Source: an uncultured virus (IMG/VR IMGVR_UViG_3300035698_034156) (lineage: Duplodnaviria > Heunggongvirae > Uroviricota > Caudoviricetes). Taken from it: DNA of 64,000 nt. The DNA lies in the IMG/VR virus record IMGVR_UViG_3300035698_034156; one strand, written 5' to 3'. Shown here in pieces: positions 1-64,000 of this stretch. The notes beneath the pieces are model-generated. The model worked only from the letters and a program-made list of their open reading frames with translations, made no database searches and had not been told where the DNA came from. The stretch's first letter is position 1, and the number at the start of each line of letters is the position of its first letter. The position numbers were made by a program, and so were the translations under genes.

Positions 1-499
1 CAGTTGACTCTGTGTATTCTTCTACGGTTAATCTGTAATCTTCTTCGAACTGTTTTAAAAACTCGCTTAATACATCAACTCCAACACCTTTTCCGCTTCC
101 TGAAACTTTAATTATAAATGTATGAAGTCTTGGTTTAAGCCAACTAGCTCCAAATTTAACTTTACAACTAAGCATTTGGCTTAAAAGAATGTGAAAAATA
201 ATATCTCCATATTCTCTGTTACCAGAAACTGAACAATCCCAGTATTTTCTCCAAGATTTTTTTAATTGAATTATTTTTTTTGTTGGATTAATTGTTTGTT
301 TAACAACCTCTTGTTCATATTCTGATTGTAATTCAAGAGTGTATTTTTCCTCTTCTTCTTTTTTATAATAAGTTATTTTTTCTACTTGTTCATCCCACGA
401 TAAAGGTAAATTACTATAATCTTCGCCCCAACTTTCTTTTGGAATAAAATCAGTAGTTTTTTTGGATGTTTTTATTTTATTTTTGGTCGTTTTGTCCAC
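1..499 (-). CDS. MCM-like/AAA+ P-loop ATPase, putative replicative helicase (partial, runs off the window start)
   Basis: Not in the ORF track because it has no stop in the window. Manual translation from GTG at 499 gives ...WLKPRLHTFIIKVSGSGKGVGVDVL...EYTEST. The R-x-H-hydrophobic-SGSGK context resembles the MCM-type Walker A region. Confidence 0.6.
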   Translation of the reverse strand, partial: MDKTTKNKIKTSKKTTDFIPKESWGEDYSNLPLSWDEQVEKITYYKKEEEEKYTLELQSEYEQEVVKQTINPTKKIIQLKKSWRKYWDCSVSGNREYGDIIFHILLSQMLSCKVKFGASWLKPRLHTFIIKVSGSGKGVGVDVLSEFLKQFEEDYRLTVEEYTEST

Positions 500-725
500 C
501 CAATATTTTATTTTTATTTTTAGCTCTTTTTTTCTGTTGTTCAGGATTCCAAAAAGCTGTGTAACGCCCAAATTTTGATACGTCAGAAATTAGTTGCACT
601 TTTGAACCTTTTTCTAATTCAAGATATCGTGCCATTGGCGCAGGAACAATAATACATAGACTTTGTCCTAGTTGAACTGTTGCCCCTACATATATGATTT
701 TATCTGTTTTGTCTTGTTCGACCAT
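477..725 (-). CDS. AbrB/MazE/SpoVT-like DNA-binding protein
   Basis: GQSLCIIVPAPMARYLELEKGSKVQL swapped-hairpin pattern. Confidence 0.7.
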   Translation of the reverse strand: MVEQDKTDKIIYVGATVQLGQSLCIIVPAPMARYLELEKGSKVQLISDVSKFGRYTAFWNPEQQKKRAKNKNKILGGQNDQK

Positions 726-844
726 AGGATATTTCCCCTCCTTTTCTCCCTGTAATTTAAATTACAAAACTATTTTGATATAGAGAAAGTATATACATTC
801 CTTCTTTTAAACCTTGCTTCAAAATCAAATAAAATTAGAAAAAT

Positions 845-1063
845 CTATAAAGATTCTTTTTCTATTTTTCTCTTTGTTTCCTTTAACATTAACAAATAAG
901 ACTCTAAATCCATTATTTTTTTAGTTATTTGAATTAAAATAAATCTTTGATACTTATCCATCAAATCACCTTGAAAATCTGTTAATAATATTATTGTTGA
1001 TGCTTCACCAATCTCTTGCATCAACACGAATTTCTTGTTCTTTATCAAAACTAATAAACTCAC
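845..1063 (-). CDS. hypothetical protein
   Basis: ORF overlaps the upstream gene by 4 bp, same strand as neighbours. Confidence 0.5.
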   Translation of the reverse strand: MSLLVLIKNKKFVLMQEIGEASTIILLTDFQGDLMDKYQRFILIQITKKIMDLESYLLMLKETKRKIEKESL

Positions 1064-1452
1064 TTACCATTTGAAACCACTTTTTCCTTTAATTTGTAAC
1101 ATTCTGGACAAACATAAGTTTTATGTCCATCATTAGTGCGTAAATTCAAGTTCTTTTTCTCACAACGCTCACAATGATATTTATCTGGAAAAAACTCCTC
1201 CAACGCTATTTTAATGGGAATTTCTTCAACTGGTCTTTTCAAATCACTAACCATTTTCAATCCACCATAAGAAACTTTAATTCGCTTACTTCCATGCTGA
1301 AATCCTTGAACCCAAATAGCTAAATCATTTGGTTCATAACCTTTATCCAATGCACAAGGCAACTTGTGAGAATTTGGATAAAAATCAAATCCCTTTTTTT
1401 CACACCAATCTCTCATTGCTTTAACAATCTCAATTTCTCCCATATTAATCAC
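1060..1452 (-). CDS. hypothetical protein with C-terminal zinc finger
   Basis: CERC...CPEC. Confidence 0.6.
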   Translation of the reverse strand: MINMGEIEIVKAMRDWCEKKGFDFYPNSHKLPCALDKGYEPNDLAIWVQGFQHGSKRIKVSYGGLKMVSDLKRPVEEIPIKIALEEFFPDKYHCERCEKKNLNLRTNDGHKTYVCPECYKLKEKVVSNGK

Positions 1453-1461
1453 CTATCTATT

Positions 1462-1944
1462 TCACTTCTTTTTATATTTTTCATATATATCAACACATTT
1501 CAAAATTTGTTTTTCCGCTTTCTTTGTCATAGGCTTACGATGATTTCTCCAAAACCTTTCAGCGTCCTTTCCTGTAACAACAAGTCCAGTACTTCTTATG
1601 TCATCATTAGGCACAAGTTTTAATTCTGCTCTTAAACTATCATGAAAGAACTTAACTCCTTCTGCAAACGCATTGCAATATTCGTTTTTTTCATCAATCA
1701 TTAAAAGAGAATGAGTTATACCTTTTTTCGCAACATGTAAAATATCCAAACTAACTTTTTTCTTAAAATCTTCATATTCTGTTTTAGGAATGCAAGGAAC
1801 AAATGGTGTTTCTGAATAAGCACAATAAGGTTCTTTGATTACTCTTTGACCAATAACCATATTAATTCCTGAACCTTTCATACTGTCAATAACATCTGTC
1901 TTTTTACTACCAACCTTAAAACCTAACCATTTACTTTTTGTCAT
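1462..1944 (-). CDS. hypothetical protein
   Basis: ORF abuts neighbours in the operon. Confidence 0.6.
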   Translation of the reverse strand: MTKSKWLGFKVGSKKTDVIDSMKGSGINMVIGQRVIKEPYCAYSETPFVPCIPKTEYEDFKKKVSLDILHVAKKGITHSLLMIDEKNEYCNAFAEGVKFFHDSLRAELKLVPNDDIRSTGLVVTGKDAERFWRNHRKPMTKKAEKQILKCVDIYEKYKKK

Positions 1945-2766
1945 TTAAAACACACCCTTTGAATTTTTCAAAATCACAATTAAACGGAAAATACTAAGCT
2001 TAATAAACTCAAAATTCCTTAATTCAAATGCCTTTCTTAAAAAAATCGGTATTAATCTAATATATTCTTTCATCGTAGGTTTTGATTCCATACTTATTAT
2101 TTTAAGCATTCTATCACTTTCATTTGGATAAAATCTTCTTAAAACTTTAATAGTGTTATCAAAAGAATTAGGTTTCTGTTCTCTTAACTGAATTAAACAA
2201 TCTCCCAATATCATCATTCTTCCTTTTTTCATCATTCTTTGAAATAATTCATAGTCTTGTGTTACCACAAAACTTTCGTCATAAAATAAATTAACACTTT
2301 TTCGAAATAATACACTTGAATGAATAAATGGGTCTCCGAAATACATAGCAATACATGCATTATTACTAGCTTTTGCAATTTTCATCTTTGGGTACTGTCC
2401 TGTTGTTCCCACCATAACTAAATTTGGATTTCCACCCATTTCTTTAACTTGCTTTTTAAGTTTATCTTTATCCCAAATATCCCCACAATTTGCAATAGCT
2501 ATAAACCTTCCTTTTGATAATCTTAAACCAATATTCAGTGTTTTTGTTAATCTTTTATTCTCTTTATTTAATACTTTTTTAATTCTTTTATCTTGCATTG
2601 AATCAATAATCTTTTGTGAATTATCTGTTGAACCATCATTCAATATTATAAGTTCAAACTCTTGTAATGACTGATTACAAATATTCTCTATTGTTTGTTT
2701 TACATTTTCCTCCTCATTAAACACTGGAAGAATCACACTAACAATTATAAAATCATTTTCTTTCAT
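1945..2766 (-). CDS. glycosyltransferase family 2
   Basis: VSVILPVFNEE, LIILNDGSTD, QDYELF; start moved to ATG 2766 to avoid overlap. Confidence 0.9.
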   Translation of the reverse strand: MKENDFIIVSVILPVFNEEENVKQTIENICNQSLQEFELIILNDGSTDNSQKIIDSMQDKRIKKVLNKENKRLTKTLNIGLRLSKGRFIAIANCGDIWDKDKLKKQVKEMGGNPNLVMVGTTGQYPKMKIAKASNNACIAMYFGDPFIHSSVLFRKSVNLFYDESFVVTQDYELFQRMMKKGRMMILGDCLIQLREQKPNSFDNTIKVLRRFYPNESDRMLKIISMESKPTMKEYIRLIPIFLRKAFELRNFEFIKLSIFRLIVILKNSKGVF

Positions 2767-2770
2767 TTTT

Positions 2771-3706
2771 TCACCCAAACCATTTAACAAACCTTTCAAT
2801 TCCTTCTTCTAACCCTACTTTCGGAGTCCACCCAAGTAATCTTTTTGCCTTTGAATTATCTGCAAATGTTATTTGCACATCTCCTTTTGGCACTGGTCGT
2901 TCTTCAATAATCGCTTTCTTTCCAACAACCTTTTCTATTATGTGAATTAAATTGTTTAATGTTACTGGAAAACTACTTCCTAAATTAATTATCTCAAATT
3001 CAAAATCTTTTCCTAAAGTTAACACTATTCCCTGCACTATATCATCAACATAAGTAAAATCTCTTTTCATGTCTCCTTTACCATATTTTTGAATAAATTG
3101 TCCATTAATAATATTTTCAGTAAACTTAAAAATAGCCATATCTGGTCTTCCTCTTGAACCATAAACAGTGAAAAACCTTAAGCATACAATAGGTAATTTA
3201 CATCCTTTCGCCCAAAATTTACATATTGATTCACATATTCCTTTTGTTGAAGCATAAGGTGAAAAAACTTTTGTTATTTCCTGGTCTTCTTTAAATGGAA
3301 CTCTGTTTGCTCCATAAACGCTTGAAGAAGAAGCAAATATGAATTGTTTTATTTTATATTTTGTAGACAATTTTAACAAATTAATTGTTCCAACCACATT
3401 TACTTTATAATAAATCTCTGGTGTTTCAAACGAAGCTCTTACTCCAACACATCCAGCTAAATGAATAACCTTTTCTATATTATTTTCAAAAAACACTTTC
3501 CCCATTTCTTTTTCATCTGTTATATCAGTTCGTATTAACTTAAAATTAGAATTATCTTTGAAACTTGAAATATTATTCTCTTTAATTTTTGGATTATAAT
3601 AATCACTAAAATTATCCACTCCAATAACATTCCAACCTTCACTTAACAATCTTTCAGTTAAATTTGAACCAATAAAACCAGCACAACCAGTTACTAAAAT
3701 ATTCAT
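2771..3706 (-). CDS. NAD-dependent sugar epimerase (UDP-glucuronate 4-epimerase-like extended SDR)
   Basis: ILVTGCAGFIGS, ASSSSVYG, YASTK, RFFTVYG..GRPDMA, RDFTYVDD. Confidence 0.92.
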   Translation of the reverse strand: MNILVTGCAGFIGSNLTERLLSEGWNVIGVDNFSDYYNPKIKENNISSFKDNSNFKLIRTDITDEKEMGKVFFENNIEKVIHLAGCVGVRASFETPEIYYKVNVVGTINLLKLSTKYKIKQFIFASSSSVYGANRVPFKEDQEITKVFSPYASTKGICESICKFWAKGCKLPIVCLRFFTVYGSRGRPDMAIFKFTENIINGQFIQKYGKGDMKRDFTYVDDIVQGIVLTLGKDFEFEIINLGSSFPVTLNNLIHIIEKVVGKKAIIEERPVPKGDVQITFADNSKAKRLLGWTPKVGLEEGIERFVKWFG

Positions 3707-4185
3707 GGTCTTAATCTCCCTTCAATTATTGTAGACTGTAAAAACAAGTCTTTTGAAATAAAACTAAATCTTTCCCAAAAATGACCAGTTTTCTTTAATT
3801 TCACATCAAAACCAGATAATTCAAAATAATTTTTTAATTCAGTTGACTTAATTAAAAAAGAATGATTAATATGCCAACCTTGTTTTTGTCTAAACACTCC
3901 AAACAAATAGGCTATTCTATGCTTCCAATAAAAATGATTATGTGTAATTAACTTAATCTCTCCATTTGGCTTTAATATTCTTTTACATTCAAAAACAAAA
4001 AATGAAAGTTCACAATGTAAATGTTCTATTACACAATTACTAACTATTTTATCAATACTCGAATCTTGAAAATCCCACTTTTTATTTAAATTCATTACTT
4101 TATCTGGATTAAGTGAAGCATCACAATCAATATTTATTGCTCCATTCAACTTCTTTGAACCACACCCTAAATTAACAATTTTCAT
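3703..4185 (-). CDS. class I SAM-dependent methyltransferase (glycan-locus type)
   Basis: VNLGCG, VIEHL, RILKPNG. Confidence 0.85.
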   Translation of the reverse strand: MKIVNLGCGSKKLNGAINIDCDASLNPDKVMNLNKKWDFQDSSIDKIVSNCVIEHLHCELSFFVFECKRILKPNGEIKLITHNHFYWKHRIAYLFGVFRQKQGWHINHSFLIKSTELKNYFELSGFDVKLKKTGHFWERFSFISKDLFLQSTIIEGRLRP

Positions 4186-4685
4186 TGTTTCACCTTTTTT
4201 AGTCTTATTTCAAATATTCTTGCTGGTAACCATTGACTTAAATGGGTATCAAAAAAACAAGGATGCGCATTAATTAAAGGTTCTAGGAATTTTAAGTATC
4301 TTAATTTTATTTTTGTTTCAATTATTTCAAAACAAGTTTTTGATTCATAAGAATTATATGAATCTTTTGTAAATGAAAGAAATGAAATTGGTGCGTAAGC
4401 CTTAATATGAAACGGATTTGCTAATGCTTGAAAATTACTAAAATGAATTGTTGTAATTAATAATTCACCATTTAGTTTTAATATCCTATAACATTCATTC
4501 ATGAAATTGGTTATATTCAACAAATGTTCTATTGTTTCATAACTTTGAATAAACTCAATCGAATCATTTTCAAAAGGAAATCGTTCCATAAAACTAAACT
4601 GTTTATCAGGGTTAACAAGTGGATTAATATCGCAGTTAACAAAACCTGCACATTTCCGTTGACCGACACCAAGATTTAATTTCAT
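4182..4685 (-). CDS. class I SAM-dependent methyltransferase (glycan-locus type)
   Basis: LNLGVG, TIEHL, ECYRILKLNG. Confidence 0.85.
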   Translation of the reverse strand: MKLNLGVGQRKCAGFVNCDINPLVNPDKQFSFMERFPFENDSIEFIQSYETIEHLLNITNFMNECYRILKLNGELLITTIHFSNFQALANPFHIKAYAPISFLSFTKDSYNSYESKTCFEIIETKIKLRYLKFLEPLINAHPCFFDTHLSQWLPARIFEIRLKKVKQ

Positions 4686-4700
4686 TTACCATCACCATTT

Positions 4701-5405
4701 TTATTCTTCCACCTTTGGCGCAACCCACGCTTCTATTTCTACAACATCTTCAATGGATGAAAAATGAATCGGTTTATTATTCCCAAACTCCACCAATATT
4801 TTTGAACTTGGAGGGAGAACATCTTTTATGTAATCAGTTGGAAATATTGCTCTTCCATTTTCTATTTTCTCCATTTTATCAATTTTAATTTTTGTTTTGG
4901 TTTTTCCTTTAGCAGATGTTCCTGTTAAACTAAATACATTATCATTAACTAAAAAGTTAACATATTTTGAAACCAGTTCTACTATTGAAATAGCATTATA
5001 TATTTGTTCTCTTTTAACATCGATAGAAATTGATGGCACTGATTTTGGCGGGTCAACTTTTTTATCTTCCACATCAATCATGTGGTAATCAAATTTTGTT
5101 GTTGAAGACGATATTAGAATTGTATTGGTTCCTGAAGATAATGTTATTATTTCATCGTCTGGAAAATTTGATATTAGAGTTGAAAAAAATGTAAAATCTA
5201 CTCCTAATTTTTCACCTTTTTCATCAACTTCAAACTCTTTAAATTCTGACTTAGGTAAAGTCACTCTTATCATTGAAATTTGACTTTCATCTAAACCTCT
5301 GTATTTCATACCTTCTTTATTGAAGATAATATTTCCTTCTTTTACTGTTTTAGCAGTATAAGTTAGAACTTTTTTTAGTAAACTTGCTTTGCACGAAACT
5401 TTCAC
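4701..5405 (-). CDS. pcn: PCNA sliding clamp
   Basis: 234 aa; EGNIIFNKEGMKYRGLDESQISMIRVTLP..FKEF, LGVDF, PIHF and terminal WVAPKVEE match the archaeal PCNA pattern. Confidence 0.92.
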   Translation of the reverse strand: MKVSCKASLLKKVLTYTAKTVKEGNIIFNKEGMKYRGLDESQISMIRVTLPKSEFKEFEVDEKGEKLGVDFTFFSTLISNFPDDEIITLSSGTNTILISSSTTKFDYHMIDVEDKKVDPPKSVPSISIDVKREQIYNAISIVELVSKYVNFLVNDNVFSLTGTSAKGKTKTKIKIDKMEKIENGRAIFPTDYIKDVLPPSSKILVEFGNNKPIHFSSIEDVVEIEAWVAPKVEE

Positions 5406-5424
5406 CTTTTCTCCCTCCTTTTGG

Positions 5425-5565
5425 TTAATTCGTTTGTTTGAGGACTATTTCGTTATTGGATTCTATTACTGCCAGATTTGTTCCTTTTTCCCATCCCTTA
5501 AGTCTAATGATTTCTCTTGGTATGGTTATGAAATAACGCCCTTTGGTTTCTTGTATTTTCACCAC
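5425..5565 (-). CDS. AbrB/SpoVT-like DNA-binding protein
   Basis: Likely start GTG 5565 after AGGAGG; KIQETKGRYFITIPREIIRLKGWEKGTNL. Confidence 0.75.
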   Translation of the reverse strand: MVKIQETKGRYFITIPREIIRLKGWEKGTNLAVIESNNEIVLKQTN

Positions 5566-5601
5566 TATAATTCCTCCTATCTCAACGAATCTTCCAATAA
5601 T

Positions 5602-5625
5602 ATTAGACATTAGACATTTTAAATA
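5602..5625 (-). promoter_or_regulatory. TATA-like TATTTAAA fused to AAATGTCTAATG motif (shared candidate operator)
   Basis: CATTAGACATTT at 5608-5619; identical 12-mer at 34430-34441 and 42348-42359, inverted at 34916-34927. Confidence 0.55.
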
Positions 5626-5633
5626 GGTTTCGG

Positions 5634-5792
5634 TTATTTTCGGTGATAATCTTGAAATAGGTTCCAATTTGGAATATTTATGTATTTATAGCTATTAGCG
5701 AAGGTTTTGGTAAACTCTTTATCTACCCTTAAAGACAATTCGATATCACCAATAAAATTTTTTACAAATGATGTTAATTGATTATCCTTCAT
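5634..5792 (-). CDS. small hypothetical protein (52 aa)
   Basis: Manual translation MKDNQLTSFVKNFIGDIEL...; below ORF-track cutoff. Confidence 0.35.
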   Translation of the reverse strand: MKDNQLTSFVKNFIGDIELSLRVDKEFTKTFANSYKYINIPNWNLFQDYHRK

Positions 5793-5907
5793 GTAAATAT
5801 ATACGCTTTAATTATATTTAAATGTTTCTACTCTGATTTAAACATTGTTTGAATTTTATTAAATGCACAATTAAAAATATGTAACCCTAACTCTAAATTA
5901 ACCATTT

Positions 5908-6606
5908 CTAACTCTCCTTTGTATAAAAACTAAGTAAAAATCCTTTAACTAAAAAAGTTCCCATTTGATTTATTACTTTTGTTTTTGACTCTCCAAATGG
6001 TCTTTCTTTAAAATAAATTGGAATCTCTCCAATTTTAAACTTATGTCTATATGATTGAACAACCATCTCAACCAAAAAAAAGTTTTGTTTATCAGTTGGA
6101 CTAATTGTTTCCCAAACTACTTTTTTCATTGCCCTAAAATTAAGTGAATAATCAGAAAAAGGCGTACCATTAATCATTCCAAGATACCAATTTCCCCACT
6201 TACTTATCAAATATCGAATATTTGCAGTAAATGTCTTTCTTTGATAATCCAAATATTTTGACCCAATTACCATGTCATAATTACTTTTCTCCATAAACTT
6301 TAGTAATTTTGGAATTTCTATTGCATCAATTTGGTTATCTGCATCCACTGAAAGCAAAACATCACCAGTTGCTAAACCATACCCAATTGCAAGAGCATCT
6401 CCAATGCCCTTCTTCTCACGTTTTGCAAGCACAACATCACAATCAGACACCCCACAAACAATACTCACTGTTTCATCAGTACTTATTCCATCAACAACAA
6501 CTATCTCAAAATCCCTATCTTTCATTACCTTAATTATTTCTGGAATAAGAATCTTAATATTTTTTGCTTCATTATAAACTGGTAAAATAATTGAAATCTT
6601 AGTCAC
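5908..6606 (-). CDS. polyprenol-phosphate glycosyltransferase (DPM1-like GT2)
   Basis: SIILPVYNEAKNI, VVDGISTD, VDADNQ, VIGSKY, EIPIYFKERPFGESK. Confidence 0.88.
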   Translation of the reverse strand: MTKISIILPVYNEAKNIKILIPEIIKVMKDRDFEIVVVDGISTDETVSIVCGVSDCDVVLAKREKKGIGDALAIGYGLATGDVLLSVDADNQIDAIEIPKLLKFMEKSNYDMVIGSKYLDYQRKTFTANIRYLISKWGNWYLGMINGTPFSDYSLNFRAMKKVVWETISPTDKQNFFLVEMVVQSYRHKFKIGEIPIYFKERPFGESKTKVINQMGTFLVKGFLLSFYTKES

Positions 6607-8207
6607 TTAATTCCCTCCAATTTATCTTCCATTTTGTAAACCAAAATATTCTTTACTATTAATACTGGGATTTTATCTAACTTTGGAAACTTTTGAATAT
6701 CTATTACTACATAATCTACCTTAATATTAGATATACATTCAATACATTTTGATTCAAATAACTCCTTTTTTATTTGTCCTTTTTGTATTTCTTCAAAATA
6801 ATCTTTATTTTTTGTTATTAAACGATAATCTAATGGTAAAAACCATCCTTCTTTTACATTAAAAGGAATCTTATTTGACAATTCAGCTATCTTTGAACTA
6901 CTCACTCCTAAAAATAATACTGTTTTTAACTCTGAATCAAACTCTTTAAACTCTATTGCAAACTGTGATTCTTCCAATGAAATTTTTGACCCTAGCATTC
7001 TATCTCTTAAATAACTTGAACCACTAAAACCAATTAGTAAAAATAAAACTAAAATTACTTGTATTATTTTTTGTTTTCTTTTATTTAACTTAAGCTCTGT
7101 CAAACATATTGATATAAACAATATTGCTCCAAACGAATAAAGCCATGGGAAAACATTCTCTACTGTTATTTTAAATATAAATGTTATAAAATAAAATATA
7201 CTCCCAACTAAAAATATTGTTAAAACAAATGCTTTTTCTTTTGAATAATATTGTTTTTGTATACTAAACCCAATTGCTAAAATAAACAATACTAATGGTG
7301 TCCATCCTAAGTTTAATAAATATCCTAAAGTAAATGATGGTAATTGTGTTAGACTAACAACATTAGAAGAAACACTTGCAATTCTTTCAAACAACATATT
7401 CTTTAAGTACACTGAATAATTCTGAATAAATGCAGGTAATGCTAATAAACCAAATGGAATTACTTTTATTATTGACTTTAATTCACTTGAATTAAACAAT
7501 AAATAAACACTTAACAATAAAATCAAGTTAACAAAATAACCAGCGTGAACCATTATTAATGCTGGAAAAATTAAGTAACGAGCAACATTCTTCTTTTTAT
7601 GCAAATACAAAAATGCTAAAATTAAACAACTCGCTAATATTCTCGGCATCATTCCAAAAAAGAAATTAATGTAAACCACTTTTGTTCCAATAAACAAAAT
7701 CGAAGCCCAAATTCCTGCTTGTTTTGAACCCAACAATTCTTTTGAAACTAAATAAAATAGTATTGTTTCAATTCCAACTAATATCAATCCAAGTAACCAT
7801 ATTACTTGATAATCTTCTAAGAAAAACAATGGTTTACTCATTGTTTGTGATAATAATGCAAATCCTATTTGATAAGAAAATGAAATATCTGAATAAGGAG
7901 CATAAGTTTGTGGGATTCTTTCATCCATTTCTAAAGTACGATGATTTATTGTATGAATTACATCATTTGAACCCATATAAAAAGGATGAATTAAAAGAAA
8001 TGGAACAGCACAAATTACTACCACAATCAAAGCCGATAAAAGAACTTCAATAGGAATCTTTTCAACAGGCAACTTTGCTTTCACAATAACAATCCAAGTC
8101 AACGGAAGTGACAAAGCCAACACAACCCAAGGGTCAAGAAAAACAAAACCAATCCAATAAGCCACCAAGACAACCATGACAGCAAACAACAAAGCCTTAA
8201 TTTCCAT
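6603..8207 (-). CDS. multi-pass membrane protein, probable GT-C glycosyltransferase
   Basis: About 12 hydrophobic segments, loop motif GSNDVIH, C-terminal soluble domain ending VDYVVID; next to DPM1-like gene. Confidence 0.6.
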   Translation of the reverse strand: MEIKALLFAVMVVLVAYWIGFVFLDPWVVLALSLPLTWIVIVKAKLPVEKIPIEVLLSALIVVVICAVPFLLIHPFYMGSNDVIHTINHRTLEMDERIPQTYAPYSDISFSYQIGFALLSQTMSKPLFFLEDYQVIWLLGLILVGIETILFYLVSKELLGSKQAGIWASILFIGTKVVYINFFFGMMPRILASCLILAFLYLHKKKNVARYLIFPALIMVHAGYFVNLILLLSVYLLFNSSELKSIIKVIPFGLLALPAFIQNYSVYLKNMLFERIASVSSNVVSLTQLPSFTLGYLLNLGWTPLVLFILAIGFSIQKQYYSKEKAFVLTIFLVGSIFYFITFIFKITVENVFPWLYSFGAILFISICLTELKLNKRKQKIIQVILVLFLLIGFSGSSYLRDRMLGSKISLEESQFAIEFKEFDSELKTVLFLGVSSSKIAELSNKIPFNVKEGWFLPLDYRLITKNKDYFEEIQKGQIKKELFESKCIECISNIKVDYVVIDIQKFPKLDKIPVLIVKNILVYKMEDKLEGIK

Positions 8208-8811
8208 TTTTCATCAACTCCTCTTTTCTACAATCATATCTTGCAATAAAATTTAAACAAAACAAAAAAGGCAAACAAGGAACAGTTGTATACTCTAATG
8301 GTTTACCAAGCAAACGAACAAAGTCACTTGGCTTAAACGAGTTAACATGGTTTGGGTAACGAATAGGAAACCTTGCAGTGCAAAGCCTTCCTAGTGTTAA
8401 AACCTTTTCATTTGGAAAACTTATTACTATACTTCCATTAACCACTCTCTTAATTTCCCCAATAACTGTTTTATAATCTGGAATGTGTTCAAGAATTTCA
8501 GAAGCAATCACTAAATCAAAAAAGTTATCCTCAAAAGGCAAAGAAACAACATCACACTCTTTAATAGTACAATCAAAACCCTTCTCTTTCGCTAACTGTA
8601 TTCTTTCAGATGAAATCTCTGCTCCAAACAATTCAGCATCACACTTCTTTGAAAGCTTTTCCAACAAAAATCCTTCCCCACAACCAATCTCCAAAACTCT
8701 CTTTGGATTAGCTCGCAAAACCATTTCAATTACTTCTTCTGCTCTTTTATTATGTCCATATCTTACAAGTGGGTGTTTTGAATTATACATTTCTTCTTGT
8801 GAATTATTCAT
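8197..8811 (-). CDS. class I SAM-dependent methyltransferase
   Basis: VLEIGCGEG, LPFEDNFFDLVIASEILEH. Confidence 0.92.
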   Translation of the reverse strand: MNNSQEEMYNSKHPLVRYGHNKRAEEVIEMVLRANPKRVLEIGCGEGFLLEKLSKKCDAELFGAEISSERIQLAKEKGFDCTIKECDVVSLPFEDNFFDLVIASEILEHIPDYKTVIGEIKRVVNGSIVISFPNEKVLTLGRLCTARFPIRYPNHVNSFKPSDFVRLLGKPLEYTTVPCLPFLFCLNFIARYDCRKEELMKNGN

Positions 8812-8822
8812 CTATAACTTCC

Positions 8823-9038
8823 TCAATCGTCCCAATCCGAATAAAGTTGTCCTGAATCACTCCAACGATTTGGATTATCAACATCATCATGTTTGTCAAC
8901 CATTTCAAGCCAAAACTCATCTCCGTGATGTTGTTCATCTTGTTTTAACTTTTCATATTGTTCTTTTGTTAATTCTAGTTTTATTTCCCAATTCATTATT
9001 CTTTCAACATCAATATAGACTGTTTTCTTTTCTTCCAC
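8823..9038 (-). CDS. small acidic hypothetical protein
   Basis: ORF in operon order. Confidence 0.55.
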   Translation of the reverse strand: MEEKKTVYIDVERIMNWEIKLELTKEQYEKLKQDEQHHGDEFWLEMVDKHDDVDNPNRWSDSGQLYSDWDD

Positions 9039-9040
9039 TT

Positions 9041-9253
9041 TTAATCATCTCCTTCTTTAATTTCTGATGTTCCTAATAATTCAACACATGTTAAAAAACA
9101 ATTTTTATCCTGATTCCAAATATTAGGACTACAAGCCATGTCGCATCCTTTTATTTCAGAAGCTTTATTATTCGCAAAAATTTCTGTCATAGCAAAACAA
9201 ACAAACATTACACATATAATAATAGAAAACCAACCAAAAATTCCAATTTCCAT
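9041..9253 (-). CDS. small membrane protein with Cys-rich ectodomain
   Basis: N-terminal hydrophobic helix, CDMAC...CFLTC. Confidence 0.6.
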   Translation of the reverse strand: MEIGIFGWFSIIICVMFVCFAMTEIFANNKASEIKGCDMACSPNIWNQDKNCFLTCVELLGTSEIKEGDD

Positions 9254-9345
9254 TTAACTCAACTCCTTTGGGACGAACACAACGCATTAATTCGAGTATG
9301 TCGCCCATTTTTGGGCGAACATACGAATTCGCAATTATTTTATTT

Positions 9346-9471
9346 TCATTCCATCACTAAGAAAGGTTTTTCTTCTGTAAAATATCTTTTACATTTAGGA
9401 CACTGTTTTGGTTTTTCCTTTCTTGGGTGCCATTCATATTCACAAAAAGGACACTTTAGTTCTGTTGTCAT
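9346..9471 (-). CDS. zinc-ribbon microprotein (41 aa)
   Basis: Manual translation MTTELKCPFCEYEWHPRKEKPKQCPKCKRYF...; CxxC-W-x-PR-CPxC type; purine-rich SD-like GGTGAAAGGA upstream. Confidence 0.75.
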   Translation of the reverse strand: MTTELKCPFCEYEWHPRKEKPKQCPKCKRYFTEEKPFLVME

Positions 9472-9480
9472 TCCTTTCAC

Positions 9481-10224
9481 CTATCCTTTATTTACTTGTT
9501 TTTTTATATCACTAAAAGTGTTATAAAGAATTTCTATTGACATATTATTTGCTCCGTCTGGAAAGAAATCTGGTTGGTGTAAAAAGTTTCTCCAATCTGG
9601 ATATGAAAATTCTTTACCGTTTTCTTTTACAAATTCTTGTATATCTTCTAGTGTTATGTTATGGTTCTTGAATTCTTCTTCTGCGTAATCAGGTATTTCA
9701 ACTGTTTCAATAACTGAATCAGAATTTATTGTTTCTTCTACTTCATCTTCAAAATCATCTTTTTCACTAAGAAAATTTCCATTTTCCTCAGGTTTTTCAT
9801 TTGTTGATAAAGAATCTTCATTTATTTCCGCATTTGGTAATTTGTAACGAAATACACCATCAACTTTTTTTCTTACAACCATTCCTCTTCTATAAAGATT
9901 TAAAGCTCGTGTTGCTGTTTCGCTTCCTGAAAATCCAAGATTGGATGCAATTTCCCCTACTTTTGTTCCTGGGAAATTTTTTATATATTCTAATACTTTT
10001 TTTGATTTTCCTTTTTTACCAAAAACTTTTTTGGCTGAGGTCGATTTAGTATTTTTAATCATGAGTTTACTAATTTTCATAGCTTTTTTATTACTCATTT
10101 CTTGTTTCAAAATACCAAAGAATTCGTATTGTTTTTCGTTTGAAAATCCTCTAAGGAATCCCTGTTGGTGTTTATATCTCGCAATTTTTTCATTTACTTC
10201 TTCTATTTCCGTCTCAAGAGTCAT
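9481..10224 (-). CDS. protein with central winged-HTH domain and acidic C-terminus
   Basis: KVLEYIKNFPGTKVGEIASNLG...LYRRGMVVRKK..FRYKL. Confidence 0.65.
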   Translation of the reverse strand: MTLETEIEEVNEKIARYKHQQGFLRGFSNEKQYEFFGILKQEMSNKKAMKISKLMIKNTKSTSAKKVFGKKGKSKKVLEYIKNFPGTKVGEIASNLGFSGSETATRALNLYRRGMVVRKKVDGVFRYKLPNAEINEDSLSTNEKPEENGNFLSEKDDFEDEVEETINSDSVIETVEIPDYAEEEFKNHNITLEDIQEFVKENGKEFSYPDWRNFLHQPDFFPDGANNMSIEILYNTFSDIKKQVNKG

Positions 10225-10233
10225 TATGACTCA

Positions 10234-10262
10234 CCTCCTGTTTCAATATAATAATAATATTA
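10234..10262 (-). promoter_or_regulatory. conserved leader/RBS shared with 34351-34379
   Basis: TAATATTATTATTATATTGAAACAGGAGG, 26/29 identical to the copy upstream of the glutamine amidotransferase gene. Confidence 0.55.
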
Positions 10263-10272
10263 ATATCTCCTT

Positions 10273-11184
10273 TTAAATGTTTTGTTTAATCCAATCTGTT
10301 GTTATCTCAATACCCTCTTTTAACCTTACTTTTGGTTCATATTTCAAAATTTCCTTGGCTTTCGAAATATTTGACAAAAAATACTTCACAGGCTCATCCC
10401 TTGATTTTGGCTTATAAGTAACTTCAGGTCTTCCTACCAACTCAGATAATTTTCTAATTGTGATAGATTCACCAAAACCAATGTTTATACTTTCACCCTT
10501 AAGTTTATACGATTTCATCGCTAACATATTAGCATCTATTACATCCGATATATATGTAAAATCTCTAGTTGAAGTACCATTTCCTTCTATTTCAATTGGT
10601 TTATGCTTTAAAGATTGATAAATGAATGTCGGAATAATATTACTCAAATCCTGTCTAGGACCAAAAACATTGAAATATCTTAAACACATTGTATCTAATC
10701 CATATAAATTAAATCTTTTGCATAATGTTTCCCCAATATATTTAGAAATGCCATATAAATTTTGGGGGTCCTCATATTCTCCCTCTGTCTTTAATGCGGT
10801 TGGGCTCTTACCATAAATCATAGAAGAAGAAGAAAAAATAAACTTTTTAACATTATTTTTCAGTGATTCTTCCAATATATTAGCTGTGCCAGTTACATTT
10901 ACATTAATAGTTCCTGCTACATTTTCTTCTGCTTTTTGAACTGATGATATTGAAGCGAAATGAAAAACAACATCAATATCCTTTACAGCATCTCCAACAT
11001 CCTTTAGATTCGTTATATCTCCTCTATACCATTCAACACTGTATTTATTTTCACCTAATCGTTTATCAGATTTAGCATTATCTAAAATCCTTACTGAATG
11101 ACCTTTTTCTAATAGTCTATCTACTAAGTGACTTCCTATAAATCCACATCCACCTGTTACTAATACACTCCTCGACTTCATCAA
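10273..11184 (-). CDS. NAD-dependent sugar epimerase/dehydratase (GalE/WbpP-like)
   Basis: VLVTGGCGFIGSH, YGISK, LRYFNVFGPRQ, RDFTYISD. Confidence 0.92.
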   Translation of the reverse strand: MMKSRSVLVTGGCGFIGSHLVDRLLEKGHSVRILDNAKSDKRLGENKYSVEWYRGDITNLKDVGDAVKDIDVVFHFASISSVQKAEENVAGTINVNVTGTANILEESLKNNVKKFIFSSSSMIYGKSPTALKTEGEYEDPQNLYGISKYIGETLCKRFNLYGLDTMCLRYFNVFGPRQDLSNIIPTFIYQSLKHKPIEIEGNGTSTRDFTYISDVIDANMLAMKSYKLKGESINIGFGESITIRKLSELVGRPEVTYKPKSRDEPVKYFLSNISKAKEILKYEPKVRLKEGIEITTDWIKQNI

Positions 11185-11900
11185 TTCACCCTCTTTAAAA
11201 CAAAAAAACCGATATATGAATCATTTTCTACAACATCATATTTTAGATGTTTTAATGCCACATAGTGCTGTAGCCATCCAAACAGATGTCTTACATTTTT
11301 CGGAATTTTATAATAAATAAAATCATGATGTTTCTTAGATTTTGCTCCAAGCATAAAACCAACTTTTTCTAACATTAACCCAGATGGTTTAACAATCCGT
11401 TCTATAAAAGCCTTTCTGTTATATCTTCTTTGAAAAAATCTACCCCATTGTTCTTCTTTATATTTTTTCCAAAAAGGCACTGTAATTATTACATTTCCAT
11501 TTGTTTTTAAAAGCTTTGAAATTGACTTGATTGCTTCAGTATCTCCATTTTCTCCTTCAACATGTTCTATTGTTGATAAACATAAAATTGTATCATATTT
11601 ACCTGTTTCAAAATATTTTATATCGCTATCAGTATAGTGTATTTTTAAATTAAGTTTTTTCCCAAGTTTTAAAAGTTTAATTAATCTTTTTGGGTCAGGT
11701 TCAACTATTGTAACTTCGTGACCTTTGCTAGCCAAATAAAACGGAAACGATGACCTCCAAGTTCCAACATCTAATACTTTTTTGCCTATTTTTTCCTGTA
11801 GTATTTTATCCATTTCAAATGTTTTTATAAAATCTAAACCTAAAATTCTATGCATCATACTTGTATTTGCATTAAATTTTGCATATTCTTTCATATTCAT
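11181..11900 (-). CDS. class I SAM-dependent methyltransferase
   Basis: VLDVGT, YDTILCLSTIEHV, LLKTNGNVIITVPF. Confidence 0.85.
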   Translation of the reverse strand: MNMKEYAKFNANTSMMHRILGLDFIKTFEMDKILQEKIGKKVLDVGTWRSSFPFYLASKGHEVTIVEPDPKRLIKLLKLGKKLNLKIHYTDSDIKYFETGKYDTILCLSTIEHVEGENGDTEAIKSISKLLKTNGNVIITVPFWKKYKEEQWGRFFQRRYNRKAFIERIVKPSGLMLEKVGFMLGAKSKKHHDFIYYKIPKNVRHLFGWLQHYVALKHLKYDVVENDSYIGFFVLKRVN

Positions 11901-12505
11901 TCTTTCACCTTTTGTGCAATAGTTAATCCTCTATCATAAATATCCACATTTATAATCACATAATCTTTTCTGGATTCTAAATATTTTCTAAACCTAATAG
12001 AATCATTAGAATCTAATATTTTCATAAATGTATCATGAGCTGTAACTATGCCACCTAATTTCATTATTTTATCTACAGCTTTAAAACTTTCAATATATGT
12101 AGCTTTTGCGGCATCTAAAAAAATGAAGTCAACTTTTTCAATTTTATTATTTGCTATTATCAATGGCAGAGCAGATACAACATCTCCTTCTACTAATGTT
12201 ATATTATCATATTTTTTCAAAGATTTTTTTGATTCTTTAATAAACTTCTCATCATATTCAAATGTATAAATTTTAGCGTCTGGATTGTTTTCTGCTAATA
12301 TTGATGTAGTACACCCACGAAATGTTCCTGTTTCAATTATCACTTTGGAATCAATAGATTTAGCTAAATAGGACAATAATTGCGATAATGTGTATTGGGC
12401 TGAAATATTATCTGCGAAAACTGTTTTCATCATATATTTTTCCGTTGTTGAATAAAACGGACTAAAATCTATGTAGAAAGACCTAATTAATTTTTTGATT
12501 TGCAT
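11897..12505 (-). CDS. O-methyltransferase (class I SAM-dependent)
   Basis: IIETGTFRGCTT, VDFIFLDAAK, GGIVTAHD. Confidence 0.88.
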   Translation of the reverse strand: MQIKKLIRSFYIDFSPFYSTTEKYMMKTVFADNISAQYTLSQLLSYLAKSIDSKVIIETGTFRGCTTSILAENNPDAKIYTFEYDEKFIKESKKSLKKYDNITLVEGDVVSALPLIIANNKIEKVDFIFLDAAKATYIESFKAVDKIMKLGGIVTAHDTFMKILDSNDSIRFRKYLESRKDYVIINVDIYDRGLTIAQKVKE

Positions 12506-12711
12506 AAATAATAACCTCCTATTGAAATTTCAGGATATTTACATAATGGTATATGGGACACTATATATTCAGCTTCTTTTTCTGCGCATGGTAAACATAT
12601 TTGTTTTAGTGCCTTTCTTTCCATCACTTTTTTTAATCCTTCATCATTTCTAACTGTAGTACCAATTAAAACAAATAATATCATAGTTTTTATTATTACT
12701 TTTGTTTCCAA
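12487..12711 (-). CDS. small hypothetical protein with CxxC
   Basis: ICLPC; fills the gap between operon genes. Confidence 0.45.
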   Translation of the reverse strand: METKVIIKTMILFVLIGTTVRNDEGLKKVMERKALKQICLPCAEKEAEYIVSHIPLCKYPEISIGGYYLCKSKN

Positions 12712-13961
12712 GTTTTCACCTCATTAATAAAAGAATTTTTAATTAATACAATATCTTGTATTCTCGGAATGATTTGTATTCCTGTTCCTTTATACAAATA
12801 AATAAATGTAACTATATTAGAAATAGTTTGTGCTATAATCAATCCTATTATTCCTAACCATGAAGAAAGCCAAAATCCAATTATAATCATTATTATCAAT
12901 GCTATAAAATTAGCCTTTACTAATTTATGTGTTTTATTAATGGAACGATAATAATTTCCCATCGCTCCAAATAATCCCGTAAACTGAAGCATTATAAAAA
13001 ACGGAACTAAATATAATCCATCAACATAATTCGGAAAAAACCAAGTTACTACTATTGGAGCAATAATTGCATAAATAACAGATAAAAACGATACAAATAT
13101 AATTGACATTTTAAAATTTAAAGATGTATGTTTTTTTGGTTCTTTTTCACTTGTGTATGGTAAAAACACTTCATTAATTGTTTTCAGTGGTAATTCAATA
13201 AAATAAAGAGTTGTTTTTTGAATCAAATAATAAAATCCTAAATTCATTCCAAAAGTAAACATACCTAAATAAAATAGAGCCAATTGAATTCTTCCAGATT
13301 TAAATATGTTCATGAATATTGTGCCTTTAACAAATTTATTTATTTCTGTCCAATCTGGTTTCTTATTCTCAAATTTAATGCGTCTATACTCAATTATTCC
13401 AAATAATGAAGATGCAACTAAAGATATAATTTTTCCAATTACAATCCCATTTATTCCGTATCCTAAATATATAGCAAACAAAAATGTAAACAGCAAATTA
13501 GTTCCCATTTCTATAGCTGATTGTTTCCACATTGTTCCAAACTTTTTCATACCCCAAAAAATAGAGTTTAATATTACAGTTGTTGGAATTAACAATATTA
13601 TTACAGAAAGAGATAATGTTACATTTGCTCCAAGTCTAAAATATTCTTGAAAAGAACCATTAAAACAGATATAAATTCCAGTTATTAATATTAGTATGGA
13701 ATACATTACAACTAATACTTTTTTTATCAACTCTTTTGATTGAATTTTAGCTGTCCATACAGTTAGAACCCCAGTACTTATTTGTGTCCCAAACAATATT
13801 GCAATATTTCCAACAAAAGCCATTGCCCACATTATTATTCCATATTCTTCTGGTGGCAATGCATTTGCTATGATATATGTGTAAAGAAAACTACACGCAA
13901 ATGTGGTTACTTTGCTTCCCATAGATAAAAGAAAGCTTCTAGCTATTTTCATATTTATCAC
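12696..13961 (-). CDS. wzx: oligosaccharide flippase (Wzx/MOP superfamily)
   Basis: IIANALPPEEYGI, about 12 TM segments, LGIIGLIIAQTIS. Confidence 0.8.
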   Translation of the reverse strand: MINMKIARSFLLSMGSKVTTFACSFLYTYIIANALPPEEYGIIMWAMAFVGNIAILFGTQISTGVLTVWTAKIQSKELIKKVLVVMYSILILITGIYICFNGSFQEYFRLGANVTLSLSVIILLIPTTVILNSIFWGMKKFGTMWKQSAIEMGTNLLFTFLFAIYLGYGINGIVIGKIISLVASSLFGIIEYRRIKFENKKPDWTEINKFVKGTIFMNIFKSGRIQLALFYLGMFTFGMNLGFYYLIQKTTLYFIELPLKTINEVFLPYTSEKEPKKHTSLNFKMSIIFVSFLSVIYAIIAPIVVTWFFPNYVDGLYLVPFFIMLQFTGLFGAMGNYYRSINKTHKLVKANFIALIIMIIIGFWLSSWLGIIGLIIAQTISNIVTFIYLYKGTGIQIIPRIQDIVLIKNSFINEVKTWKQK

Positions 13962-14638
13962 TTAATACATTTTTTGAAATTATCCAAAAATTCTTGAATG
14001 GTATCATCAGTTTTTTGATGATTTATTAGTGTATCGAAAAATTGATATGGAATCGTGATAACATCAGGATTAAGTGTAAACATTGCATTTATTTGTCCAA
14101 ATGTTCTAATACTTCCCACTATCACTTTTGTTTCATAATAGTTTCTATTATACACTTTCATTATGTCTTTTAGTGTATTCCAAGGATTAATTCCTATATC
14201 CCCTGCACGTGAATAGAAAAAACTTCCATATGTTGCTCCTGATAACGCAACTGTTACCATTTGATTTAATGTCATACATCCTGTAATATTTGTTTTTGCT
14301 CCTTGGTTCTCTTTCCATAATCGAGATTGTGCTAATAATCCTATTTTAGAAGCTGGAAGTTTTATTACAGCGTTTTCTCCCCACGATGATATTTCTACAG
14401 CTTGTTTAACCATTTCATCTAAGTTATTTGTGGTTACTTCAATGCTTACATCTCCATTAACTGTTTTAAGCACTTTTTTCATATGTTCTTTAAAATATTC
14501 CATATTCTGTACATTTTCCTCGTTTCTTGACATGTCTTTATAGAATATTTTAGGGTTTGTTGTGCAACCACTGATTATTCCTAAATTGTTCAATTCTTCT
14601 AATTGTTTCAAATCCGATGTATCGGCGAATATTTCCAT
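13958..14638 (-). CDS. tal: transaldolase (short TalC/Fsa type)
   Basis: IFADTSD, GCTTNP, VSIEV, VIKLP (Schiff-base Lys), TNIT, VGSIR, ITIP. Confidence 0.9.
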   Translation of the reverse strand: MEIFADTSDLKQLEELNNLGIISGCTTNPKIFYKDMSRNEENVQNMEYFKEHMKKVLKTVNGDVSIEVTTNNLDEMVKQAVEISSWGENAVIKLPASKIGLLAQSRLWKENQGAKTNITGCMTLNQMVTVALSGATYGSFFYSRAGDIGINPWNTLKDIMKVYNRNYYETKVIVGSIRTFGQINAMFTLNPDVITIPYQFFDTLINHQKTDDTIQEFLDNFKKCIK

Positions 14639-14639
14639 C

Positions 14640-15092
14640 TCAATTACCTCCTTTTATCGCGTTAACGCTTAACTCTAATCTGTTTTTCATTACTTTTTTT
14701 ATTGCATTAGCATTACCTTGAACATCTCGTTTCTTAACTAAATATCCATTATATCCATCTATAATCGTTTCCTCTGCGCCTGTTTCAGCAGAACCAATAC
14801 AAGGAACTCCGAAACTCATTGCTTCAGGATAAATCAACCCAAAACTTTCATACACGGATGGAACACATAACACATCAGCTTTTTGATATTGTTCTGATAA
14901 TTTTTCTTTCGTCACCCAACCATGTAATTCCAAATTTTTAACTTTCTTTATCCTTTCAATATCCTTTTTATCCATTAAACCTACCACTACAAGTTTTACA
15001 TTGGATGGAAGTAATTTCATTGCTTCAGATAAATACCATAATCCTTTAATCCACCCTGAATTCCCAACCCATAAAACTCTGAATTCTTTCAC
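14640..15092 (-). CDS. glycosyltransferase family 4, C-terminal domain only
   Basis: KGL...PSVYESFGLIYPEAMSFGVPCI; 150 aa, no acceptor-binding domain. Confidence 0.75.
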   Translation of the reverse strand: MKEFRVLWVGNSGWIKGLWYLSEAMKLLPSNVKLVVVGLMDKKDIERIKKVKNLELHGWVTKEKLSEQYQKADVLCVPSVYESFGLIYPEAMSFGVPCIGSAETGAEETIIDGYNGYLVKKRDVQGNANAIKKVMKNRLELSVNAIKGGN

Positions 15093-15680
15093 TTATAAAT
15101 CTCCTCGGATGGCAAATGCAATGTAGTGACTAAGAATTACGTGTAATGATTCTATTACTGGCACACTTTCCATCTTTTCTATTGGAACTAAGCAAATATC
15201 GGATTTTTCCATTACTTGTCCTCCTGTAAAACCAGAGAACCCTATTGTCGTAGCTCCTTGTTCTTTAGCATAATTTATTGCTTTAATCAAGTTGTTACTC
15301 CAGTTTGTTTCGCATCCATGTGCACTGAAAACAACTAAAACATCTCCTTCTGTTATTCTTTTTCTCAATTGGTTCACGTATGCATAATCCCATCCATCGT
15401 CATTTGTGTGAGCTGTTAACAAAGCAGTGTTATCGTTCAAACAGACAACTCTAAATCGTTTTTTATCTTCTCTATCAGATGTTTTCATTAGGTCTGCCGC
15501 AAAATGAGAAGCTGTTGAAGAACTTCCACCGTTCCCAACCATATACACTCTTTTACCTTTGTCTCGAGCTAATTCAAGAATTTCTATAACTTTATGTAAA
15601 TCATCCTTATCTATATTTATCATAGCTTTATGTATGTTAGAAAAATAATCTCCAACAGACATATCATATTCTCCAATCAT
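15093..15680 (-). CDS. gmhA: phosphoheptose isomerase (SIS domain)
   Basis: VGNGGSSSTASHFAAD, TAHTND, EGDVLVVFS, SGFTGG, IESLHVILSH. Confidence 0.92.
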   Translation of the reverse strand: MIGEYDMSVGDYFSNIHKAMINIDKDDLHKVIEILELARDKGKRVYMVGNGGSSSTASHFAADLMKTSDREDKKRFRVVCLNDNTALLTAHTNDDGWDYAYVNQLRKRITEGDVLVVFSAHGCETNWSNNLIKAINYAKEQGATTIGFSGFTGGQVMEKSDICLVPIEKMESVPVIESLHVILSHYIAFAIRGDL

Positions 15681-15994
15681 TTAAATTCCTCCTCTTTTTC
15701 TACTATTTTCATGTTTCCATTACACCAACCTTCTTGAAAATCTTTTTCTAAAGGTTCGTTTGTTTCAACTTTTTCAGCAAACTCTTTCACATCTTCCCAA
15801 TTCATATTATTCTGTGCCCAATCAAAAAGGTCATAATAATCCCCATCTACTGGATTCAAAGCCAAAGAATATTCTTCTGATTCAATATCTTTACCTTCTC
15901 TTTTACCATAATGTTCAGCTCTACTTTTTGCAATAATCTTAGCAGGAACATCCCACTTATCCCCATTAACCATCTCAACTCTAATAAACTTCAT
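15677..15994 (-). CDS. virus-like hypothetical protein
   Basis: DWAQNNMNWEDV motif of a kind seen in phage hypotheticals (recall); coupled by 4-bp overlaps. Confidence 0.6.
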   Translation of the reverse strand: MKFIRVEMVNGDKWDVPAKIIAKSRAEHYGKREGKDIESEEYSLALNPVDGDYYDLFDWAQNNMNWEDVKEFAEKVETNEPLEKDFQEGWCNGNMKIVEKEEEFK

Positions 15995-17055
15995 TCAACC
16001 ACCTTCAATAATATATCTTCTTTTTCTTTATCCCATAACAAATCCGTTTTTTTCATTTCCAGTTTAAATTTTTCTTCATATCCTTTTTCATAAAATTCAT
16101 TAATAGCTTCAGATAAAGCAAAAGAACTATGTGATGGTTTCAACAAACCATTAACTCTATTTTCTATTAAATCAGAATTCCCACCAACATCAGTAGTTAT
16201 AATCGGCGTATTAAACGCAAACGCATTATGAATTATACCTGACTGAGTTGATGAAAGATACGGTAAAACAACAGCATCACATGCACAAAACCATTGCATC
16301 ATTTCTTCATCATTAACATATTTATTGTGAACCATTATTTTATCACTGCTTATTTTTGTTTCTAATTCTTCCCACCATTCTCCCACAATATATAAATTCA
16401 CATCTTTACCAACATCTTTCATAGCTTTAACTAAATAATCCAATCCTTTATATGGTCTGACAAATCCAAAGAAAAGTAAAAATGGCTTTGTTATTCCTAA
16501 CATTTTTTGCGCTTCTTTTTTACTTATAGATTTTTTTATTACATTATACTGTGAATCTATCATAAATGATACTTCTTTTTTTGGAAAATTTTCTTTCGCC
16601 ATTTTTTCATCTGATTTTGCTAATGTTATTAATTTATCTGCTTGGTTCAAAAAAAGTTTTGTCATTATTTCATTAAACATATTTTTTTCGTGTGGAAAAA
16701 CATTATGACATAAAACATGTTTTTTACAATGAATCAATTTTGAAATTGTCCAATAACACGGTGTTAGAAATGTTGTCCACCAAACAAATATTACTACATC
16801 TGAATTAAATTCGTTAATTTCTTTAGCTGTTTTTATCCAACTCAACGGATTAACAGTATTTAATATAAATTTAGTATTATGCAGCGGTTTTTTGTTTTCT
16901 TTTTGAAACTTACCTTTGTAAAGGAAACTTGGATACAAATAAGAAAATGAAATGACTTTTACATCATGGTCAGATAAATTTTTGCACATAGTTGTAGCTG
17001 AATGAGATATCCCACCCCGAAAAGGAGTAACTGGAGCTATTATTATCACTTTCAT
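15991..17055 (-). CDS. glycosyltransferase family 4
   Basis: Start ATG 17055 (MKVIIIAPVTPFRGGISH), FFGFVRPYKGL, VVLPYLSSTQSG, PIITTDVGG. Confidence 0.92.
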   Translation of the reverse strand: MKVIIIAPVTPFRGGISHSATTMCKNLSDHDVKVISFSYLYPSFLYKGKFQKENKKPLHNTKFILNTVNPLSWIKTAKEINEFNSDVVIFVWWTTFLTPCYWTISKLIHCKKHVLCHNVFPHEKNMFNEIMTKLFLNQADKLITLAKSDEKMAKENFPKKEVSFMIDSQYNVIKKSISKKEAQKMLGITKPFLLFFGFVRPYKGLDYLVKAMKDVGKDVNLYIVGEWWEELETKISSDKIMVHNKYVNDEEMMQWFCACDAVVLPYLSSTQSGIIHNAFAFNTPIITTDVGGNSDLIENRVNGLLKPSHSSFALSEAINEFYEKGYEEKFKLEMKKTDLLWDKEKEDILLKVVE

Positions 17056-17186
17056 ACTTGTTCCCAATAATGTTGGTCTTCTATTTCTTCTGCGCATTTT
17101 AAACAAATTAATTTTCCTTTATACATTAATGCATCTCCTTCAGTTCTTCCGCATAATTCACATCTTTTTCCGTTTTCAAAATTCAA
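17052..17186 (-). CDS. zinc-finger microprotein (44 aa)
   Basis: Manual translation MNFENGKRCELCGRTEGDALMYKGKLICLKCAEEIE...; 4-bp stop/start overlaps on both sides. Confidence 0.7.
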   Translation of the reverse strand: MNFENGKRCELCGRTEGDALMYKGKLICLKCAEEIEDQHYWEQV

Positions 17187-18160
17187 CAATCTAATTCCCC
17201 CAAAATCTTTGCTCCTTCAAAATCAAAATTAAAAGACATTTCTTTCAGTCCTAATTCACACATTGATTCTCTTAAACTAAACTTGTTTTTCTCATCACAA
17301 TAAAACATCATAAACCCACCGCCACCAGAACCAACTAATTTTCCTCCAACAGCACCATTCTCTATTCCTGTTTTGTAAACTAAATCTATTTTTTCGTTTG
17401 ACATATTTTTAGATATGTTTCGCTTATTTTTCCAATGAATACTCATTGTTTTAGCAAAATCTTCTAACATTCCATTCGTAAGAAATAACAAAGAATCATT
17501 GTATATGTCTTGAATAGTATCCATTTCAATTGTTTTTCCATCTATAACTTTTTGTTGCTGTTCACCTAATATCTCTTTAGATTTATGAGTATATCCTAAA
17601 AAGAATAACATTAAATTGGATTCCAACTCTTTTGTTCTTTCTTCTTCTATTGGTAAATGTTTAATCCAAACATTACCATCTTGATTAACGTGAAAATTTC
17701 TGATTCCTCCGAACACTGATATAAATGGGTCCTGTTTCCCACCATTCGCTTTTCTTTCTATTTCAAACGCTTCTTCCGCCAGTTCATATTTAGTTTTTTT
17801 AATTCCTAAGTGATAATGCACAGCATTTAGTAAAGCAACCGTAAAACTTCCACTGCTTCCTAATCCTGTACCTGCTCCAACATCTGCTATTGATGTTATT
17901 TCTATTGAATTACCTAAATCATATGTTTCAAGGACTTCTCTAAATATTCTATGTTCTATTTGACTAGGATTATCAACTATTTCTGTTTTCGAATATTTTA
18001 ATTTAATTTTATTTTCAATTGAACGGTCATGTAAAATAATATACATGTATCTGTCAATCGCGGCTGAAATCCATGAACCAGAAAATCTTTCATAGTATGC
18101 AGGTAAATCTGTTCCTCCTCCACCTAAACTTATTCTTAATGGTGCGCGACTAATAATCAT
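17183..18160 (-). CDS. hddA: D-glycero-alpha-D-manno-heptose 7-phosphate kinase (GHMP family)
   Basis: RAPLRISLGGGGTDL, GTGLGSSG, GGKQD, GGKLVGSGGGGF. Confidence 0.92.
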   Translation of the reverse strand: MIISRAPLRISLGGGGTDLPAYYERFSGSWISAAIDRYMYIILHDRSIENKIKLKYSKTEIVDNPSQIEHRIFREVLETYDLGNSIEITSIADVGAGTGLGSSGSFTVALLNAVHYHLGIKKTKYELAEEAFEIERKANGGKQDPFISVFGGIRNFHVNQDGNVWIKHLPIEEERTKELESNLMLFFLGYTHKSKEILGEQQQKVIDGKTIEMDTIQDIYNDSLLFLTNGMLEDFAKTMSIHWKNKRNISKNMSNEKIDLVYKTGIENGAVGGKLVGSGGGGFMMFYCDEKNKFSLRESMCELGLKEMSFNFDFEGAKILGELDC

Positions 18161-18345
18161 TCATAATTACCCTCTTCTTGTTTTCTTAAATAATCATCAA
18201 GCCAAAAATAAAACCATATTATAAAAACCCAAAATGCTGTTATCCCAATAAACGCTGAAAAAAACGATAATATTGAACTAGATAAAAAACTTGCTGACAT
18301 AAATAATATCGCAATCAATCCTATTGCAAACATAAATAATTTCAT
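18157..18345 (-). CDS. small two-TM membrane protein
   Basis: Hydrophobic, ATGA-coupled. Confidence 0.6.
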   Translation of the reverse strand: MKLFMFAIGLIAILFMSASFLSSSILSFFSAFIGITAFWVFIIWFYFWLDDYLRKQEEGNYE

Positions 18346-19598
18346 ATTTTTAACTCCTTTAAACTCGATATTATCAGGGACGGTTTTGATGTAATTTTTT
18401 TATTTGCTGACCATCTTGTATTTTTATCCGTTAAATTATATCCTGTTTTAACTCCTATCGGAGTTACTCCAACTGATTGTCCTGCTATCATGTCCATATT
18501 CATATCTCCCACTATAAACGAAGCAGAAAGATTAATTCCCATTTCTTTTTGTGCTTTTAATATCATTCCTGGTTCTGGTTTTCTGCAATCACATATAATT
18601 TTGAATTCAGGATTTTCTTCTGGAAATCCTTTATCAGGATGGTGTGGGCAATAATATATTCTGTCAATGTATGCTCCGTGTTTTCCAAGTTCTGTTTCTA
18701 ATTTTTTATGAACTTTTTCAAGTTCTTTTATGGTTGTTTCATTTTTTGCTATACCTGGCTGATTTGTTATCATTACAACTAAATATTTTGAATTATTTAT
18801 TTCTTTTATTTTATTAATTGCTCCATCTATAAATTTCAGTTGATTCGGTTTTATAGTTGTTATTGTTTTTATAATTGTGCCATCTCTATCAAGGAAAAAA
18901 GCTTTATTTTTTGTTTTTATATCTATTATTTTAGCTTTGCGTAGTCTTTTTGGTGTTCCTATATCCATTATGAATTCGTGTGTATTGTACGCGTACACTT
19001 TATGTGATTTTATTACATTTGGTAAAATATCTTGTGCAAAATCACTTTTTCCTTTTGATATCATTTTAAAAATTTCTGGTTTAAGAATGTATATACTAGC
19101 ATTTGACAAATTTCTATAATTTGTTTTTAAATTATGTGGATGTGGGTAAATTTTTGTTATTAAATCATTTTTTGTTTCTATTAAATCTGAATCTTCCATA
19201 TGTATCGTTGGATGAACCACAATAGTTGCTATTCCGTTTTTTTCATTATGATATTTTATTAACTTTTTGAAATCGAAGTCAATAAGTTTATCTCCGTATA
19301 TCACAATAAAATCTTTATCTAATAATGGTTCTACATCTTTAAGCGCTCCTGCTGTTCCTTTCGGTTCTGTTTCTTTCCCAATTAATACACCAAAACACTT
19401 TATTTTTTCTAAATATTTAACAATTTTTTCGTGTCCATAATGAGTTAGAATTATTATATCGTTTATTTTTATTCCTGAATCCGATAAAAGTTTTATTTGT
19501 CTTTCAAGAATAGTTTTACCTTGTATATTTAACAGACACTTTGGTTTATTTCCATTCATTCTAGTTCCTTTTCCTCCTGCTAAAATTACGACTTTCAT
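18342..19598 (-). CDS. hddC-gmhB: fused heptose-1-phosphate nucleotidyltransferase (HddC-like) and heptose bisphosphate phosphatase (GmhB, HAD IIIA)
   Basis: VILAGGKGTRM..PK, GTAG, DIGTP; then FLDRDGT, TNQPGIA, CPHHP..CDCRKPEPGM, VGD. Confidence 0.9.
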   Translation of the reverse strand: MKVVILAGGKGTRMNGNKPKCLLNIQGKTILERQIKLLSDSGIKINDIIILTHYGHEKIVKYLEKIKCFGVLIGKETEPKGTAGALKDVEPLLDKDFIVIYGDKLIDFDFKKLIKYHNEKNGIATIVVHPTIHMEDSDLIETKNDLITKIYPHPHNLKTNYRNLSNASIYILKPEIFKMISKGKSDFAQDILPNVIKSHKVYAYNTHEFIMDIGTPKRLRKAKIIDIKTKNKAFFLDRDGTIIKTITTIKPNQLKFIDGAINKIKEINNSKYLVVMITNQPGIAKNETTIKELEKVHKKLETELGKHGAYIDRIYYCPHHPDKGFPEENPEFKIICDCRKPEPGMILKAQKEMGINLSASFIVGDMNMDMIAGQSVGVTPIGVKTGYNLTDKNTRWSANKKITSKPSLIISSLKELKI

Positions 19599-19789
19599 TT
19601 CATTTCCCTCAATATCTTTTTTTCTTCAAAAATTAAATGCGATAAATCAATTGGATGACAAGATTCCATTTGGCTAATCCACTCACGCCTTTTATCCAAA
19701 TTATCATAACACTCCAAACAAATTGGATGTTTCATTGAACCTTCCACTTTAGATGTGCCTTTTCCACACGTTACACAAATAAAACTCAT
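19595..19789 (-). CDS. small zinc-finger protein
   Basis: CVTC...CLEC. Confidence 0.6.
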   Translation of the reverse strand: MSFICVTCGKGTSKVEGSMKHPICLECYDNLDKRREWISQMESCHPIDLSHLIFEEKKILREMK

Positions 19790-20037
19790 TTAATCACCTT
19801 TTTATTTTTTACTTTAAGTTCGTGTAAAATATTTCTCCATTTCCACGCTGGATAATCATGTTTTTTTAATTTAACTTTATTATGTTTTTTTTTCATTTTC
19901 TCGTAAAAACTTTTTGCTTTTGTATCTGAAAAAAAACTAACTGACCTAGTTTTTTCATTTTTATGATAAATATTAACCGTCCAATGTGTATGTCTTTTTC
20001 CTTCTCCATGTGTATTAGGCATTTTTATCCCTGGCAT
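19786..20037 (-). CDS. small basic hypothetical protein
   Basis: Coupled ORF. Confidence 0.5.
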   Translation of the reverse strand: MPGIKMPNTHGEGKRHTHWTVNIYHKNEKTRSVSFFSDTKAKSFYEKMKKKHNKVKLKKHDYPAWKWRNILHELKVKNKKVIK

Positions 20038-21463
20038 ATATTTTCAAATGGTGAGGTTTTTCTGTTTCAAAAACCGTAACCAATTCTTTTGTATTAAGTA
20101 AATCCTGCATCCATTGTCTTTCTTTGTTAGTTATAGTTTCCTGTCTTAAACTATTACTGTCTTTCCTGTTAGAATAAAGTATTTCCAAATAGTATGTGTT
20201 CTCATCAATAAAATCACTTAAATCCACTTTATCAGCAATGTCGTGTTCTGGTTTAACATTCAAAAACCTTCTATTCCCAGTTATTCCTTGTAGGAAATAC
20301 ATACAATCGTCGCTTGAACCGATAACAAGAGAACCATCAGGAATATTATCATTTATTTGTTGTAAAACAGTGTATCTATCTGAAATAAACTGATAATGAA
20401 CTATCGAAGCTACTGTCATTATAACTAAAAGAAGCGAAATGCACAAATAGAAATTTTTCACGCTAATTCTTTTACTTATAAAATAAGCATAAGGAATTAT
20501 AAATAACCCAATTAAAGGAATGAAATACCTTAATCTTGCCGTAAACAACAATGGTATTGAATTATCAACCGCACTAATAAAAGTATTACTTGAAAGATAC
20601 AAAAAGTAAGGTATCAAAAATGCGAACTCTAAAAACATTGGTGATATTGTATCTTTCTTTTTTGGTATTTTACCATAAAATATTGATAAAAGCATCCAAG
20701 GATAAGAAATCAAAAAAATACCTAAAATAAATAAAAGATTTGAACCATCTATTGTTCTACTAACAATTACATTTGTTGCACTACCATATCCTGTATTCAA
20801 TGGATTTCCATAAACCATAGTATTAAACGATAATAAAATTGTCATCATTAAAAAAATACCTAATAATATTCCAACTAATTTTGCTGGTTCTTTTTTAATC
20901 AACGGAACTGCCATGAATGGTAAAAGTGCTAATACCGCATCATATCTCACAAAAACTGATATTCCAAACATTATTCCTGCAAAAAACCAATCTTTTCTGT
21001 TTTCTCCAAGATAAAAATACACTCCAGCTAATAACGCTGTTAAAACTAAAGGTGATGCGTAAAGAGTTCTTGAACTCCAAATCATTGCTGGATAAAACAA
21101 TAACAACAATGAATACCTATAATGAATACTTAATCGTTTAAAAACTAAAATTAATATAAACACATTCAATATATGAATAATCAATCCTGTTGCCATCATC
21201 CATTCTAATCCTAAAAATGTAAACGGAATCATAAAAATGGAGCGACCAATAAACTGTGGAGCAATATAACCATTATCTGTGTACGCCCCTGAACGACACG
21301 CTTTAGTTGTATCCTGTTCAAACAATGTTCCCTTTGACATTAACACTGAATTTTTAGCATACGAATGTTCATCAATCGAAGAATAAAAATTAGGAAACAA
21401 CGCCAATGTTATACCAATAAAAATAATGATAAATGATAAAAAAAGGCATTTTTCATTTATCAT
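20015..21463 (-). CDS. GT-C glycosyltransferase (PMT/ArnT-like)
   Basis: SIDEHSY acidic dyad in first loop, multiple TMs, VFVRY, YGNPLNTGY, RYFIPLI. Confidence 0.8.
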   Translation of the reverse strand: MINEKCLFLSFIIIFIGITLALFPNFYSSIDEHSYAKNSVLMSKGTLFEQDTTKACRSGAYTDNGYIAPQFIGRSIFMIPFTFLGLEWMMATGLIIHILNVFILILVFKRLSIHYRYSLLLLFYPAMIWSSRTLYASPLVLTALLAGVYFYLGENRKDWFFAGIMFGISVFVRYDAVLALLPFMAVPLIKKEPAKLVGILLGIFLMMTILLSFNTMVYGNPLNTGYGSATNVIVSRTIDGSNLLFILGIFLISYPWMLLSIFYGKIPKKKDTISPMFLEFAFLIPYFLYLSSNTFISAVDNSIPLLFTARLRYFIPLIGLFIIPYAYFISKRISVKNFYLCISLLLVIMTVASIVHYQFISDRYTVLQQINDNIPDGSLVIGSSDDCMYFLQGITGNRRFLNVKPEHDIADKVDLSDFIDENTYYLEILYSNRKDSNSLRQETITNKERQWMQDLLNTKELVTVFETEKPHHLKIYARDKNA

Positions 21464-22470
21464 AATACTTCCTCAGATAATTTTTGAAACCTTTTACGAA
21501 AAGTTTCTAAAGAGTATTTTGAATTCGCCATATATTTTGATTCTTGTGATACTCTTTTCCTGAACGGTTTATTTGAAATAAGTTTTTCTAAATTTGATGA
21601 TGTTTGTTCAATTAAATCATTTCTTTGCTCTATTTTATATGTATCATCAAATGAACTATTTTTTGTATAAGCAAGTAAACCTGCTTTTTCCACAACCTCA
21701 TCAATCGGTTTTATATCTAATGCAACAATCGGCAAACCATGACTCATTGCCTCTAAAAATACATACCCATAACTTTCCCATCTTGTTGGCATACAATAAA
21801 TATCATTTTCATTGTATAATTCATGTAACTGTTCATATGATAAATTTTCAGTTATTATATTCACATTATCTTTTTTATACAACCATTCATACTGTGTTCC
21901 TTTCAAACTAAACCATTGTGGAAACTTAAAAGTATATTCTACATCATAATTTTCAATTTTATTAATTGAATCAGCTAAAATATCAGCACCTTTCTTATAA
22001 AAATTATTAGCTATAAACAACACTTTTGTTAATTCTCTATCATTTTTAACAACATTATGATTTCGAACTCCTTGTGGCATATAATACAAATTATCTTCAT
22101 TCCCCATTACACTCATAACATCATTATACGCCCACGCCGTATTGAATATTACAGCGTTCATATTATTCACTGTTGGAACAATTTCTTTGTTTCTCTCAGT
22201 AAAATATGATAAACTTTCAATATCACCAATTTTAGATGCTCCTCGAGCAAAAATTAGGTTTGGAAACTCACAATTATTACAATACAGCAAATTACATTTT
22301 CTTACTGTTAATTCAGCTTTAATTCTATTTCTAGCCCAATTCTGAATAATATAAGAATCCCAAGGCGGATTGTTTAACATAAAGTTTTCCTCGTATTGAG
22401 GATGATATCTTGATAAACAAAGACTTATAGTTTTTTCTTTATTTCTTCCAGTGTTTTCTTCGTTCCCCAT
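21460..22470 (-). CDS. glycosyltransferase family 4
   Basis: KKGAD, MPTRWESYGYVFLEAMSHGLPIV. Confidence 0.88.
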   Translation of the reverse strand: MGNEENTGRNKEKTISLCLSRYHPQYEENFMLNNPPWDSYIIQNWARNRIKAELTVRKCNLLYCNNCEFPNLIFARGASKIGDIESLSYFTERNKEIVPTVNNMNAVIFNTAWAYNDVMSVMGNEDNLYYMPQGVRNHNVVKNDRELTKVLFIANNFYKKGADILADSINKIENYDVEYTFKFPQWFSLKGTQYEWLYKKDNVNIITENLSYEQLHELYNENDIYCMPTRWESYGYVFLEAMSHGLPIVALDIKPIDEVVEKAGLLAYTKNSSFDDTYKIEQRNDLIEQTSSNLEKLISNKPFRKRVSQESKYMANSKYSLETFRKRFQKLSEEVL

Positions 22471-22724
22471 ACATTCTCCACCATGTCCAGTAAATATCTT
22501 TTATGTGGTACAACCCAGTCTTTTGTAAAACCTATTAACCTGTCGTCACCAATTTTTTTTAGTACTTCCGTATGTTTGCTTCTTTCAAGAGAATGTGAAA
22601 TATGTTTCCAGCAATAATCCGCTAAATCATTTTGATACAGCATTTTTTTCTCGTCAATTATTACAGTTTTCTCTTTGAAAAAATCATTCATCGGAGATAT
22701 TGATTTTCTACCTCTTGAAACCAT
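22425..22724 (-). CDS. hypothetical protein
   Basis: ORF in operon order. Confidence 0.5.
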   Translation of the reverse strand: MVSRGRKSISPMNDFFKEKTVIIDEKKMLYQNDLADYCWKHISHSLERSKHTEVLKKIGDDRLIGFTKDWVVPHKRYLLDMVENVWGTKKTLEEIKKKL

Positions 22725-23037
22725 CTTTTCCTACCTCCATTTTTCTTTCTTTTTCTTTTCTTTCTTTTTCTTTTCTTTCTTTTTTTGTTTCAATCCAAAT
22801 ATTTCTAATTGATAAAAAGAATGTAAACACAAATGATAATGGTAATACAATTGAATTCAGGCTTAAAGTGTACGGTAACATTATGATTGAAGAAACAAGT
22901 GTTAGTATCCAGAACAATTTAGGAGTAACACTTCTTCCTTCTTTTTCGGATTGATACCATTGAACACCCCATCGAAGGAATAAGAAAAAGTAACCTACTC
23001 CTCCAACAACTTCCCAGAACCAGTCAACCATTAACAA
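22708..23037 (-). CDS. LAB_N-like (lipid A biosynthesis N-terminal domain, PQ-loop/SWEET-like) small membrane protein
   Basis: FLRWGVQWYQSEKEGRSVTPKLFWILTL...Y..RNI. Confidence 0.8.
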   Translation of the reverse strand: MLMVDWFWEVVGGVGYFFLFLRWGVQWYQSEKEGRSVTPKLFWILTLVSSIIMLPYTLSLNSIVLPLSFVFTFFLSIRNIWIETKKERKEKERKEKERKMEVGKDGFKR

Positions 23038-24113
23038 GCTCCTCCTGTTGGTTCAACATCACTTGTAATTTCTGTATTACATTCTTCTGGTGCTGTTGTG
23101 AACGAAGAGCAAACAAGGTTTTTGATTCCTTGTGGTGTTCTGTCAAATTCTGCTCCAAATGAAACTCCGTTTATTACAAGAGAAGGAGATACTGTTAATC
23201 CTAATGCTGTCGCATCATCTTTTTCAGATTGATAAAGTTCTTCCCCTGATTCTTGACAACTGAGTAGTACTTTATCTACATCTATTCCAGTTGTTCCCAT
23301 TAATTTAACAGATTCATTTTCATTACACTCTGTTGTTCTAACATTAGAACAATTTGTGTAAACTGTTTCAAGATATTGGTCTGCGTAATCCCAGTAATTG
23401 TCGTAGTCTTCTAATTGGATGCATTCCTGTAACATATTTTGTTGTTTTTCATATTCTCCATGCATATTACTGAAAAATTTCACTTTAAAGTTAGCTGTGT
23501 CTTTCATCAGTTTTCCTACTTTAGCAAATGAATCAAGAGATGAAGAACCTGCTGGGCAATAAGAAAATACATACAATTCTATATCTGGTATTTCCTGTTG
23601 TTTAAGTTCTATGGTTGTTGGTTCTGGAACTGGTTCTGGGTCCTGTGTAAAGTCTAAAATGTTTTGTTCCCAAATCATATATTTTCCGTCTTTTGTAAGG
23701 AACCATTTTCCGCTATTTTCTCCAACACTTAAAGTAAACCCTGTTAAGTAATCATTAAATTCTGTGATTTCAGAAACAGTGGATTCTTCCCCTGAAACAG
23801 TCGTTGCAAAGTTTTCAATGGTTTCTTTGATTGCGTCAGTGAATTCCACTTGTGGTTCACATTCATTTTCGCCACATACTGGACAATTATCATATGGTAT
23901 ATACGAAGATGATGGTTCTGTTATGAACGGAGTTATTAGTATAATTCCTAAAACCCCTAAACAAATACCTGCTAAAGCTACAGCAAGCATTTTCGTTGTA
24001 TTATTTGTTTTTGGTTTTTTTTCTTCAATTGTTTCTTCAATTGTTTCTTCAATTATTTCTTCAATTGGTTTTGGTTTTTCAATTATTTCTTTTTCTGGTT
24101 CGTTTTCTTCCAT
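23031..24113 (-). CDS. membrane-anchored thioredoxin/DsbA-like protein
   Basis: TM anchor, FLTKDGKY, IELYVFSYCPAG, MHGEYE, SPSLVING, LVCSSF..APEEC; family typical of DPANN archaea (recall). Confidence 0.8.
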   Translation of the reverse strand: MEENEPEKEIIEKPKPIEEIIEETIEETIEEKKPKTNNTTKMLAVALAGICLGVLGIILITPFITEPSSSYIPYDNCPVCGENECEPQVEFTDAIKETIENFATTVSGEESTVSEITEFNDYLTGFTLSVGENSGKWFLTKDGKYMIWEQNILDFTQDPEPVPEPTTIELKQQEIPDIELYVFSYCPAGSSSLDSFAKVGKLMKDTANFKVKFFSNMHGEYEKQQNMLQECIQLEDYDNYWDYADQYLETVYTNCSNVRTTECNENESVKLMGTTGIDVDKVLLSCQESGEELYQSEKDDATALGLTVSPSLVINGVSFGAEFDRTPQGIKNLVCSSFTTAPEECNTEITSDVEPTGGAC

Positions 24114-24196
24114 TAATATTCCTCCTAAATTTTTTAAATGTTAAATGAAGATTTTTGGGACCGATAAAATAGATAGCACAGGAGGTACCATTTTAC

Positions 24197-24823
24197 TTAA
24201 TCGGTTGACCCAATCTCCATTAAGTATTCTTTTATTAGCTCTCCAGCTTCTTCCATTGTATCAATATACATATGTCTAAGGTTGTTTTTATAAGACACAC
24301 GCTTTTGTTTGATTATTTCACCTTTATCGAACTCATCTGTTATCATATGAATCGTTACACCTGAATCATTTTTATCATCAAAAGCCCGTTTAATCGGATT
24401 CCAACCCCTGTAATTCGGTAACAACGATGGATGAACATTCACAGCGTGCTTAAACCTTCGGCAATAATCACTCTCAATCTTTTTATCCCATCCAAACGAT
24501 AATAATACATCGCCACCACCATAATTTTCATTAGATACAACTGCCTTCCAACTCCATTCTCTCACAACATCTTCCACAGTTCTTTGCTGTTTTAACCAAA
24601 TGAATTTTTTAAACGATAACCAGAACCCATTCTTTTTAAGCGCCTTAAGTTTTCTGGTTTTCCAATCCGCAACTTTAACAATAAATTCAACATCTTCCAC
24701 TTCAAACAATTTATCCAAAGCCCTATCCATTCCAACCAAACCATTAGTAGTTAACAAAACAACTTTGAATTTCTTACGACTAAAATCGTATGATTCTTGC
24801 TTCAAGGGTTGTCCTTTCGTCAT
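24197..24823 (-). CDS. formyltransferase (N10-formyl-THF dependent, probably sugar N-formyltransferase); N-terminal ~20 residues derive from the IS right end
   Basis: NVHPSLLPNYRGWNP, SGVTIHMITDEFDKGEII. Confidence 0.85.
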   Translation of the reverse strand: MTKGQPLKQESYDFSRKKFKVVLLTTNGLVGMDRALDKLFEVEDVEFIVKVADWKTRKLKALKKNGFWLSFKKFIWLKQQRTVEDVVREWSWKAVVSNENYGGGDVLLSFGWDKKIESDYCRRFKHAVNVHPSLLPNYRGWNPIKRAFDDKNDSGVTIHMITDEFDKGEIIKQKRVSYKNNLRHMYIDTMEEAGELIKEYLMEIGSTD

Positions 24824-24900
24824 TCAAATCCCTCTACGAACAAATGGTGATTCTCCACCATAGGATGCAAACAAACATTCTTACGCACATTCTGTCGAAA
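24765..24900 (-). ncRNA. putative omegaRNA/reRNA scaffold (5' boundary approximate); guide would continue AGTTGTTTTGTTAACTAC
   Basis: Position overlapping the tnpB 3' end and the right-end hairpin, as established for TnpB systems. Confidence 0.5.
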
Positions 24901-26008
24901 AATATTTATTGCTCCATTTACATCTCTATCCTGCCGATACCCACAAGAACAAGAATAATCCCTATCAAATGGTTTATTCTTTCTCTCACAAACAGGACAA
25001 AGTTGCGTTGTATATCTTTCATCAACTCTTTCAAATTGAATTCCTTTTTCATCACACTTATTAGCCAATCTTTTATAAAGCAAATCAAATGACCAAAGGT
25101 TGTGCGTCAATTGATTCGCTTTTTTGTTTTTGAATGACTTTGCAAGTATACCTTTCACATCTCCAACAACTACTTTGCTTGGATTCGCATCTGTAATAGC
25201 CCATGACACGATGTTTTTGTAGTAGTTATCAACCATTTTCTTTCTTTTTTCATAAATCACTTGGATTTGTTTTGTTGTCCATCTGTGATTTCTTGTTTTC
25301 GATATCTTTTGCAGTCGTTTTATTTTCGATGTTAGTTTCTTCCATTTTTTGATTATTGGGCTTGAATAAATCCACGCTTTTTCCCCGTTAAAACTAACTA
25401 TTCCTCTCTTTACTCCGATATCAATTGCAATTACATTATTTCCTTTCCTTTGCTTTGGGTCTTTAACTTTGATTAATTGATGTAAATAAAATTTTTTGTT
25501 AATTTTGTTATAATGCACTTCTGCTGTTCCTTGTTTTCCTTCCCATTTCATTTTTCCCTTGTATTGAAGAATAATTCCCTTAAGTTTAGTTTCTTTTCGC
25601 ATTTGCCTTGACAATGGCATAATCACATTATCATTTTTGAAATAGTATTGTGCGGCATCCATTCGAAGCATACTTGGTATTGTTGTTTTTGTTTTTCTGT
25701 TCTTATAATATTTTGGTAGTCCAACTTTTTTTTGTGTTTTTGACTTTATTAATCCAAAGAATCCATTTACAATAAACGAATACTTTTGTAACATAGGTAA
25801 TGCATAACTTCTTCCAAGTTTCTGATAATCTTTTGATGTTTGAATTACTTTTTGTTGCTGAAAAAATGATTTAACTTTCTCTTTTTTAAAAATTGATTGC
25901 CTAAAGTCATAATTCGCCATATTCCAAACACATGACGATAAAGTCATCATTTCTAACAACATTTTTTTTTGTTGCTTATTGGTAACCAACTCAACTACAT
26001 TTATTCTA
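24765..26008 (-). mobile_element. solo-tnpB IS200/IS605-family (IS1341-like) element inserted after ATGAA
   Basis: Right end AGAATCATACGATTTTAGTCGTAAGAAATTCAA with hairpin 24775-24790 and terminal TCAA. Removing 24765-26008 rejoins SD+ATG AAA GTT GTT TTG. Confidence 0.75.
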
Positions 26009-26013
26009 TTCAT
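24820..26013 (-). CDS. tnpB: RNA-guided endonuclease TnpB
   Basis: RuvC-I IAIDIGV, RuvC-II VVVGDV, ERYTTQLCPVC..CSC zinc finger, RuvC-III DRDVNGAINI. Confidence 0.95.
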   Translation of the reverse strand: MNRINVVELVTNKQQKKMLLEMMTLSSCVWNMANYDFRQSIFKKEKVKSFFQQQKVIQTSKDYQKLGRSYALPMLQKYSFIVNGFFGLIKSKTQKKVGLPKYYKNRKTKTTIPSMLRMDAAQYYFKNDNVIMPLSRQMRKETKLKGIILQYKGKMKWEGKQGTAEVHYNKINKKFYLHQLIKVKDPKQRKGNNVIAIDIGVKRGIVSFNGEKAWIYSSPIIKKWKKLTSKIKRLQKISKTRNHRWTTKQIQVIYEKRKKMVDNYYKNIVSWAITDANPSKVVVGDVKGILAKSFKNKKANQLTHNLWSFDLLYKRLANKCDEKGIQFERVDERYTTQLCPVCERKNKPFDRDYSCSCGYRQDRDVNGAINIFRQNVRKNVCLHPMVENHHLFVEGFE

Positions 26014-26669
26014 TTAATCACTTCTTCTTTTTCTTCAATCTTCTTTTTTTGTTTCAATCCAAATAATAAAACTAACAAACATCACAAATAAACCTAAAAA
26101 TGCCCAAAAATAAGGATACCCACCAGACGATGTAACAACACAAACTCCGTCATTTCTACAATATTCACTTAAAGAACAAGGACAGTCCACAGCACAAGTT
26201 AAACAATTTTCACCTAAATGACGTTCACAAACACCATTAGAACAATATGTTATATCTTCTAAAACATCTACATTCAGTGTTGTTGAATCCGTTCCTAGTT
26301 CTCCACGAGCATTGAATGTAACACCTGAATTATCTTTTGTAGTAATTCCTCTAACCCTAAAAATAGTTGACTTAGATGCTCCTGGCGATATTCCTCTTAA
26401 AACTGTACTCGAAGGTGAAATATTAACATATGAATTTGCATTAACCCATAAATAAAAGTCATCATCCCCACTACCGACATTTTTAACTGTTATAGTAACA
26501 TTTCTTTCCTCGTTTCTTTTAACATCAATACTTTGAGGACTAACTAAAATTTCTGGTATTCCTCCACATTGTTCAAATACAAATGACGAAACTCCTGATA
26601 ACATAACTAACATAAGTAACCCAATCACTAACAAATTTATTTTTTTCATTTAATCACTTCTTCTTTTTC
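26009..26669. repeat. 25-bp exact direct repeat (26009-26033 and 26645-26669) containing SD and ATGAA
   Basis: TTCATTTAATCACTTCTTCTTTTTC occurs twice and flanks the 204-aa gene. Confidence 0.9.
26035..26649 (-). CDS. secreted Ig-like (CARDB/NEW3-like) protein with Cys-rich segment and C-terminal TM
   Basis: Signal peptide, VTITVKNVGSGDD, CSNGVCE..GENCLTCAVDC, TM. Confidence 0.75.
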   Translation of the reverse strand: MKKINLLVIGLLMLVMLSGVSSFVFEQCGGIPEILVSPQSIDVKRNEERNVTITVKNVGSGDDDFYLWVNANSYVNISPSSTVLRGISPGASKSTIFRVRGITTKDNSGVTFNARGELGTDSTTLNVDVLEDITYCSNGVCERHLGENCLTCAVDCPCSLSEYCRNDGVCVVTSSGGYPYFWAFLGLFVMFVSFIIWIETKKED

Positions 26670-27440
26670 CTCTTTTTTAAACAATTTTCCTATTTTTTTA
26701 TTAAACCATTTACTACAAAATACAATACCAATTACTACACCTAAAATCATTGAAAACCAAAAAATCCACATACTCATAAATTCGTAATTTGAACATTCTT
26801 CACATTCTGATTCAGGTTCATTTTCTAATTCATTTATTTTATTTTGTAAAACACCCATTTTTTCTCTTAAAGATTGTAAATAATCATCATATTCTTTCAA
26901 TATTAATTCGTATTGTTTATTGTTTGCTTCACATTCTTGCTTATGATTTAAACAACTTTGATTTATTAATATTAAATTATTAATATCGCAATTATCACAA
27001 TTCCCATCCAAAAATCCATCAATAACATTATCATCTATCACATCATCCAACGGATGAAAAGGAACTCTATACGTAAAAGACCTTCCGCCACCACTGCTAA
27101 CTGGAACATCTGTTGAAGCTGTTAATATAATCTTGTACGGATTCGGTGCAACATCCACTCTTGTTGTCAAAGTCATTATTACGTTTTGCCTTTCCCCAGG
27201 TTTTAAAACAAATTGTTGTGGTTGAAGTGAAACACTTAACCCTTCTCCGTTTGCTATGCTTGAACCCATTGAAACTATTGTATCGTTGGAGAAACCGACT
27301 CCGAACACTTCAATATTGTAACTTGTTTCTTCTCCCCCAAACAAAGTTAAATCGAAAGTTGTTGGGTTAATGACAAGCGATTGAGCCGAAACAGCACTGA
27401 TAAATAATAGTAAAAATATTAATACTAAACTTTTTCTCAT
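26646..27440 (-). CDS. secreted Ig-like plus coiled-coil protein with C-terminal TM
   Basis: Signal peptide, FVLKPGERQNV, SSGGG linker, coiled coil, TM. Confidence 0.7.
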   Translation of the reverse strand: MRKSLVLIFLLLFISAVSAQSLVINPTTFDLTLFGGEETSYNIEVFGVGFSNDTIVSMGSSIANGEGLSVSLQPQQFVLKPGERQNVIMTLTTRVDVAPNPYKIILTASTDVPVSSGGGRSFTYRVPFHPLDDVIDDNVIDGFLDGNCDNCDINNLILINQSCLNHKQECEANNKQYELILKEYDDYLQSLREKMGVLQNKINELENEPESECEECSNYEFMSMWIFWFSMILGVVIGIVFCSKWFNKKIGKLFKKEEKEEVIK

Positions 27441-27485
27441 CTCAATTACCTCCTAAAAAAAATAAAAAGGGGATTATCCCCAAAC

Positions 27486-28724
27486 TTAAACTGGGTTCAC
27501 CTCTGTTATGATGGTGTAATTATCTGGCTTCAATGCTACATCAAATGCTGTTTTGATGTAAAATTTATCCAATGCTTTACTTGGGATTGTTGATGTTCCC
27601 TTGATAGCATAACTAGCATTGACTGTTCCTGATGTATTAATTCCATCAGTATCCCACCAATTATTAGTTGCATCGAAAGATATTGCACCATAATCTTTCA
27701 CTGTGTCAAAACCTAAAAAGTTATTATGTTGAAGTGTTGCATTTCCATAACTTAAATCAGCTCCGATTGATTCTGCATTGTCGTGAAATGTGTTGAATTG
27801 CACATTAGCACCAGTAAACCCACCAACTCCTGCGGCTGTGTTGTAAATCTCGTTATATTTTACTGTAATACTTCCAATATGCGAGTTTGTGTATACTCCT
27901 GTTGAACTTGGATGGATTTTGTTATGTTCTATAAGAACATTGGTGTAATCTGATGATGGATTATTGGGTTGTGCTGAATATAATCCCAATATAATACCCT
28001 TTCCTGTTCCAGTTAAGTCGTTGTAAGATATGTCTATGTTACTTAATACAGGCATTAAATAGATGCTTGTTGTTTCTCCAAGAATAACACCAGGATTAAT
28101 TGTGAATCCTTGTATTGTAACATTATCTGCATTTACTTGAATTCCTCCTGTTATTATTGTTGTTCCTGAAATATTGCCAGTCGAAGCTAATGTTATACTT
28201 TTACCGATTGTCAATGTTTCGTTGTATGTTCCGTCATTTACACAAATAACATCTCCTGATGTTGCAGCAGTTATTGCAGATTGAATTCCACTACTGACAG
28301 TTGTAGTACAACTTGGTGCAGTGTAATCTGCGAAGTTAACTGTGCCTTCGTCAAAGTACTCATAGATTGTAGTTGTAATTCCACCACAATCAAATGTGTC
28401 TCCAGTACACTTTGTTACAAGGTCAACTGGAACATCAACATTCGCATGATTTTCTAGTTCATAGTCATCCCACGAAGTATCTCCTGCAAATACTGCTCCA
28501 TCGTAACTAGCAGTCTTACTAACCAAATCGTCACTAAATGTTACTGATTGACTTACATTTGCTGTTGCTGTAATATTTACATAAGTCAACAGTACAGCCG
28601 CTGAAACTAAACCTGCAAACATCAATACTGCCAGTACTGATAGTATCTTTTTCTTTTTTGAAAAAGAAGGTTTCTTTTCAACAGAAGATTTCTTTTCAAT
28701 TATTTCTTTAATTTCCTCTTCCAT
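27486..28724 (-). CDS. exported right-handed parallel beta-helix protein
   Basis: IQSAITAATSGDVICVNDGTYNETLTI, NVTIQGFTI, DATNNWW. Confidence 0.8.
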   Translation of the reverse strand: MEEEIKEIIEKKSSVEKKPSFSKKKKILSVLAVLMFAGLVSAAVLLTYVNITATANVSQSVTFSDDLVSKTASYDGAVFAGDTSWDDYELENHANVDVPVDLVTKCTGDTFDCGGITTTIYEYFDEGTVNFADYTAPSCTTTVSSGIQSAITAATSGDVICVNDGTYNETLTIGKSITLASTGNISGTTIITGGIQVNADNVTIQGFTINPGVILGETTSIYLMPVLSNIDISYNDLTGTGKGIILGLYSAQPNNPSSDYTNVLIEHNKIHPSSTGVYTNSHIGSITVKYNEIYNTAAGVGGFTGANVQFNTFHDNAESIGADLSYGNATLQHNNFLGFDTVKDYGAISFDATNNWWDTDGINTSGTVNASYAIKGTSTIPSKALDKFYIKTAFDVALKPDNYTIITEVNPV

Positions 28725-28776
28725 TTATTTCACTTCCTTATTTTTTTCTCGGCGAACAACGCCAAAAATATAAATT

Positions 28777-28971
28777 CTATTTTTTCTCGTCTATTTTAGT
28801 TTTATAATTGGGTTTATACTCTTTCCTTTCATCGAACTCTTGTTTCTTACCTTTATTCCAGTTCTTAACTGGTCTATAATACCCAACAACCCGTGAATAT
28901 ACTTCGCATTCAAGATTACATTTCTTTGTTTCGTTTTTCTTTGTTTCATTTTTTTCAGGCATTAAATTCAC
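28777..28971 (-). CDS. stand-alone NrdD C-terminal glycyl-radical-domain protein
   Basis: CEVYSRVVGYYRPVKNWNKGKKQEFDER. Confidence 0.85.
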   Translation of the reverse strand: MNLMPEKNETKKNETKKCNLECEVYSRVVGYYRPVKNWNKGKKQEFDERKEYKPNYKTKIDEKK

Positions 28972-29194
28972 TTTCCTCGTCTCTTTCCTTCCTCGTTCCT
29001 CGTCTCTTCAAAATAACAACATCCCAAGACATAAGAATAATAGTTACAACAATCAACCAAGAAAATATGCTTAATATAATTATCTGTAAAAAAGAACCAA
29101 GTGTTAAATCTTCATTTAAATGTCTAAAATACAAAAACAATAAAATCGCTGATAAAACATATCCAACGAACCAAACAACTAAAAACTCATTCAT
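28955..29194 (-). CDS. small two-TM membrane protein
   Basis: Two hydrophobic segments. Confidence 0.6.
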   Translation of the reverse strand: MNEFLVVWFVGYVLSAILLFLYFRHLNEDLTLGSFLQIIILSIFSWLIVVTIILMSWDVVILKRRGTRKERDEESEFNA

Positions 29195-30121
29195 TTAATC
29201 CACCCAACAATTCCTTGCATAAATACTACAATGATAAGAACTAATCTCACAATCAACTTCTACATTATCAGATATTCCAGCACAATCAAAGTCACGCCTA
29301 AAACCAGACACAACACCTTTACATTCATCAACAAAATGAGATTGACAATAGTCTTTTTTGAAAACAGTATTACAGTCTTCAATTTTATCAACCCAACCAA
29401 CAAAATCAATGTGCCACTTACCCCATTTCTCACATTCAATCACAGGCTCATCGTATTCAATCATTGGACAATTTCCAGTGTAACAATAATCATAGTATAT
29501 ATTTTTTATGTATCCGTCATAGCAACGACAAAATAACACATCACCATTGAAGTCCACTATCTCTCGAAACCCAACACATTCACTCGGCATATTATTTCTA
29601 CACCAAACATCAGCAGAAATCATAGGCTTTTCGGGTTCAATACAACAAAACTCTTTACAATTCGCCCTACAATTTTCAACTGTTTTTTCGCCATCGTAAC
29701 AAACAAGAGCCGCACAAAAATCAATACACGCCTCATTAAACTCACATTCAACCACAGGCTCTTCATCGGATTGAATTTCCTCGGTGGTGTAAGAAAAAGG
29801 AATTTCACAAAAGAAATTATTGGTCTCTTCATACTTTTTCTCTTTACCACCAAAAGACTCACACGCAGACCTAATATTAAAAGCACAAACTTCAAAAGAA
29901 GTTAAACTAGTTCCATCTTCTACTGTTTCAATATGAAAATGCCCACACTCAAAATCTTTTGCATTCTCTAATTCCTCTTGACACGCAGACAACTCTTCAT
30001 TTATTCCATGCTGTCCAATGTAACAACCAAGGATTATCCCACCAATCATTGCAAATAATATACCAAAATAAACATATTTAGCAGGATACATTTCTTTATT
30101 TTCATTTTTTTCCTTTCCCAT
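29195..30121 (-). CDS. membrane-anchored Cys-rich exported protein
   Basis: N-terminal TM, many cysteines. Confidence 0.7.
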   Translation of the reverse strand: MGKEKNENKEMYPAKYVYFGILFAMIGGIILGCYIGQHGINEELSACQEELENAKDFECGHFHIETVEDGTSLTSFEVCAFNIRSACESFGGKEKKYEETNNFFCEIPFSYTTEEIQSDEEPVVECEFNEACIDFCAALVCYDGEKTVENCRANCKEFCCIEPEKPMISADVWCRNNMPSECVGFREIVDFNGDVLFCRCYDGYIKNIYYDYCYTGNCPMIEYDEPVIECEKWGKWHIDFVGWVDKIEDCNTVFKKDYCQSHFVDECKGVVSGFRRDFDCAGISDNVEVDCEISSYHCSIYARNCWVD

Positions 30122-31782
30122 TATTTTCCCTTCTCCACATAATAATTTCCAATAGCTATTCCATCCAATTTTGACTTATTGAAAGTTAGCAAAGCGTCAG
30201 TCGGAGAACAAACAATCGGTTCACGTGAATTAAAAGACGTGTTCAACACCATCGGAGTACCTGTAATTTTCTCAAACTCAGAAATTAACTTGTAATATAT
30301 AGGATTCTGTTTTCTAGTAACACTCTGTGGTCGAGCTGTTCCGTCCACGTGAACAACTCCTTGTATTTCCTTCCTTTTTTCCTCAGGAACCCATGTAGCT
30401 AAAATCATGAACGGTGCGTCAATATCTTTACCGAAGTACTCTTTCATTGCACTTCTTTTAACACTTGGACACAACGGTCTCCATAATTCCCTGAATTTAA
30501 TTTTAGAATTAATTTTATCCGTTATCTTCTTTGACTTCGGGCTAGCTACAATGGAACGGTTTCCAAGCGCTCGAGGACCAATTTCCATTCTTCCCTGAAA
30601 CCAGCCAATTATTTTTCCCTTCGCAATCTTTTCCGCTACTAACCCAGCTATATCTTTCTGATACTCATAATTTTTTGACGGACAAATATAATCTATTCTT
30701 TCCTTAATGAAATCATCTGTGTACTCAGGACCATAATAAGCGTGGTCAAAATCTATTCTTGAACTCTTATCAAGACTTCTCAAACACTCCAAAGCTGAAC
30801 CAAGAGACTTACCAGCATCACTCGCCGCTGGTTGAATGAAAATATTATCAACAACACCTGATTTCAGAATTTCTCCATTCATCTTGCAATTTAAAGCAAC
30901 ACCTCCAGCTAACGAAAGATTTCTAATATCTGTTTCGTTCTCTGAAAGCAACTTAATTACAACTTCCTCAAGTTTTTTCTGAGCTGTCGCCGCAAAATCA
31001 ATGTAATGTTTCCTTAACTCCCCAGGATTATCGTTTCTTTTACCGAACTTCGCTTCAAGGTTATTCGAAGCGTGTTTCCCAAACGAAAAATCAGGGTTAA
31101 CTATATGTTCATCTTTCCCTGATTTAATAATTTCACTAAAATCTTTGTTTGGTTCACCGTAAGCCGCCATTCCCATCATTTTAGCTTCGTGCCCTTGGTC
31201 ATACGGATAACCCACATACTCTGTCATTTTAGCGTAATAAAACCCAAGAGAATTAGGAGCCATTATTCTTGATGTTACTTCAATATCCTCTTTTCTCCCA
31301 ACACCTAGTAAAGTTGATGTGAAATCCCCCCACGCATCCATTGTTAACACAAGGCTCTCTTTGAACGGAGAACATCGAAAAGCGCTTGAAGCGTGAGCTA
31401 AATGATGGTCACACCAATAAATTTGGTCTTTGTTCACTCCAAGAATCTTTGTATTGTTTTTGTTAAAGAATTGTTTAACATTGTATAAAACGGTTTTCGG
31501 AATTCTTTTAATTGGTTCTGATAAAAACAATCCGTTCAAATAATAGTTTTTCCACGCGTCCTTAATAGTTCTCCCAGGAGTATTGTTCCCAATTGACACA
31601 TAATCAACATTTTCTAAATCTATTCCAGCGTAATGTAAACAAAACCTAACTGAATGATACGGAAAACCGTACTGGTGTTTTTTCCTAGTGAACCTTTCTT
31701 CTTCTGCGAAAGCAACCAGTTTATTATCTTTCAACAAACAAGCTGAAGAATCGTGTTTAGTGTGAATTCCTAGTACATACAT
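30121..31782 (-). CDS. O-carbamoyltransferase (NodU/CmcH family)
   Basis: HDSSACL, AEEERFTRKKH, HHLAHA, AGGVALNC, QGRMEIGPRALGNRSI, HVDGTARPQ, LNTSFN. Confidence 0.95.
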   Translation of the reverse strand: MYVLGIHTKHDSSACLLKDNKLVAFAEEERFTRKKHQYGFPYHSVRFCLHYAGIDLENVDYVSIGNNTPGRTIKDAWKNYYLNGLFLSEPIKRIPKTVLYNVKQFFNKNNTKILGVNKDQIYWCDHHLAHASSAFRCSPFKESLVLTMDAWGDFTSTLLGVGRKEDIEVTSRIMAPNSLGFYYAKMTEYVGYPYDQGHEAKMMGMAAYGEPNKDFSEIIKSGKDEHIVNPDFSFGKHASNNLEAKFGKRNDNPGELRKHYIDFAATAQKKLEEVVIKLLSENETDIRNLSLAGGVALNCKMNGEILKSGVVDNIFIQPAASDAGKSLGSALECLRSLDKSSRIDFDHAYYGPEYTDDFIKERIDYICPSKNYEYQKDIAGLVAEKIAKGKIIGWFQGRMEIGPRALGNRSIVASPKSKKITDKINSKIKFRELWRPLCPSVKRSAMKEYFGKDIDAPFMILATWVPEEKRKEIQGVVHVDGTARPQSVTRKQNPIYYKLISEFEKITGTPMVLNTSFNSREPIVCSPTDALLTFNKSKLDGIAIGNYYVEKGK

Positions 31783-31994
31783 TTTTTTACCTCATTTTGC
31801 TGTTTTATTTCCTTCTTAAAAATCCAAGGTTCTAATAATAAATAAGTTCCGATTAAACTCATGATTAAAAACATTAAAATAATTTGATAATTTATTTTTC
31901 CTGATATTAACATTGGCATAGTTGAAACCACGAAAAAAGACCAGATGAACAATAAAAAAAATGTTTCACCTATCCAACTTATTTTTACCACCAT
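31770..31994 (-). CDS. small two-TM membrane protein
   Basis: Hydrophobic. Confidence 0.6.
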   Translation of the reverse strand: MVVKISWIGETFFLLFIWSFFVVSTMPMLISGKINYQIILMFLIMSLIGTYLLLEPWIFKKEIKQQNEVKKCMY

Positions 31995-32423
31995 TTATTT
32001 CCCTTCTATTTTTTTATATAATCTTTTTATTCTAAAGCTATTAATCCATAAAAATACAAAAATTATAATACCCACTAAAATAACCCATCCGAAATACATC
32101 AGTTTTAACATTAATTCTTCTGGTTTACTTACAAAAAATAACCATACTGCAACAAATATTTTTAACCAAAATAATAAACCTATTGAACAAATTGCTCCTC
32201 CAAATAAAGAAAGAGATTTCCAAACTAATGTATCTGTCCATAAATGACCTGTTTCTTTTAATCCTGGGTCAATACTCCAGTAAATGATTTCTCCGAACAC
32301 TAAAATTCCTATAACTATACAAATAGCTTCTTCTATACTAATGACGCCACCTTTAGGAGCTATTATTAATCCTATTATAAATCCAATTAAACAAAAATAA
32401 AATAAATATTCTCTAATTTTCAA
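31995..32423 (-). CDS. four-TM membrane protein
   Basis: Hydrophobic segments. Confidence 0.65.
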   Translation of the reverse strand: MKIREYLFYFCLIGFIIGLIIAPKGGVISIEEAICIVIGILVFGEIIYWSIDPGLKETGHLWTDTLVWKSLSLFGGAICSIGLLFWLKIFVAVWLFFVSKPEELMLKLMYFGWVILVGIIIFVFLWINSFRIKRLYKKIEGK

Positions 32424-33311
32424 TTAACTCATCCCTTCGCACATAGCGCATTTGCATTTGGAATTTAATATTCTTTTAATTATTTTAATCGGTCTGTGCA
32501 TTGTGTGTTTAATAAAATCTTTTTTCCATGTATCAAGATTTTTATCAAACCCAAAATAATTGTTTAAAAACTCCCAGTGTTTTTCTAAAAACAAGAAATG
32601 GTTCTTTATAACCCAATACTCATAATTGAACTTTGAACGGTCAAACTGCCCACCTTTTTTTGAATGAGGTAAATGATAACAATTAGTCCAAGGACACAAA
32701 ACAGAGTAGTATCCATTCTCCCACGCTGTGCACTGAAAATCTGTTTCTTCTCTGAATGCGTTTCCCTTTAATTCTTCATCATAGGAAATGTTTTTGTAAA
32801 CTTTTTTACTTAACAACATTGAAGCGTTCAAAAAAGGAGTTCCCACCATTTTGATTATATCTGGGTCAGTGTTCATCAAAAACGAATTCGGGTCCATTAT
32901 TGGTTCATGGCGTCTTTTTGATGTCCATAAACCTTTAGAAGGATAATATTCTTCTTTTGTTAGGTAAACTCTTTTCCCAGCAATAAAATCTGCTCCAAGA
33001 TATTTCATATTTTTTAATAGAACATCAATATAATCTTCTGAAATCATTACATCGTCATCTGATTGTAAAACATAATCTGCGTCACTCCACGCCATTCCAA
33101 GGTTTCGACAGTACGGTGAACCGTGTCGAGTGAGGTTTCTTATAATTTTAACTTTTTTATGTTCTTTAAAATTTAATCTGTAAAATTCGTCAGAGCCATC
33201 ATCAATTACCCAAATTACACCAACATTTTTTTGTTCGAGGTAACTCGGTAAAACTGTTTTCAATGAATTTATTCGATTATAACTTGGTATTACAACATCA
33301 ACTTTTTTCAA
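32424..33311 (-). CDS. glycosyltransferase family 2
   Basis: DVVIPSYNR, VIDDGSD, SDDD, FREETD; likely TTG start at 33311. Confidence 0.9.
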   Translation of the reverse strand: MKKVDVVIPSYNRINSLKTVLPSYLEQKNVGVIWVIDDGSDEFYRLNFKEHKKVKIIRNLTRHGSPYCRNLGMAWSDADYVLQSDDDVMISEDYIDVLLKNMKYLGADFIAGKRVYLTKEEYYPSKGLWTSKRRHEPIMDPNSFLMNTDPDIIKMVGTPFLNASMLLSKKVYKNISYDEELKGNAFREETDFQCTAWENGYYSVLCPWTNCYHLPHSKKGGQFDRSKFNYEYWVIKNHFLFLEKHWEFLNNYFGFDKNLDTWKKDFIKHTMHRPIKIIKRILNSKCKCAMCEGMS

Positions 33312-33435
33312 ATGAACACACCGCATGAGATTTTGCTTCAGAAGAAGAGTCTTTTAGTCTGCCATGGAATGCATCGTTCATAATCCATCCTAGTATTGAA
33401 CCGATAATAAAGGCGACTATTATTACCATCTCCAT
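33298..33435 (-). CDS. small single-TM protein (45 aa)
   Basis: Manual translation MEMVIIVAFIIGSILGWIMND... Confidence 0.45.
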   Translation of the reverse strand: MEMVIIVAFIIGSILGWIMNDAFHGRLKDSSSEAKSHAVCSFEKS

Positions 33436-33473
33436 ACAATTACTTATCGTAAAACATTATTTAAATGGAATCG

Positions 33474-33650
33474 TTAGATAAGTTTAGATACTAATGTTTC
33501 TTCAATTAGTAATTCTATTTCTTTCGGATAAATTTTTATTTTACCATTTGAATTATATTTCTTTAATTTAACCCAGTTCGTATGATATTTGCTTTTAGCG
33601 TATTTATCAAGAATTTTTTTCTTTAAGTTATTTGAATTCAATAATTCCAC
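33474..33650 (-). CDS. small basic hypothetical protein (58 aa)
   Basis: Manual translation from GTG; fills the gap. Confidence 0.4.
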   Translation of the reverse strand: MELLNSNNLKKKILDKYAKSKYHTNWVKLKKYNSNGKIKIYPKEIELLIEETLVSKLI

Positions 33651-34342
33651 CTCTTCGATTTAAATTCCCCAACTTTCTCTATTTTATCATTAATACAATA
33701 AATACTAGACTCTTCAGGGTCTTTTAATAGAGTTGTATTTTGAAAAAAACCTAAGTATTCTTCATTAAACGACATATTTTTTAATTTTCTTTCATCTGAT
33801 GCTCCAATCAATAAGTCTCTGGATGAAATGTATCCAAATGTAAATCTTTGACTGTTGCGGAAGTAATACAGGTTTTTTCCGTCATGTAAGAATATACTCA
33901 TTGAACCAGATACTTTTTTCGTAACTTTCTTGATTTTGTCTAATGTTGAGCCTTTTTCTTTCATTATTAGTTTTAAAAAGTGTGAAGAATCACTTTCTTT
34001 GTCTTCGTTTGGATTTGGTGTGTTCATACAACCATTGTGAACCATCATATATTTTTTTGATACGAATGGATGTGCGTTTTCTTTATTTATAGGTCCTGTG
34101 GTTGCGTATCTAACGTGAAATACGAACCATTTTTCTCCTATATTTTCTTCTATGGCTAATTTTACATCGTTTTCATCTTTTCCGAATACATTAGCCTTTT
34201 TGAAGTGGTTTCCTGAGCTATTGAAGAATCCCCACCCATCTTGATTGATATTACTTGCTTTTTGGGCTTGATTGATGATTTCTTCTACTTCTTTTCTGAC
34301 TAGAGTTCGGTTCTTTGTTTTAGCGAAAAATATCTCGCACAT
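33638..34342 (-). CDS. class II (Ntn) glutamine amidotransferase
   Basis: N-terminal MC, NQDGWG, HVRYATTG, NAHPF, VHNG, ESDS. Confidence 0.9.
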   Translation of the reverse strand: MCEIFFAKTKNRTLVRKEVEEIINQAQKASNINQDGWGFFNSSGNHFKKANVFGKDENDVKLAIEENIGEKWFVFHVRYATTGPINKENAHPFVSKKYMMVHNGCMNTPNPNEDKESDSSHFLKLIMKEKGSTLDKIKKVTKKVSGSMSIFLHDGKNLYYFRNSQRFTFGYISSRDLLIGASDERKLKNMSFNEEYLGFFQNTTLLKDPEESSIYCINDKIEKVGEFKSKRWNY

Positions 34343-35007
34343 CTTGAATTCCTCCTGTTTCTATAATATAATAATATTATGATACTATTAAAAATGCTAT
34401 GGTTAACCTAAAAACATTAGCGTCTAACACATTAGACATTTGTATAAGGATTGTCTAACAAAACGGGTTTTAGAATTACCAAAATGCCATTTTGTGCTCG
34501 TTTTTGGTAATTCTGGAAAACCTAACCACATGTGATTAAAAACTATATATAACTTCATAATTTGAAATTAAAAAATTTTAGAATTACCACTAGTGGTAAT
34601 TCATAAAACGCGGTTTCAGCTACCTCTAGGTGTATTACACTTAGTATTCTATACTTATAGTACCTCTATATATACATATATAGTATATTTTATACTAAAA
34701 TGATAATATTATTAATAATATTAAAATAAAAATAAAAAAATATATCCAAGGGGAAAAAGTGGTATTTCTGGTAATTCAGAGTTTAAACACAGCTACACAT
34801 ACCTCTAACTACCAAATATGAATTACCACTAGTGGTAATTCTGGTAATTCTAAAAAAAGTATATGCATTTTAAAAAATAGCTAACAAATGTCTAACTATT
34901 CTGAAAAATATATACAAATGTCTAATGATTTGATATAAAAAAATAGGAAGATATATAAATAACAGTAATCATAATAAATATGGTACCAAAAAAGGTCGGG
35001 GTAAAAA
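34343..35007. other. putative replication origin and divergent control region
   Basis: Longest non-coding gap, at the strand switch; AT-rich core ~34650-34745; two copies of a perfect 22-bp palindrome; nested inverted repeats. Confidence 0.7.
34581..34841. repeat. two copies of the 22-bp palindrome GAATTACCACTAGTGGTAATTC (34581-34602, 34820-34841)
   Basis: Read directly; extra TGGTAATTC/GAATTACCA half-sites near 34473, 34505, 34769 and 34842. Confidence 0.95.
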
Positions 35008-35187
35008 ATGTCGTCAAATAAAACTTCACATCAACTTAAAATTGATAGAATTCTCTGGGGAAAATTCAAAGTAATAGCATTCCGCAGAGGGAAAAAATTA
35101 GGGCATCTTCTGATTGAAGTAATTGAAAACTTCGTTAATGACAATTATGAAAAAGAAGAAAGACGGTCGGGTGAAACAAATGAGTAA
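35008..35187 (+). CDS. ribbon-helix-helix (CopG/ParG-like) DNA-binding protein, 59 aa
   Basis: Manual translation MSSNKTSHQLKIDRILWGKFKVIAFRRGKKLGHLLIEVIENFV...; GGGGT SD; missed by the ORF track. Confidence 0.7.
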   Translation: MSSNKTSHQLKIDRILWGKFKVIAFRRGKKLGHLLIEVIENFVNDNYEKEERRSGETNE

Positions 35188-35773
35188 TTTCGGAATAGAA
35201 ACCAGATTTTTGATGACAGCAATGTTCGTTATAAAAAATATAGTGTTCATCATAGCATTATTCGAAGGAGCACAAATTCAAGAACTAAACCAAGATATTA
35301 ACACAATATCAAAAAATAATAAAGAATTAATAGAAGAAAATATACATTTACGGGAAAACACTGAAGAAATGCTCCGCATCAACAAATTAACCGAACTATA
35401 CAAAATAGACGGAATGATAACATACAATCATTTCAAATTCAACGAAAAAGTTGGTGAAAACGAAAACGGATACAAAAACTGGATTAAAGCATTCAGTTTA
35501 AACTATTACAATATCATTCAAGAATACAACGATGACAAATTACAAATATTAGTAAACGATATTAGTGAATGTAATAAAATATCAAATCAATACGCTCAAG
35601 ACGGAAACAGAAACATGGCTTTAGAACAAAGTCAAATATGTTCAAGTATTAATAGTGAAATAGATGAAAGATTACTTGAAGTCATGGAATCAAAATATAA
35701 GAATACAGAAATTTATCAAATATATCAAGTAATAGATTTGAACTTAAATAAAGAAGAAGAAGGAATGATATAA
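35180..35773 (+). CDS. single-TM coiled-coil protein
   Basis: ATG 35180 overlaps the RHH stop; TM then coiled coil. Confidence 0.65.
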   Translation: MSNFGIETRFLMTAMFVIKNIVFIIALFEGAQIQELNQDINTISKNNKELIEENIHLRENTEEMLRINKLTELYKIDGMITYNHFKFNEKVGENENGYKNWIKAFSLNYYNIIQEYNDDKLQILVNDISECNKISNQYAQDGNRNMALEQSQICSSINSEIDERLLEVMESKYKNTEIYQIYQVIDLNLNKEEEGMI

Positions 35774-37609
35774 ATGAAATTCACACTTTTGAGGGAGATG
35801 TCGCTAATAAAAGTTATTCCCATACTTTTATTTATTCTCCCTCTCATCTCCCTTCCATCAGTTTACTCTGCCACCATTTACAGCATAGACACATTAACAT
35901 CTCCATTATTAGAAACTCAATCCGAAATAATATTTTCAGTTGATGTAGAAAACAGTATTAATTTTGACCAAAACATACAAACACAATTATTTGTTAATTC
36001 AACACTCGTAGATACTAATAATCAATTATTCACTTCTCTACAAAGAAAAAACATATATGTCAAATGGACAGATGTTAACAAATCCATACAATTAGGAAAC
36101 TATGACATAGATATCAATGTAATAGTTGAAAACGTAACTGACACTAATGCTCACAGTGAAATTAATATTGATATAAACAAAGGAATTAATCTAACATCTG
36201 TATCCATAGACACAAACTCAATTCTAACATACCAACCAAACGATTCAATTTTTGTAACAGGAAAATACTTAATTGGAGATACATTAATAACAGAAGATTT
36301 CCTAGTATGTTATTATCTTGGAGAAGAACAAAAATATTGTGAAACCGTAGAAGGAGCTGACGCAAACACATATTACGATTACAATGTAACAACATTTCAG
36401 CTTCCAGATGAAACAGGAGTATTTGATATCACTCTAAAAGTGGATGCTACAAATCTTCTAGCAGAAATAGATGAAGGAGATAATGAATCCACAATAACAG
36501 TTACAACAATACAAGGATTAGATTTATCGGTTATCGGAGAAAATATTACATCAACAGAAGCTACAGAAACCGAAGTAATGACAATTACAGCCAAAATAAA
36601 AAACATTGGTGGAATAAACGCAGAGAATGTTGAAGTGGATGCGTACATCGGAGAAGACCCAGGAGACGCAGAAAAAGTTTTCACCACAACATATTCTAAT
36701 ATCGGCATCGGAGAAACTAAAACTATAACATTCTATTACACTCCTCCAACCACAGGATTTGATGTAATCAGAGTGATAATAGATGAAGATAACAAAATAA
36801 CAGAAGTTGACGAAACAAACAATACAGCTGAACAAGGGTTTTTCATTAAAAGTATTGAAGAAACAGAACCAGAACCATATGTAATTACATTTGATGTAGA
36901 AAAAGAATGCGCCGCTTTCCTCTCAAACCGACACCAGTTTTATGTTGATGACATTAACATTGTTGGAGATGAATACGCTGTTTCAGTTAGATTAATGGAT
37001 AGTGAAGGAGTAACAATTATTAGCGGAACATACAAAAAAGATGAAGAAGAAATACGTTCAGGATTAGCAATGAGAGTTCTTTACGTAGAAGAATATTTAG
37101 CAAAAATTCTATTAGTTTATCACAGACCAACAACAGTTCTTTACACAGATTGTAAAATTGACATAGCTGAAGCAAAAGAACAGGCTTTAACAATGGAAAC
37201 TAATTTTCAAAGTTGTCAAAAACAATTATCTTCAAAGGAAGGAGAATTACAATTAAAAATGATAGAAAGCACAGGAATTCAATCACAGTTAAATTCATCA
37301 AAAACAGAATTAGATGAAATAAAGAAAAATAAGGATGTAACTCAAACAGAACTATCTCTTTGTAATAATGAATTATCCAAATCAAATTCATTATGCGAAG
37401 ATAAAATGCAATCACTTCGAAATGATTATTCTTTACGAGATAATGGAGAAGTATCAGCGTGTGAAGCTAGATTAGATGAAGTTAAAGAAGAAAGAGATGA
37501 ATTAGGGTTTCAGATAGAAGCAGGGTTGTCAATGTTATTTGTATCAATAATACTGGCATCGTTCTTATATTTTTGGACTAAAAGAAAACAACAAAAGGTG
37601 GAACTATGA
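35774..37609 (+). CDS. CARDB-domain surface protein with coiled coil and C-terminal TM
   Basis: VDATNLLAEIDEGDN, KNIGG, IDEDNKITEVDETNN; coiled coil; TM plus basic tail. Confidence 0.85.
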   Translation: MKFTLLREMSLIKVIPILLFILPLISLPSVYSATIYSIDTLTSPLLETQSEIIFSVDVENSINFDQNIQTQLFVNSTLVDTNNQLFTSLQRKNIYVKWTDVNKSIQLGNYDIDINVIVENVTDTNAHSEINIDINKGINLTSVSIDTNSILTYQPNDSIFVTGKYLIGDTLITEDFLVCYYLGEEQKYCETVEGADANTYYDYNVTTFQLPDETGVFDITLKVDATNLLAEIDEGDNESTITVTTIQGLDLSVIGENITSTEATETEVMTITAKIKNIGGINAENVEVDAYIGEDPGDAEKVFTTTYSNIGIGETKTITFYYTPPTTGFDVIRVIIDEDNKITEVDETNNTAEQGFFIKSIEETEPEPYVITFDVEKECAAFLSNRHQFYVDDINIVGDEYAVSVRLMDSEGVTIISGTYKKDEEEIRSGLAMRVLYVEEYLAKILLVYHRPTTVLYTDCKIDIAEAKEQALTMETNFQSCQKQLSSKEGELQLKMIESTGIQSQLNSSKTELDEIKKNKDVTQTELSLCNNELSKSNSLCEDKMQSLRNDYSLRDNGEVSACEARLDEVKEERDELGFQIEAGLSMLFVSIILASFLYFWTKRKQQKVEL

Positions 37610-38115
37610 ATTATTCTTTGATATTAGGTGGATTAGCTTTAGGTTCAATATTACTTGTAGCTTATTGGACAGTTTTTCGTAAAACAAAAAACAGAGAACC
37701 ATTTGAAGCTTTATTAGAAGCTAAATCTAAATGGCACTTCGCAGGGAAAGACGGAGTACCATATCATATGTGGGCAGATGACATCAAAACTGATAGTTCT
37801 AAAAGTGCGGCACACATTACATTATCTGATGGTACAGAATTAGTTCCAGTTCGCGAAGAGGATATTAAATTCGGTCCTTGGTATGAATTGTTAACAGGGG
37901 AAATTAATGTATTTTGCAGAATAGATAAAAGCAATAGAGAAAGACCCTGGGATGTTCCAAGCGTTTACTTAAATAGGTCAAAAATTAGCGAACAAGAAAG
38001 AACCAGAATCAGAGAAGAAGAAAGAGCTAAAATAATGGATGAAAAAGAAAGTAAGAATCTTTCTCCTCAAACTAGAATGTCATCACCTGAATACGGAATA
38101 GGTGGAAGATTCTAA
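37606..38115 (+). CDS. N-terminal TM hypothetical protein
   Basis: ATGA-coupled. Confidence 0.65.
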   Translation: MNYSLILGGLALGSILLVAYWTVFRKTKNREPFEALLEAKSKWHFAGKDGVPYHMWADDIKTDSSKSAAHITLSDGTELVPVREEDIKFGPWYELLTGEINVFCRIDKSNRERPWDVPSVYLNRSKISEQERTRIREEERAKIMDEKESKNLSPQTRMSSPEYGIGGRF

Positions 38116-38636
38116 TGGTTAACATTCGAAGGTCTCAATTAGAAGATTTACTAAACAGAGTACTAAATCAAGAAGAAGAAATAACACCAGAAATATTTCA
38201 GCTCTTCTATGATTATGCTAGACACAGAGTTGTTGACATAAATTATTCTTTTGATGATGTTAATCAGAAAAGAGATATGGTGACTGGGAGTTTAGGGTTA
38301 GAAGCGGATTGGGCTATATTGGAAGATGACCCTGATTCGTTCACTCGAGACATAAACACTTTTCACGACCCATTTTATCGAGAACTACTAATTTTCATCC
38401 AATCTTCTTACATAGTTTTTTCAGAACTACGACAACTCGTAAAACTTTTAGACCGATTACTCAGATACACACAGGAAGAAAACGAAAAACTAAGAGAAGA
38501 ACTGAAAAAATCTAGGAAAACTATTAAAAACATGAAAATGAAAAAAGTTCAAAAAAATACAATACAAAAAAATATATTACAAAAAAAGAAAACGGTACAG
38601 AAAAAAAAGAAGGGGAAGGTAAAAAGTGGTAGATGA
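38115..38636 (+). CDS. hypothetical protein with coiled coil and Lys-rich tail
   Basis: Coupled ORF. Confidence 0.65.
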   Translation: MVNIRRSQLEDLLNRVLNQEEEITPEIFQLFYDYARHRVVDINYSFDDVNQKRDMVTGSLGLEADWAILEDDPDSFTRDINTFHDPFYRELLIFIQSSYIVFSELRQLVKLLDRLLRYTQEENEKLREELKKSRKTIKNMKMKKVQKNTIQKNILQKKKTVQKKKKGKVKSGR

Positions 38637-39348
38637 TTATTATCCACCTCCACAATATCCGTATCCTCCTCAACAACCAAGACCACGCATTCCATTAGAG
38701 AAAGAAGAGGAACCATCTCCGTTTCTTCAAAAATGGAGAATACCAATAATAATTCTGATTGTGGGTCTCGGTGTAGCAACATACATGGAATGGATTGAAT
38801 GGATTTGGGTTGTTGCCGCGGTAATCATAATACTTATAATTTATTTAGTTACAGCTAGAATATCTATAAACCTTAAAAAAGATAGAAAAGAAGTTGAATA
38901 CAAGTTACCAGATATCAATGAAGAAATAAAAAAGATAATTGATGGGTTCGCACAAGAACGTCACTGGAGATTAGAGTTTGATTTAGAATGTAAAGTCACA
39001 GGAGACCCAGAACTAGGAACAACATCAATGTCACCAGGCACTATTTATTACCTTTTCAAAGCTCGAGACCAAGGAAAATTCAAATGGTTAATATTAAAAC
39101 AGTCACCGATTCATCACCAACAAAAAGGTTTTGGATTAATTGACATAAAACCGTTAATGGATAAACCTATTGAAACTAAAGAAATGACATGGTACGGAGC
39201 ATCAAAATACACTCAGTCAGATAGACCATCATACTACAATATTCCATCTAGACCTGTTAGAGGAGTTGTAAGCAGACCTGTTTATTCTTCCACAGAAGAA
39301 GAAGATGATTCAAAAACTGATGATAGTGAAACAGAAGAGGAATCTTAA
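38626..39348 (+). CDS. two-TM protein with Pro-rich N-terminus, directly upstream of the ATPase
   Basis: Two TMs then a soluble domain. Confidence 0.65.
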   Translation: MVDDYYPPPQYPYPPQQPRPRIPLEKEEEPSPFLQKWRIPIIILIVGLGVATYMEWIEWIWVVAAVIIILIIYLVTARISINLKKDRKEVEYKLPDINEEIKKIIDGFAQERHWRLEFDLECKVTGDPELGTTSMSPGTIYYLFKARDQGKFKWLILKQSPIHHQQKGFGLIDIKPLMDKPIETKEMTWYGASKYTQSDRPSYYNIPSRPVRGVVSRPVYSSTEEEDDSKTDDSETEEES

Positions 39349-41781
39349 ATGAGCCTTTTGAGAAGCTCTGGTAAAAAATATAAGAAAAAAGTGCGGTTTG
39401 TACCTAAAAATACTGTTTTCATGAACGAATCTGTTTCATTCAAAATAAGTCAGAAAGAAGGCACGCATATGATGATACTAGGAAAAACGCGTGAGGGAAA
39501 ATCTCTGGATTATAAGACAAAAGTCATAATTAAGTATAAAGGTAAGTTGTTTATTGACACCATTGGAAATATTTATGTTAAATTTAAAGGGAAGGAAATC
39601 AGTGCGTTGTCAGTTGATAATAAAACTTTGAAAACTGTTTTTAGGAAAATTTATGAGGTTACGAAGCATTCTGCTAGTAATTTGGTGAAGGTGAAGACTG
39701 TTGGTGGTAAAGAAGTAATTGCTACGAAGGACCATTCGTTTCTGGTTCATGATGGTGTTGGTTTGGTTCCGAAGCTGGGTTCTGATTTAACGGTTAATGA
39801 TTTGTTGCCTGTGATGGATAGAACTTGTTTTAGAAGTTTGAACAGTCATGTTAAAATTGGTGATAAGAAGATTCCTTTGGATTTTGATGCTGGGTTTTTC
39901 ATGGGGTTATGGATTGCTGAGGGTAATGGAACGGAAACATCTATTGTTGTTAGTCAGAATGATATGAAGGCAACGGCAAAATATGTTAGTTGTTTGAAAA
40001 AACACGGTTTTCCTAGCAGAATTGCAAATTACAAAAACAACTGTCAACGAATTGTGAGTAATAATAAACATCTTTCTGAGTTCATGAAAAAGAATTTCGG
40101 GGACATTGCTAAAAATAAGAAAATAGCGGAATTCTGTTTTTTTTCACCGAAAGAGTTCAGGAAAGGTTTGTTATCAGGCATCTTCACAGGGGACGGGATA
40201 TTTTGGTGTGGTAAAAGAGGTGTTGGAAAAAGTGGTAGCAGTTTTTCACTTCTTTCCAAGTCACAGGACTTGGTTTTAGGAGTGGATATTTTATTGTCAG
40301 GGTTCGGTATTGGAACTACATTCACACAGAAAACGAGGAAGAAGTATGGTGTATTTTATGTTTGTAGAATAATGGATAGTTATTTGAAACAATTTAACAA
40401 TGTTGTAACCATATTCCATAAAAAAAACGATAATTTACAGAGAAGGTTGTCGTGGCAGAACGGTTCTTCGGTTCTTCACAACATGGTGAGAAAATATCCG
40501 CTGGGCAGAGATTTTAACAAATTAATTTCAATGAATGGGTGGACAACGAGGAAATCTCCTCATAGGAGAGATTCAGCAAAAGTTCATGTTTTAGTTAGAA
40601 GAGGGTGGATTGGTCACGATTGTTTGGAAAATATTTTAAAAGATTTAAAGAAGAAAAATAATCCAATCTATAAAAAGTATGTTTCTTTTTTGAATTCGGA
40701 CGTGTTTTTTGATAAGGTATCTAAAATTACTGATGTGAAAGGAAAACATGATGTGTACGATTTTTCAGTGGAAGGAAACGAAAATTTTGTTTTGGCTAAC
40801 GGGGTTTTTGTTCATAATACATATTGTGCGCTTATTATGTGTAATCAGTATCCTGCGGCAATGTTTTTTGACCCACAGAGACGTGTGAGAGAAAATCTTC
40901 AGGCGCAAAACGAAGATGAAAATTGGGTTTACTATAAGGTTGGGGAAGGACCATGTGAATCTTGTCAGACGAGATTTAAGATGAAGGTTTCTGACCTTCA
41001 CATAAGATTTGTTGATTCTTGTTATTATTCAATGCAGGATAAAACACGAAAGATTAATTTAGCGTTAAAAGAATTTTTGAGGAAACCTGATTCATTTAAA
41101 ACTTATAATAATTTGATGATTTGGTTAACGGAGAAATATAAGTATCATATGGTTTGGGAAATGTTGAAAGTTGTTCTTGCAGAGAATGATAGTGAAGCAG
41201 TGGATTTGAAAAAATTACAATCAGAAGTAAAAAGTGTTATTGATATTGCAGAGGTTGGGGAGCAAAGCATTCTTCCAGCAGTTATAATTGAATCAATTAT
41301 TGGGTGGAGACAGGATAGAAGATTTAAGTGTAAGGGAAAACCTTTGGTTATTGCTATTGATGAGTGTCAGAGGTTCGCAAAACAAAACACTTTTTCTGGT
41401 AAAGCTTTTTCTAATGTGTTTGAAAGAGCTGGAGTATTTAATGTTACTGGAATGGTTGTTGGAACGCATCAAGCAGAGCTAATGTCAGGTATTAAGAATA
41501 ATGTAAAAATTTTAATTTTGTTCAGAGTATCTTTTGATTTGAAAACTATTTCTTTGTATTATGGTTTTGACGTGTTTTTTGATGATATGGAAAAGCTTCC
41601 GACAGGAGAGAAAGGTTGGTGTTTGTACTTCAATGAACCAGAGGGAGTTGTTACTCCTAGAACAGTTCATGTGGATTCATATTATCAAAGTTTATTGGAA
41701 GAAGAGGACGAAAACGATGATTTAGTTCGGTTTCCGAAAGAAAACATCAAGTATTTGTTCAAGAATCAAACAAAAATTTAG
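39349..41781 (+). CDS. HerA/FtsK/A32-superfamily P-loop ATPase (371-aa extein) with intein
   Basis: Walker A GKTREGK|T, FFDPQ, Walker B LVIAIDECQRF, GTHQ....IKNN...ILFR. Confidence 0.85.
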   Translation: MSLLRSSGKKYKKKVRFVPKNTVFMNESVSFKISQKEGTHMMILGKTREGKSLDYKTKVIIKYKGKLFIDTIGNIYVKFKGKEISALSVDNKTLKTVFRKIYEVTKHSASNLVKVKTVGGKEVIATKDHSFLVHDGVGLVPKLGSDLTVNDLLPVMDRTCFRSLNSHVKIGDKKIPLDFDAGFFMGLWIAEGNGTETSIVVSQNDMKATAKYVSCLKKHGFPSRIANYKNNCQRIVSNNKHLSEFMKKNFGDIAKNKKIAEFCFFSPKEFRKGLLSGIFTGDGIFWCGKRGVGKSGSSFSLLSKSQDLVLGVDILLSGFGIGTTFTQKTRKKYGVFYVCRIMDSYLKQFNNVVTIFHKKNDNLQRRLSWQNGSSVLHNMVRKYPLGRDFNKLISMNGWTTRKSPHRRDSAKVHVLVRRGWIGHDCLENILKDLKKKNNPIYKKYVSFLNSDVFFDKVSKITDVKGKHDVYDFSVEGNENFVLANGVFVHNTYCALIMCNQYPAAMFFDPQRRVRENLQAQNEDENWVYYKVGEGPCESCQTRFKMKVSDLHIRFVDSCYYSMQDKTRKINLALKEFLRKPDSFKTYNNLMIWLTEKYKYHMVWEMLKVVLAENDSEAVDLKKLQSEVKSVIDIAEVGEQSILPAVIIESIIGWRQDRRFKCKGKPLVIAIDECQRFAKQNTFSGKAFSNVFERAGVFNVTGMVVGTHQAELMSGIKNNVKILILFRVSFDLKTISLYYGFDVFFDDMEKLPTGEKGWCLYFNEPEGVVTPRTVHVDSYYQSLLEEEDENDDLVRFPKENIKYLFKNQTKI
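39502..40818 (+). mobile_element. intein with LAGLIDADG homing endonuclease (439 aa)
   Basis: Starts SLDYKTKV, block B ATKDHSF, GLWIAEG and GIFTGDG motifs, ends VYDFSVEGNENFVLANGVFVHN followed by Thr. Confidence 0.95.
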
Positions 41782-41833
41782 TTAATAGTTCGGAAAACGA
41801 AAGGAAATCGTCATTATTCTGTTATAAGAGGAA

Positions 41834-42148
41834 TTATTGGTAAATTGATGTATAATAATCCCACGACTCATTTTTGAAATCGTGTCGTTTAAAGATTTCA
41901 ATCTTTCTTCTATTAACACTGTCAATGGAAATAACAAATTTTAAATGAGCACATTTCCATCTACTATACCCACGAGCTTGTAAAGTGTAAGCTCCAGGCG
42001 CAAGACCTAAAAACATTGAATCCCCAACTTCTTCAGGCGAAATACTTTTCACTGCCTTTCTATAAAACGGAAAAGAATTAGTTTTAGGTTTTAAATAAAT
42101 AGCTATTTGATATGAACTTATTCTTTCGTCCGTTGGATACTGATACAT
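41834..42148 (-). CDS. hypothetical protein
   Basis: ORF coupled to the AbrB-like gene. Confidence 0.5.
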   Translation of the reverse strand: MYQYPTDERISSYQIAIYLKPKTNSFPFYRKAVKSISPEEVGDSMFLGLAPGAYTLQARGYSRWKCAHLKFVISIDSVNRRKIEIFKRHDFKNESWDYYTSIYQ

Positions 42149-42336
42149 AAAACGCCGTCACCGCCAAGACTTTTTTTATCTAAATCCCATTTAATATATT
42201 CGTCTTTTTTAATATTCAAAGCTTCACATATAGGATTAGGAATACTAATATATGCATAAGAGTAACATGTTTTAGTTGGAGAATTAGCATCTTTTTTCCA
42301 TAAATGTTTAAAATAGATTTTTTTAATGAAAACCAT
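42118..42336 (-). CDS. AbrB/SpoVT-like DNA-binding protein
   Basis: YISIPNPICEALNIKKDEYIKW; likely start ATG 42336. Confidence 0.65.
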   Translation of the reverse strand: MVFIKKIYFKHLWKKDANSPTKTCYSYAYISIPNPICEALNIKKDEYIKWDLDKKSLGGDGVLCISIQRTKE

Positions 42337-42377
42337 AAAAAGATAAACATTAGACATTTATAAAAATATATAGGGTG

Positions 42378-42464
42378 TTTGGGTAAAATTTTACCCAAAT
42401 TTTCGCAGTTTTACCCAAATTTCCTAATTTTAAAAATTATACCCAAAAACCATTCCTTTAAATA
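42378..42464 (+). promoter_or_regulatory. palindromic operator and TATA box upstream of the probable major structural gene
   Basis: Perfect 22-bp TTTGGGTAAAATTTTACCCAAA at 42378-42399, further TACCCAAA copies near 42412 and 42440, CTTTAAATA at ~42456. Confidence 0.65.
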
Positions 42465-42589
42465 TTACGGGGATGAATTATAATTATAGCAGGTAGGTCG
42501 GGGTACGATTTCTTGCTACAACAAAAAAACAATATCTAAAAGAAGTAGCCGAAAGGTGAATTTTAGTAAGATATGGAGGTAGAACTAAC

Positions 42590-43600
42590 ATGGAAAGAAA
42601 AAACATTGTTGGTGGAATTCTCGTAATTCTTGTGCTAGGTATTTTGGTAACACAGCTTGGGTGGATTGATACCACTACAGGTGATATACCACAAGCAATA
42701 GCAAAAGATGAACCAGTAAAACCAACAGAAAAAGACGATACACAACCTAAGGTTGTAGTAACTTTGTCTGACGTAACTCTTGATGTAGCGCCGTTTGACA
42801 AATATGTGCCAGGTTCAACAATAGATGTTGAATGTGCCATCACAGCAGGTGGACAATCAATATTTGACACAGGTGCAATAGCATCAACCGATGCAACAGT
42901 TTCCCCAGGGGAATCATATATGTTGTATTGTTGGGATGACGGACAAACAACAGATTTATCAGGAACATCTATTACTCTTGATTCATCAAACGATTGGTAT
43001 GGATATATGACCTCAATCAAAATCCCATGGAGAACACCAGTAGTGTTTCCAACAGATTTCGTAACAAACTATATTGGAAGTTATAAGGAAGGGACTGAAT
43101 CAGTATATGTAAAAGACCCAACTGACACAACTAACACTTCTGCAGCACAGTACGACGCTGGAGCAGGAGACAAAAAGAACTTCACAATTTGTTTGGAAGG
43201 ACCTAGTATGGCATCATACGGAGACCCGTATGCAGCAGATACAGGTGTTGGAATGGAAATCGCTTTCGACTATAACACAGGACTTTATTCAAAAGTTTCA
43301 GTTATAGACGCAGAGAAAGTTGGAGTTCCAGATGTTAACATCGCAACTCTTGACACCGCGTATGAACTACCATTCTCAGCAGTAACAGATAACGAAACAC
43401 AATGTTTCAAAGTTAGACTTGAAATCAGGTCAGGAATAGCTCCAACCGATATAACAGCGGATGTAAACTATTTCATCTTTGACACAGCAATGTATTTCGA
43501 CTCAACAGCTGGAAATGGATTTAAATACGCAGTTGAAGACGAAGAAGATGCAACAGACATCGGACAAGGACACACAAAAAGAACCATCTATATTGAATAG
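42590..43600 (+). CDS. exported beta-rich acidic protein, probable major structural (envelope/capsid/surface) protein
   Basis: N-terminal TM/signal, GGAGGT SD, own promoter and own terminator. Confidence 0.6.
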   Translation: MERKNIVGGILVILVLGILVTQLGWIDTTTGDIPQAIAKDEPVKPTEKDDTQPKVVVTLSDVTLDVAPFDKYVPGSTIDVECAITAGGQSIFDTGAIASTDATVSPGESYMLYCWDDGQTTDLSGTSITLDSSNDWYGYMTSIKIPWRTPVVFPTDFVTNYIGSYKEGTESVYVKDPTDTTNTSAAQYDAGAGDKKNFTICLEGPSMASYGDPYAADTGVGMEIAFDYNTGLYSKVSVIDAEKVGVPDVNIATLDTAYELPFSAVTDNETQCFKVRLEIRSGIAPTDITADVNYFIFDTAMYFDSTAGNGFKYAVEDEEDATDIGQGHTKRTIYIE

Positions 43601-43620
43601 ATGAATTAATACGTCTCAAT

Positions 43621-43663
43621 GAAGAGGGATGGAGCTTCGGCTCCTCCTCACTTCCTTTTTTTT
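43621..43663 (+). terminator. hairpin with cUUCGg loop followed by T8
   Basis: GGAGC-TTCG-GCTCC stem, extended GAAG/CTTC pairing, then TTTTTTTT. Confidence 0.8.
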
Positions 43664-43689
43664 GAGAGACTTCAAGGGGTAGGTTAAGG

Positions 43690-45525
43690 TTGAAAAAAGA
43701 AATAGTGAAAAAACTGAGAAAAAACTCTAAATTAATTGCTATGGGTCTTATTTTTATTATATTTATTATCGCTTTATTAACTCCTCTTTCACCGTTTTTA
43801 GGAAGAATTGGGGAAGGTTTCACTGTTTTATCAATTAGTAATATTAATTTTACTGGGAATGACCCAGTTTTGAAAGATGATGTTTTTGCAGTTCATTTTC
43901 AGGAACGTGGAGCAGGACAATATTTAGAAGGAACTTATAGTGTTATTGATGAAGAGGATATATCTGATGCTACAGGTAAAGATGTAAGAAATAGTTTCGT
44001 GTTTGATATTAATCCTGATGATTATCGTTGTGCTTATGATATAACAGGTTCAACTGATATAAAAAAATATAAATATGATACAGTTGATGCTTCATGGATA
44101 GGAGCATTTTGTGTTTCTAATGAAGAAATAGAAGAAAAATGTGAAAAAGCATTTTCGGGAAAAGTAGTTTTAACAGGTAAATTACCTATTTCTTTATTTG
44201 AATGTAGAGGGCTTTGTGTAATGGAAAGCGTTGTTGGGAAGAAAGCTAATGTAGGAGCGGCACAATGGCGTTTTTCAACTGATTTCTTTTTACAGATAGA
44301 AGGGGAACCTCTTGCAACAGGAAGGATTTCTAATGCTACATCGGATGATTCTGGTTTAAGTGTTAGTTTACCTAAAAATAATCCTATAGCAAGAGTATTG
44401 TTTAATAGTGTTAATTGGCAGGGAACTCCTTGTGAGAATATAGGAGCTAATTATGTTGCGGTTTCAAGCGATGATAGAACATGGCATATACTTGACAAAG
44501 ATTATTGGAATCAATATATTTCAAGAAGCGAAATTGTGAATGATTATATGAATGATTATGATTTTAGAGACCTTGCTGACGGAACTATATTGAAAAGATT
44601 TGAAACTAGTGTGAATAATCAAAAAGCTTCTGTAAGTAAAGTATTAAGTTATAATAAATTACAAACAGATAGTGGTTTCAGGGTTTATACAGGAGATAAA
44701 AGTTTTATTTACTATATTCCATCAAAACCACTTTGGATACCAGAATACGTTCTTTACATTAAAGCGGATGAACTCGAGGTTTATCAACCTTGGACATTAC
44801 CAAAAATTATGGAAGTAAGAAAACTTCAAGAAGCACATGCTTCTGGAACAGTAATGGATTTGTATGTTACAGTTAAAAATGAAGGTGATGATGGAACTGT
44901 TTTCGTAAAGGTTTCGTGTCCTGGCGGAGTTTTCGCAGAACCAGAAGAAGGATTTAATCCGTTTATTGCGAACGGAAAAACAAAGATTTTGAATTTCAAA
45001 GTTCGTTCAGATTGTTCAAACGAAATAACCAGAGAATGTAGTATTATAGCAAGTTCTTTACAGGGAGATAGAGATATTGAATCGTTTAAAGATATTTGTA
45101 AACCAGCTTATACTTGTAATCTTGGTGATAGAAGATTAGAAGGACCATACGATAATTTGTGTCAAATTTGTGGTGGAGATGAAGCGTGGCATACAGAATT
45201 AGATTGTGATAGAGAACAATGTAACTTTGATGAAAGCGGTGGCTATAAGTGTGATACAGATGACGATGATGACGATGACGATATTACATGTCCAGAAGGA
45301 ACTTCTTTAGCACGGCATAGATTAGGATGTGTAGGACCTTTTTGTGTTTACGATAAGTATTCATGTGTTCCAGATTGGCAGGCTATGATTATGCAAAACC
45401 TAGGATTAATTGTTGGTTTAGTTGTTTTATTGATAGTTGCTTTAATAGTTGGAATTAAACTCACTAAGAAAAAGTCAGTAAAAAAACCAACAAAAAAGAA
45501 AGCAAAAAAAGTGCGGAGGAATTAA
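43690..45525 (+). CDS. fsx1: archaeal fusexin (Fsx1; HAP2/GCS1-class membrane fusogen)
   Basis: Colinear with my recollection of Fsx1: TVLSISNI..DDVFAV; FxxxxxLQ..GRISN; PEYVLYIKADELEVYQP..PKI; TVKNEGD.G....SC..G.F; TCNLGDRRLE; 611 aa with N-terminal signal and C-terminal TM. Confidence 0.85.
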   Translation: MKKEIVKKLRKNSKLIAMGLIFIIFIIALLTPLSPFLGRIGEGFTVLSISNINFTGNDPVLKDDVFAVHFQERGAGQYLEGTYSVIDEEDISDATGKDVRNSFVFDINPDDYRCAYDITGSTDIKKYKYDTVDASWIGAFCVSNEEIEEKCEKAFSGKVVLTGKLPISLFECRGLCVMESVVGKKANVGAAQWRFSTDFFLQIEGEPLATGRISNATSDDSGLSVSLPKNNPIARVLFNSVNWQGTPCENIGANYVAVSSDDRTWHILDKDYWNQYISRSEIVNDYMNDYDFRDLADGTILKRFETSVNNQKASVSKVLSYNKLQTDSGFRVYTGDKSFIYYIPSKPLWIPEYVLYIKADELEVYQPWTLPKIMEVRKLQEAHASGTVMDLYVTVKNEGDDGTVFVKVSCPGGVFAEPEEGFNPFIANGKTKILNFKVRSDCSNEITRECSIIASSLQGDRDIESFKDICKPAYTCNLGDRRLEGPYDNLCQICGGDEAWHTELDCDREQCNFDESGGYKCDTDDDDDDDDITCPEGTSLARHRLGCVGPFCVYDKYSCVPDWQAMIMQNLGLIVGLVVLLIVALIVGIKLTKKKSVKKPTKKKAKKVRRN

Positions 45526-45526
45526 T

Positions 45527-46003
45527 ATGGTAGGGTTTATAGTAACAATAATAGGATTTATTGTAGCTCTTTTTATTATGGCTTTTTTAATGATAATAAC
45601 GCCGTTTATGATTCCAGTGTTCGTTGGATTAATTTTCCTATTAGCTTTCTTTGTGTTAAAAGATAGTGATATAGTTCTGTTTGAACATATAGGGGAAAAA
45701 CATAGTATCAAAATTACATTACAAATATTACTTTTAATTGTTGGAGCGTTGTTTATGTCAATGGCTTTAATTGGGATGAGCATTCCAGAATTTGTTGGAG
45801 CAACAATAACAGGAGTTAATGTAACTACAGGTTCAGCAACTGGAGGAGGAGAGTTAGTAGAATGGGCTTTTATTCCAGATGGAGTTAAACCAGCAAGTTT
45901 TACTTCAATGATTATAGTATTAGTATCTAGTTTTACAATTATTTTTGCCCTCACAAAATATTTTGGAGACGACAAAAGTAATAAAAGGAGGAAGAAAAAA
46001 TGA
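45527..46003 (+). CDS. four-TM membrane protein
   Basis: Hydrophobic segments; directly follows fsx1. Confidence 0.7.
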   Translation: MVGFIVTIIGFIVALFIMAFLMIITPFMIPVFVGLIFLLAFFVLKDSDIVLFEHIGEKHSIKITLQILLLIVGALFMSMALIGMSIPEFVGATITGVNVTTGSATGGGELVEWAFIPDGVKPASFTSMIIVLVSSFTIIFALTKYFGDDKSNKRRKKK

Positions 46004-47712
46004 ATAAAGTTTTAGTTTCATTGTTCCTGATTCTCTTGATGGTGGGAGTTTCAGCGGAGACAACAATTAAGGAAGTGAGTGATTTAGATTATTATATTGG
46101 AAACTTTTTTTCATCAATTCCAACAGGAACCATAGTTCCAAATAATTATGACGTAAAAGCAGGAGCAAAGTTATGTCAATATTTTGAAGTTGACCCTTGT
46201 ATAGTTCCAAGTGGTTGTTATCTTTCGTATTGTAAGATAGGTGCAAACGAAATTAATATTCATATTAAAAAAAATGGTGCAGGAAGTTATTTAGTTAATG
46301 AAACTAAAAAGATTTTTGTTCCTTATACAGCGTGTGGAAGAATAAAAAGATATTTGTATTGTGTAGATATTCCAAAAAGCGCTTCAGCTGGAGATTATAG
46401 GTCTTGTTATTCGTTTGATATTAAGACAGGTTCAAACATTTATACTACTGTAACGTCAAAGTGTGACCATTTTACAATTAAATCAGCACCAACATGTTCG
46501 ATTGAAGGTAAAATTACATCCAATGGTAAAAATGTTGTTGGAGCAACTGTGGGTTTCGGAACTTCACAGTGGGGTTTAACTAATACTACAACAAGTAATT
46601 TTCTTGGAAATTACAAAATAAGTAATGCTCCATGTTCGACTAGTAGAAGCGTTTCAGCTTGGAAAATAGGTGAGTTTACACTTAAAACTAAACCAGTTTC
46701 TATTAACGAAGGAATTAATAAATTGGATTTTACTATGAATCCGATGTCGTATAAGATAAGTGGATATGTTAAGTCAGAGAATAATAGAGGATTAAGTGGA
46801 GCAACTGTTAGATTTAATGGAAAAGATGTAAAAACAAGTTCATCAGGATATTATAAATTAACATTTTCAGACGGATATTCAGGACCTCTAAAAGTTATGG
46901 CGAGCGGATATAAAACTCAATCCATTATGTTATCATTGAGTGGGGTTATGACACACAATTTCAAACTTGTATCAAACGCCCAAGATTGTGATACAGGTCC
47001 AATTGGAAACCCTTATTGTGATGGAACAAAAGTTGTTCAAAAACGTCAGGAATGTAATCCAAGTAGAGAACTAATAAATGTAATTAGAGATTGTTCAGAT
47101 AATTCAAGGGTTTGTAATAGTGGAGAATGTGTTACAACTTGTGAAGAAGGTTTCAGTGGAACTAAATATTGTAATGGGCAAAATGTAATGCAATACTATA
47201 ATACATGTAATCCTGATAGAAGTGAAGAAAAAGTTTTTACAACTTGTTCTGAATCAGAAGTTTGTGAATCAGGAGCATGTGTTGAACCTGTTTGCACCGA
47301 TGAACTATCATATTATTGTGTTGGAAAAAATAAATGGGTAGAAAAATGGGAATTATTAAACGGTGTTTGCACTGAAAAATCAGAAATATCAGAAAAATGT
47401 GTGAACGCTTGTCAAGACGGAGTTTGTATTGGCGGAGGATGTGACTTAGAAGGTTATCCAAACGAAACAGAATGGGTGCCAACAGGTCAATGTGTCGCTG
47501 GAGATGAAGAGGAGAAAGGGGGAGAAATATACAGGAGAGAAGTAACATATCTTAACCAAGACTGTGATGAAGAAACAAAAACCGAGACAAAAACTGTTGT
47601 TTCCATGAATTGTATGGGTGGAATACCATTATGGATGTTAATAGCAATTGGCATTGTATTCGCAGGAACATTTGGTTTCATAGGATATAGATACTTAAAA
47701 AATAAAAAATAA
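46000..47712 (+). CDS. Cys-rich surface protein with two carboxypeptidase-regulatory-like domains and C-terminal TM
   Basis: IEGKITS.G.NVVGATV, ISGYVKS....LSGATV...T...GYY, Cys-rich repeats, TM plus basic tail. Confidence 0.8.
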   Translation: MNKVLVSLFLILLMVGVSAETTIKEVSDLDYYIGNFFSSIPTGTIVPNNYDVKAGAKLCQYFEVDPCIVPSGCYLSYCKIGANEINIHIKKNGAGSYLVNETKKIFVPYTACGRIKRYLYCVDIPKSASAGDYRSCYSFDIKTGSNIYTTVTSKCDHFTIKSAPTCSIEGKITSNGKNVVGATVGFGTSQWGLTNTTTSNFLGNYKISNAPCSTSRSVSAWKIGEFTLKTKPVSINEGINKLDFTMNPMSYKISGYVKSENNRGLSGATVRFNGKDVKTSSSGYYKLTFSDGYSGPLKVMASGYKTQSIMLSLSGVMTHNFKLVSNAQDCDTGPIGNPYCDGTKVVQKRQECNPSRELINVIRDCSDNSRVCNSGECVTTCEEGFSGTKYCNGQNVMQYYNTCNPDRSEEKVFTTCSESEVCESGACVEPVCTDELSYYCVGKNKWVEKWELLNGVCTEKSEISEKCVNACQDGVCIGGGCDLEGYPNETEWVPTGQCVAGDEEEKGGEIYRREVTYLNQDCDEETKTETKTVVSMNCMGGIPLWMLIAIGIVFAGTFGFIGYRYLKNKK

Positions 47713-47727
47713 ATTGGAGGTAATAAA

Positions 47728-48135
47728 GTGGATATTAAAAAAACAATAAAAAATTTAGATTCGAAAGAGAAAATATATGCATCTATATTTTTAGGCGCAT
47801 TAATTTATGCTTCAATAGTGTCTTATGTTAACCATCTTTTTTTCACTGTTGAAATGGGAGTTATGTGGTTAGCAATTGCATTTATTGGAATTTTGCTTTA
47901 TTTCGTAATGATATCAATTAAGCCTAAAATAAATCAGTACATTAATGTTGGTGTAAGTGGATTTTTGTCATTAATTTTGTATAATATATTATACAGCGTT
48001 TTCTTTGAAGCAACTTTAACACCAATAGAAAGATTTATTTCACTGTATCCGAATACATTGTTTGATTCTGTAATAGTATCAGTATCAGGAATGTTAATGT
48101 TGTGGTATTTAAATGGAATAAATAAAAGAAAGTGA
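47728..48135 (+). CDS. four-TM membrane protein
   Basis: Hydrophobic; GGAGGT SD. Confidence 0.7.
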   Translation: MDIKKTIKNLDSKEKIYASIFLGALIYASIVSYVNHLFFTVEMGVMWLAIAFIGILLYFVMISIKPKINQYINVGVSGFLSLILYNILYSVFFEATLTPIERFISLYPNTLFDSVIVSVSGMLMLWYLNGINKRK

Positions 48136-48596
48136 AAAAAATGCAGAGGTCTGGAACATATTGGAGTTTCTTTACGATGGGGTTGATTGCTGAAATAATA
48201 TTTTTAGCTGGAATCTATTTTGTTTTAGGAACAGAATTATTACCAACATTTGCATTAAATGCTATATTAGCAGGTTTACTTTTCACAGGATATAGGTATA
48301 TCATGGATTGGAATTATTTTCCAGATAGTAGCTTATCAAAAGAAGCAAGAGACTATGTAATACGGAAAACTGGCACTAATCAATTGATATTTTCGGCGGC
48401 TGGTGGAATTCTATTATTGTTTTCGAACATGAATTTAATTTCAACAGTGCCGTTAATGAATATTTGGGCTCTCGGACTGGTTGTAACACTAATCAGTTTT
48501 AATTTAATTGATGTTCTGAGGGAAACAGTTAATTGGATGTCCCATAAATCAGAATCGGAGGTGGAAAATTGGGAAAAACAAAAACAAACTATATAA
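48132..48596 (+). CDS. four-TM membrane protein
   Basis: Hydrophobic. Confidence 0.7.
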   Translation: MKKMQRSGTYWSFFTMGLIAEIIFLAGIYFVLGTELLPTFALNAILAGLLFTGYRYIMDWNYFPDSSLSKEARDYVIRKTGTNQLIFSAAGGILLLFSNMNLISTVPLMNIWALGLVVTLISFNLIDVLRETVNWMSHKSESEVENWEKQKQTI

Positions 48597-48919
48597 CGAT
48601 AGGCATAGTATCTTTTTTGGTAGGGTTTTTAGCAACAATAAGTCTTGTTAATGATGGATTAATTAATTCCATTCAATCAGGGTTATTTTTTGCAGTTCCT
48701 TTATTGATTTGTTATTATGTTCTTGAAAATTACATCTGGAAAAAGAAGATGGAGAAACACAAGGAATTAGGTTTATTTATTAGTGGAATAGTTTCACTTG
48801 TAATACTATTATTCCTTGTAGGAACAGAAATGACGTTAATACCTTATTTAGGTAATACGTTGATTTGGTCCTTTGGAGTTATAGGCTTCAAAAAATTAAT
48901 TGATAAAGAATTAAAATAG
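48569..48919 (+). CDS. four-TM membrane protein
   Basis: Hydrophobic; GGAGGTG SD before TTG. Confidence 0.7.
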   Translation: MGKTKTNYITIGIVSFLVGFLATISLVNDGLINSIQSGLFFAVPLLICYYVLENYIWKKKMEKHKELGLFISGIVSLVILLFLVGTEMTLIPYLGNTLIWSFGVIGFKKLIDKELK

Positions 48920-48931
48920 GAGGTGAAATGA

Positions 48932-49198
48932 ATGGGTACAAAGAAAAAAATAGATTGGGAAGAAGAGGTAATCGAAGCATTAATTGGTTCTTTCATCTTC
49001 GTGCTGATACTTTTTATGTTTCAGTTCGCAGTTGCAGTACCAGTGCTAGGTGGATTGTTCGTAATTTTGAACGGTTTTATTGGTATCGGTCCTCTAACAG
49101 TTTGGAACTTTGCAGGTTTGTTCTTTTTGATTACTCTTGTGCAAATATTTGTAGATGTAGTAAAGTTCGAACTGAAAACAAGAAAATTAGTAGAGTAG
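48932..49198 (+). CDS. small multi-TM membrane protein
   Basis: Hydrophobic; GGAGGTGA SD. Confidence 0.7.
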   Translation: MGTKKKIDWEEEVIEALIGSFIFVLILFMFQFAVAVPVLGGLFVILNGFIGIGPLTVWNFAGLFFLITLVQIFVDVVKFELKTRKLVE

Positions 49199-49207
49199 GT
49201 AATTGAA

Positions 49208-50095
49208 ATGACAAAAAGGAAAAGCAACATAAAAGGGATGTCTTTAGCCATCCCGTTGCTCATTCTTTTTGGCATAGCTCTTTTTTATATTTACACTGTA
49301 GCTCCGATTGAACAAACAAAACAATCAGCTGTATGGAATATGTTATTACTTGGAATAGGTGTAGGTGGAGTGATTTATCTAAAAGATATTCCTATATTTA
49401 AATCATTTTTTTCAAGTAAAAGCGCTTCTGATTCATTAGATTATTTGAATTTAGGCGTGGTTTACGGAGTAATAGGAATTGTTTTAGTTTCATTTTTAAT
49501 GAACGGAGTAGTTGCGTTAAACAATTTTAGTGGGTCAGTGGGACCTGAGAACCTAGCGGCAATTTCAGGTTTAAGTGCCGTGTTCACTGTGTTCGTTCAA
49601 CCGTTAAGTGAAACTATAATGGCTTTTTTGATTATTTTACCTCTTTATGTGATAATACAAAGCAGAACAAAACATCATCCTATGGCTATATGTTTGATTA
49701 TTTTCGCGATATTGTTCGCAGGATTTCATTACACAACAAGAGGAATAGGATTTTATGAGTTCAGCCCAGTTGGAATGTTCAATTTTGTGTTTGATACAAC
49801 AGGGTATGGAACTACAGCATTCCACGGCGCTCTTCCGTTGTTATTGCTAGGTATGTTCTGGTTAGGTTTAGGAATAATTTACAAAAACTTTTACATAGCC
49901 GCTGGAGCACATCTATCCAATAACTTAGTTGCGCTTTACGTAAACCCAAATTTATCGGCGGATGTAGTGGGTTTGCTGAATTTAATAGTAATAATTTTAG
50001 CAATAAATTTTGTGATTAGCATATTACATGGCAGACTTAAAAAAATTGGTAAAGTAGATTTTACTAGATTAGATGAGTTAAGGGTAAGGGTTTAA
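49208..50095 (+). CDS. CPBP (Rce1/Abi) family intramembrane protease-like protein
   Basis: PLSET (degenerate EE), FAGFHY, AGAHLSNN. Confidence 0.75.
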   Translation: MTKRKSNIKGMSLAIPLLILFGIALFYIYTVAPIEQTKQSAVWNMLLLGIGVGGVIYLKDIPIFKSFFSSKSASDSLDYLNLGVVYGVIGIVLVSFLMNGVVALNNFSGSVGPENLAAISGLSAVFTVFVQPLSETIMAFLIILPLYVIIQSRTKHHPMAICLIIFAILFAGFHYTTRGIGFYEFSPVGMFNFVFDTTGYGTTAFHGALPLLLLGMFWLGLGIIYKNFYIAAGAHLSNNLVALYVNPNLSADVVGLLNLIVIILAINFVISILHGRLKKIGKVDFTRLDELRVRV

Positions 50096-50323
50096 TTGGG
50101 ATATTATAACGAAGATTCTTTGCCTTCTGGAAAAGGCATGATTAAAAAATCGCATTTGTTTTTAGGTGGAGCAATAATGCTAACCATAGGAGTTACTGGA
50201 TTAATTTATGTTTTTAATTATTCTTCGTGGGGTGTTTTTGAAATTTTGTTCCACGCACAAATATTTGCTGGTAGTGTTACTTTGACCACAGTTTTAGTTA
50301 ATACTTTAATGGTGAGAAATTGA
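50096..50323 (+). CDS. small two-TM protein
   Basis: Hydrophobic. Confidence 0.6.
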   Translation: MGYYNEDSLPSGKGMIKKSHLFLGGAIMLTIGVTGLIYVFNYSSWGVFEILFHAQIFAGSVTLTTVLVNTLMVRN

Positions 50324-50643
50324 TTGGAACAGAAAATACAGGGGATGTAGCAAAAGCTCTGAAAATATACAATGGTTCAATAGATTTGAATGATATTTTA
50401 GACCCTATAATTAAAATAGCTAGTGGAATGTGGGATTTGTTATTGTTTAATGTGTTTATTTTCATGATTTTTGTTTTGTTATGGGCTTTGATATCTTTTA
50501 TTATTAAAAAAATTTTGAAAAGCGCGTTAATTGGAACGGTTTTGGGTTTTATAATAGCGTGGTTAATTTTCCCGTATTTAATCCCATCAGTTTATCCGTG
50601 GCTTGAAGAAACTGTTGCAGGATTCTTAGGAGGATTGGTATAA
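50320..50643 (+). CDS. small membrane protein
   Basis: Two TMs. Confidence 0.6.
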   Translation: MIGTENTGDVAKALKIYNGSIDLNDILDPIIKIASGMWDLLLFNVFIFMIFVLLWALISFIIKKILKSALIGTVLGFIIAWLIFPYLIPSVYPWLEETVAGFLGGLV

Positions 50644-51203
50644 TGAGTTTAATGTTAACGATAGCTGTTATTGCTATGATAATGGCAGGGGGAGGAGGAA
50701 TTGGTTCTTCGCTTGTGGATTCTGCAATGGGTGATGATATTAACCCAGGAAACACTCTTTACGGTGTGGAACAGTTCGGTGAACAAATTAATTTATCTAT
50801 TGCGAAAAACAAAACTTTGTTTAAAGCAGAAAGAGCTATTGAAAGAATACAAGAATATCAAAAAACAGAGCAACCAGAATTAATTGAAAGAAGTGATGTT
50901 TTGATTAATGAAGTTGAAAAAGAAATGAATTCGTCAAAAGAACAAGAACTTTTGATGATTAGAGAAAGGATTATGTTGCATAATCAATTGCTTGAACAAG
51001 TTCAAACACGTTTACAGAACAGAATTCAAGAACAAGATTGTGAAGAATGTGAACCATTACAGAAAAGAGTTCAGTCATCCATTCAAAGAAATGCTAAAAT
51101 AGAAACAAAAATTGTGAATAGATATCAAACTATTATGAATGTGGAAAATATAACACCACCATCTGCAATTGGTGTAAGACAAAATATGTTAAAAAATAAA
51201 TAG
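50643..51203 (+). CDS. DUF5667-like helical exported protein
   Basis: INPGNTLYGVEQFGEQI..., AIERIQE. Confidence 0.65.
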   Translation: MSLMLTIAVIAMIMAGGGGIGSSLVDSAMGDDINPGNTLYGVEQFGEQINLSIAKNKTLFKAERAIERIQEYQKTEQPELIERSDVLINEVEKEMNSSKEQELLMIRERIMLHNQLLEQVQTRLQNRIQEQDCEECEPLQKRVQSSIQRNAKIETKIVNRYQTIMNVENITPPSAIGVRQNMLKNK

Positions 51204-51215
51204 GAGATAAAATAA

Positions 51216-51407
51216 ATGGTTCATGTGAAAAGTTATTGGAAAGTTCCAGAGTCTCAGATAAAGAAGGGAACTAAAATAGAAATGGAGCATACTAATAGTA
51301 AAAAAGTGGCTAGGAGAATAGCTTTAGACCATTTAAAAGAACATCCAAGATATTATGATTACTTGGAAGAAGCAGAAAATAAAATGAAAAAGGATTTAGA
51401 GGATTAA
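51216..51407 (+). CDS. DUF5661-like small protein
   Basis: KKGTKIEMEHT....ARRIALDHLKEHPRYY. Confidence 0.75.
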   Translation: MVHVKSYWKVPESQIKKGTKIEMEHTNSKKVARRIALDHLKEHPRYYDYLEEAENKMKKDLED

Positions 51408-51408
51408 A

Positions 51409-51609
51409 ATGGTTGATGTAAAAAAACATAAGAGGAAAGCTCCTGTATTCGTATTGAACCCACCAGCCGTGGTTTACTTTAACGCGGCAAGAGCTCTTTA
51501 TGAAAGAGGAGAAATTTCCAAATCAAGCTTCTTGAAAATCAAGAAAAAATACGAGGAAGAATCAAAAAAGATGCCTCAACCAAAAATCTACGAAACCATG
51601 GCGGCGTAA
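51409..51609 (+). CDS. small basic protein with SHOCT-like segment
   Basis: LYERGEISKSSFLKIK. Confidence 0.55.
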   Translation: MVDVKKHKRKAPVFVLNPPAVVYFNAARALYERGEISKSSFLKIKKKYEEESKKMPQPKIYETMAA

Positions 51610-51611
51610 AT

Positions 51612-52319
51612 ATGATGAGTATATGGAAGTTAGTAACACTTTTCGTGGTATGTGTGTTTTGTTTCACCCTTACAAACGCAGAAGACGAAATAGTCCTGAA
51701 TTGGTGCGAAAGCTCCATTTCTCATCTATCTGTCAGTGAAAGAAATGATTTAGGCATATTTGAATGGAGTAATTCAGAGGATTGTATTTGTTGGAATTAT
51801 GAAAAAAATGATAAATGGTTGAATGATGAAGAAATACCAGATAATTTTTATCAAAGCAGGTCTTGGCATGATTTGTATTGTAACGCAGGAAAAATAAGGC
51901 AACAAAGAGTTGCGGAGTATTTGGATGCGCCTAATTGTATAGGTGTTTCTTTTGAGGTTGAATATCAGGATATTGTGAGAGATTATTGTATTAAGTGCCC
52001 AGAACCTGCTGAGTTCGGTGAATGGGAAGTTAAGGGTTGTCTTAATTCGGTTATTGTTAATCAAAGAACGGTTCAAGGATATGTGTTTTCACCGTTAGTG
52101 GATAAATGTTATCGTCAGGGGTTTGTAGAGTTTAATATAACTGATGAACCTTGTTCTGTTTCAGATATAAATAATACAGATATAATAGATGAAGTGGAAG
52201 ATAATGAGGAAATTAATCAAATGGTTGTTGTAGGACAATTTGTTTTGTTTGGTTTTTTGATTGGAGCAGTTTTTGTAGTTCCTATTTTATACTTTAAATT
52301 GAGGGGGAAGAAGAAATGA
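51612..52319 (+). CDS. Cys-rich type I membrane protein
   Basis: Signal peptide, cysteines, C-terminal TM plus basic tail. Confidence 0.7.
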   Translation: MMSIWKLVTLFVVCVFCFTLTNAEDEIVLNWCESSISHLSVSERNDLGIFEWSNSEDCICWNYEKNDKWLNDEEIPDNFYQSRSWHDLYCNAGKIRQQRVAEYLDAPNCIGVSFEVEYQDIVRDYCIKCPEPAEFGEWEVKGCLNSVIVNQRTVQGYVFSPLVDKCYRQGFVEFNITDEPCSVSDINNTDIIDEVEDNEEINQMVVVGQFVLFGFLIGAVFVVPILYFKLRGKKK

Positions 52320-55300
52320 ATAAACGAAGAAATACAAATAGCCGAAAACCTGATATTAAAGTTTTAGCAATCGGTGTAGTTTGCATTTTAGTTGGATTAT
52401 CTATATTATTTTACAATGGATTGTTTAACTTAGATTTGTTTACTGGTGAAATTTTTACTCCTGAAGGATTTGAAGATATAAAATATACTAATACTGTTCA
52501 AATTTACAGAAATGCTCATGTTGAAGTAATACCTGTTGCGAATCAATGGTGTCCTGTAGCGACACGATATTCACGCGCAATTGGAGGTTGGCATAAAAAT
52601 GACCGAGATATTTGTTATTGTGGTCAATGGAATAATTTGTATCCTTCTTGTACGGAAGTATGTCAAGAAAAAGACCCAAGAGCTCATGTTGTTAATGGTA
52701 CAAGAAGTTGGGGTGGTTTAACTGAAAGATTGTGTAGAGTTGATTTAGGAACTAATTATGGCGATACTTATCCTGTTACATACGATTGGGCAAAAACTCC
52801 GTATCATTTAACTTTGAATGCTACAACTAGGAATGTTGAAGTTCCGCCAAATGAAAATATTAAAATCGGAGTAGATGTAAGATTTTGGACTACAATAGAA
52901 TCACCTGCTAATCATTCAATAGGTGACCCTCTTTATTATGGTGATTCAAGGTATGATGACTGGAAAAATACTTATTTGTGGGATACTGTTAGATTTAAGT
53001 TAATGTTTGATGGGAAAGAAGTTTCTTCAATTGATTATGGTAATCGTTATCAATTTAGATGTACGCAAAGTCATACTCAGGTTGGTAATCCTGTTAGTTG
53101 TTCTGCTGCAAAGCAATTAAACTTTAGTATAAGTGATGAACAACTTGCATCACACGGATTAGCAAATGGTGGATATTATGATGTAAGAATTGATTATGAA
53201 GTTATCAAAAATAATGCTGAAGAAATAAAAAACAAAACTTTAACTGGATATAATGGAATAACAAAAAAACAATATCAGATGAGTGTTGGAAAAGGAACTG
53301 TTTTAGACGGAATTAGAGTGTTTAAAGAACCAGATGAATGCACTATTCCGCCAGGGTACAGTATGGTTACACAGGATTTTCCATCAGGAACAACTATTAC
53401 AACAGATTCATTGCATAGAAATGTTGTGGCTTTCTGTAATTCCTATGAAATATGGAAACTTGACATAAGCGGAGATACTTTAATTGATAAATCATCAGAA
53501 GAACTTCAATTATTAAGAAACGGAAGTTATTTTACAGTTCCAGCTAACGAAAGTTGGAGAATTTATTATGTTGCTAAAACAGCGACAGATAAAACATTGG
53601 CTTGTGAACCAGGGCAATTGTACGATATTGATAATGAAAAATGCGTTACAATGCCAACATGGGAATACTATTGTGGAAAAGGAACTTATAATGAAGAAGA
53701 CCACGCTTGTTTAGTTCAACCAGTAAATATATGTCTTAATGGTGTATGGAATGAATCAGAAGCAAGATGTGAAATTTTAATTCCAGAAGACCAAACAGAA
53801 TTCTTTTGCCCAGAAGGAAGCGAACTTGTTCAAACACAGTCAGGAACAAACAAGTGTGTTTATCCATTAACACCAGATTGTGAAAAAGGTGTTTTATCAA
53901 CAGATGAATTAGGAACAGAAATATGCAAATATTTCCCAGAAATAATAACAGTTACAAAAGAAGATAGATTTGTTGATGTTGGGGATATTCCAGAAGAAAT
54001 CCATTCCAGAGCGTTCTCTTGTCCTCTTGGAGATTCAAGAATGATGTATTTAGAAGAATTTGAATCAGGTGAAATCGTTAATTTGGATTCATTAAATTAC
54101 CCACTTCATTTCTTTTGCGAAGTTTACCCAATAATTGAAACAGATAATTCAAGTGGTGAAACAATCAAGAGAAGGAACTTGTATGATAAATTAGTGCAAG
54201 GAGAAACATTAACAGTTCCATCGAATAAAACGTGGAGTGTTTATTATGTTGGATATGTTGGTTCAAGAGATGTTTACATTGGAGAACTAGAAGACCAAAT
54301 TAATTCACTTAAAGTAACACTGGATGAAAAGATTGCAATACTGAATTCAATTCAGTTATCTCTTGATGAGAAAAAGTCTTTGATTGAAGCTTTAAAAATA
54401 TCTGAAGCAGAGAAAGCTGAATTAATTGTATCATTGAAGGCTAGTATTGGTGAAAAAGCGGTGTTAATTGAATCCTTAGAACTTTCTTTGGCGGAAAAGG
54501 TTTCTTTGATTTCAGCATTAAAAGCGAGTATCGGAGAAAAAGCGGTTTTGATTAACGCTTTGAAGTTGTCACTGGAAGAAAAAGGAAGTTTAATTAAATC
54601 ATTAGAGTTATCATTAGAGGAAAAAATTGAGTTAATTTATGCTTTTGAAGTTAGTATTGCAGAAAAAGCGGTTTTAATAGACGCATTAAAATTATCATTA
54701 CATGAGAAAATAGAGTTAGTAAATGCTTTAGAATCAAGTATTGCAGAAAAAGCGGTTTTAATAGACGCATTAAAATTATCATTAAATGAGAAAATAGAGT
54801 TAGTAAATGCTTTAGAATTATCATTACAAGAGAAAACAGAATTGATTAACGCGTTAAAATTGTCACTGGATGAAAAAATTTCTTTGGTTAAATCTCTTGA
54901 ATTAAGTATTGCTGAAAAAGCTGAGTTAATAGAAGCCTTGAATTTATCGTTAGCTGGGAAAGCTAAGTTAATCGTAGCTTTATCTGAAAATCAAGCAGAA
55001 CAAAGAGAATTGATTAAAGCATTGAAGCTTAGTTTGGAAACTCGAGATAAATTATTAGAATTACAAGGCGCTGATATTTTAGAGTTTGAAAAATTGTTAG
55101 ATGTATTTGAATCAAGTGTAGCTGAGAAAACGGCTTTGGTTAACGCTCTTGAAGCATCTCTTGACGAGAAAGCTTTGTTAATAGAAGCATTAGAACTTAG
55201 CAACGCAGAAAAAGCTTCTTTGATTAGTGCTTTAAATTTGTCATTAGCTGAGAAAACAGAATTAATTAAAGCTTTAGAATTATCAGTGAAAGAAAAGATT

Positions 55301-56125
55301 GCTTTGTTATCGGCTTTGGATATATCATTACAAGAAAAAACAAAGATAATTAAAGCCTTGGAGTTTTCATTAGAAGAAAAAATTGCTTTAGTAAAAGCGT
55401 TAGAACTTTCATCATCTGAAAAAGCAGAGTTAATTAAATCTTTGGAATTATCATTAGAAGAAAAATCAGATTTGATTAAAGCGTTAGAACTTTCATCATC
55501 TGAAAAAGCAGAGTTAATTAAATCCTTAGAATTGTCATTAGCAGAAAAAGCAAAATTGATTAAAGCTTTAGAATTAAGTAATAATGAGAAAGCTGTGTTA
55601 ATTGACGCTCTTAAATTAAGTAATGATGAGAAAACTGTATTGATTAATGCTTTGAATTTATCAATTAAAGAAAAAGCTTTTCTTATAAGAGCGTTAAATT
55701 TATCATTAGACGAAAAAGCAGAATTAGTTAAATCTCTGGAACTGTCACTGGGAGAAAAGTCAGAATTAATCAAAGCTTTAGAATTAAGTAATGTTGAAAA
55801 AGCTGGTTTGATTGACGCTTTGAAACTGAGTAATGAGGAGAAAGCTAAGTTAATTGATTCGCTGGAACTTTCAATTGATGAGAAATCTTCTCTTATTAAA
55901 GCGTTAGATTTGTCAAACGAAGAAAAACAAGAGTTAATTAACTCATTAGACATCAGTTTAACGGAGAAAGGAGTCCTTTTGAAGGATTACGAAGTATTAT
56001 TAGATAAATACAAAGAATTATTAAGTGACAATAGTATTAAAACATTATTATCTGTAATAGGTGGTATATCGTTAGTTATAGGATTATTCAAAGTTTACAA
56101 AGGGTATCATTACAGAAAAAAATAA
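52316..56125 (+). CDS. large surface protein: Cys-rich head, 14-residue-repeat coiled-coil stalk, TM at both ends
   Basis: N-terminal TM, C..G.Y......C repeats, ~40 x EKAELIKALELSxx, C-terminal TM. Confidence 0.85.
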   Translation: MNKRRNTNSRKPDIKVLAIGVVCILVGLSILFYNGLFNLDLFTGEIFTPEGFEDIKYTNTVQIYRNAHVEVIPVANQWCPVATRYSRAIGGWHKNDRDICYCGQWNNLYPSCTEVCQEKDPRAHVVNGTRSWGGLTERLCRVDLGTNYGDTYPVTYDWAKTPYHLTLNATTRNVEVPPNENIKIGVDVRFWTTIESPANHSIGDPLYYGDSRYDDWKNTYLWDTVRFKLMFDGKEVSSIDYGNRYQFRCTQSHTQVGNPVSCSAAKQLNFSISDEQLASHGLANGGYYDVRIDYEVIKNNAEEIKNKTLTGYNGITKKQYQMSVGKGTVLDGIRVFKEPDECTIPPGYSMVTQDFPSGTTITTDSLHRNVVAFCNSYEIWKLDISGDTLIDKSSEELQLLRNGSYFTVPANESWRIYYVAKTATDKTLACEPGQLYDIDNEKCVTMPTWEYYCGKGTYNEEDHACLVQPVNICLNGVWNESEARCEILIPEDQTEFFCPEGSELVQTQSGTNKCVYPLTPDCEKGVLSTDELGTEICKYFPEIITVTKEDRFVDVGDIPEEIHSRAFSCPLGDSRMMYLEEFESGEIVNLDSLNYPLHFFCEVYPIIETDNSSGETIKRRNLYDKLVQGETLTVPSNKTWSVYYVGYVGSRDVYIGELEDQINSLKVTLDEKIAILNSIQLSLDEKKSLIEALKISEAEKAELIVSLKASIGEKAVLIESLELSLAEKVSLISALKASIGEKAVLINALKLSLEEKGSLIKSLELSLEEKIELIYAFEVSIAEKAVLIDALKLSLHEKIELVNALESSIAEKAVLIDALKLSLNEKIELVNALELSLQEKTELINALKLSLDEKISLVKSLELSIAEKAELIEALNLSLAGKAKLIVALSENQAEQRELIKALKLSLETRDKLLELQGADILEFEKLLDVFESSVAEKTALVNALEASLDEKALLIEALELSNAEKASLISALNLSLAEKTELIKALELSVKEKIALLSALDISLQEKTKIIKALEFSLEEKIALVKALELSSSEKAELIKSLELSLEEKSDLIKALELSSSEKAELIKSLELSLAEKAKLIKALELSNNEKAVLIDALKLSNDEKTVLINALNLSIKEKAFLIRALNLSLDEKAELVKSLELSLGEKSELIKALELSNVEKAGLIDALKLSNEEKAKLIDSLELSIDEKSSLIKALDLSNEEKQELINSLDISLTEKGVLLKDYEVLLDKYKELLSDNSIKTLLSVIGGISLVIGLFKVYKGYHYRKK
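54308..55990 (+). repeat. degenerate 42-bp coding tandem repeat (~40 units)
   Basis: Encodes the 14-aa unit. Confidence 0.9.
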
Positions 56126-56716
56126 ATGTTTCCTTTTGAATCGAAGTCGGGGTTGTTAATGCAAAAGTACGTTGTTAGTGGTTTTTTTATTTTAATCGTG
56201 GTTTTAGCTATCGCTTCACTGCCTCCATCTTGTCCTCAGCCATTTTGTCCTCAGCCATTTTGTCCTCAGCCTGAAGATAATTCTGATATTTTAAACACTT
56301 TAACCAATAAAATTGATTCTATTAACCTTAAACCAATTTGTGATTGTTATTCTTCTTGTAATCCAACCATTGAAGTTGCTAATAATTATATTCAAGCTTC
56401 ACATACTGATGTAGAATATGAAATTAAAGATGGTGGGGTTTTTATAAAAGATGTTGAAATTGATTTTATTCATGGTTATTCAATGCAACCAACGATGTTT
56501 GCTGGTAATGGAGTATTTAAGAAAAAATATATATCGAAAAACCAGTTGTCTGAAGGTGTTGTTATTTGGTTTGAAAAAGACGGAAAAGATGTAGTGCACA
56601 GAATTAAAGGAATTTATGATGACTGGGTTGTAACAAAAGGAGATAATTTAAATGAAGAAGAATACGTTGATTATTCAAACATAAAATATGTGATAGTAGG
56701 TGTGCTAAATAAATAA
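56126..56716 (+). CDS. sec11: signal peptidase I, S26 Sec11-type
   Basis: GYSMQPT (Ser), VVHRI (His), VTKGDN; CPQPF tandem linker from a 15-bp repeat near 56230-56271. Confidence 0.88.
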   Translation: MFPFESKSGLLMQKYVVSGFFILIVVLAIASLPPSCPQPFCPQPFCPQPEDNSDILNTLTNKIDSINLKPICDCYSSCNPTIEVANNYIQASHTDVEYEIKDGGVFIKDVEIDFIHGYSMQPTMFAGNGVFKKKYISKNQLSEGVVIWFEKDGKDVVHRIKGIYDDWVVTKGDNLNEEEYVDYSNIKYVIVGVLNK

Positions 56717-59700
56717 AAAATTACTAATTGTGATAATATTCCTATGCTTAGGGCAAGGAGTTTTCGGGGCAAAATTTGTTGATGTTACGGAAACAGATAC
56801 TCATTATAGCTTTGATGTTTTGAATCACAAAAATGAGGTTCAAAAAGACACTTTTGAATTAGAAATTTCTGACGAAAAACATTCTTTAAAAATTAAGTAT
56901 GTTGAAGCTGAAGGCAACGGAAAAAGGGTTAAAAAAGACAAAAAGTTAAGCAAAGAAATTTCAAAGGGAAAAATTGAAGTGTTTTCTTTGTTTGATTATT
57001 CTATGGATAACAAAAATTATATACGAACTTCTATGTTGCCAAAACTTTGGGGTATTACTCCTGAGAAGGATGGTGTGGAGTACGCTCTTGTATTGAATGA
57101 ATACAATGGAAATATGTTTGAGTTCGAATTAGGTTTTGAAAACTTGTTGTATGAAGTTAAAGACAATAAAGTTAAGTTTCGCCCATTAATTAAGGAAGAC
57201 ATTGGCTTCGGGGAAAAGTATACAGTAGAAACCCCTTTTGTGATTGATGCGGTTGGTGATAAAATTGAAGCGCAATTAAGTTTTGATGGAGTTAAACTAA
57301 CGATTACTGCTGATGATGAATGGTTGAAGAACGCTGTTTATCCGATTGTAGTTGACCCAGAAATTACTTACGGTTCTGGATATGTTTTCAGTGATGAGGA
57401 CGTGTGTGAGGACAATGATTGCGCTGTAGATTTTCCTTTTGTTTCTATGTTAGATTCAACTCATTTTGTTGCAGCATATGTTAATGGTAAAAATATGTAT
57501 GGAACTGTTATAATTGGAACTGTTTCAAATGGGGATGAGATTACTTATGGTTTAGAATATGTATTCCATCCAGGAAACGGAAGCACAACAAATATCTCTG
57601 TTTCTTTGTTAGATTCCACACATTTTGTAATTACATATCAAGATTCTGGAAATTCAGGTTATGGAACTGCTATTATTGGAACGGTTTCAAATGATGATGA
57701 AATTGCTTTCGGTTCAGAATATGTATTCAATGAAGCATGCACATCCGAAACTTCTGTTTCTTTGTTAGATTCCACACATTTTGTAGTAGCATATAGAGGG
57801 GGTTCTGATTATGGAACTGCCGTCATCGGAACTGTTTCAAGTGGTAATGAAATTGCTTTCGGTTCAGAATATGTATTCAATGAAGCAGGCACATCCGAAA
57901 CTTCTGTTTCTTTGTTGGATTCCACACATTTTGTAGTTGGATTTAAAGACGATGGAGGAGACGATTATGGAATAGCAATGATTGGAACTATTTCAGATTG
58001 GAATTCAATCGCTTACGGTGCAGAATATGTATTTAATTCCTATAATTCGTGGTCTATTTCAGTTTCTTCACTTGATTCAACCCATTTCATAGCAACATAT
58101 TATGGGAACACTGGTATAGGAACTGGTGTGATTGGAACTGTTACTGGTAATTCAATCGCTTACGGTTTAGAATATATATTCAATTTCTATACCTCAAGTT
58201 ATATTTCAGTTTCTTCAATTGATTCAACCCATTTTATAGTAGCATATCAAGATGAAGGTAATTCATTGACAGATTATGGAACTGCTAATATTGGAACGGT
58301 TTTAAACGGAAATAAAATTAGTTACGGTAATAAATATGTTTTCAATGAATCAATGACAACTAGGATTTCAACTTCTGTTTTAGATTCTAATCATTTTGCA
58401 GTGTTATACAGACCAGTAGATGTGAATGGGTTTGTTAGTATTGCAACATTTTTAGTGAATATCTCTCCCGCTCCTACAATGGTTTCTGTGGATTTGAACG
58501 AGTATTATGGAAAAACTGGTGACACAATAAAGATTACTGCTAACACTCCAGCCGACCCAAACAGTGATGAACTGAGTTTGTATTGTCATACTTCAACTGG
58601 AGCAAGTTCGGACAACCACGATTTCTGCGAGGACACAGGTAACGCTTCGCCTTACTCTGATGTTTCGTGTGTTGGAACTGCTGTCGCAGGTGATTCAAAC
58701 AGCACAATTTACTGTGTTTTATATGACGGCACTTTTGATTCTAATGAATACTCGGATGTTTACGCTTCAGATAATACCAAGCCGTCGACTTCTTTTACTC
58801 AAGTGAACGGAACAACTGGTTGGAACGCTGGTAATGTTGATTTTAATTTGAGTTGCAGTGACGCTGGAAGTGGTTGTGTTTCTACCAGTTATAGGATTGA
58901 TAGTGGGAGTTGGATTAATTACACTACTGATGTAACGATTTCAATTGATGGAAACCATCAAATAGATTACAATTCAACTGACTTAGCGGAAAATGTAGAA
59001 ACTACAAATACTGATTGGATAGCTATTGACAATATACCTCCAATCACGACAGATGATTCAGACATATGGCTAACAATACCGTATTATTTCACTTTAACAC
59101 CTAGCGATTTAAATTCAGGTGTTGCCTCAACAGCGTTTAGAGTTGATTCAGGTGATTGGAATGTCAATACAATTGTTTGGGTTTTAATAGATGGAAATTA
59201 TCAGGTAGATTATAATTCAACAGATGTATTAGGAAATGTTGAAACTACTAACACTATTTGGACAGCTTTAGATTCAGTTAAACCAATAACAACTGCAACA
59301 GGTTTTACTTCTTACGATTGGAATGCTTCTTCAATTAATGTAGTATTAAGTTGTGCGGATACAACTTCAGGTTGTAATTCAACCAAATATAGGCTTGATA
59401 CAGATTCAAGTTCAAGTGTAAGTTATGGTTCTTGGACTGAATACACTACTCCAATTGCAATGCCAACAGATGGAAACTGGGCGATTGATTATAATTCAAC
59501 AGATAATGCTACTAATATAGAAACGACAAATATAGAGTATGCTTTACAGGACACAACATACCCAGTGACAATAATCACAGATTATAATATTGGTTGGCAA
59601 TCAGACCAAAATGTAATTCTTTCATGTTTAGATTCAAATAGCGGTTGTTTAATCACAAAATATAGAATTGACTCTGGAAGTTGGATTGAATTTGATTCAA

Positions 59701-62700
59701 GCATTTTATTCCAAGACGGCAATAAACAACTTGACTACAACAGCACAGACAATGCTGGGTTAGTTGAAACAACTAATATAACATGGGTTGCTGTGGATAA
59801 AAATGCTCCAAGTGTAGGAGTAACAACTCTCACAGGATTCACAACTTACACCACTTACATTAAAGGAACAGGAACAATTCTCGGCGGAACAGCAACAGAT
59901 GGAACAGGAAACAATAGTGGATTAGACACTGCAACTTGTGAGTATTCAACTGATAACGGTGGAAGTTGGATTGCTGGCGCGTGGAACACTGACCATTGTG
60001 AAAAAACATCATTTGAAATAACTGACACAACAAGCTATACAGGATTTAATACTAGAATAAAAGATAATGTAGCTAATCAAGGTACTGGAACAGCAACAGG
60101 AGCTTACACAGGAGACATCGCGGCTCCGACAGGTGGGAGTATTGTAATAGATGATGGCTGGTATACCAGTGATTCAACTCCTGCGTTAACAATTTCTGCA
60201 ACTGATGTTGGAAGCGGAATGAAAGGAATGTCTTTTTCATGTGATGACGCTGATTGGAGTGAGTGGGTTGGTTATGGTACTTCTTATTCCTCTTTTAATA
60301 TAGAAAGTGGCGCTGGGTGTGGTGCTGGTGATGGGAACATTAGTGTTTACATAAAATTCAGAGATAACCTTGACACAGAAAGCGCAAGCACAAACGATAC
60401 AACATATTATGATACAACAGCTCCAACAACAACAGATGACCATCCAGAAGGTTATCAATCAAGTGCTTTTTATTTCACTTTAACTCCTTCAGACAGTGAA
60501 GGTTCAGGTATTGCTTCAACAGCATTTAGAGTTGACAGTGGTGATTGGAATGCTAATGCAATAGTTTGGATTACAATAGACGGAAATTATCAAATAGATT
60601 ACAATTCAACAGATAACTTAGGACAAGTTGAAACCACAAACACAATATGGGCTTCAATGCAATCAAATACATCTCCTCATGATGTTAACTTTGTTTCTCC
60701 GACAGCAGACGGAAACTACATTCAAGGTAGTTCGACTTGGCGTTTTTGGTTTGATGTGATGGATGCGGATAATAACTCGCTTTTGATTGACTTAAATTAT
60801 GGTTTAACCGAAACTTTCGGTGGAACACAAATTTTAGGCGATATGAATACAACTGGTGAAGATATTACTTGTGAAGATTCTGATTTTTCTGAGCCAACAA
60901 CATGTTACTATGATTGGAGTGTTCCAGCGTTGGACAATAATTATTATTTTTCAATCATTGCCAAAGATGGAGACTATGGAGACCTTAACTCGGATGTAAA
61001 ATTTTCTTCAAGTGTGATGATTGATTCAATCAAACCAACTACAACGGATAATTCTGACACAAGTTGGCATGATAGTGACCAAACAATTACTCTTACTCCG
61101 ATTGATGTTGGAAGTGGGATTTCTGACACGCTTTATTGTGTTGATGATTTAAACTCTTGCACGCCTATTAATTCTGGAACAAGTGTTAGCGTAACTTCTG
61201 GTGCAAACGACATTAATTCTTCGTATGTTAGGTATTATTCGATTGATAGAGTAGGAAATAATGGAGAAATAACTTCAAGTAATTTTGTGAAAATAGACAA
61301 GCAAAATCCAACAGCCAGCGATAACTCAGATGCAGACTGGCACGTTGATAATCAATCAATTACGATAACTCCAAGTGATAGTAGTGGTTCAGGAATAGCA
61401 AGCACTTTGTATTGTCAGGACATCGCAGGGACTTGCACCCCAGTTAATTCTGGAACTAGTGTTACTACAATTTGTGCTGATGGGGATGTAAACCAACAAT
61501 ATATTCGTTACATCACAACAGATAACGTTTCAAATGTTTCAACAACTTACACTTCTGAACTAATAAAGATTGACCGAGAAGACCCAACAGTTGGAGTAAC
61601 AACTCTTACAGGATTTACAACATACACCACTTACATCAAGGGAACAGGAACTATTTTGGGTGGCGAAGCTTCAGATGGTTCGGGTTTAGGTTTGGACACT
61701 GTGACTTGTGAGTATTCAACTGATAACGGTGGTTCGTGGAGTTCTGGCGCATGGAACACTGACCACTGTGAAAAAACAGCGTTTACAATAACTGACACGA
61801 CAAGTTATACTGGATTTAATACTCGAATAAAAGACAATGTTGCTAATCAGGGAACTGGAACTGCAACAGGGGCTTATACAGGAGACACCGCTTCACCAAC
61901 GGGGGGTAGTATTGTAATAACTGACTCTTCTGGATATACAAAAGATACAACGCCTGCTTTAATTTTGAATGCTAGTGACGCTGGAAGTGGAATGAAGGAA
62001 ATGGCGTTTTCTTGTGATAATGCTTCGTGGAGTGGGTGGGAATCATACAATACTTCGTTTTCAAATTTCAACTTTGAAACTGGTGCTGGTTGTAGTGCTG
62101 GAGATGGTTCTAAAACTATTTATGTAAAATACAGAGATAATCTTGACACTGAAAGTTCGAGTGTGAATGACTCAACATATTATGACACGACTGCGCCATC
62201 TACTTCTGATAACCATGTTGAGGGTTGGCAGACCGTTGGTTTTAGTTTTACTTTGACTCCGAGTGACGGTTCGGGTTCTGGCATTGCGTCTACTGCGTTC
62301 CGTGTGGATGGTGGGGATTGGAATGCTAACATGATTGTTTGGGTTGTTGCAGATGGAAATTATCAGGTAGATTATAACTCAACTGATAATCTTGGGAACG
62401 CGGAAATTACTAATACTATCTGGGCTTCGCTTGATTCAACTGCGCCAACTACAACAATCATTGATTATAATGCTGATTGGCAGTCAACAGACCAGAATGT
62501 TATTTTGTCTTGTTCAGATACAACATCAGGTTGTGTAACAACAAGTTACAGAATTGACTCTGGAGCATGGCAAGCATTCAGTTCAAGTATTTTGTTCACT
62601 GACGGCAACAAACAACTTGACTATAATTCAACAGACAATGTTGAAAACGTGGAAACAACAAACACCACTTGGGTTGCAGTTGACAAAAATTCTCCAACAG

Positions 62701-64000
62701 CTTCAGACGATTCCGATACAGATTGGCACGGAAACAACATCACTATTACGATTACTCCGACTGATGGTTCAGGTGGTTCAGGTGTAAATTTCACTAAGTG
62801 GTGTCAGGACACTGCTGGAACTTGCACGCCTTCGATTACTGGTGTTTCAGTTGTAACTATTTGTGCAGATGACGATATTAACTCACAATATGTTAGATAT
62901 CAAGTAACTGATAATGTAGGGAATACATCATCAATTTATACTTCTGAACTAATAAAGATTGACCGAGAAGACCCAACATCAACAGATGACGCCACTACAA
63001 CATGGTTTAATTCAAATCAAACTATTATAATTACTCCTGATGATGCAAGTGGTTCAGGTGTTGCGTCAACATTGTGGTGTCAGGACACAACAGGTAACTG
63101 CACACCAATGAATATTGGAACATCAGCTTTGACAATTTGTGTTGATGGAGATGTGAATACTCAATATGTTAGATATAAAATAACTGATAATGCATCTAAT
63201 ACATCAGGAATTTACACTTCTGATAAAATATCAATTGACCGAGAAGACCCAACAACAACAATAACTGATTACAATGCAGGATGGCAACCAAGAGACCAAA
63301 ACATTATTCTAAGTTGTAGTGATGGAACAGGCTCAGCTTGTGATATAACAAAATATAGAATTGATTCAGGAGCGTGGATTGAGTTTTCATCAAATATTCT
63401 TTTCATTGACGGAAATAAACAACTTGACTACAACTCAACTGACACAGCTTCAAATATCGAAACTATGAATACGGTTTGGGTTGCAGTTGACAAAAATTCT
63501 CCAACAGCTTCAGACGATTCCGATACAGATTGGCACGGAAACAACATCACTATTACGATTACTCCGAATGGTTCAGGTGGTTCAGGTATTGCTTCGACTG
63601 TATGGTGTCAAGATACATCTGGAACTTGTACTCCGACTAATACTGGAACAAGCGCTGTAAGTATATGTGCTGATGGAGATGTTAACTCACAGTATGTTAG
63701 ATATCAAGTAACAGATAATGCAGGAAATGATTCTTCAATTTATACTTCAAAATTAATTAAAATTGATAGAGAAGACCCAACAGCAACAGATAATTCTGAT
63801 ATAAGTTGGCATTCAGATAATGTTACAATAACAATAACGCCGACAGACGGAAGTGGTTCTGGAGCAGATGTTAATTTGTGGTGTCAGGACACGGCTGGAA
63901 CTTGTACACCTGTTATTGCAGGAACTTCTGTTACAACAGTTTGTGTAGATGGGGATGTAAACCAACAATATGTTAGATATCAAATAACTGATAGTATTGG
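56709..64000 (+). CDS. giant repetitive adhesin/surface protein (partial, >2400 codons): YPIVVDP N-domain, seven-blade propeller, many Ig-like repeats
   Basis: Absent from the ORF track, consistent with no stop in the window. The frame reads cleanly at all spot checks through QQYVRYQITDSI at the end. Signal NKKLLIVIIFLCLGQGVFGA, 7x DS(T/N)HF, repeated DGNxQxDYNSTD. Confidence 0.9.
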   Translation, partial: MNKKLLIVIIFLCLGQGVFGAKFVDVTETDTHYSFDVLNHKNEVQKDTFELEISDEKHSLKIKYVEAEGNGKRVKKDKKLSKEISKGKIEVFSLFDYSMDNKNYIRTSMLPKLWGITPEKDGVEYALVLNEYNGNMFEFELGFENLLYEVKDNKVKFRPLIKEDIGFGEKYTVETPFVIDAVGDKIEAQLSFDGVKLTITADDEWLKNAVYPIVVDPEITYGSGYVFSDEDVCEDNDCAVDFPFVSMLDSTHFVAAYVNGKNMYGTVIIGTVSNGDEITYGLEYVFHPGNGSTTNISVSLLDSTHFVITYQDSGNSGYGTAIIGTVSNDDEIAFGSEYVFNEACTSETSVSLLDSTHFVVAYRGGSDYGTAVIGTVSSGNEIAFGSEYVFNEAGTSETSVSLLDSTHFVVGFKDDGGDDYGIAMIGTISDWNSIAYGAEYVFNSYNSWSISVSSLDSTHFIATYYGNTGIGTGVIGTVTGNSIAYGLEYIFNFYTSSYISVSSIDSTHFIVAYQDEGNSLTDYGTANIGTVLNGNKISYGNKYVFNESMTTRISTSVLDSNHFAVLYRPVDVNGFVSIATFLVNISPAPTMVSVDLNEYYGKTGDTIKITANTPADPNSDELSLYCHTSTGASSDNHDFCEDTGNASPYSDVSCVGTAVAGDSNSTIYCVLYDGTFDSNEYSDVYASDNTKPSTSFTQVNGTTGWNAGNVDFNLSCSDAGSGCVSTSYRIDSGSWINYTTDVTISIDGNHQIDYNSTDLAENVETTNTDWIAIDNIPPITTDDSDIWLTIPYYFTLTPSDLNSGVASTAFRVDSGDWNVNTIVWVLIDGNYQVDYNSTDVLGNVETTNTIWTALDSVKPITTATGFTSYDWNASSINVVLSCADTTSGCNSTKYRLDTDSSSSVSYGSWTEYTTPIAMPTDGNWAIDYNSTDNATNIETTNIEYALQDTTYPVTIITDYNIGWQSDQNVILSCLDSNSGCLITKYRIDSGSWIEFDSSILFQDGNKQLDYNSTDNAGLVETTNITWVAVDKNAPSVGVTTLTGFTTYTTYIKGTGTILGGTATDGTGNNSGLDTATCEYSTDNGGSWIAGAWNTDHCEKTSFEITDTTSYTGFNTRIKDNVANQGTGTATGAYTGDIAAPTGGSIVIDDGWYTSDSTPALTISATDVGSGMKGMSFSCDDADWSEWVGYGTSYSSFNIESGAGCGAGDGNISVYIKFRDNLDTESASTNDTTYYDTTAPTTTDDHPEGYQSSAFYFTLTPSDSEGSGIASTAFRVDSGDWNANAIVWITIDGNYQIDYNSTDNLGQVETTNTIWASMQSNTSPHDVNFVSPTADGNYIQGSSTWRFWFDVMDADNNSLLIDLNYGLTETFGGTQILGDMNTTGEDITCEDSDFSEPTTCYYDWSVPALDNNYYFSIIAKDGDYGDLNSDVKFSSSVMIDSIKPTTTDNSDTSWHDSDQTITLTPIDVGSGISDTLYCVDDLNSCTPINSGTSVSVTSGANDINSSYVRYYSIDRVGNNGEITSSNFVKIDKQNPTASDNSDADWHVDNQSITITPSDSSGSGIASTLYCQDIAGTCTPVNSGTSVTTICADGDVNQQYIRYITTDNVSNVSTTYTSELIKIDREDPTVGVTTLTGFTTYTTYIKGTGTILGGEASDGSGLGLDTVTCEYSTDNGGSWSSGAWNTDHCEKTAFTITDTTSYTGFNTRIKDNVANQGTGTATGAYTGDTASPTGGSIVITDSSGYTKDTTPALILNASDAGSGMKEMAFSCDNASWSGWESYNTSFSNFNFETGAGCSAGDGSKTIYVKYRDNLDTESSSVNDSTYYDTTAPSTSDNHVEGWQTVGFSFTLTPSDGSGSGIASTAFRVDGGDWNANMIVWVVADGNYQVDYNSTDNLGNAEITNTIWASLDSTAPTTTIIDYNADWQSTDQNVILSCSDTTSGCVTTSYRIDSGAWQAFSSSILFTDGNKQLDYNSTDNVENVETTNTTWVAVDKNSPTASDDSDTDWHGNNITITITPTDGSGGSGVNFTKWCQDTAGTCTPSITGVSVVTICADDDINSQYVRYQVTDNVGNTSSIYTSELIKIDREDPTSTDDATTTWFNSNQTIIITPDDASGSGVASTLWCQDTTGNCTPMNIGTSALTICVDGDVNTQYVRYKITDNASNTSGIYTSDKISIDREDPTTTITDYNAGWQPRDQNIILSCSDGTGSACDITKYRIDSGAWIEFSSNILFIDGNKQLDYNSTDTASNIETMNTVWVAVDKNSPTASDDSDTDWHGNNITITITPNGSGGSGIASTVWCQDTSGTCTPTNTGTSAVSICADGDVNSQYVRYQVTDNAGNDSSIYTSKLIKIDREDPTATDNSDISWHSDNVTITITPTDGSGSGADVNLWCQDTAGTCTPVIAGTSVTTVCVDGDVNQQYVRYQITDSI

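Follow-up and report, generated by a model that had tools for sequence, protein, structure and literature searches.

A TnpB-encoding IS200/IS605 derivative at the start codon of a formyltransferase gene, and a putative translational restart cassette in the right ends of its family

How can a mobile element settle in the second codon of a gene and leave that gene with a start codon and an open reading frame? The question is raised by a locus in a sequence recorded as that of an uncultured member of the Caudoviricetes (IMG/VR record IMGVR_UViG_3300035698_034156), of which a stretch of 64,000 nt, here called the window, was analyzed. The window is largely a region of glycan-synthesis and surface-protein genes with archaeal-looking Shine-Dalgarno (SD) motifs, and no tRNA was found in it. 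A preliminary description, made from the letters of the window, had proposed that a TnpB element took over the SD motif and the ATG of a formyltransferase gene, that it hands translation back to this gene via an ATGA overlap, and that it represents a type of element that targets start codons and has no non-coding left end.

The insertion and the interrupted gene

The element has inserted at the ATGAA of the formyltransferase start, and its right end is in frame with the interrupted gene (Table 1). Inspection of the junction sequences confirmed an insert of 1244 bp on the minus strand (26008..24765), directly 3' of ATGAA, with both junctions as previously claimed. The insert is made up of the tnpB codons plus 55 nt and lies in codon 2 of the formyltransferase gene, and tnpB appears to use the SD motif and the ATG of its target, as had been proposed. 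When the flanks are rejoined without the insert, an open frame of 190 codons results that starts with MKVVLLTTNG. The two window junctions share an AA, and the insert boundary can thus slide by 2 nt. This is the sole ambiguity at the junctions, and a target duplication is absent. Since the boundary is ambiguous within the window, it was fixed by comparison with relatives. A stretch of 26 nt that includes AGTGA and ends in ATGAA recurs exactly at the previous gene boundary (26670-26645), which identifies the part upstream of the insert as host sequence.

Table 1. Features of the locus in window coordinates, in the direction of transcription
Feature	Position	Strand	Remarks
SD-like AGTGA of the target gene	26018..26022	-	putatively now serving tnpB
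TAM ATGAA	26009..26013	-	former formyltransferase start codon and the next 2 nt; present start of tnpB
tnpB	24820..26013	-	397 aa; D198, G284 at the RuvC-II position, E332, D364, C4 zinc finger; rearranged RuvC-II type
tnpB-only IS200/IS605 derivative	24765..26008	-	1244 bp; without the non-coding left end of the family
Small hairpin in the first tnpB codons	25971..25990	-	probably incidental; no left end
Predicted 3' part of the omegaRNA scaffold	24765..24861	-	covarying stems in an alignment of 4 sequences
SD-like GAGGG in the last tnpB codons	24830..24834	-	6 nt upstream of the new ATG; pairs as 5' arm with 24808-24804 in a covarying stem
ATGA, new start codon that overlaps the tnpB stop	24820..24823	-	present in 5/5 right ends
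Formyltransferase (PF00551)	24197..24823	-	208 aa; native core preceded by an N-terminal tag from the element
Right guide GAAT at the foot of the right hairpin	24793..24796	-	same guide and end as IS608
Right subterminal hairpin	24773..24792	-	weaker than that of L010; one A-A mismatch, one compensatory pair
Right cleavage site TCAA	24765..24768	-	from guides of relatives and contig ends
Predicted omegaRNA guide (right flank)	24747..24764	-	formyltransferase codons 2-8; role from established TnpB biology, length assumed

An assembly artefact at the right junction was ruled out by a 296-nt contig from a salt-lake run, possibly the source sample of the window itself, that bridges this junction with 0 differences. 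For the left junction, no bridging piece was present among the contigs of four runs that cover positions 21500-29500 in a patchy way; a joint that skips the insert was likewise not found among these contigs, which have little power to reveal an empty allele. A scan of metagenome contigs for empty alleles matched three loci, none of which is the window site. They are chance matches, without a BLAST match to the window and with a different protein of 421 aa.

Homologues of the interrupted gene carry the argument for the empty site. Four close insert-free homologues (42-47% identity) align with the formyltransferase from the junction onward. Three of them start there (MKILLLVSDG, MKVLLLVSNG, and MILVLLVSNG), much like the MKVVLL start predicted for the uninterrupted gene, and the fourth sequence is 5'-partial. 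The N-terminal extension that had been attributed to the element was found in none of the four. Judged by these alignments, the empty site is the true start of the formyltransferase gene. The residues N129, H131, and D166 are intact and are invariant in 17 of 17 sequences. In the AlphaFold model of the tagged enzyme, pLDDT values are 58 and 74 for residues 1-20 and 82-98 thereafter, that is, a loosely defined tag precedes a confident core that begins with strand 19-26. A restart from Met32 was considered and rejected, as the first strand would be dropped.

TnpB, target motif and ends of the element family

The nearest copies of the element, with 67-72% protein identity, were found in an Iainarchaeum MAG, two MAGs of its phylum, a Woesearchaeota MAG, and an IMG/VR contig. 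Searches across phyla gave matches in 3 of 215 genomes and in 1 of 401, each at a locus already in the set. Viral scans yielded nothing with single proteins, one close locus with alignments, one match for each of the left-end patterns, and no match for the right-end pattern; the best phage records reached about 26% identity. Nine distant TnpBs of G002 (L019-L027), which belong to other families, were left out of all counts, as were L009 and L011-L013 (25-28%). No tnpA adjoins the tnpB of the window. The relative L008 contains a frame with an internal stop that, from its motif, we take to be tnpA-like.

The assignment of the insert to the tnpB-only (IS1341-type) elements of IS200/IS605 was upheld by matches of TnpB to PF01385 (41.7 bits) and PF07282 (69.8 bits), both above the cut-off, by a right hairpin with its guide, and by the TCAA end. 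TnpB also matches PDB entry 8bf8 (E 3e-08). D198 and D364 are invariant, the canonical RuvC-II Glu is replaced by Gly284, and all 20 sequences compared have E332. This arrangement matches that of the RIIr TnpBs, which, in the part of their description compared here, carry a Gly where the RuvC-II Glu would be expected and a possible substitute Glu downstream, are presumed to be active, and share the archaeal and viral distribution (PMC10691335); the likeness is one of residue pattern. TnpBs of IS605 elements are described as cutting empty alleles (10.1101/2023.03.14.532601; 10.1101/2023.11.20.567912). If the nuclease of the window is active, motif plus guide would amount to the empty allele, which TnpB would cut. 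Elsewhere in the window, no self-target of the predicted guide was found with up to 2 mismatches in 12 nt.

For the target motif, seven other left flanks were available. ATGAA is present in five of them (L004, L010, L034, L035, and L039), GTGAA in L006, and TTGAA in L005, so that DTGAA is found in 7/7, although TGAA itself had guided the location of the motif in L004-L010 and belonged to the pattern with which L039 was retrieved. Independent evidence comes from G618, in which the sequence common to two different left flanks begins exactly at ATGAA. The left guide CAAT predicts TG.A, in agreement with all observed motifs. The proposed TAM ATGAA, with TGAA as its core, is thus corroborated by the relatives. 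ATGAA is common by chance in the window, with 339 sites, and 21 of the 67 ATG-started ORFs of at least 90 aa begin with it. Therefore, the motif alone is weak proof, and the homologue starts together with the relatives carry the case.

The further claim that the element targets start codons did not stand. Firm starts are the sites in L004, where the motif overlaps an upstream stop, and L035, where it follows an intergenic stretch; L006 is a probable start (GTGA overlap), and L010 is ambiguous. The remaining three are not starts, being located mid-frame (L005), at an internal Met-Lys (L034), and in a last codon (L039), and the insertion in L010 is not rescued. Compared with the 21 of 339 ATGAA sites that are starts, two of seven gives P = 0.065 and three of seven, including L006, gives P = 0.007. 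From these flanks, targeting is by DNA sequence and not by start codon; starts look enriched, but they are not required.

The right end is secure at position 24765, since guides and ends covary as the pairing of IS608 predicts and contigs end there. The guide/end pair is GAAT/TCAA in the window and in L008, and GAAG/TCAC in L004, L007, and L010, that is, three of the four relatives differ from the window in guide and end together. In IS608, guide base 1 pairs with site base 2 and guide base 2 with site base 1, site base 3 being unpaired, in the portion of the structural account compared here (PMC3201880); a pair of fourth with fourth base follows from the guide and site sequences given in PMC5934647. 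The contigs L007 and L008 break off precisely at TCAC and TCAA, respectively. The previously suggested TCAA end is thus borne out.

At the left, all five relatives with a full 5' side (L004, L005, L006, L010, and L008) possess a left end that consists of a hairpin with the guide CAAT at +13 to +16, and the four tnpB-only copies among them have 62-206 nt between the target motif and the tnpB ATG. In the window copy, no such left end is found upstream of tnpB. The preliminary description had taken this absence for the design of the element, which would always borrow SD and ATG from its target and have its left-end hairpin (GTTG..TTGG-TTA-CCAA..CAAC) inside the first tnpB codons. Apart from the missing upstream end itself, the predicted stability of this hairpin (-4.9 kcal/mol), which was equalled by only 4 of 200 shuffles, favors that version. 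However, the canonical left ends of the relatives refute it for the family, and the hairpin core TTGGTTACCAA is also present in the same tnpB codons of L005, a copy whose left end is genuine. Moreover, no CA.T guide precedes the hairpin, the only CAAT being located within its 3' arm, and no second copy without a left end was found in homologue and viral scans. We regard this version as hardly credible, and the internal hairpin was ruled out as a left end on account of its presence in L005 and the missing guide. Judged by its relatives, the window copy is a truncated derivative that lost its left end, not an intact member of IS200/IS605. The context of the tnpB start of L010 (AAGTGATAAAAATG) and that of the window (AAGTGATTAAATG) reveal microhomology; the homologue P0010 starts with MN.

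Right ends and translational restart

The overlap of the tnpB stop with a new ATG (ATGA), followed by a stop-free, in-frame right end, had been noted for the window, where the 59 nt from the ATG at 24823 to TCAA are stop-free and in frame. The configuration recurs in 5/5 right ends. The overlap is preceded in all of them by an SD-like motif (GAGGG, AGGTGA, GGGGA, GAGGG, and GAGGTGA), and the lengths from the ATG to the end (59, 59, 59, 62, and 47 nt) are all stop-free and all leave a remainder of 2 on division by 3, which is the phase of ATGAA. The 62 nt of L007 were reached by indels of +2 and +1, which sum to 3 and keep the phase. The three length classes correspond to a chance of 1 in 9 to 1 in 27. 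The layout for an in-frame hand-back is thus, as read from five of five right ends, a trait of the family.

The right flanks of other copies were in frame in 3/4 cases (P about 0.04) and led into long ORFs in 2/4 (P = 0.14), the window being excluded. The flank of L004 reads in frame into a PfkB kinase, and the fusion has already been deposited as P0262. The flank of L031 continues in an in-frame ORF of at least 200 codons, that of L030 has a 16-residue in-frame tail that fits the open frame of L034, and that of L010 meets a stop at once; the pairings L035-L031 and L034-L030 were inferred across a collapsed repeat. One observation counts against restart: the empty site of L004 gives MKYDV, and the three nearest PfkB homologues start with MYDV. 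A search for right-end peptides in other proteins, a weak test with few query words, returned four candidates, namely, the L004 fusion and three plain PfkB kinases.

The tails of TnpB homologues were examined for their ability to encode the same signals. An SD core followed by an ATG 4-11 nt later could be spelled in 75 of 82 tails, compared with a mean of 29 and a maximum of 38 in 100 shuffles. Unrelated tails allowed it in 32 of 150 cases and internal windows in 63 of 410; these counts refer to possible codings in 82 related proteins, not to independent DNA observations. The 82 tails were taken from 91 homologues after nine without a RuvC-III motif near the end had been dropped, and P0092-P0093 were left out. 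In 24 tails, an ATG can be spelled when the tnpB frame is shifted, and the ATG thus persists when the tnpB stop moves. A last residue of the kind that is unable to end in A is rare (9/82, compared with a background of 29%).

The right end also appears to fold. The model of the 3' part of the omegaRNA has 96% of cells paired and six pairs with two-sided changes, in an alignment of only four sequences from which the structure itself was derived. Rfam gave no match at E up to 1 in the region 23500-27000, and no group I intron was found there. The partner of the SD arm is a segment within the codons of the tag, and three of the five pairs are changed on both sides among the four close ends; the RNA structure thus conserves the SD arm as well. 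The ATG lies outside the paired regions of the consensus structure. A stem that hides an SD motif until ribosomes finishing the upstream gene open it is ordinary translational coupling. The structural reading and the restart reading are compatible and can hold together.

In the main rival explanation, restart may occur without being what selection maintains. The G-rich arm and the ATGA could be kept for omegaRNA folding, the matching phase could be an inherited accident, and other intragenic insertions could have been purged, leaving a biased sample of survivors. The covariation of the SD arm with its partner is consistent with such a by-product, as are the existence of non-start and non-rescued sites (L005, L010, L034, and L039) and the small number of independent indels. 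However, the ATG, which is unpaired in the consensus, is present in all five ends and remains spellable in shifted frames, the 5' arm stays SD-like through base changes, the indels of L007 add up to 3, and TnpB seldom ends in a residue that cannot end in A. RNA structure and survivor bias may account for part of the pattern. Taken together, these points make the by-product explanation as such rather unlikely, and from the comparison of right ends and tails we consider it probable that the restart cassette has been selected for.

A different objection is that the formyltransferase is no longer usefully made, either because the mRNA is cut within its first codons when the guide is processed or because the stem blocks the SD motif, and that the gene has not yet decayed. 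The predicted guide does overlap formyltransferase codons 2-8, and in IStrons the omegaRNA structure represses the step that rescues the host, in the part of the report compared here (10.1101/2023.11.20.567912). The intact frame and catalytic residues, despite about 30% protein divergence of the element from its nearest relatives and a drifted right hairpin, argue weakly in the opposite direction. We regard the loss of expression as quite improbable.

Comparison with known systems and proposed history

In its DNA anatomy, the element appears to work like IS608 and ISDra2, and in its outcome like an IStron. With IS608 of Helicobacter pylori, in the portions of its descriptions compared here (PMC3201880; PMC5934647), the family shares subterminal hairpins whose foot has a 4-nt guide on its 5' side, integration 3' of a short target that is not duplicated, an identical right guide and end (GAAT, TCAA), and, in the relatives of the window element, a left guide at about +16. 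In contrast, the target is TGAA here and TTAC in IS608, the window copy is devoid of tnpA and a left end, and the right end carries an SD motif, an ATG, and an open frame, a feature without counterpart in the IS608 descriptions compared. ISGst/ISDra2-type elements, as far as the available account goes (10.1101/2023.03.14.532601), likewise have a tnpB with an overlapping right-end RNA that uses the flank as guide, covarying TAM/TEM and DNA guides, and expected cutting of empty alleles. However, the TnpB of the window is distant in sequence, with the RuvC-II Glu changed to Gly and an invariant downstream Glu, the motif of its family coincides with ATG, GTG, or TTG plus AA, and the right end contains the restart cassette.

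IStrons, which combine IS605/IS607 elements with a group I intron, resemble the family in that an intragenic insertion is made harmless and one RNA end has competing duties, again in the parts of the reports compared (PMC4227781; 10.1101/2023.11.20.567912). The window element is not an IStron: it has no intron, rescue would be by re-initiation and only at sites whose motif has its ATG in frame, and a tag of 15-20 residues would be added rather than the exact mRNA restored. An SD-hiding stem would set guide folding against host translation, as the omegaRNA structure opposes splicing in IStrons. In the titles and abstract openings surveyed, no description of start-codon restart by TnpB/IS605 elements was found.

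The explanation that we consider the best, and probably correct, is that of a DTGAA-targeting family with a restart cassette, of which the window copy later lost the left end. An element of an archaea-associated IS200/IS605 tnpB family with the motif (A/G/T)TGAA inserted 3' of the ATGAA of the formyltransferase gene, presumably by the peel-and-paste route known from family biology. Its right end, like the others of the family, has the parts of a built-in restart cassette, namely, an SD-like motif, an ATG over the tnpB stop, and a stop-free run that matches the phase of ATGAA. Ribosomes that finish tnpB would open the SD-hiding stem, re-initiate, and make the enzyme with a tag of 19 residues. 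The cassette would work wherever the motif provides an in-frame ATG, and such insertions would survive. The complete element would have inserted first, and its non-coding left end of roughly 60 nt would then have been lost, most simply by a deletion between the SD-ATGAA of the target and the similar SD-ATG of tnpB itself. This loss would have put tnpB under host signals, and TnpA should no longer excise the element. TnpB could still defend or spread the left-end-less element by cutting empty alleles.

A wider version, to which we give about even chances, extends this to a whole IS200/IS605 clade. Its target (ATG, GTG, or TTG plus AA) would have co-evolved with a right end serving simultaneously as TnpA substrate, omegaRNA scaffold, and restart cassette, with the SD motif hidden in a stem and each transcript becoming either guide RNA or host protein, and loss of the left end would turn the element into a non-excisable, site-locked homing unit on host signals.

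A compact TnpB with DTGAA as its motif could, if cleavage-active, serve as a tool for targeting start codons. The reading predicts mis-annotated proteins with transposon-derived N-terminal tags, of which P0262 would be one, and a conflict between guide processing and host translation. If true, it would explain why a TAM equals a start codon plus two bases. The clade would then be the intron-free counterpart of the IStrons, and IS200/IS605 elements would have, besides splicing, a second low-cost way to sit inside genes.

Gene boundaries upstream of the tnpB insert

Upstream of the tnpB insert, the window contains an exact 26-nt repeat (26670-26645 and 26034-26009, both on the minus strand) that comprises a gene end, an SD motif, and ATGAA, and is located at two successive gene boundaries. 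The stop codon of the 204-aa gene at the repeated boundary falls 22 nt early, and another frame reads KKIEEKEEVIK-stop, resembling the preceding gene. The probable cause is a 1-nt slip within an A run.

Other features of the window

The long glycan cluster encodes glycosyltransferases, epimerases, methyltransferases, and a SIS isomerase, as well as a GHMP kinase, a nucleotidyltransferase-phosphatase fusion, and a transaldolase. The degenerate coding repeats are surface-protein-like.

Positions of additional features in the window
Feature	Position (nt)	Strand
Long glycan cluster	1945-21463	minus
810-aa ORF with intein and LAGLIDADG domain	39349-41781	plus
Tandem repeats of 42 nt (14 residues) inside a 1269-aa ORF	54367-55962	plus
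Degenerate coding repeats, several families, periods about 150-160 and 250-280 nt	57424-64000	plus

Element ends and TnpB homologues among the relatives

At one related locus (L039, around 2601-2643, minus strand), there is a mini-element of 47 bp, a hybrid of left and right ends with a single hairpin, the guide CAAT, and the end TCAA. It is inserted 3' of ATGAA in the final codon of a viral gene, and the ATG cassette is absent from these 47 bp. The left end at locus L004 (2294-2500) is 206 nt long, three times the usual length; part of it is AT-rich and resembles a promoter, and a short ORF lies on the reverse strand.

A MAG titled Rhodobacter (G618; loci L008 and L030-L038) carries a tnpA-tnpB element of the window family, its tnpA interrupted by an internal stop, on low-GC contigs that are probably contamination. 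Two near-identical TnpBs of this family, P0001 and P0002, each come from a 67,439-nt contig and are perhaps two copies within one replicon. The C-terminus of another homologue, P0014, extends into the right-end frame, with the terminal residues MGNGQEAHSL; P0014 seems to be a variant in which the overlap between the tnpB stop and the ATG has been lost.
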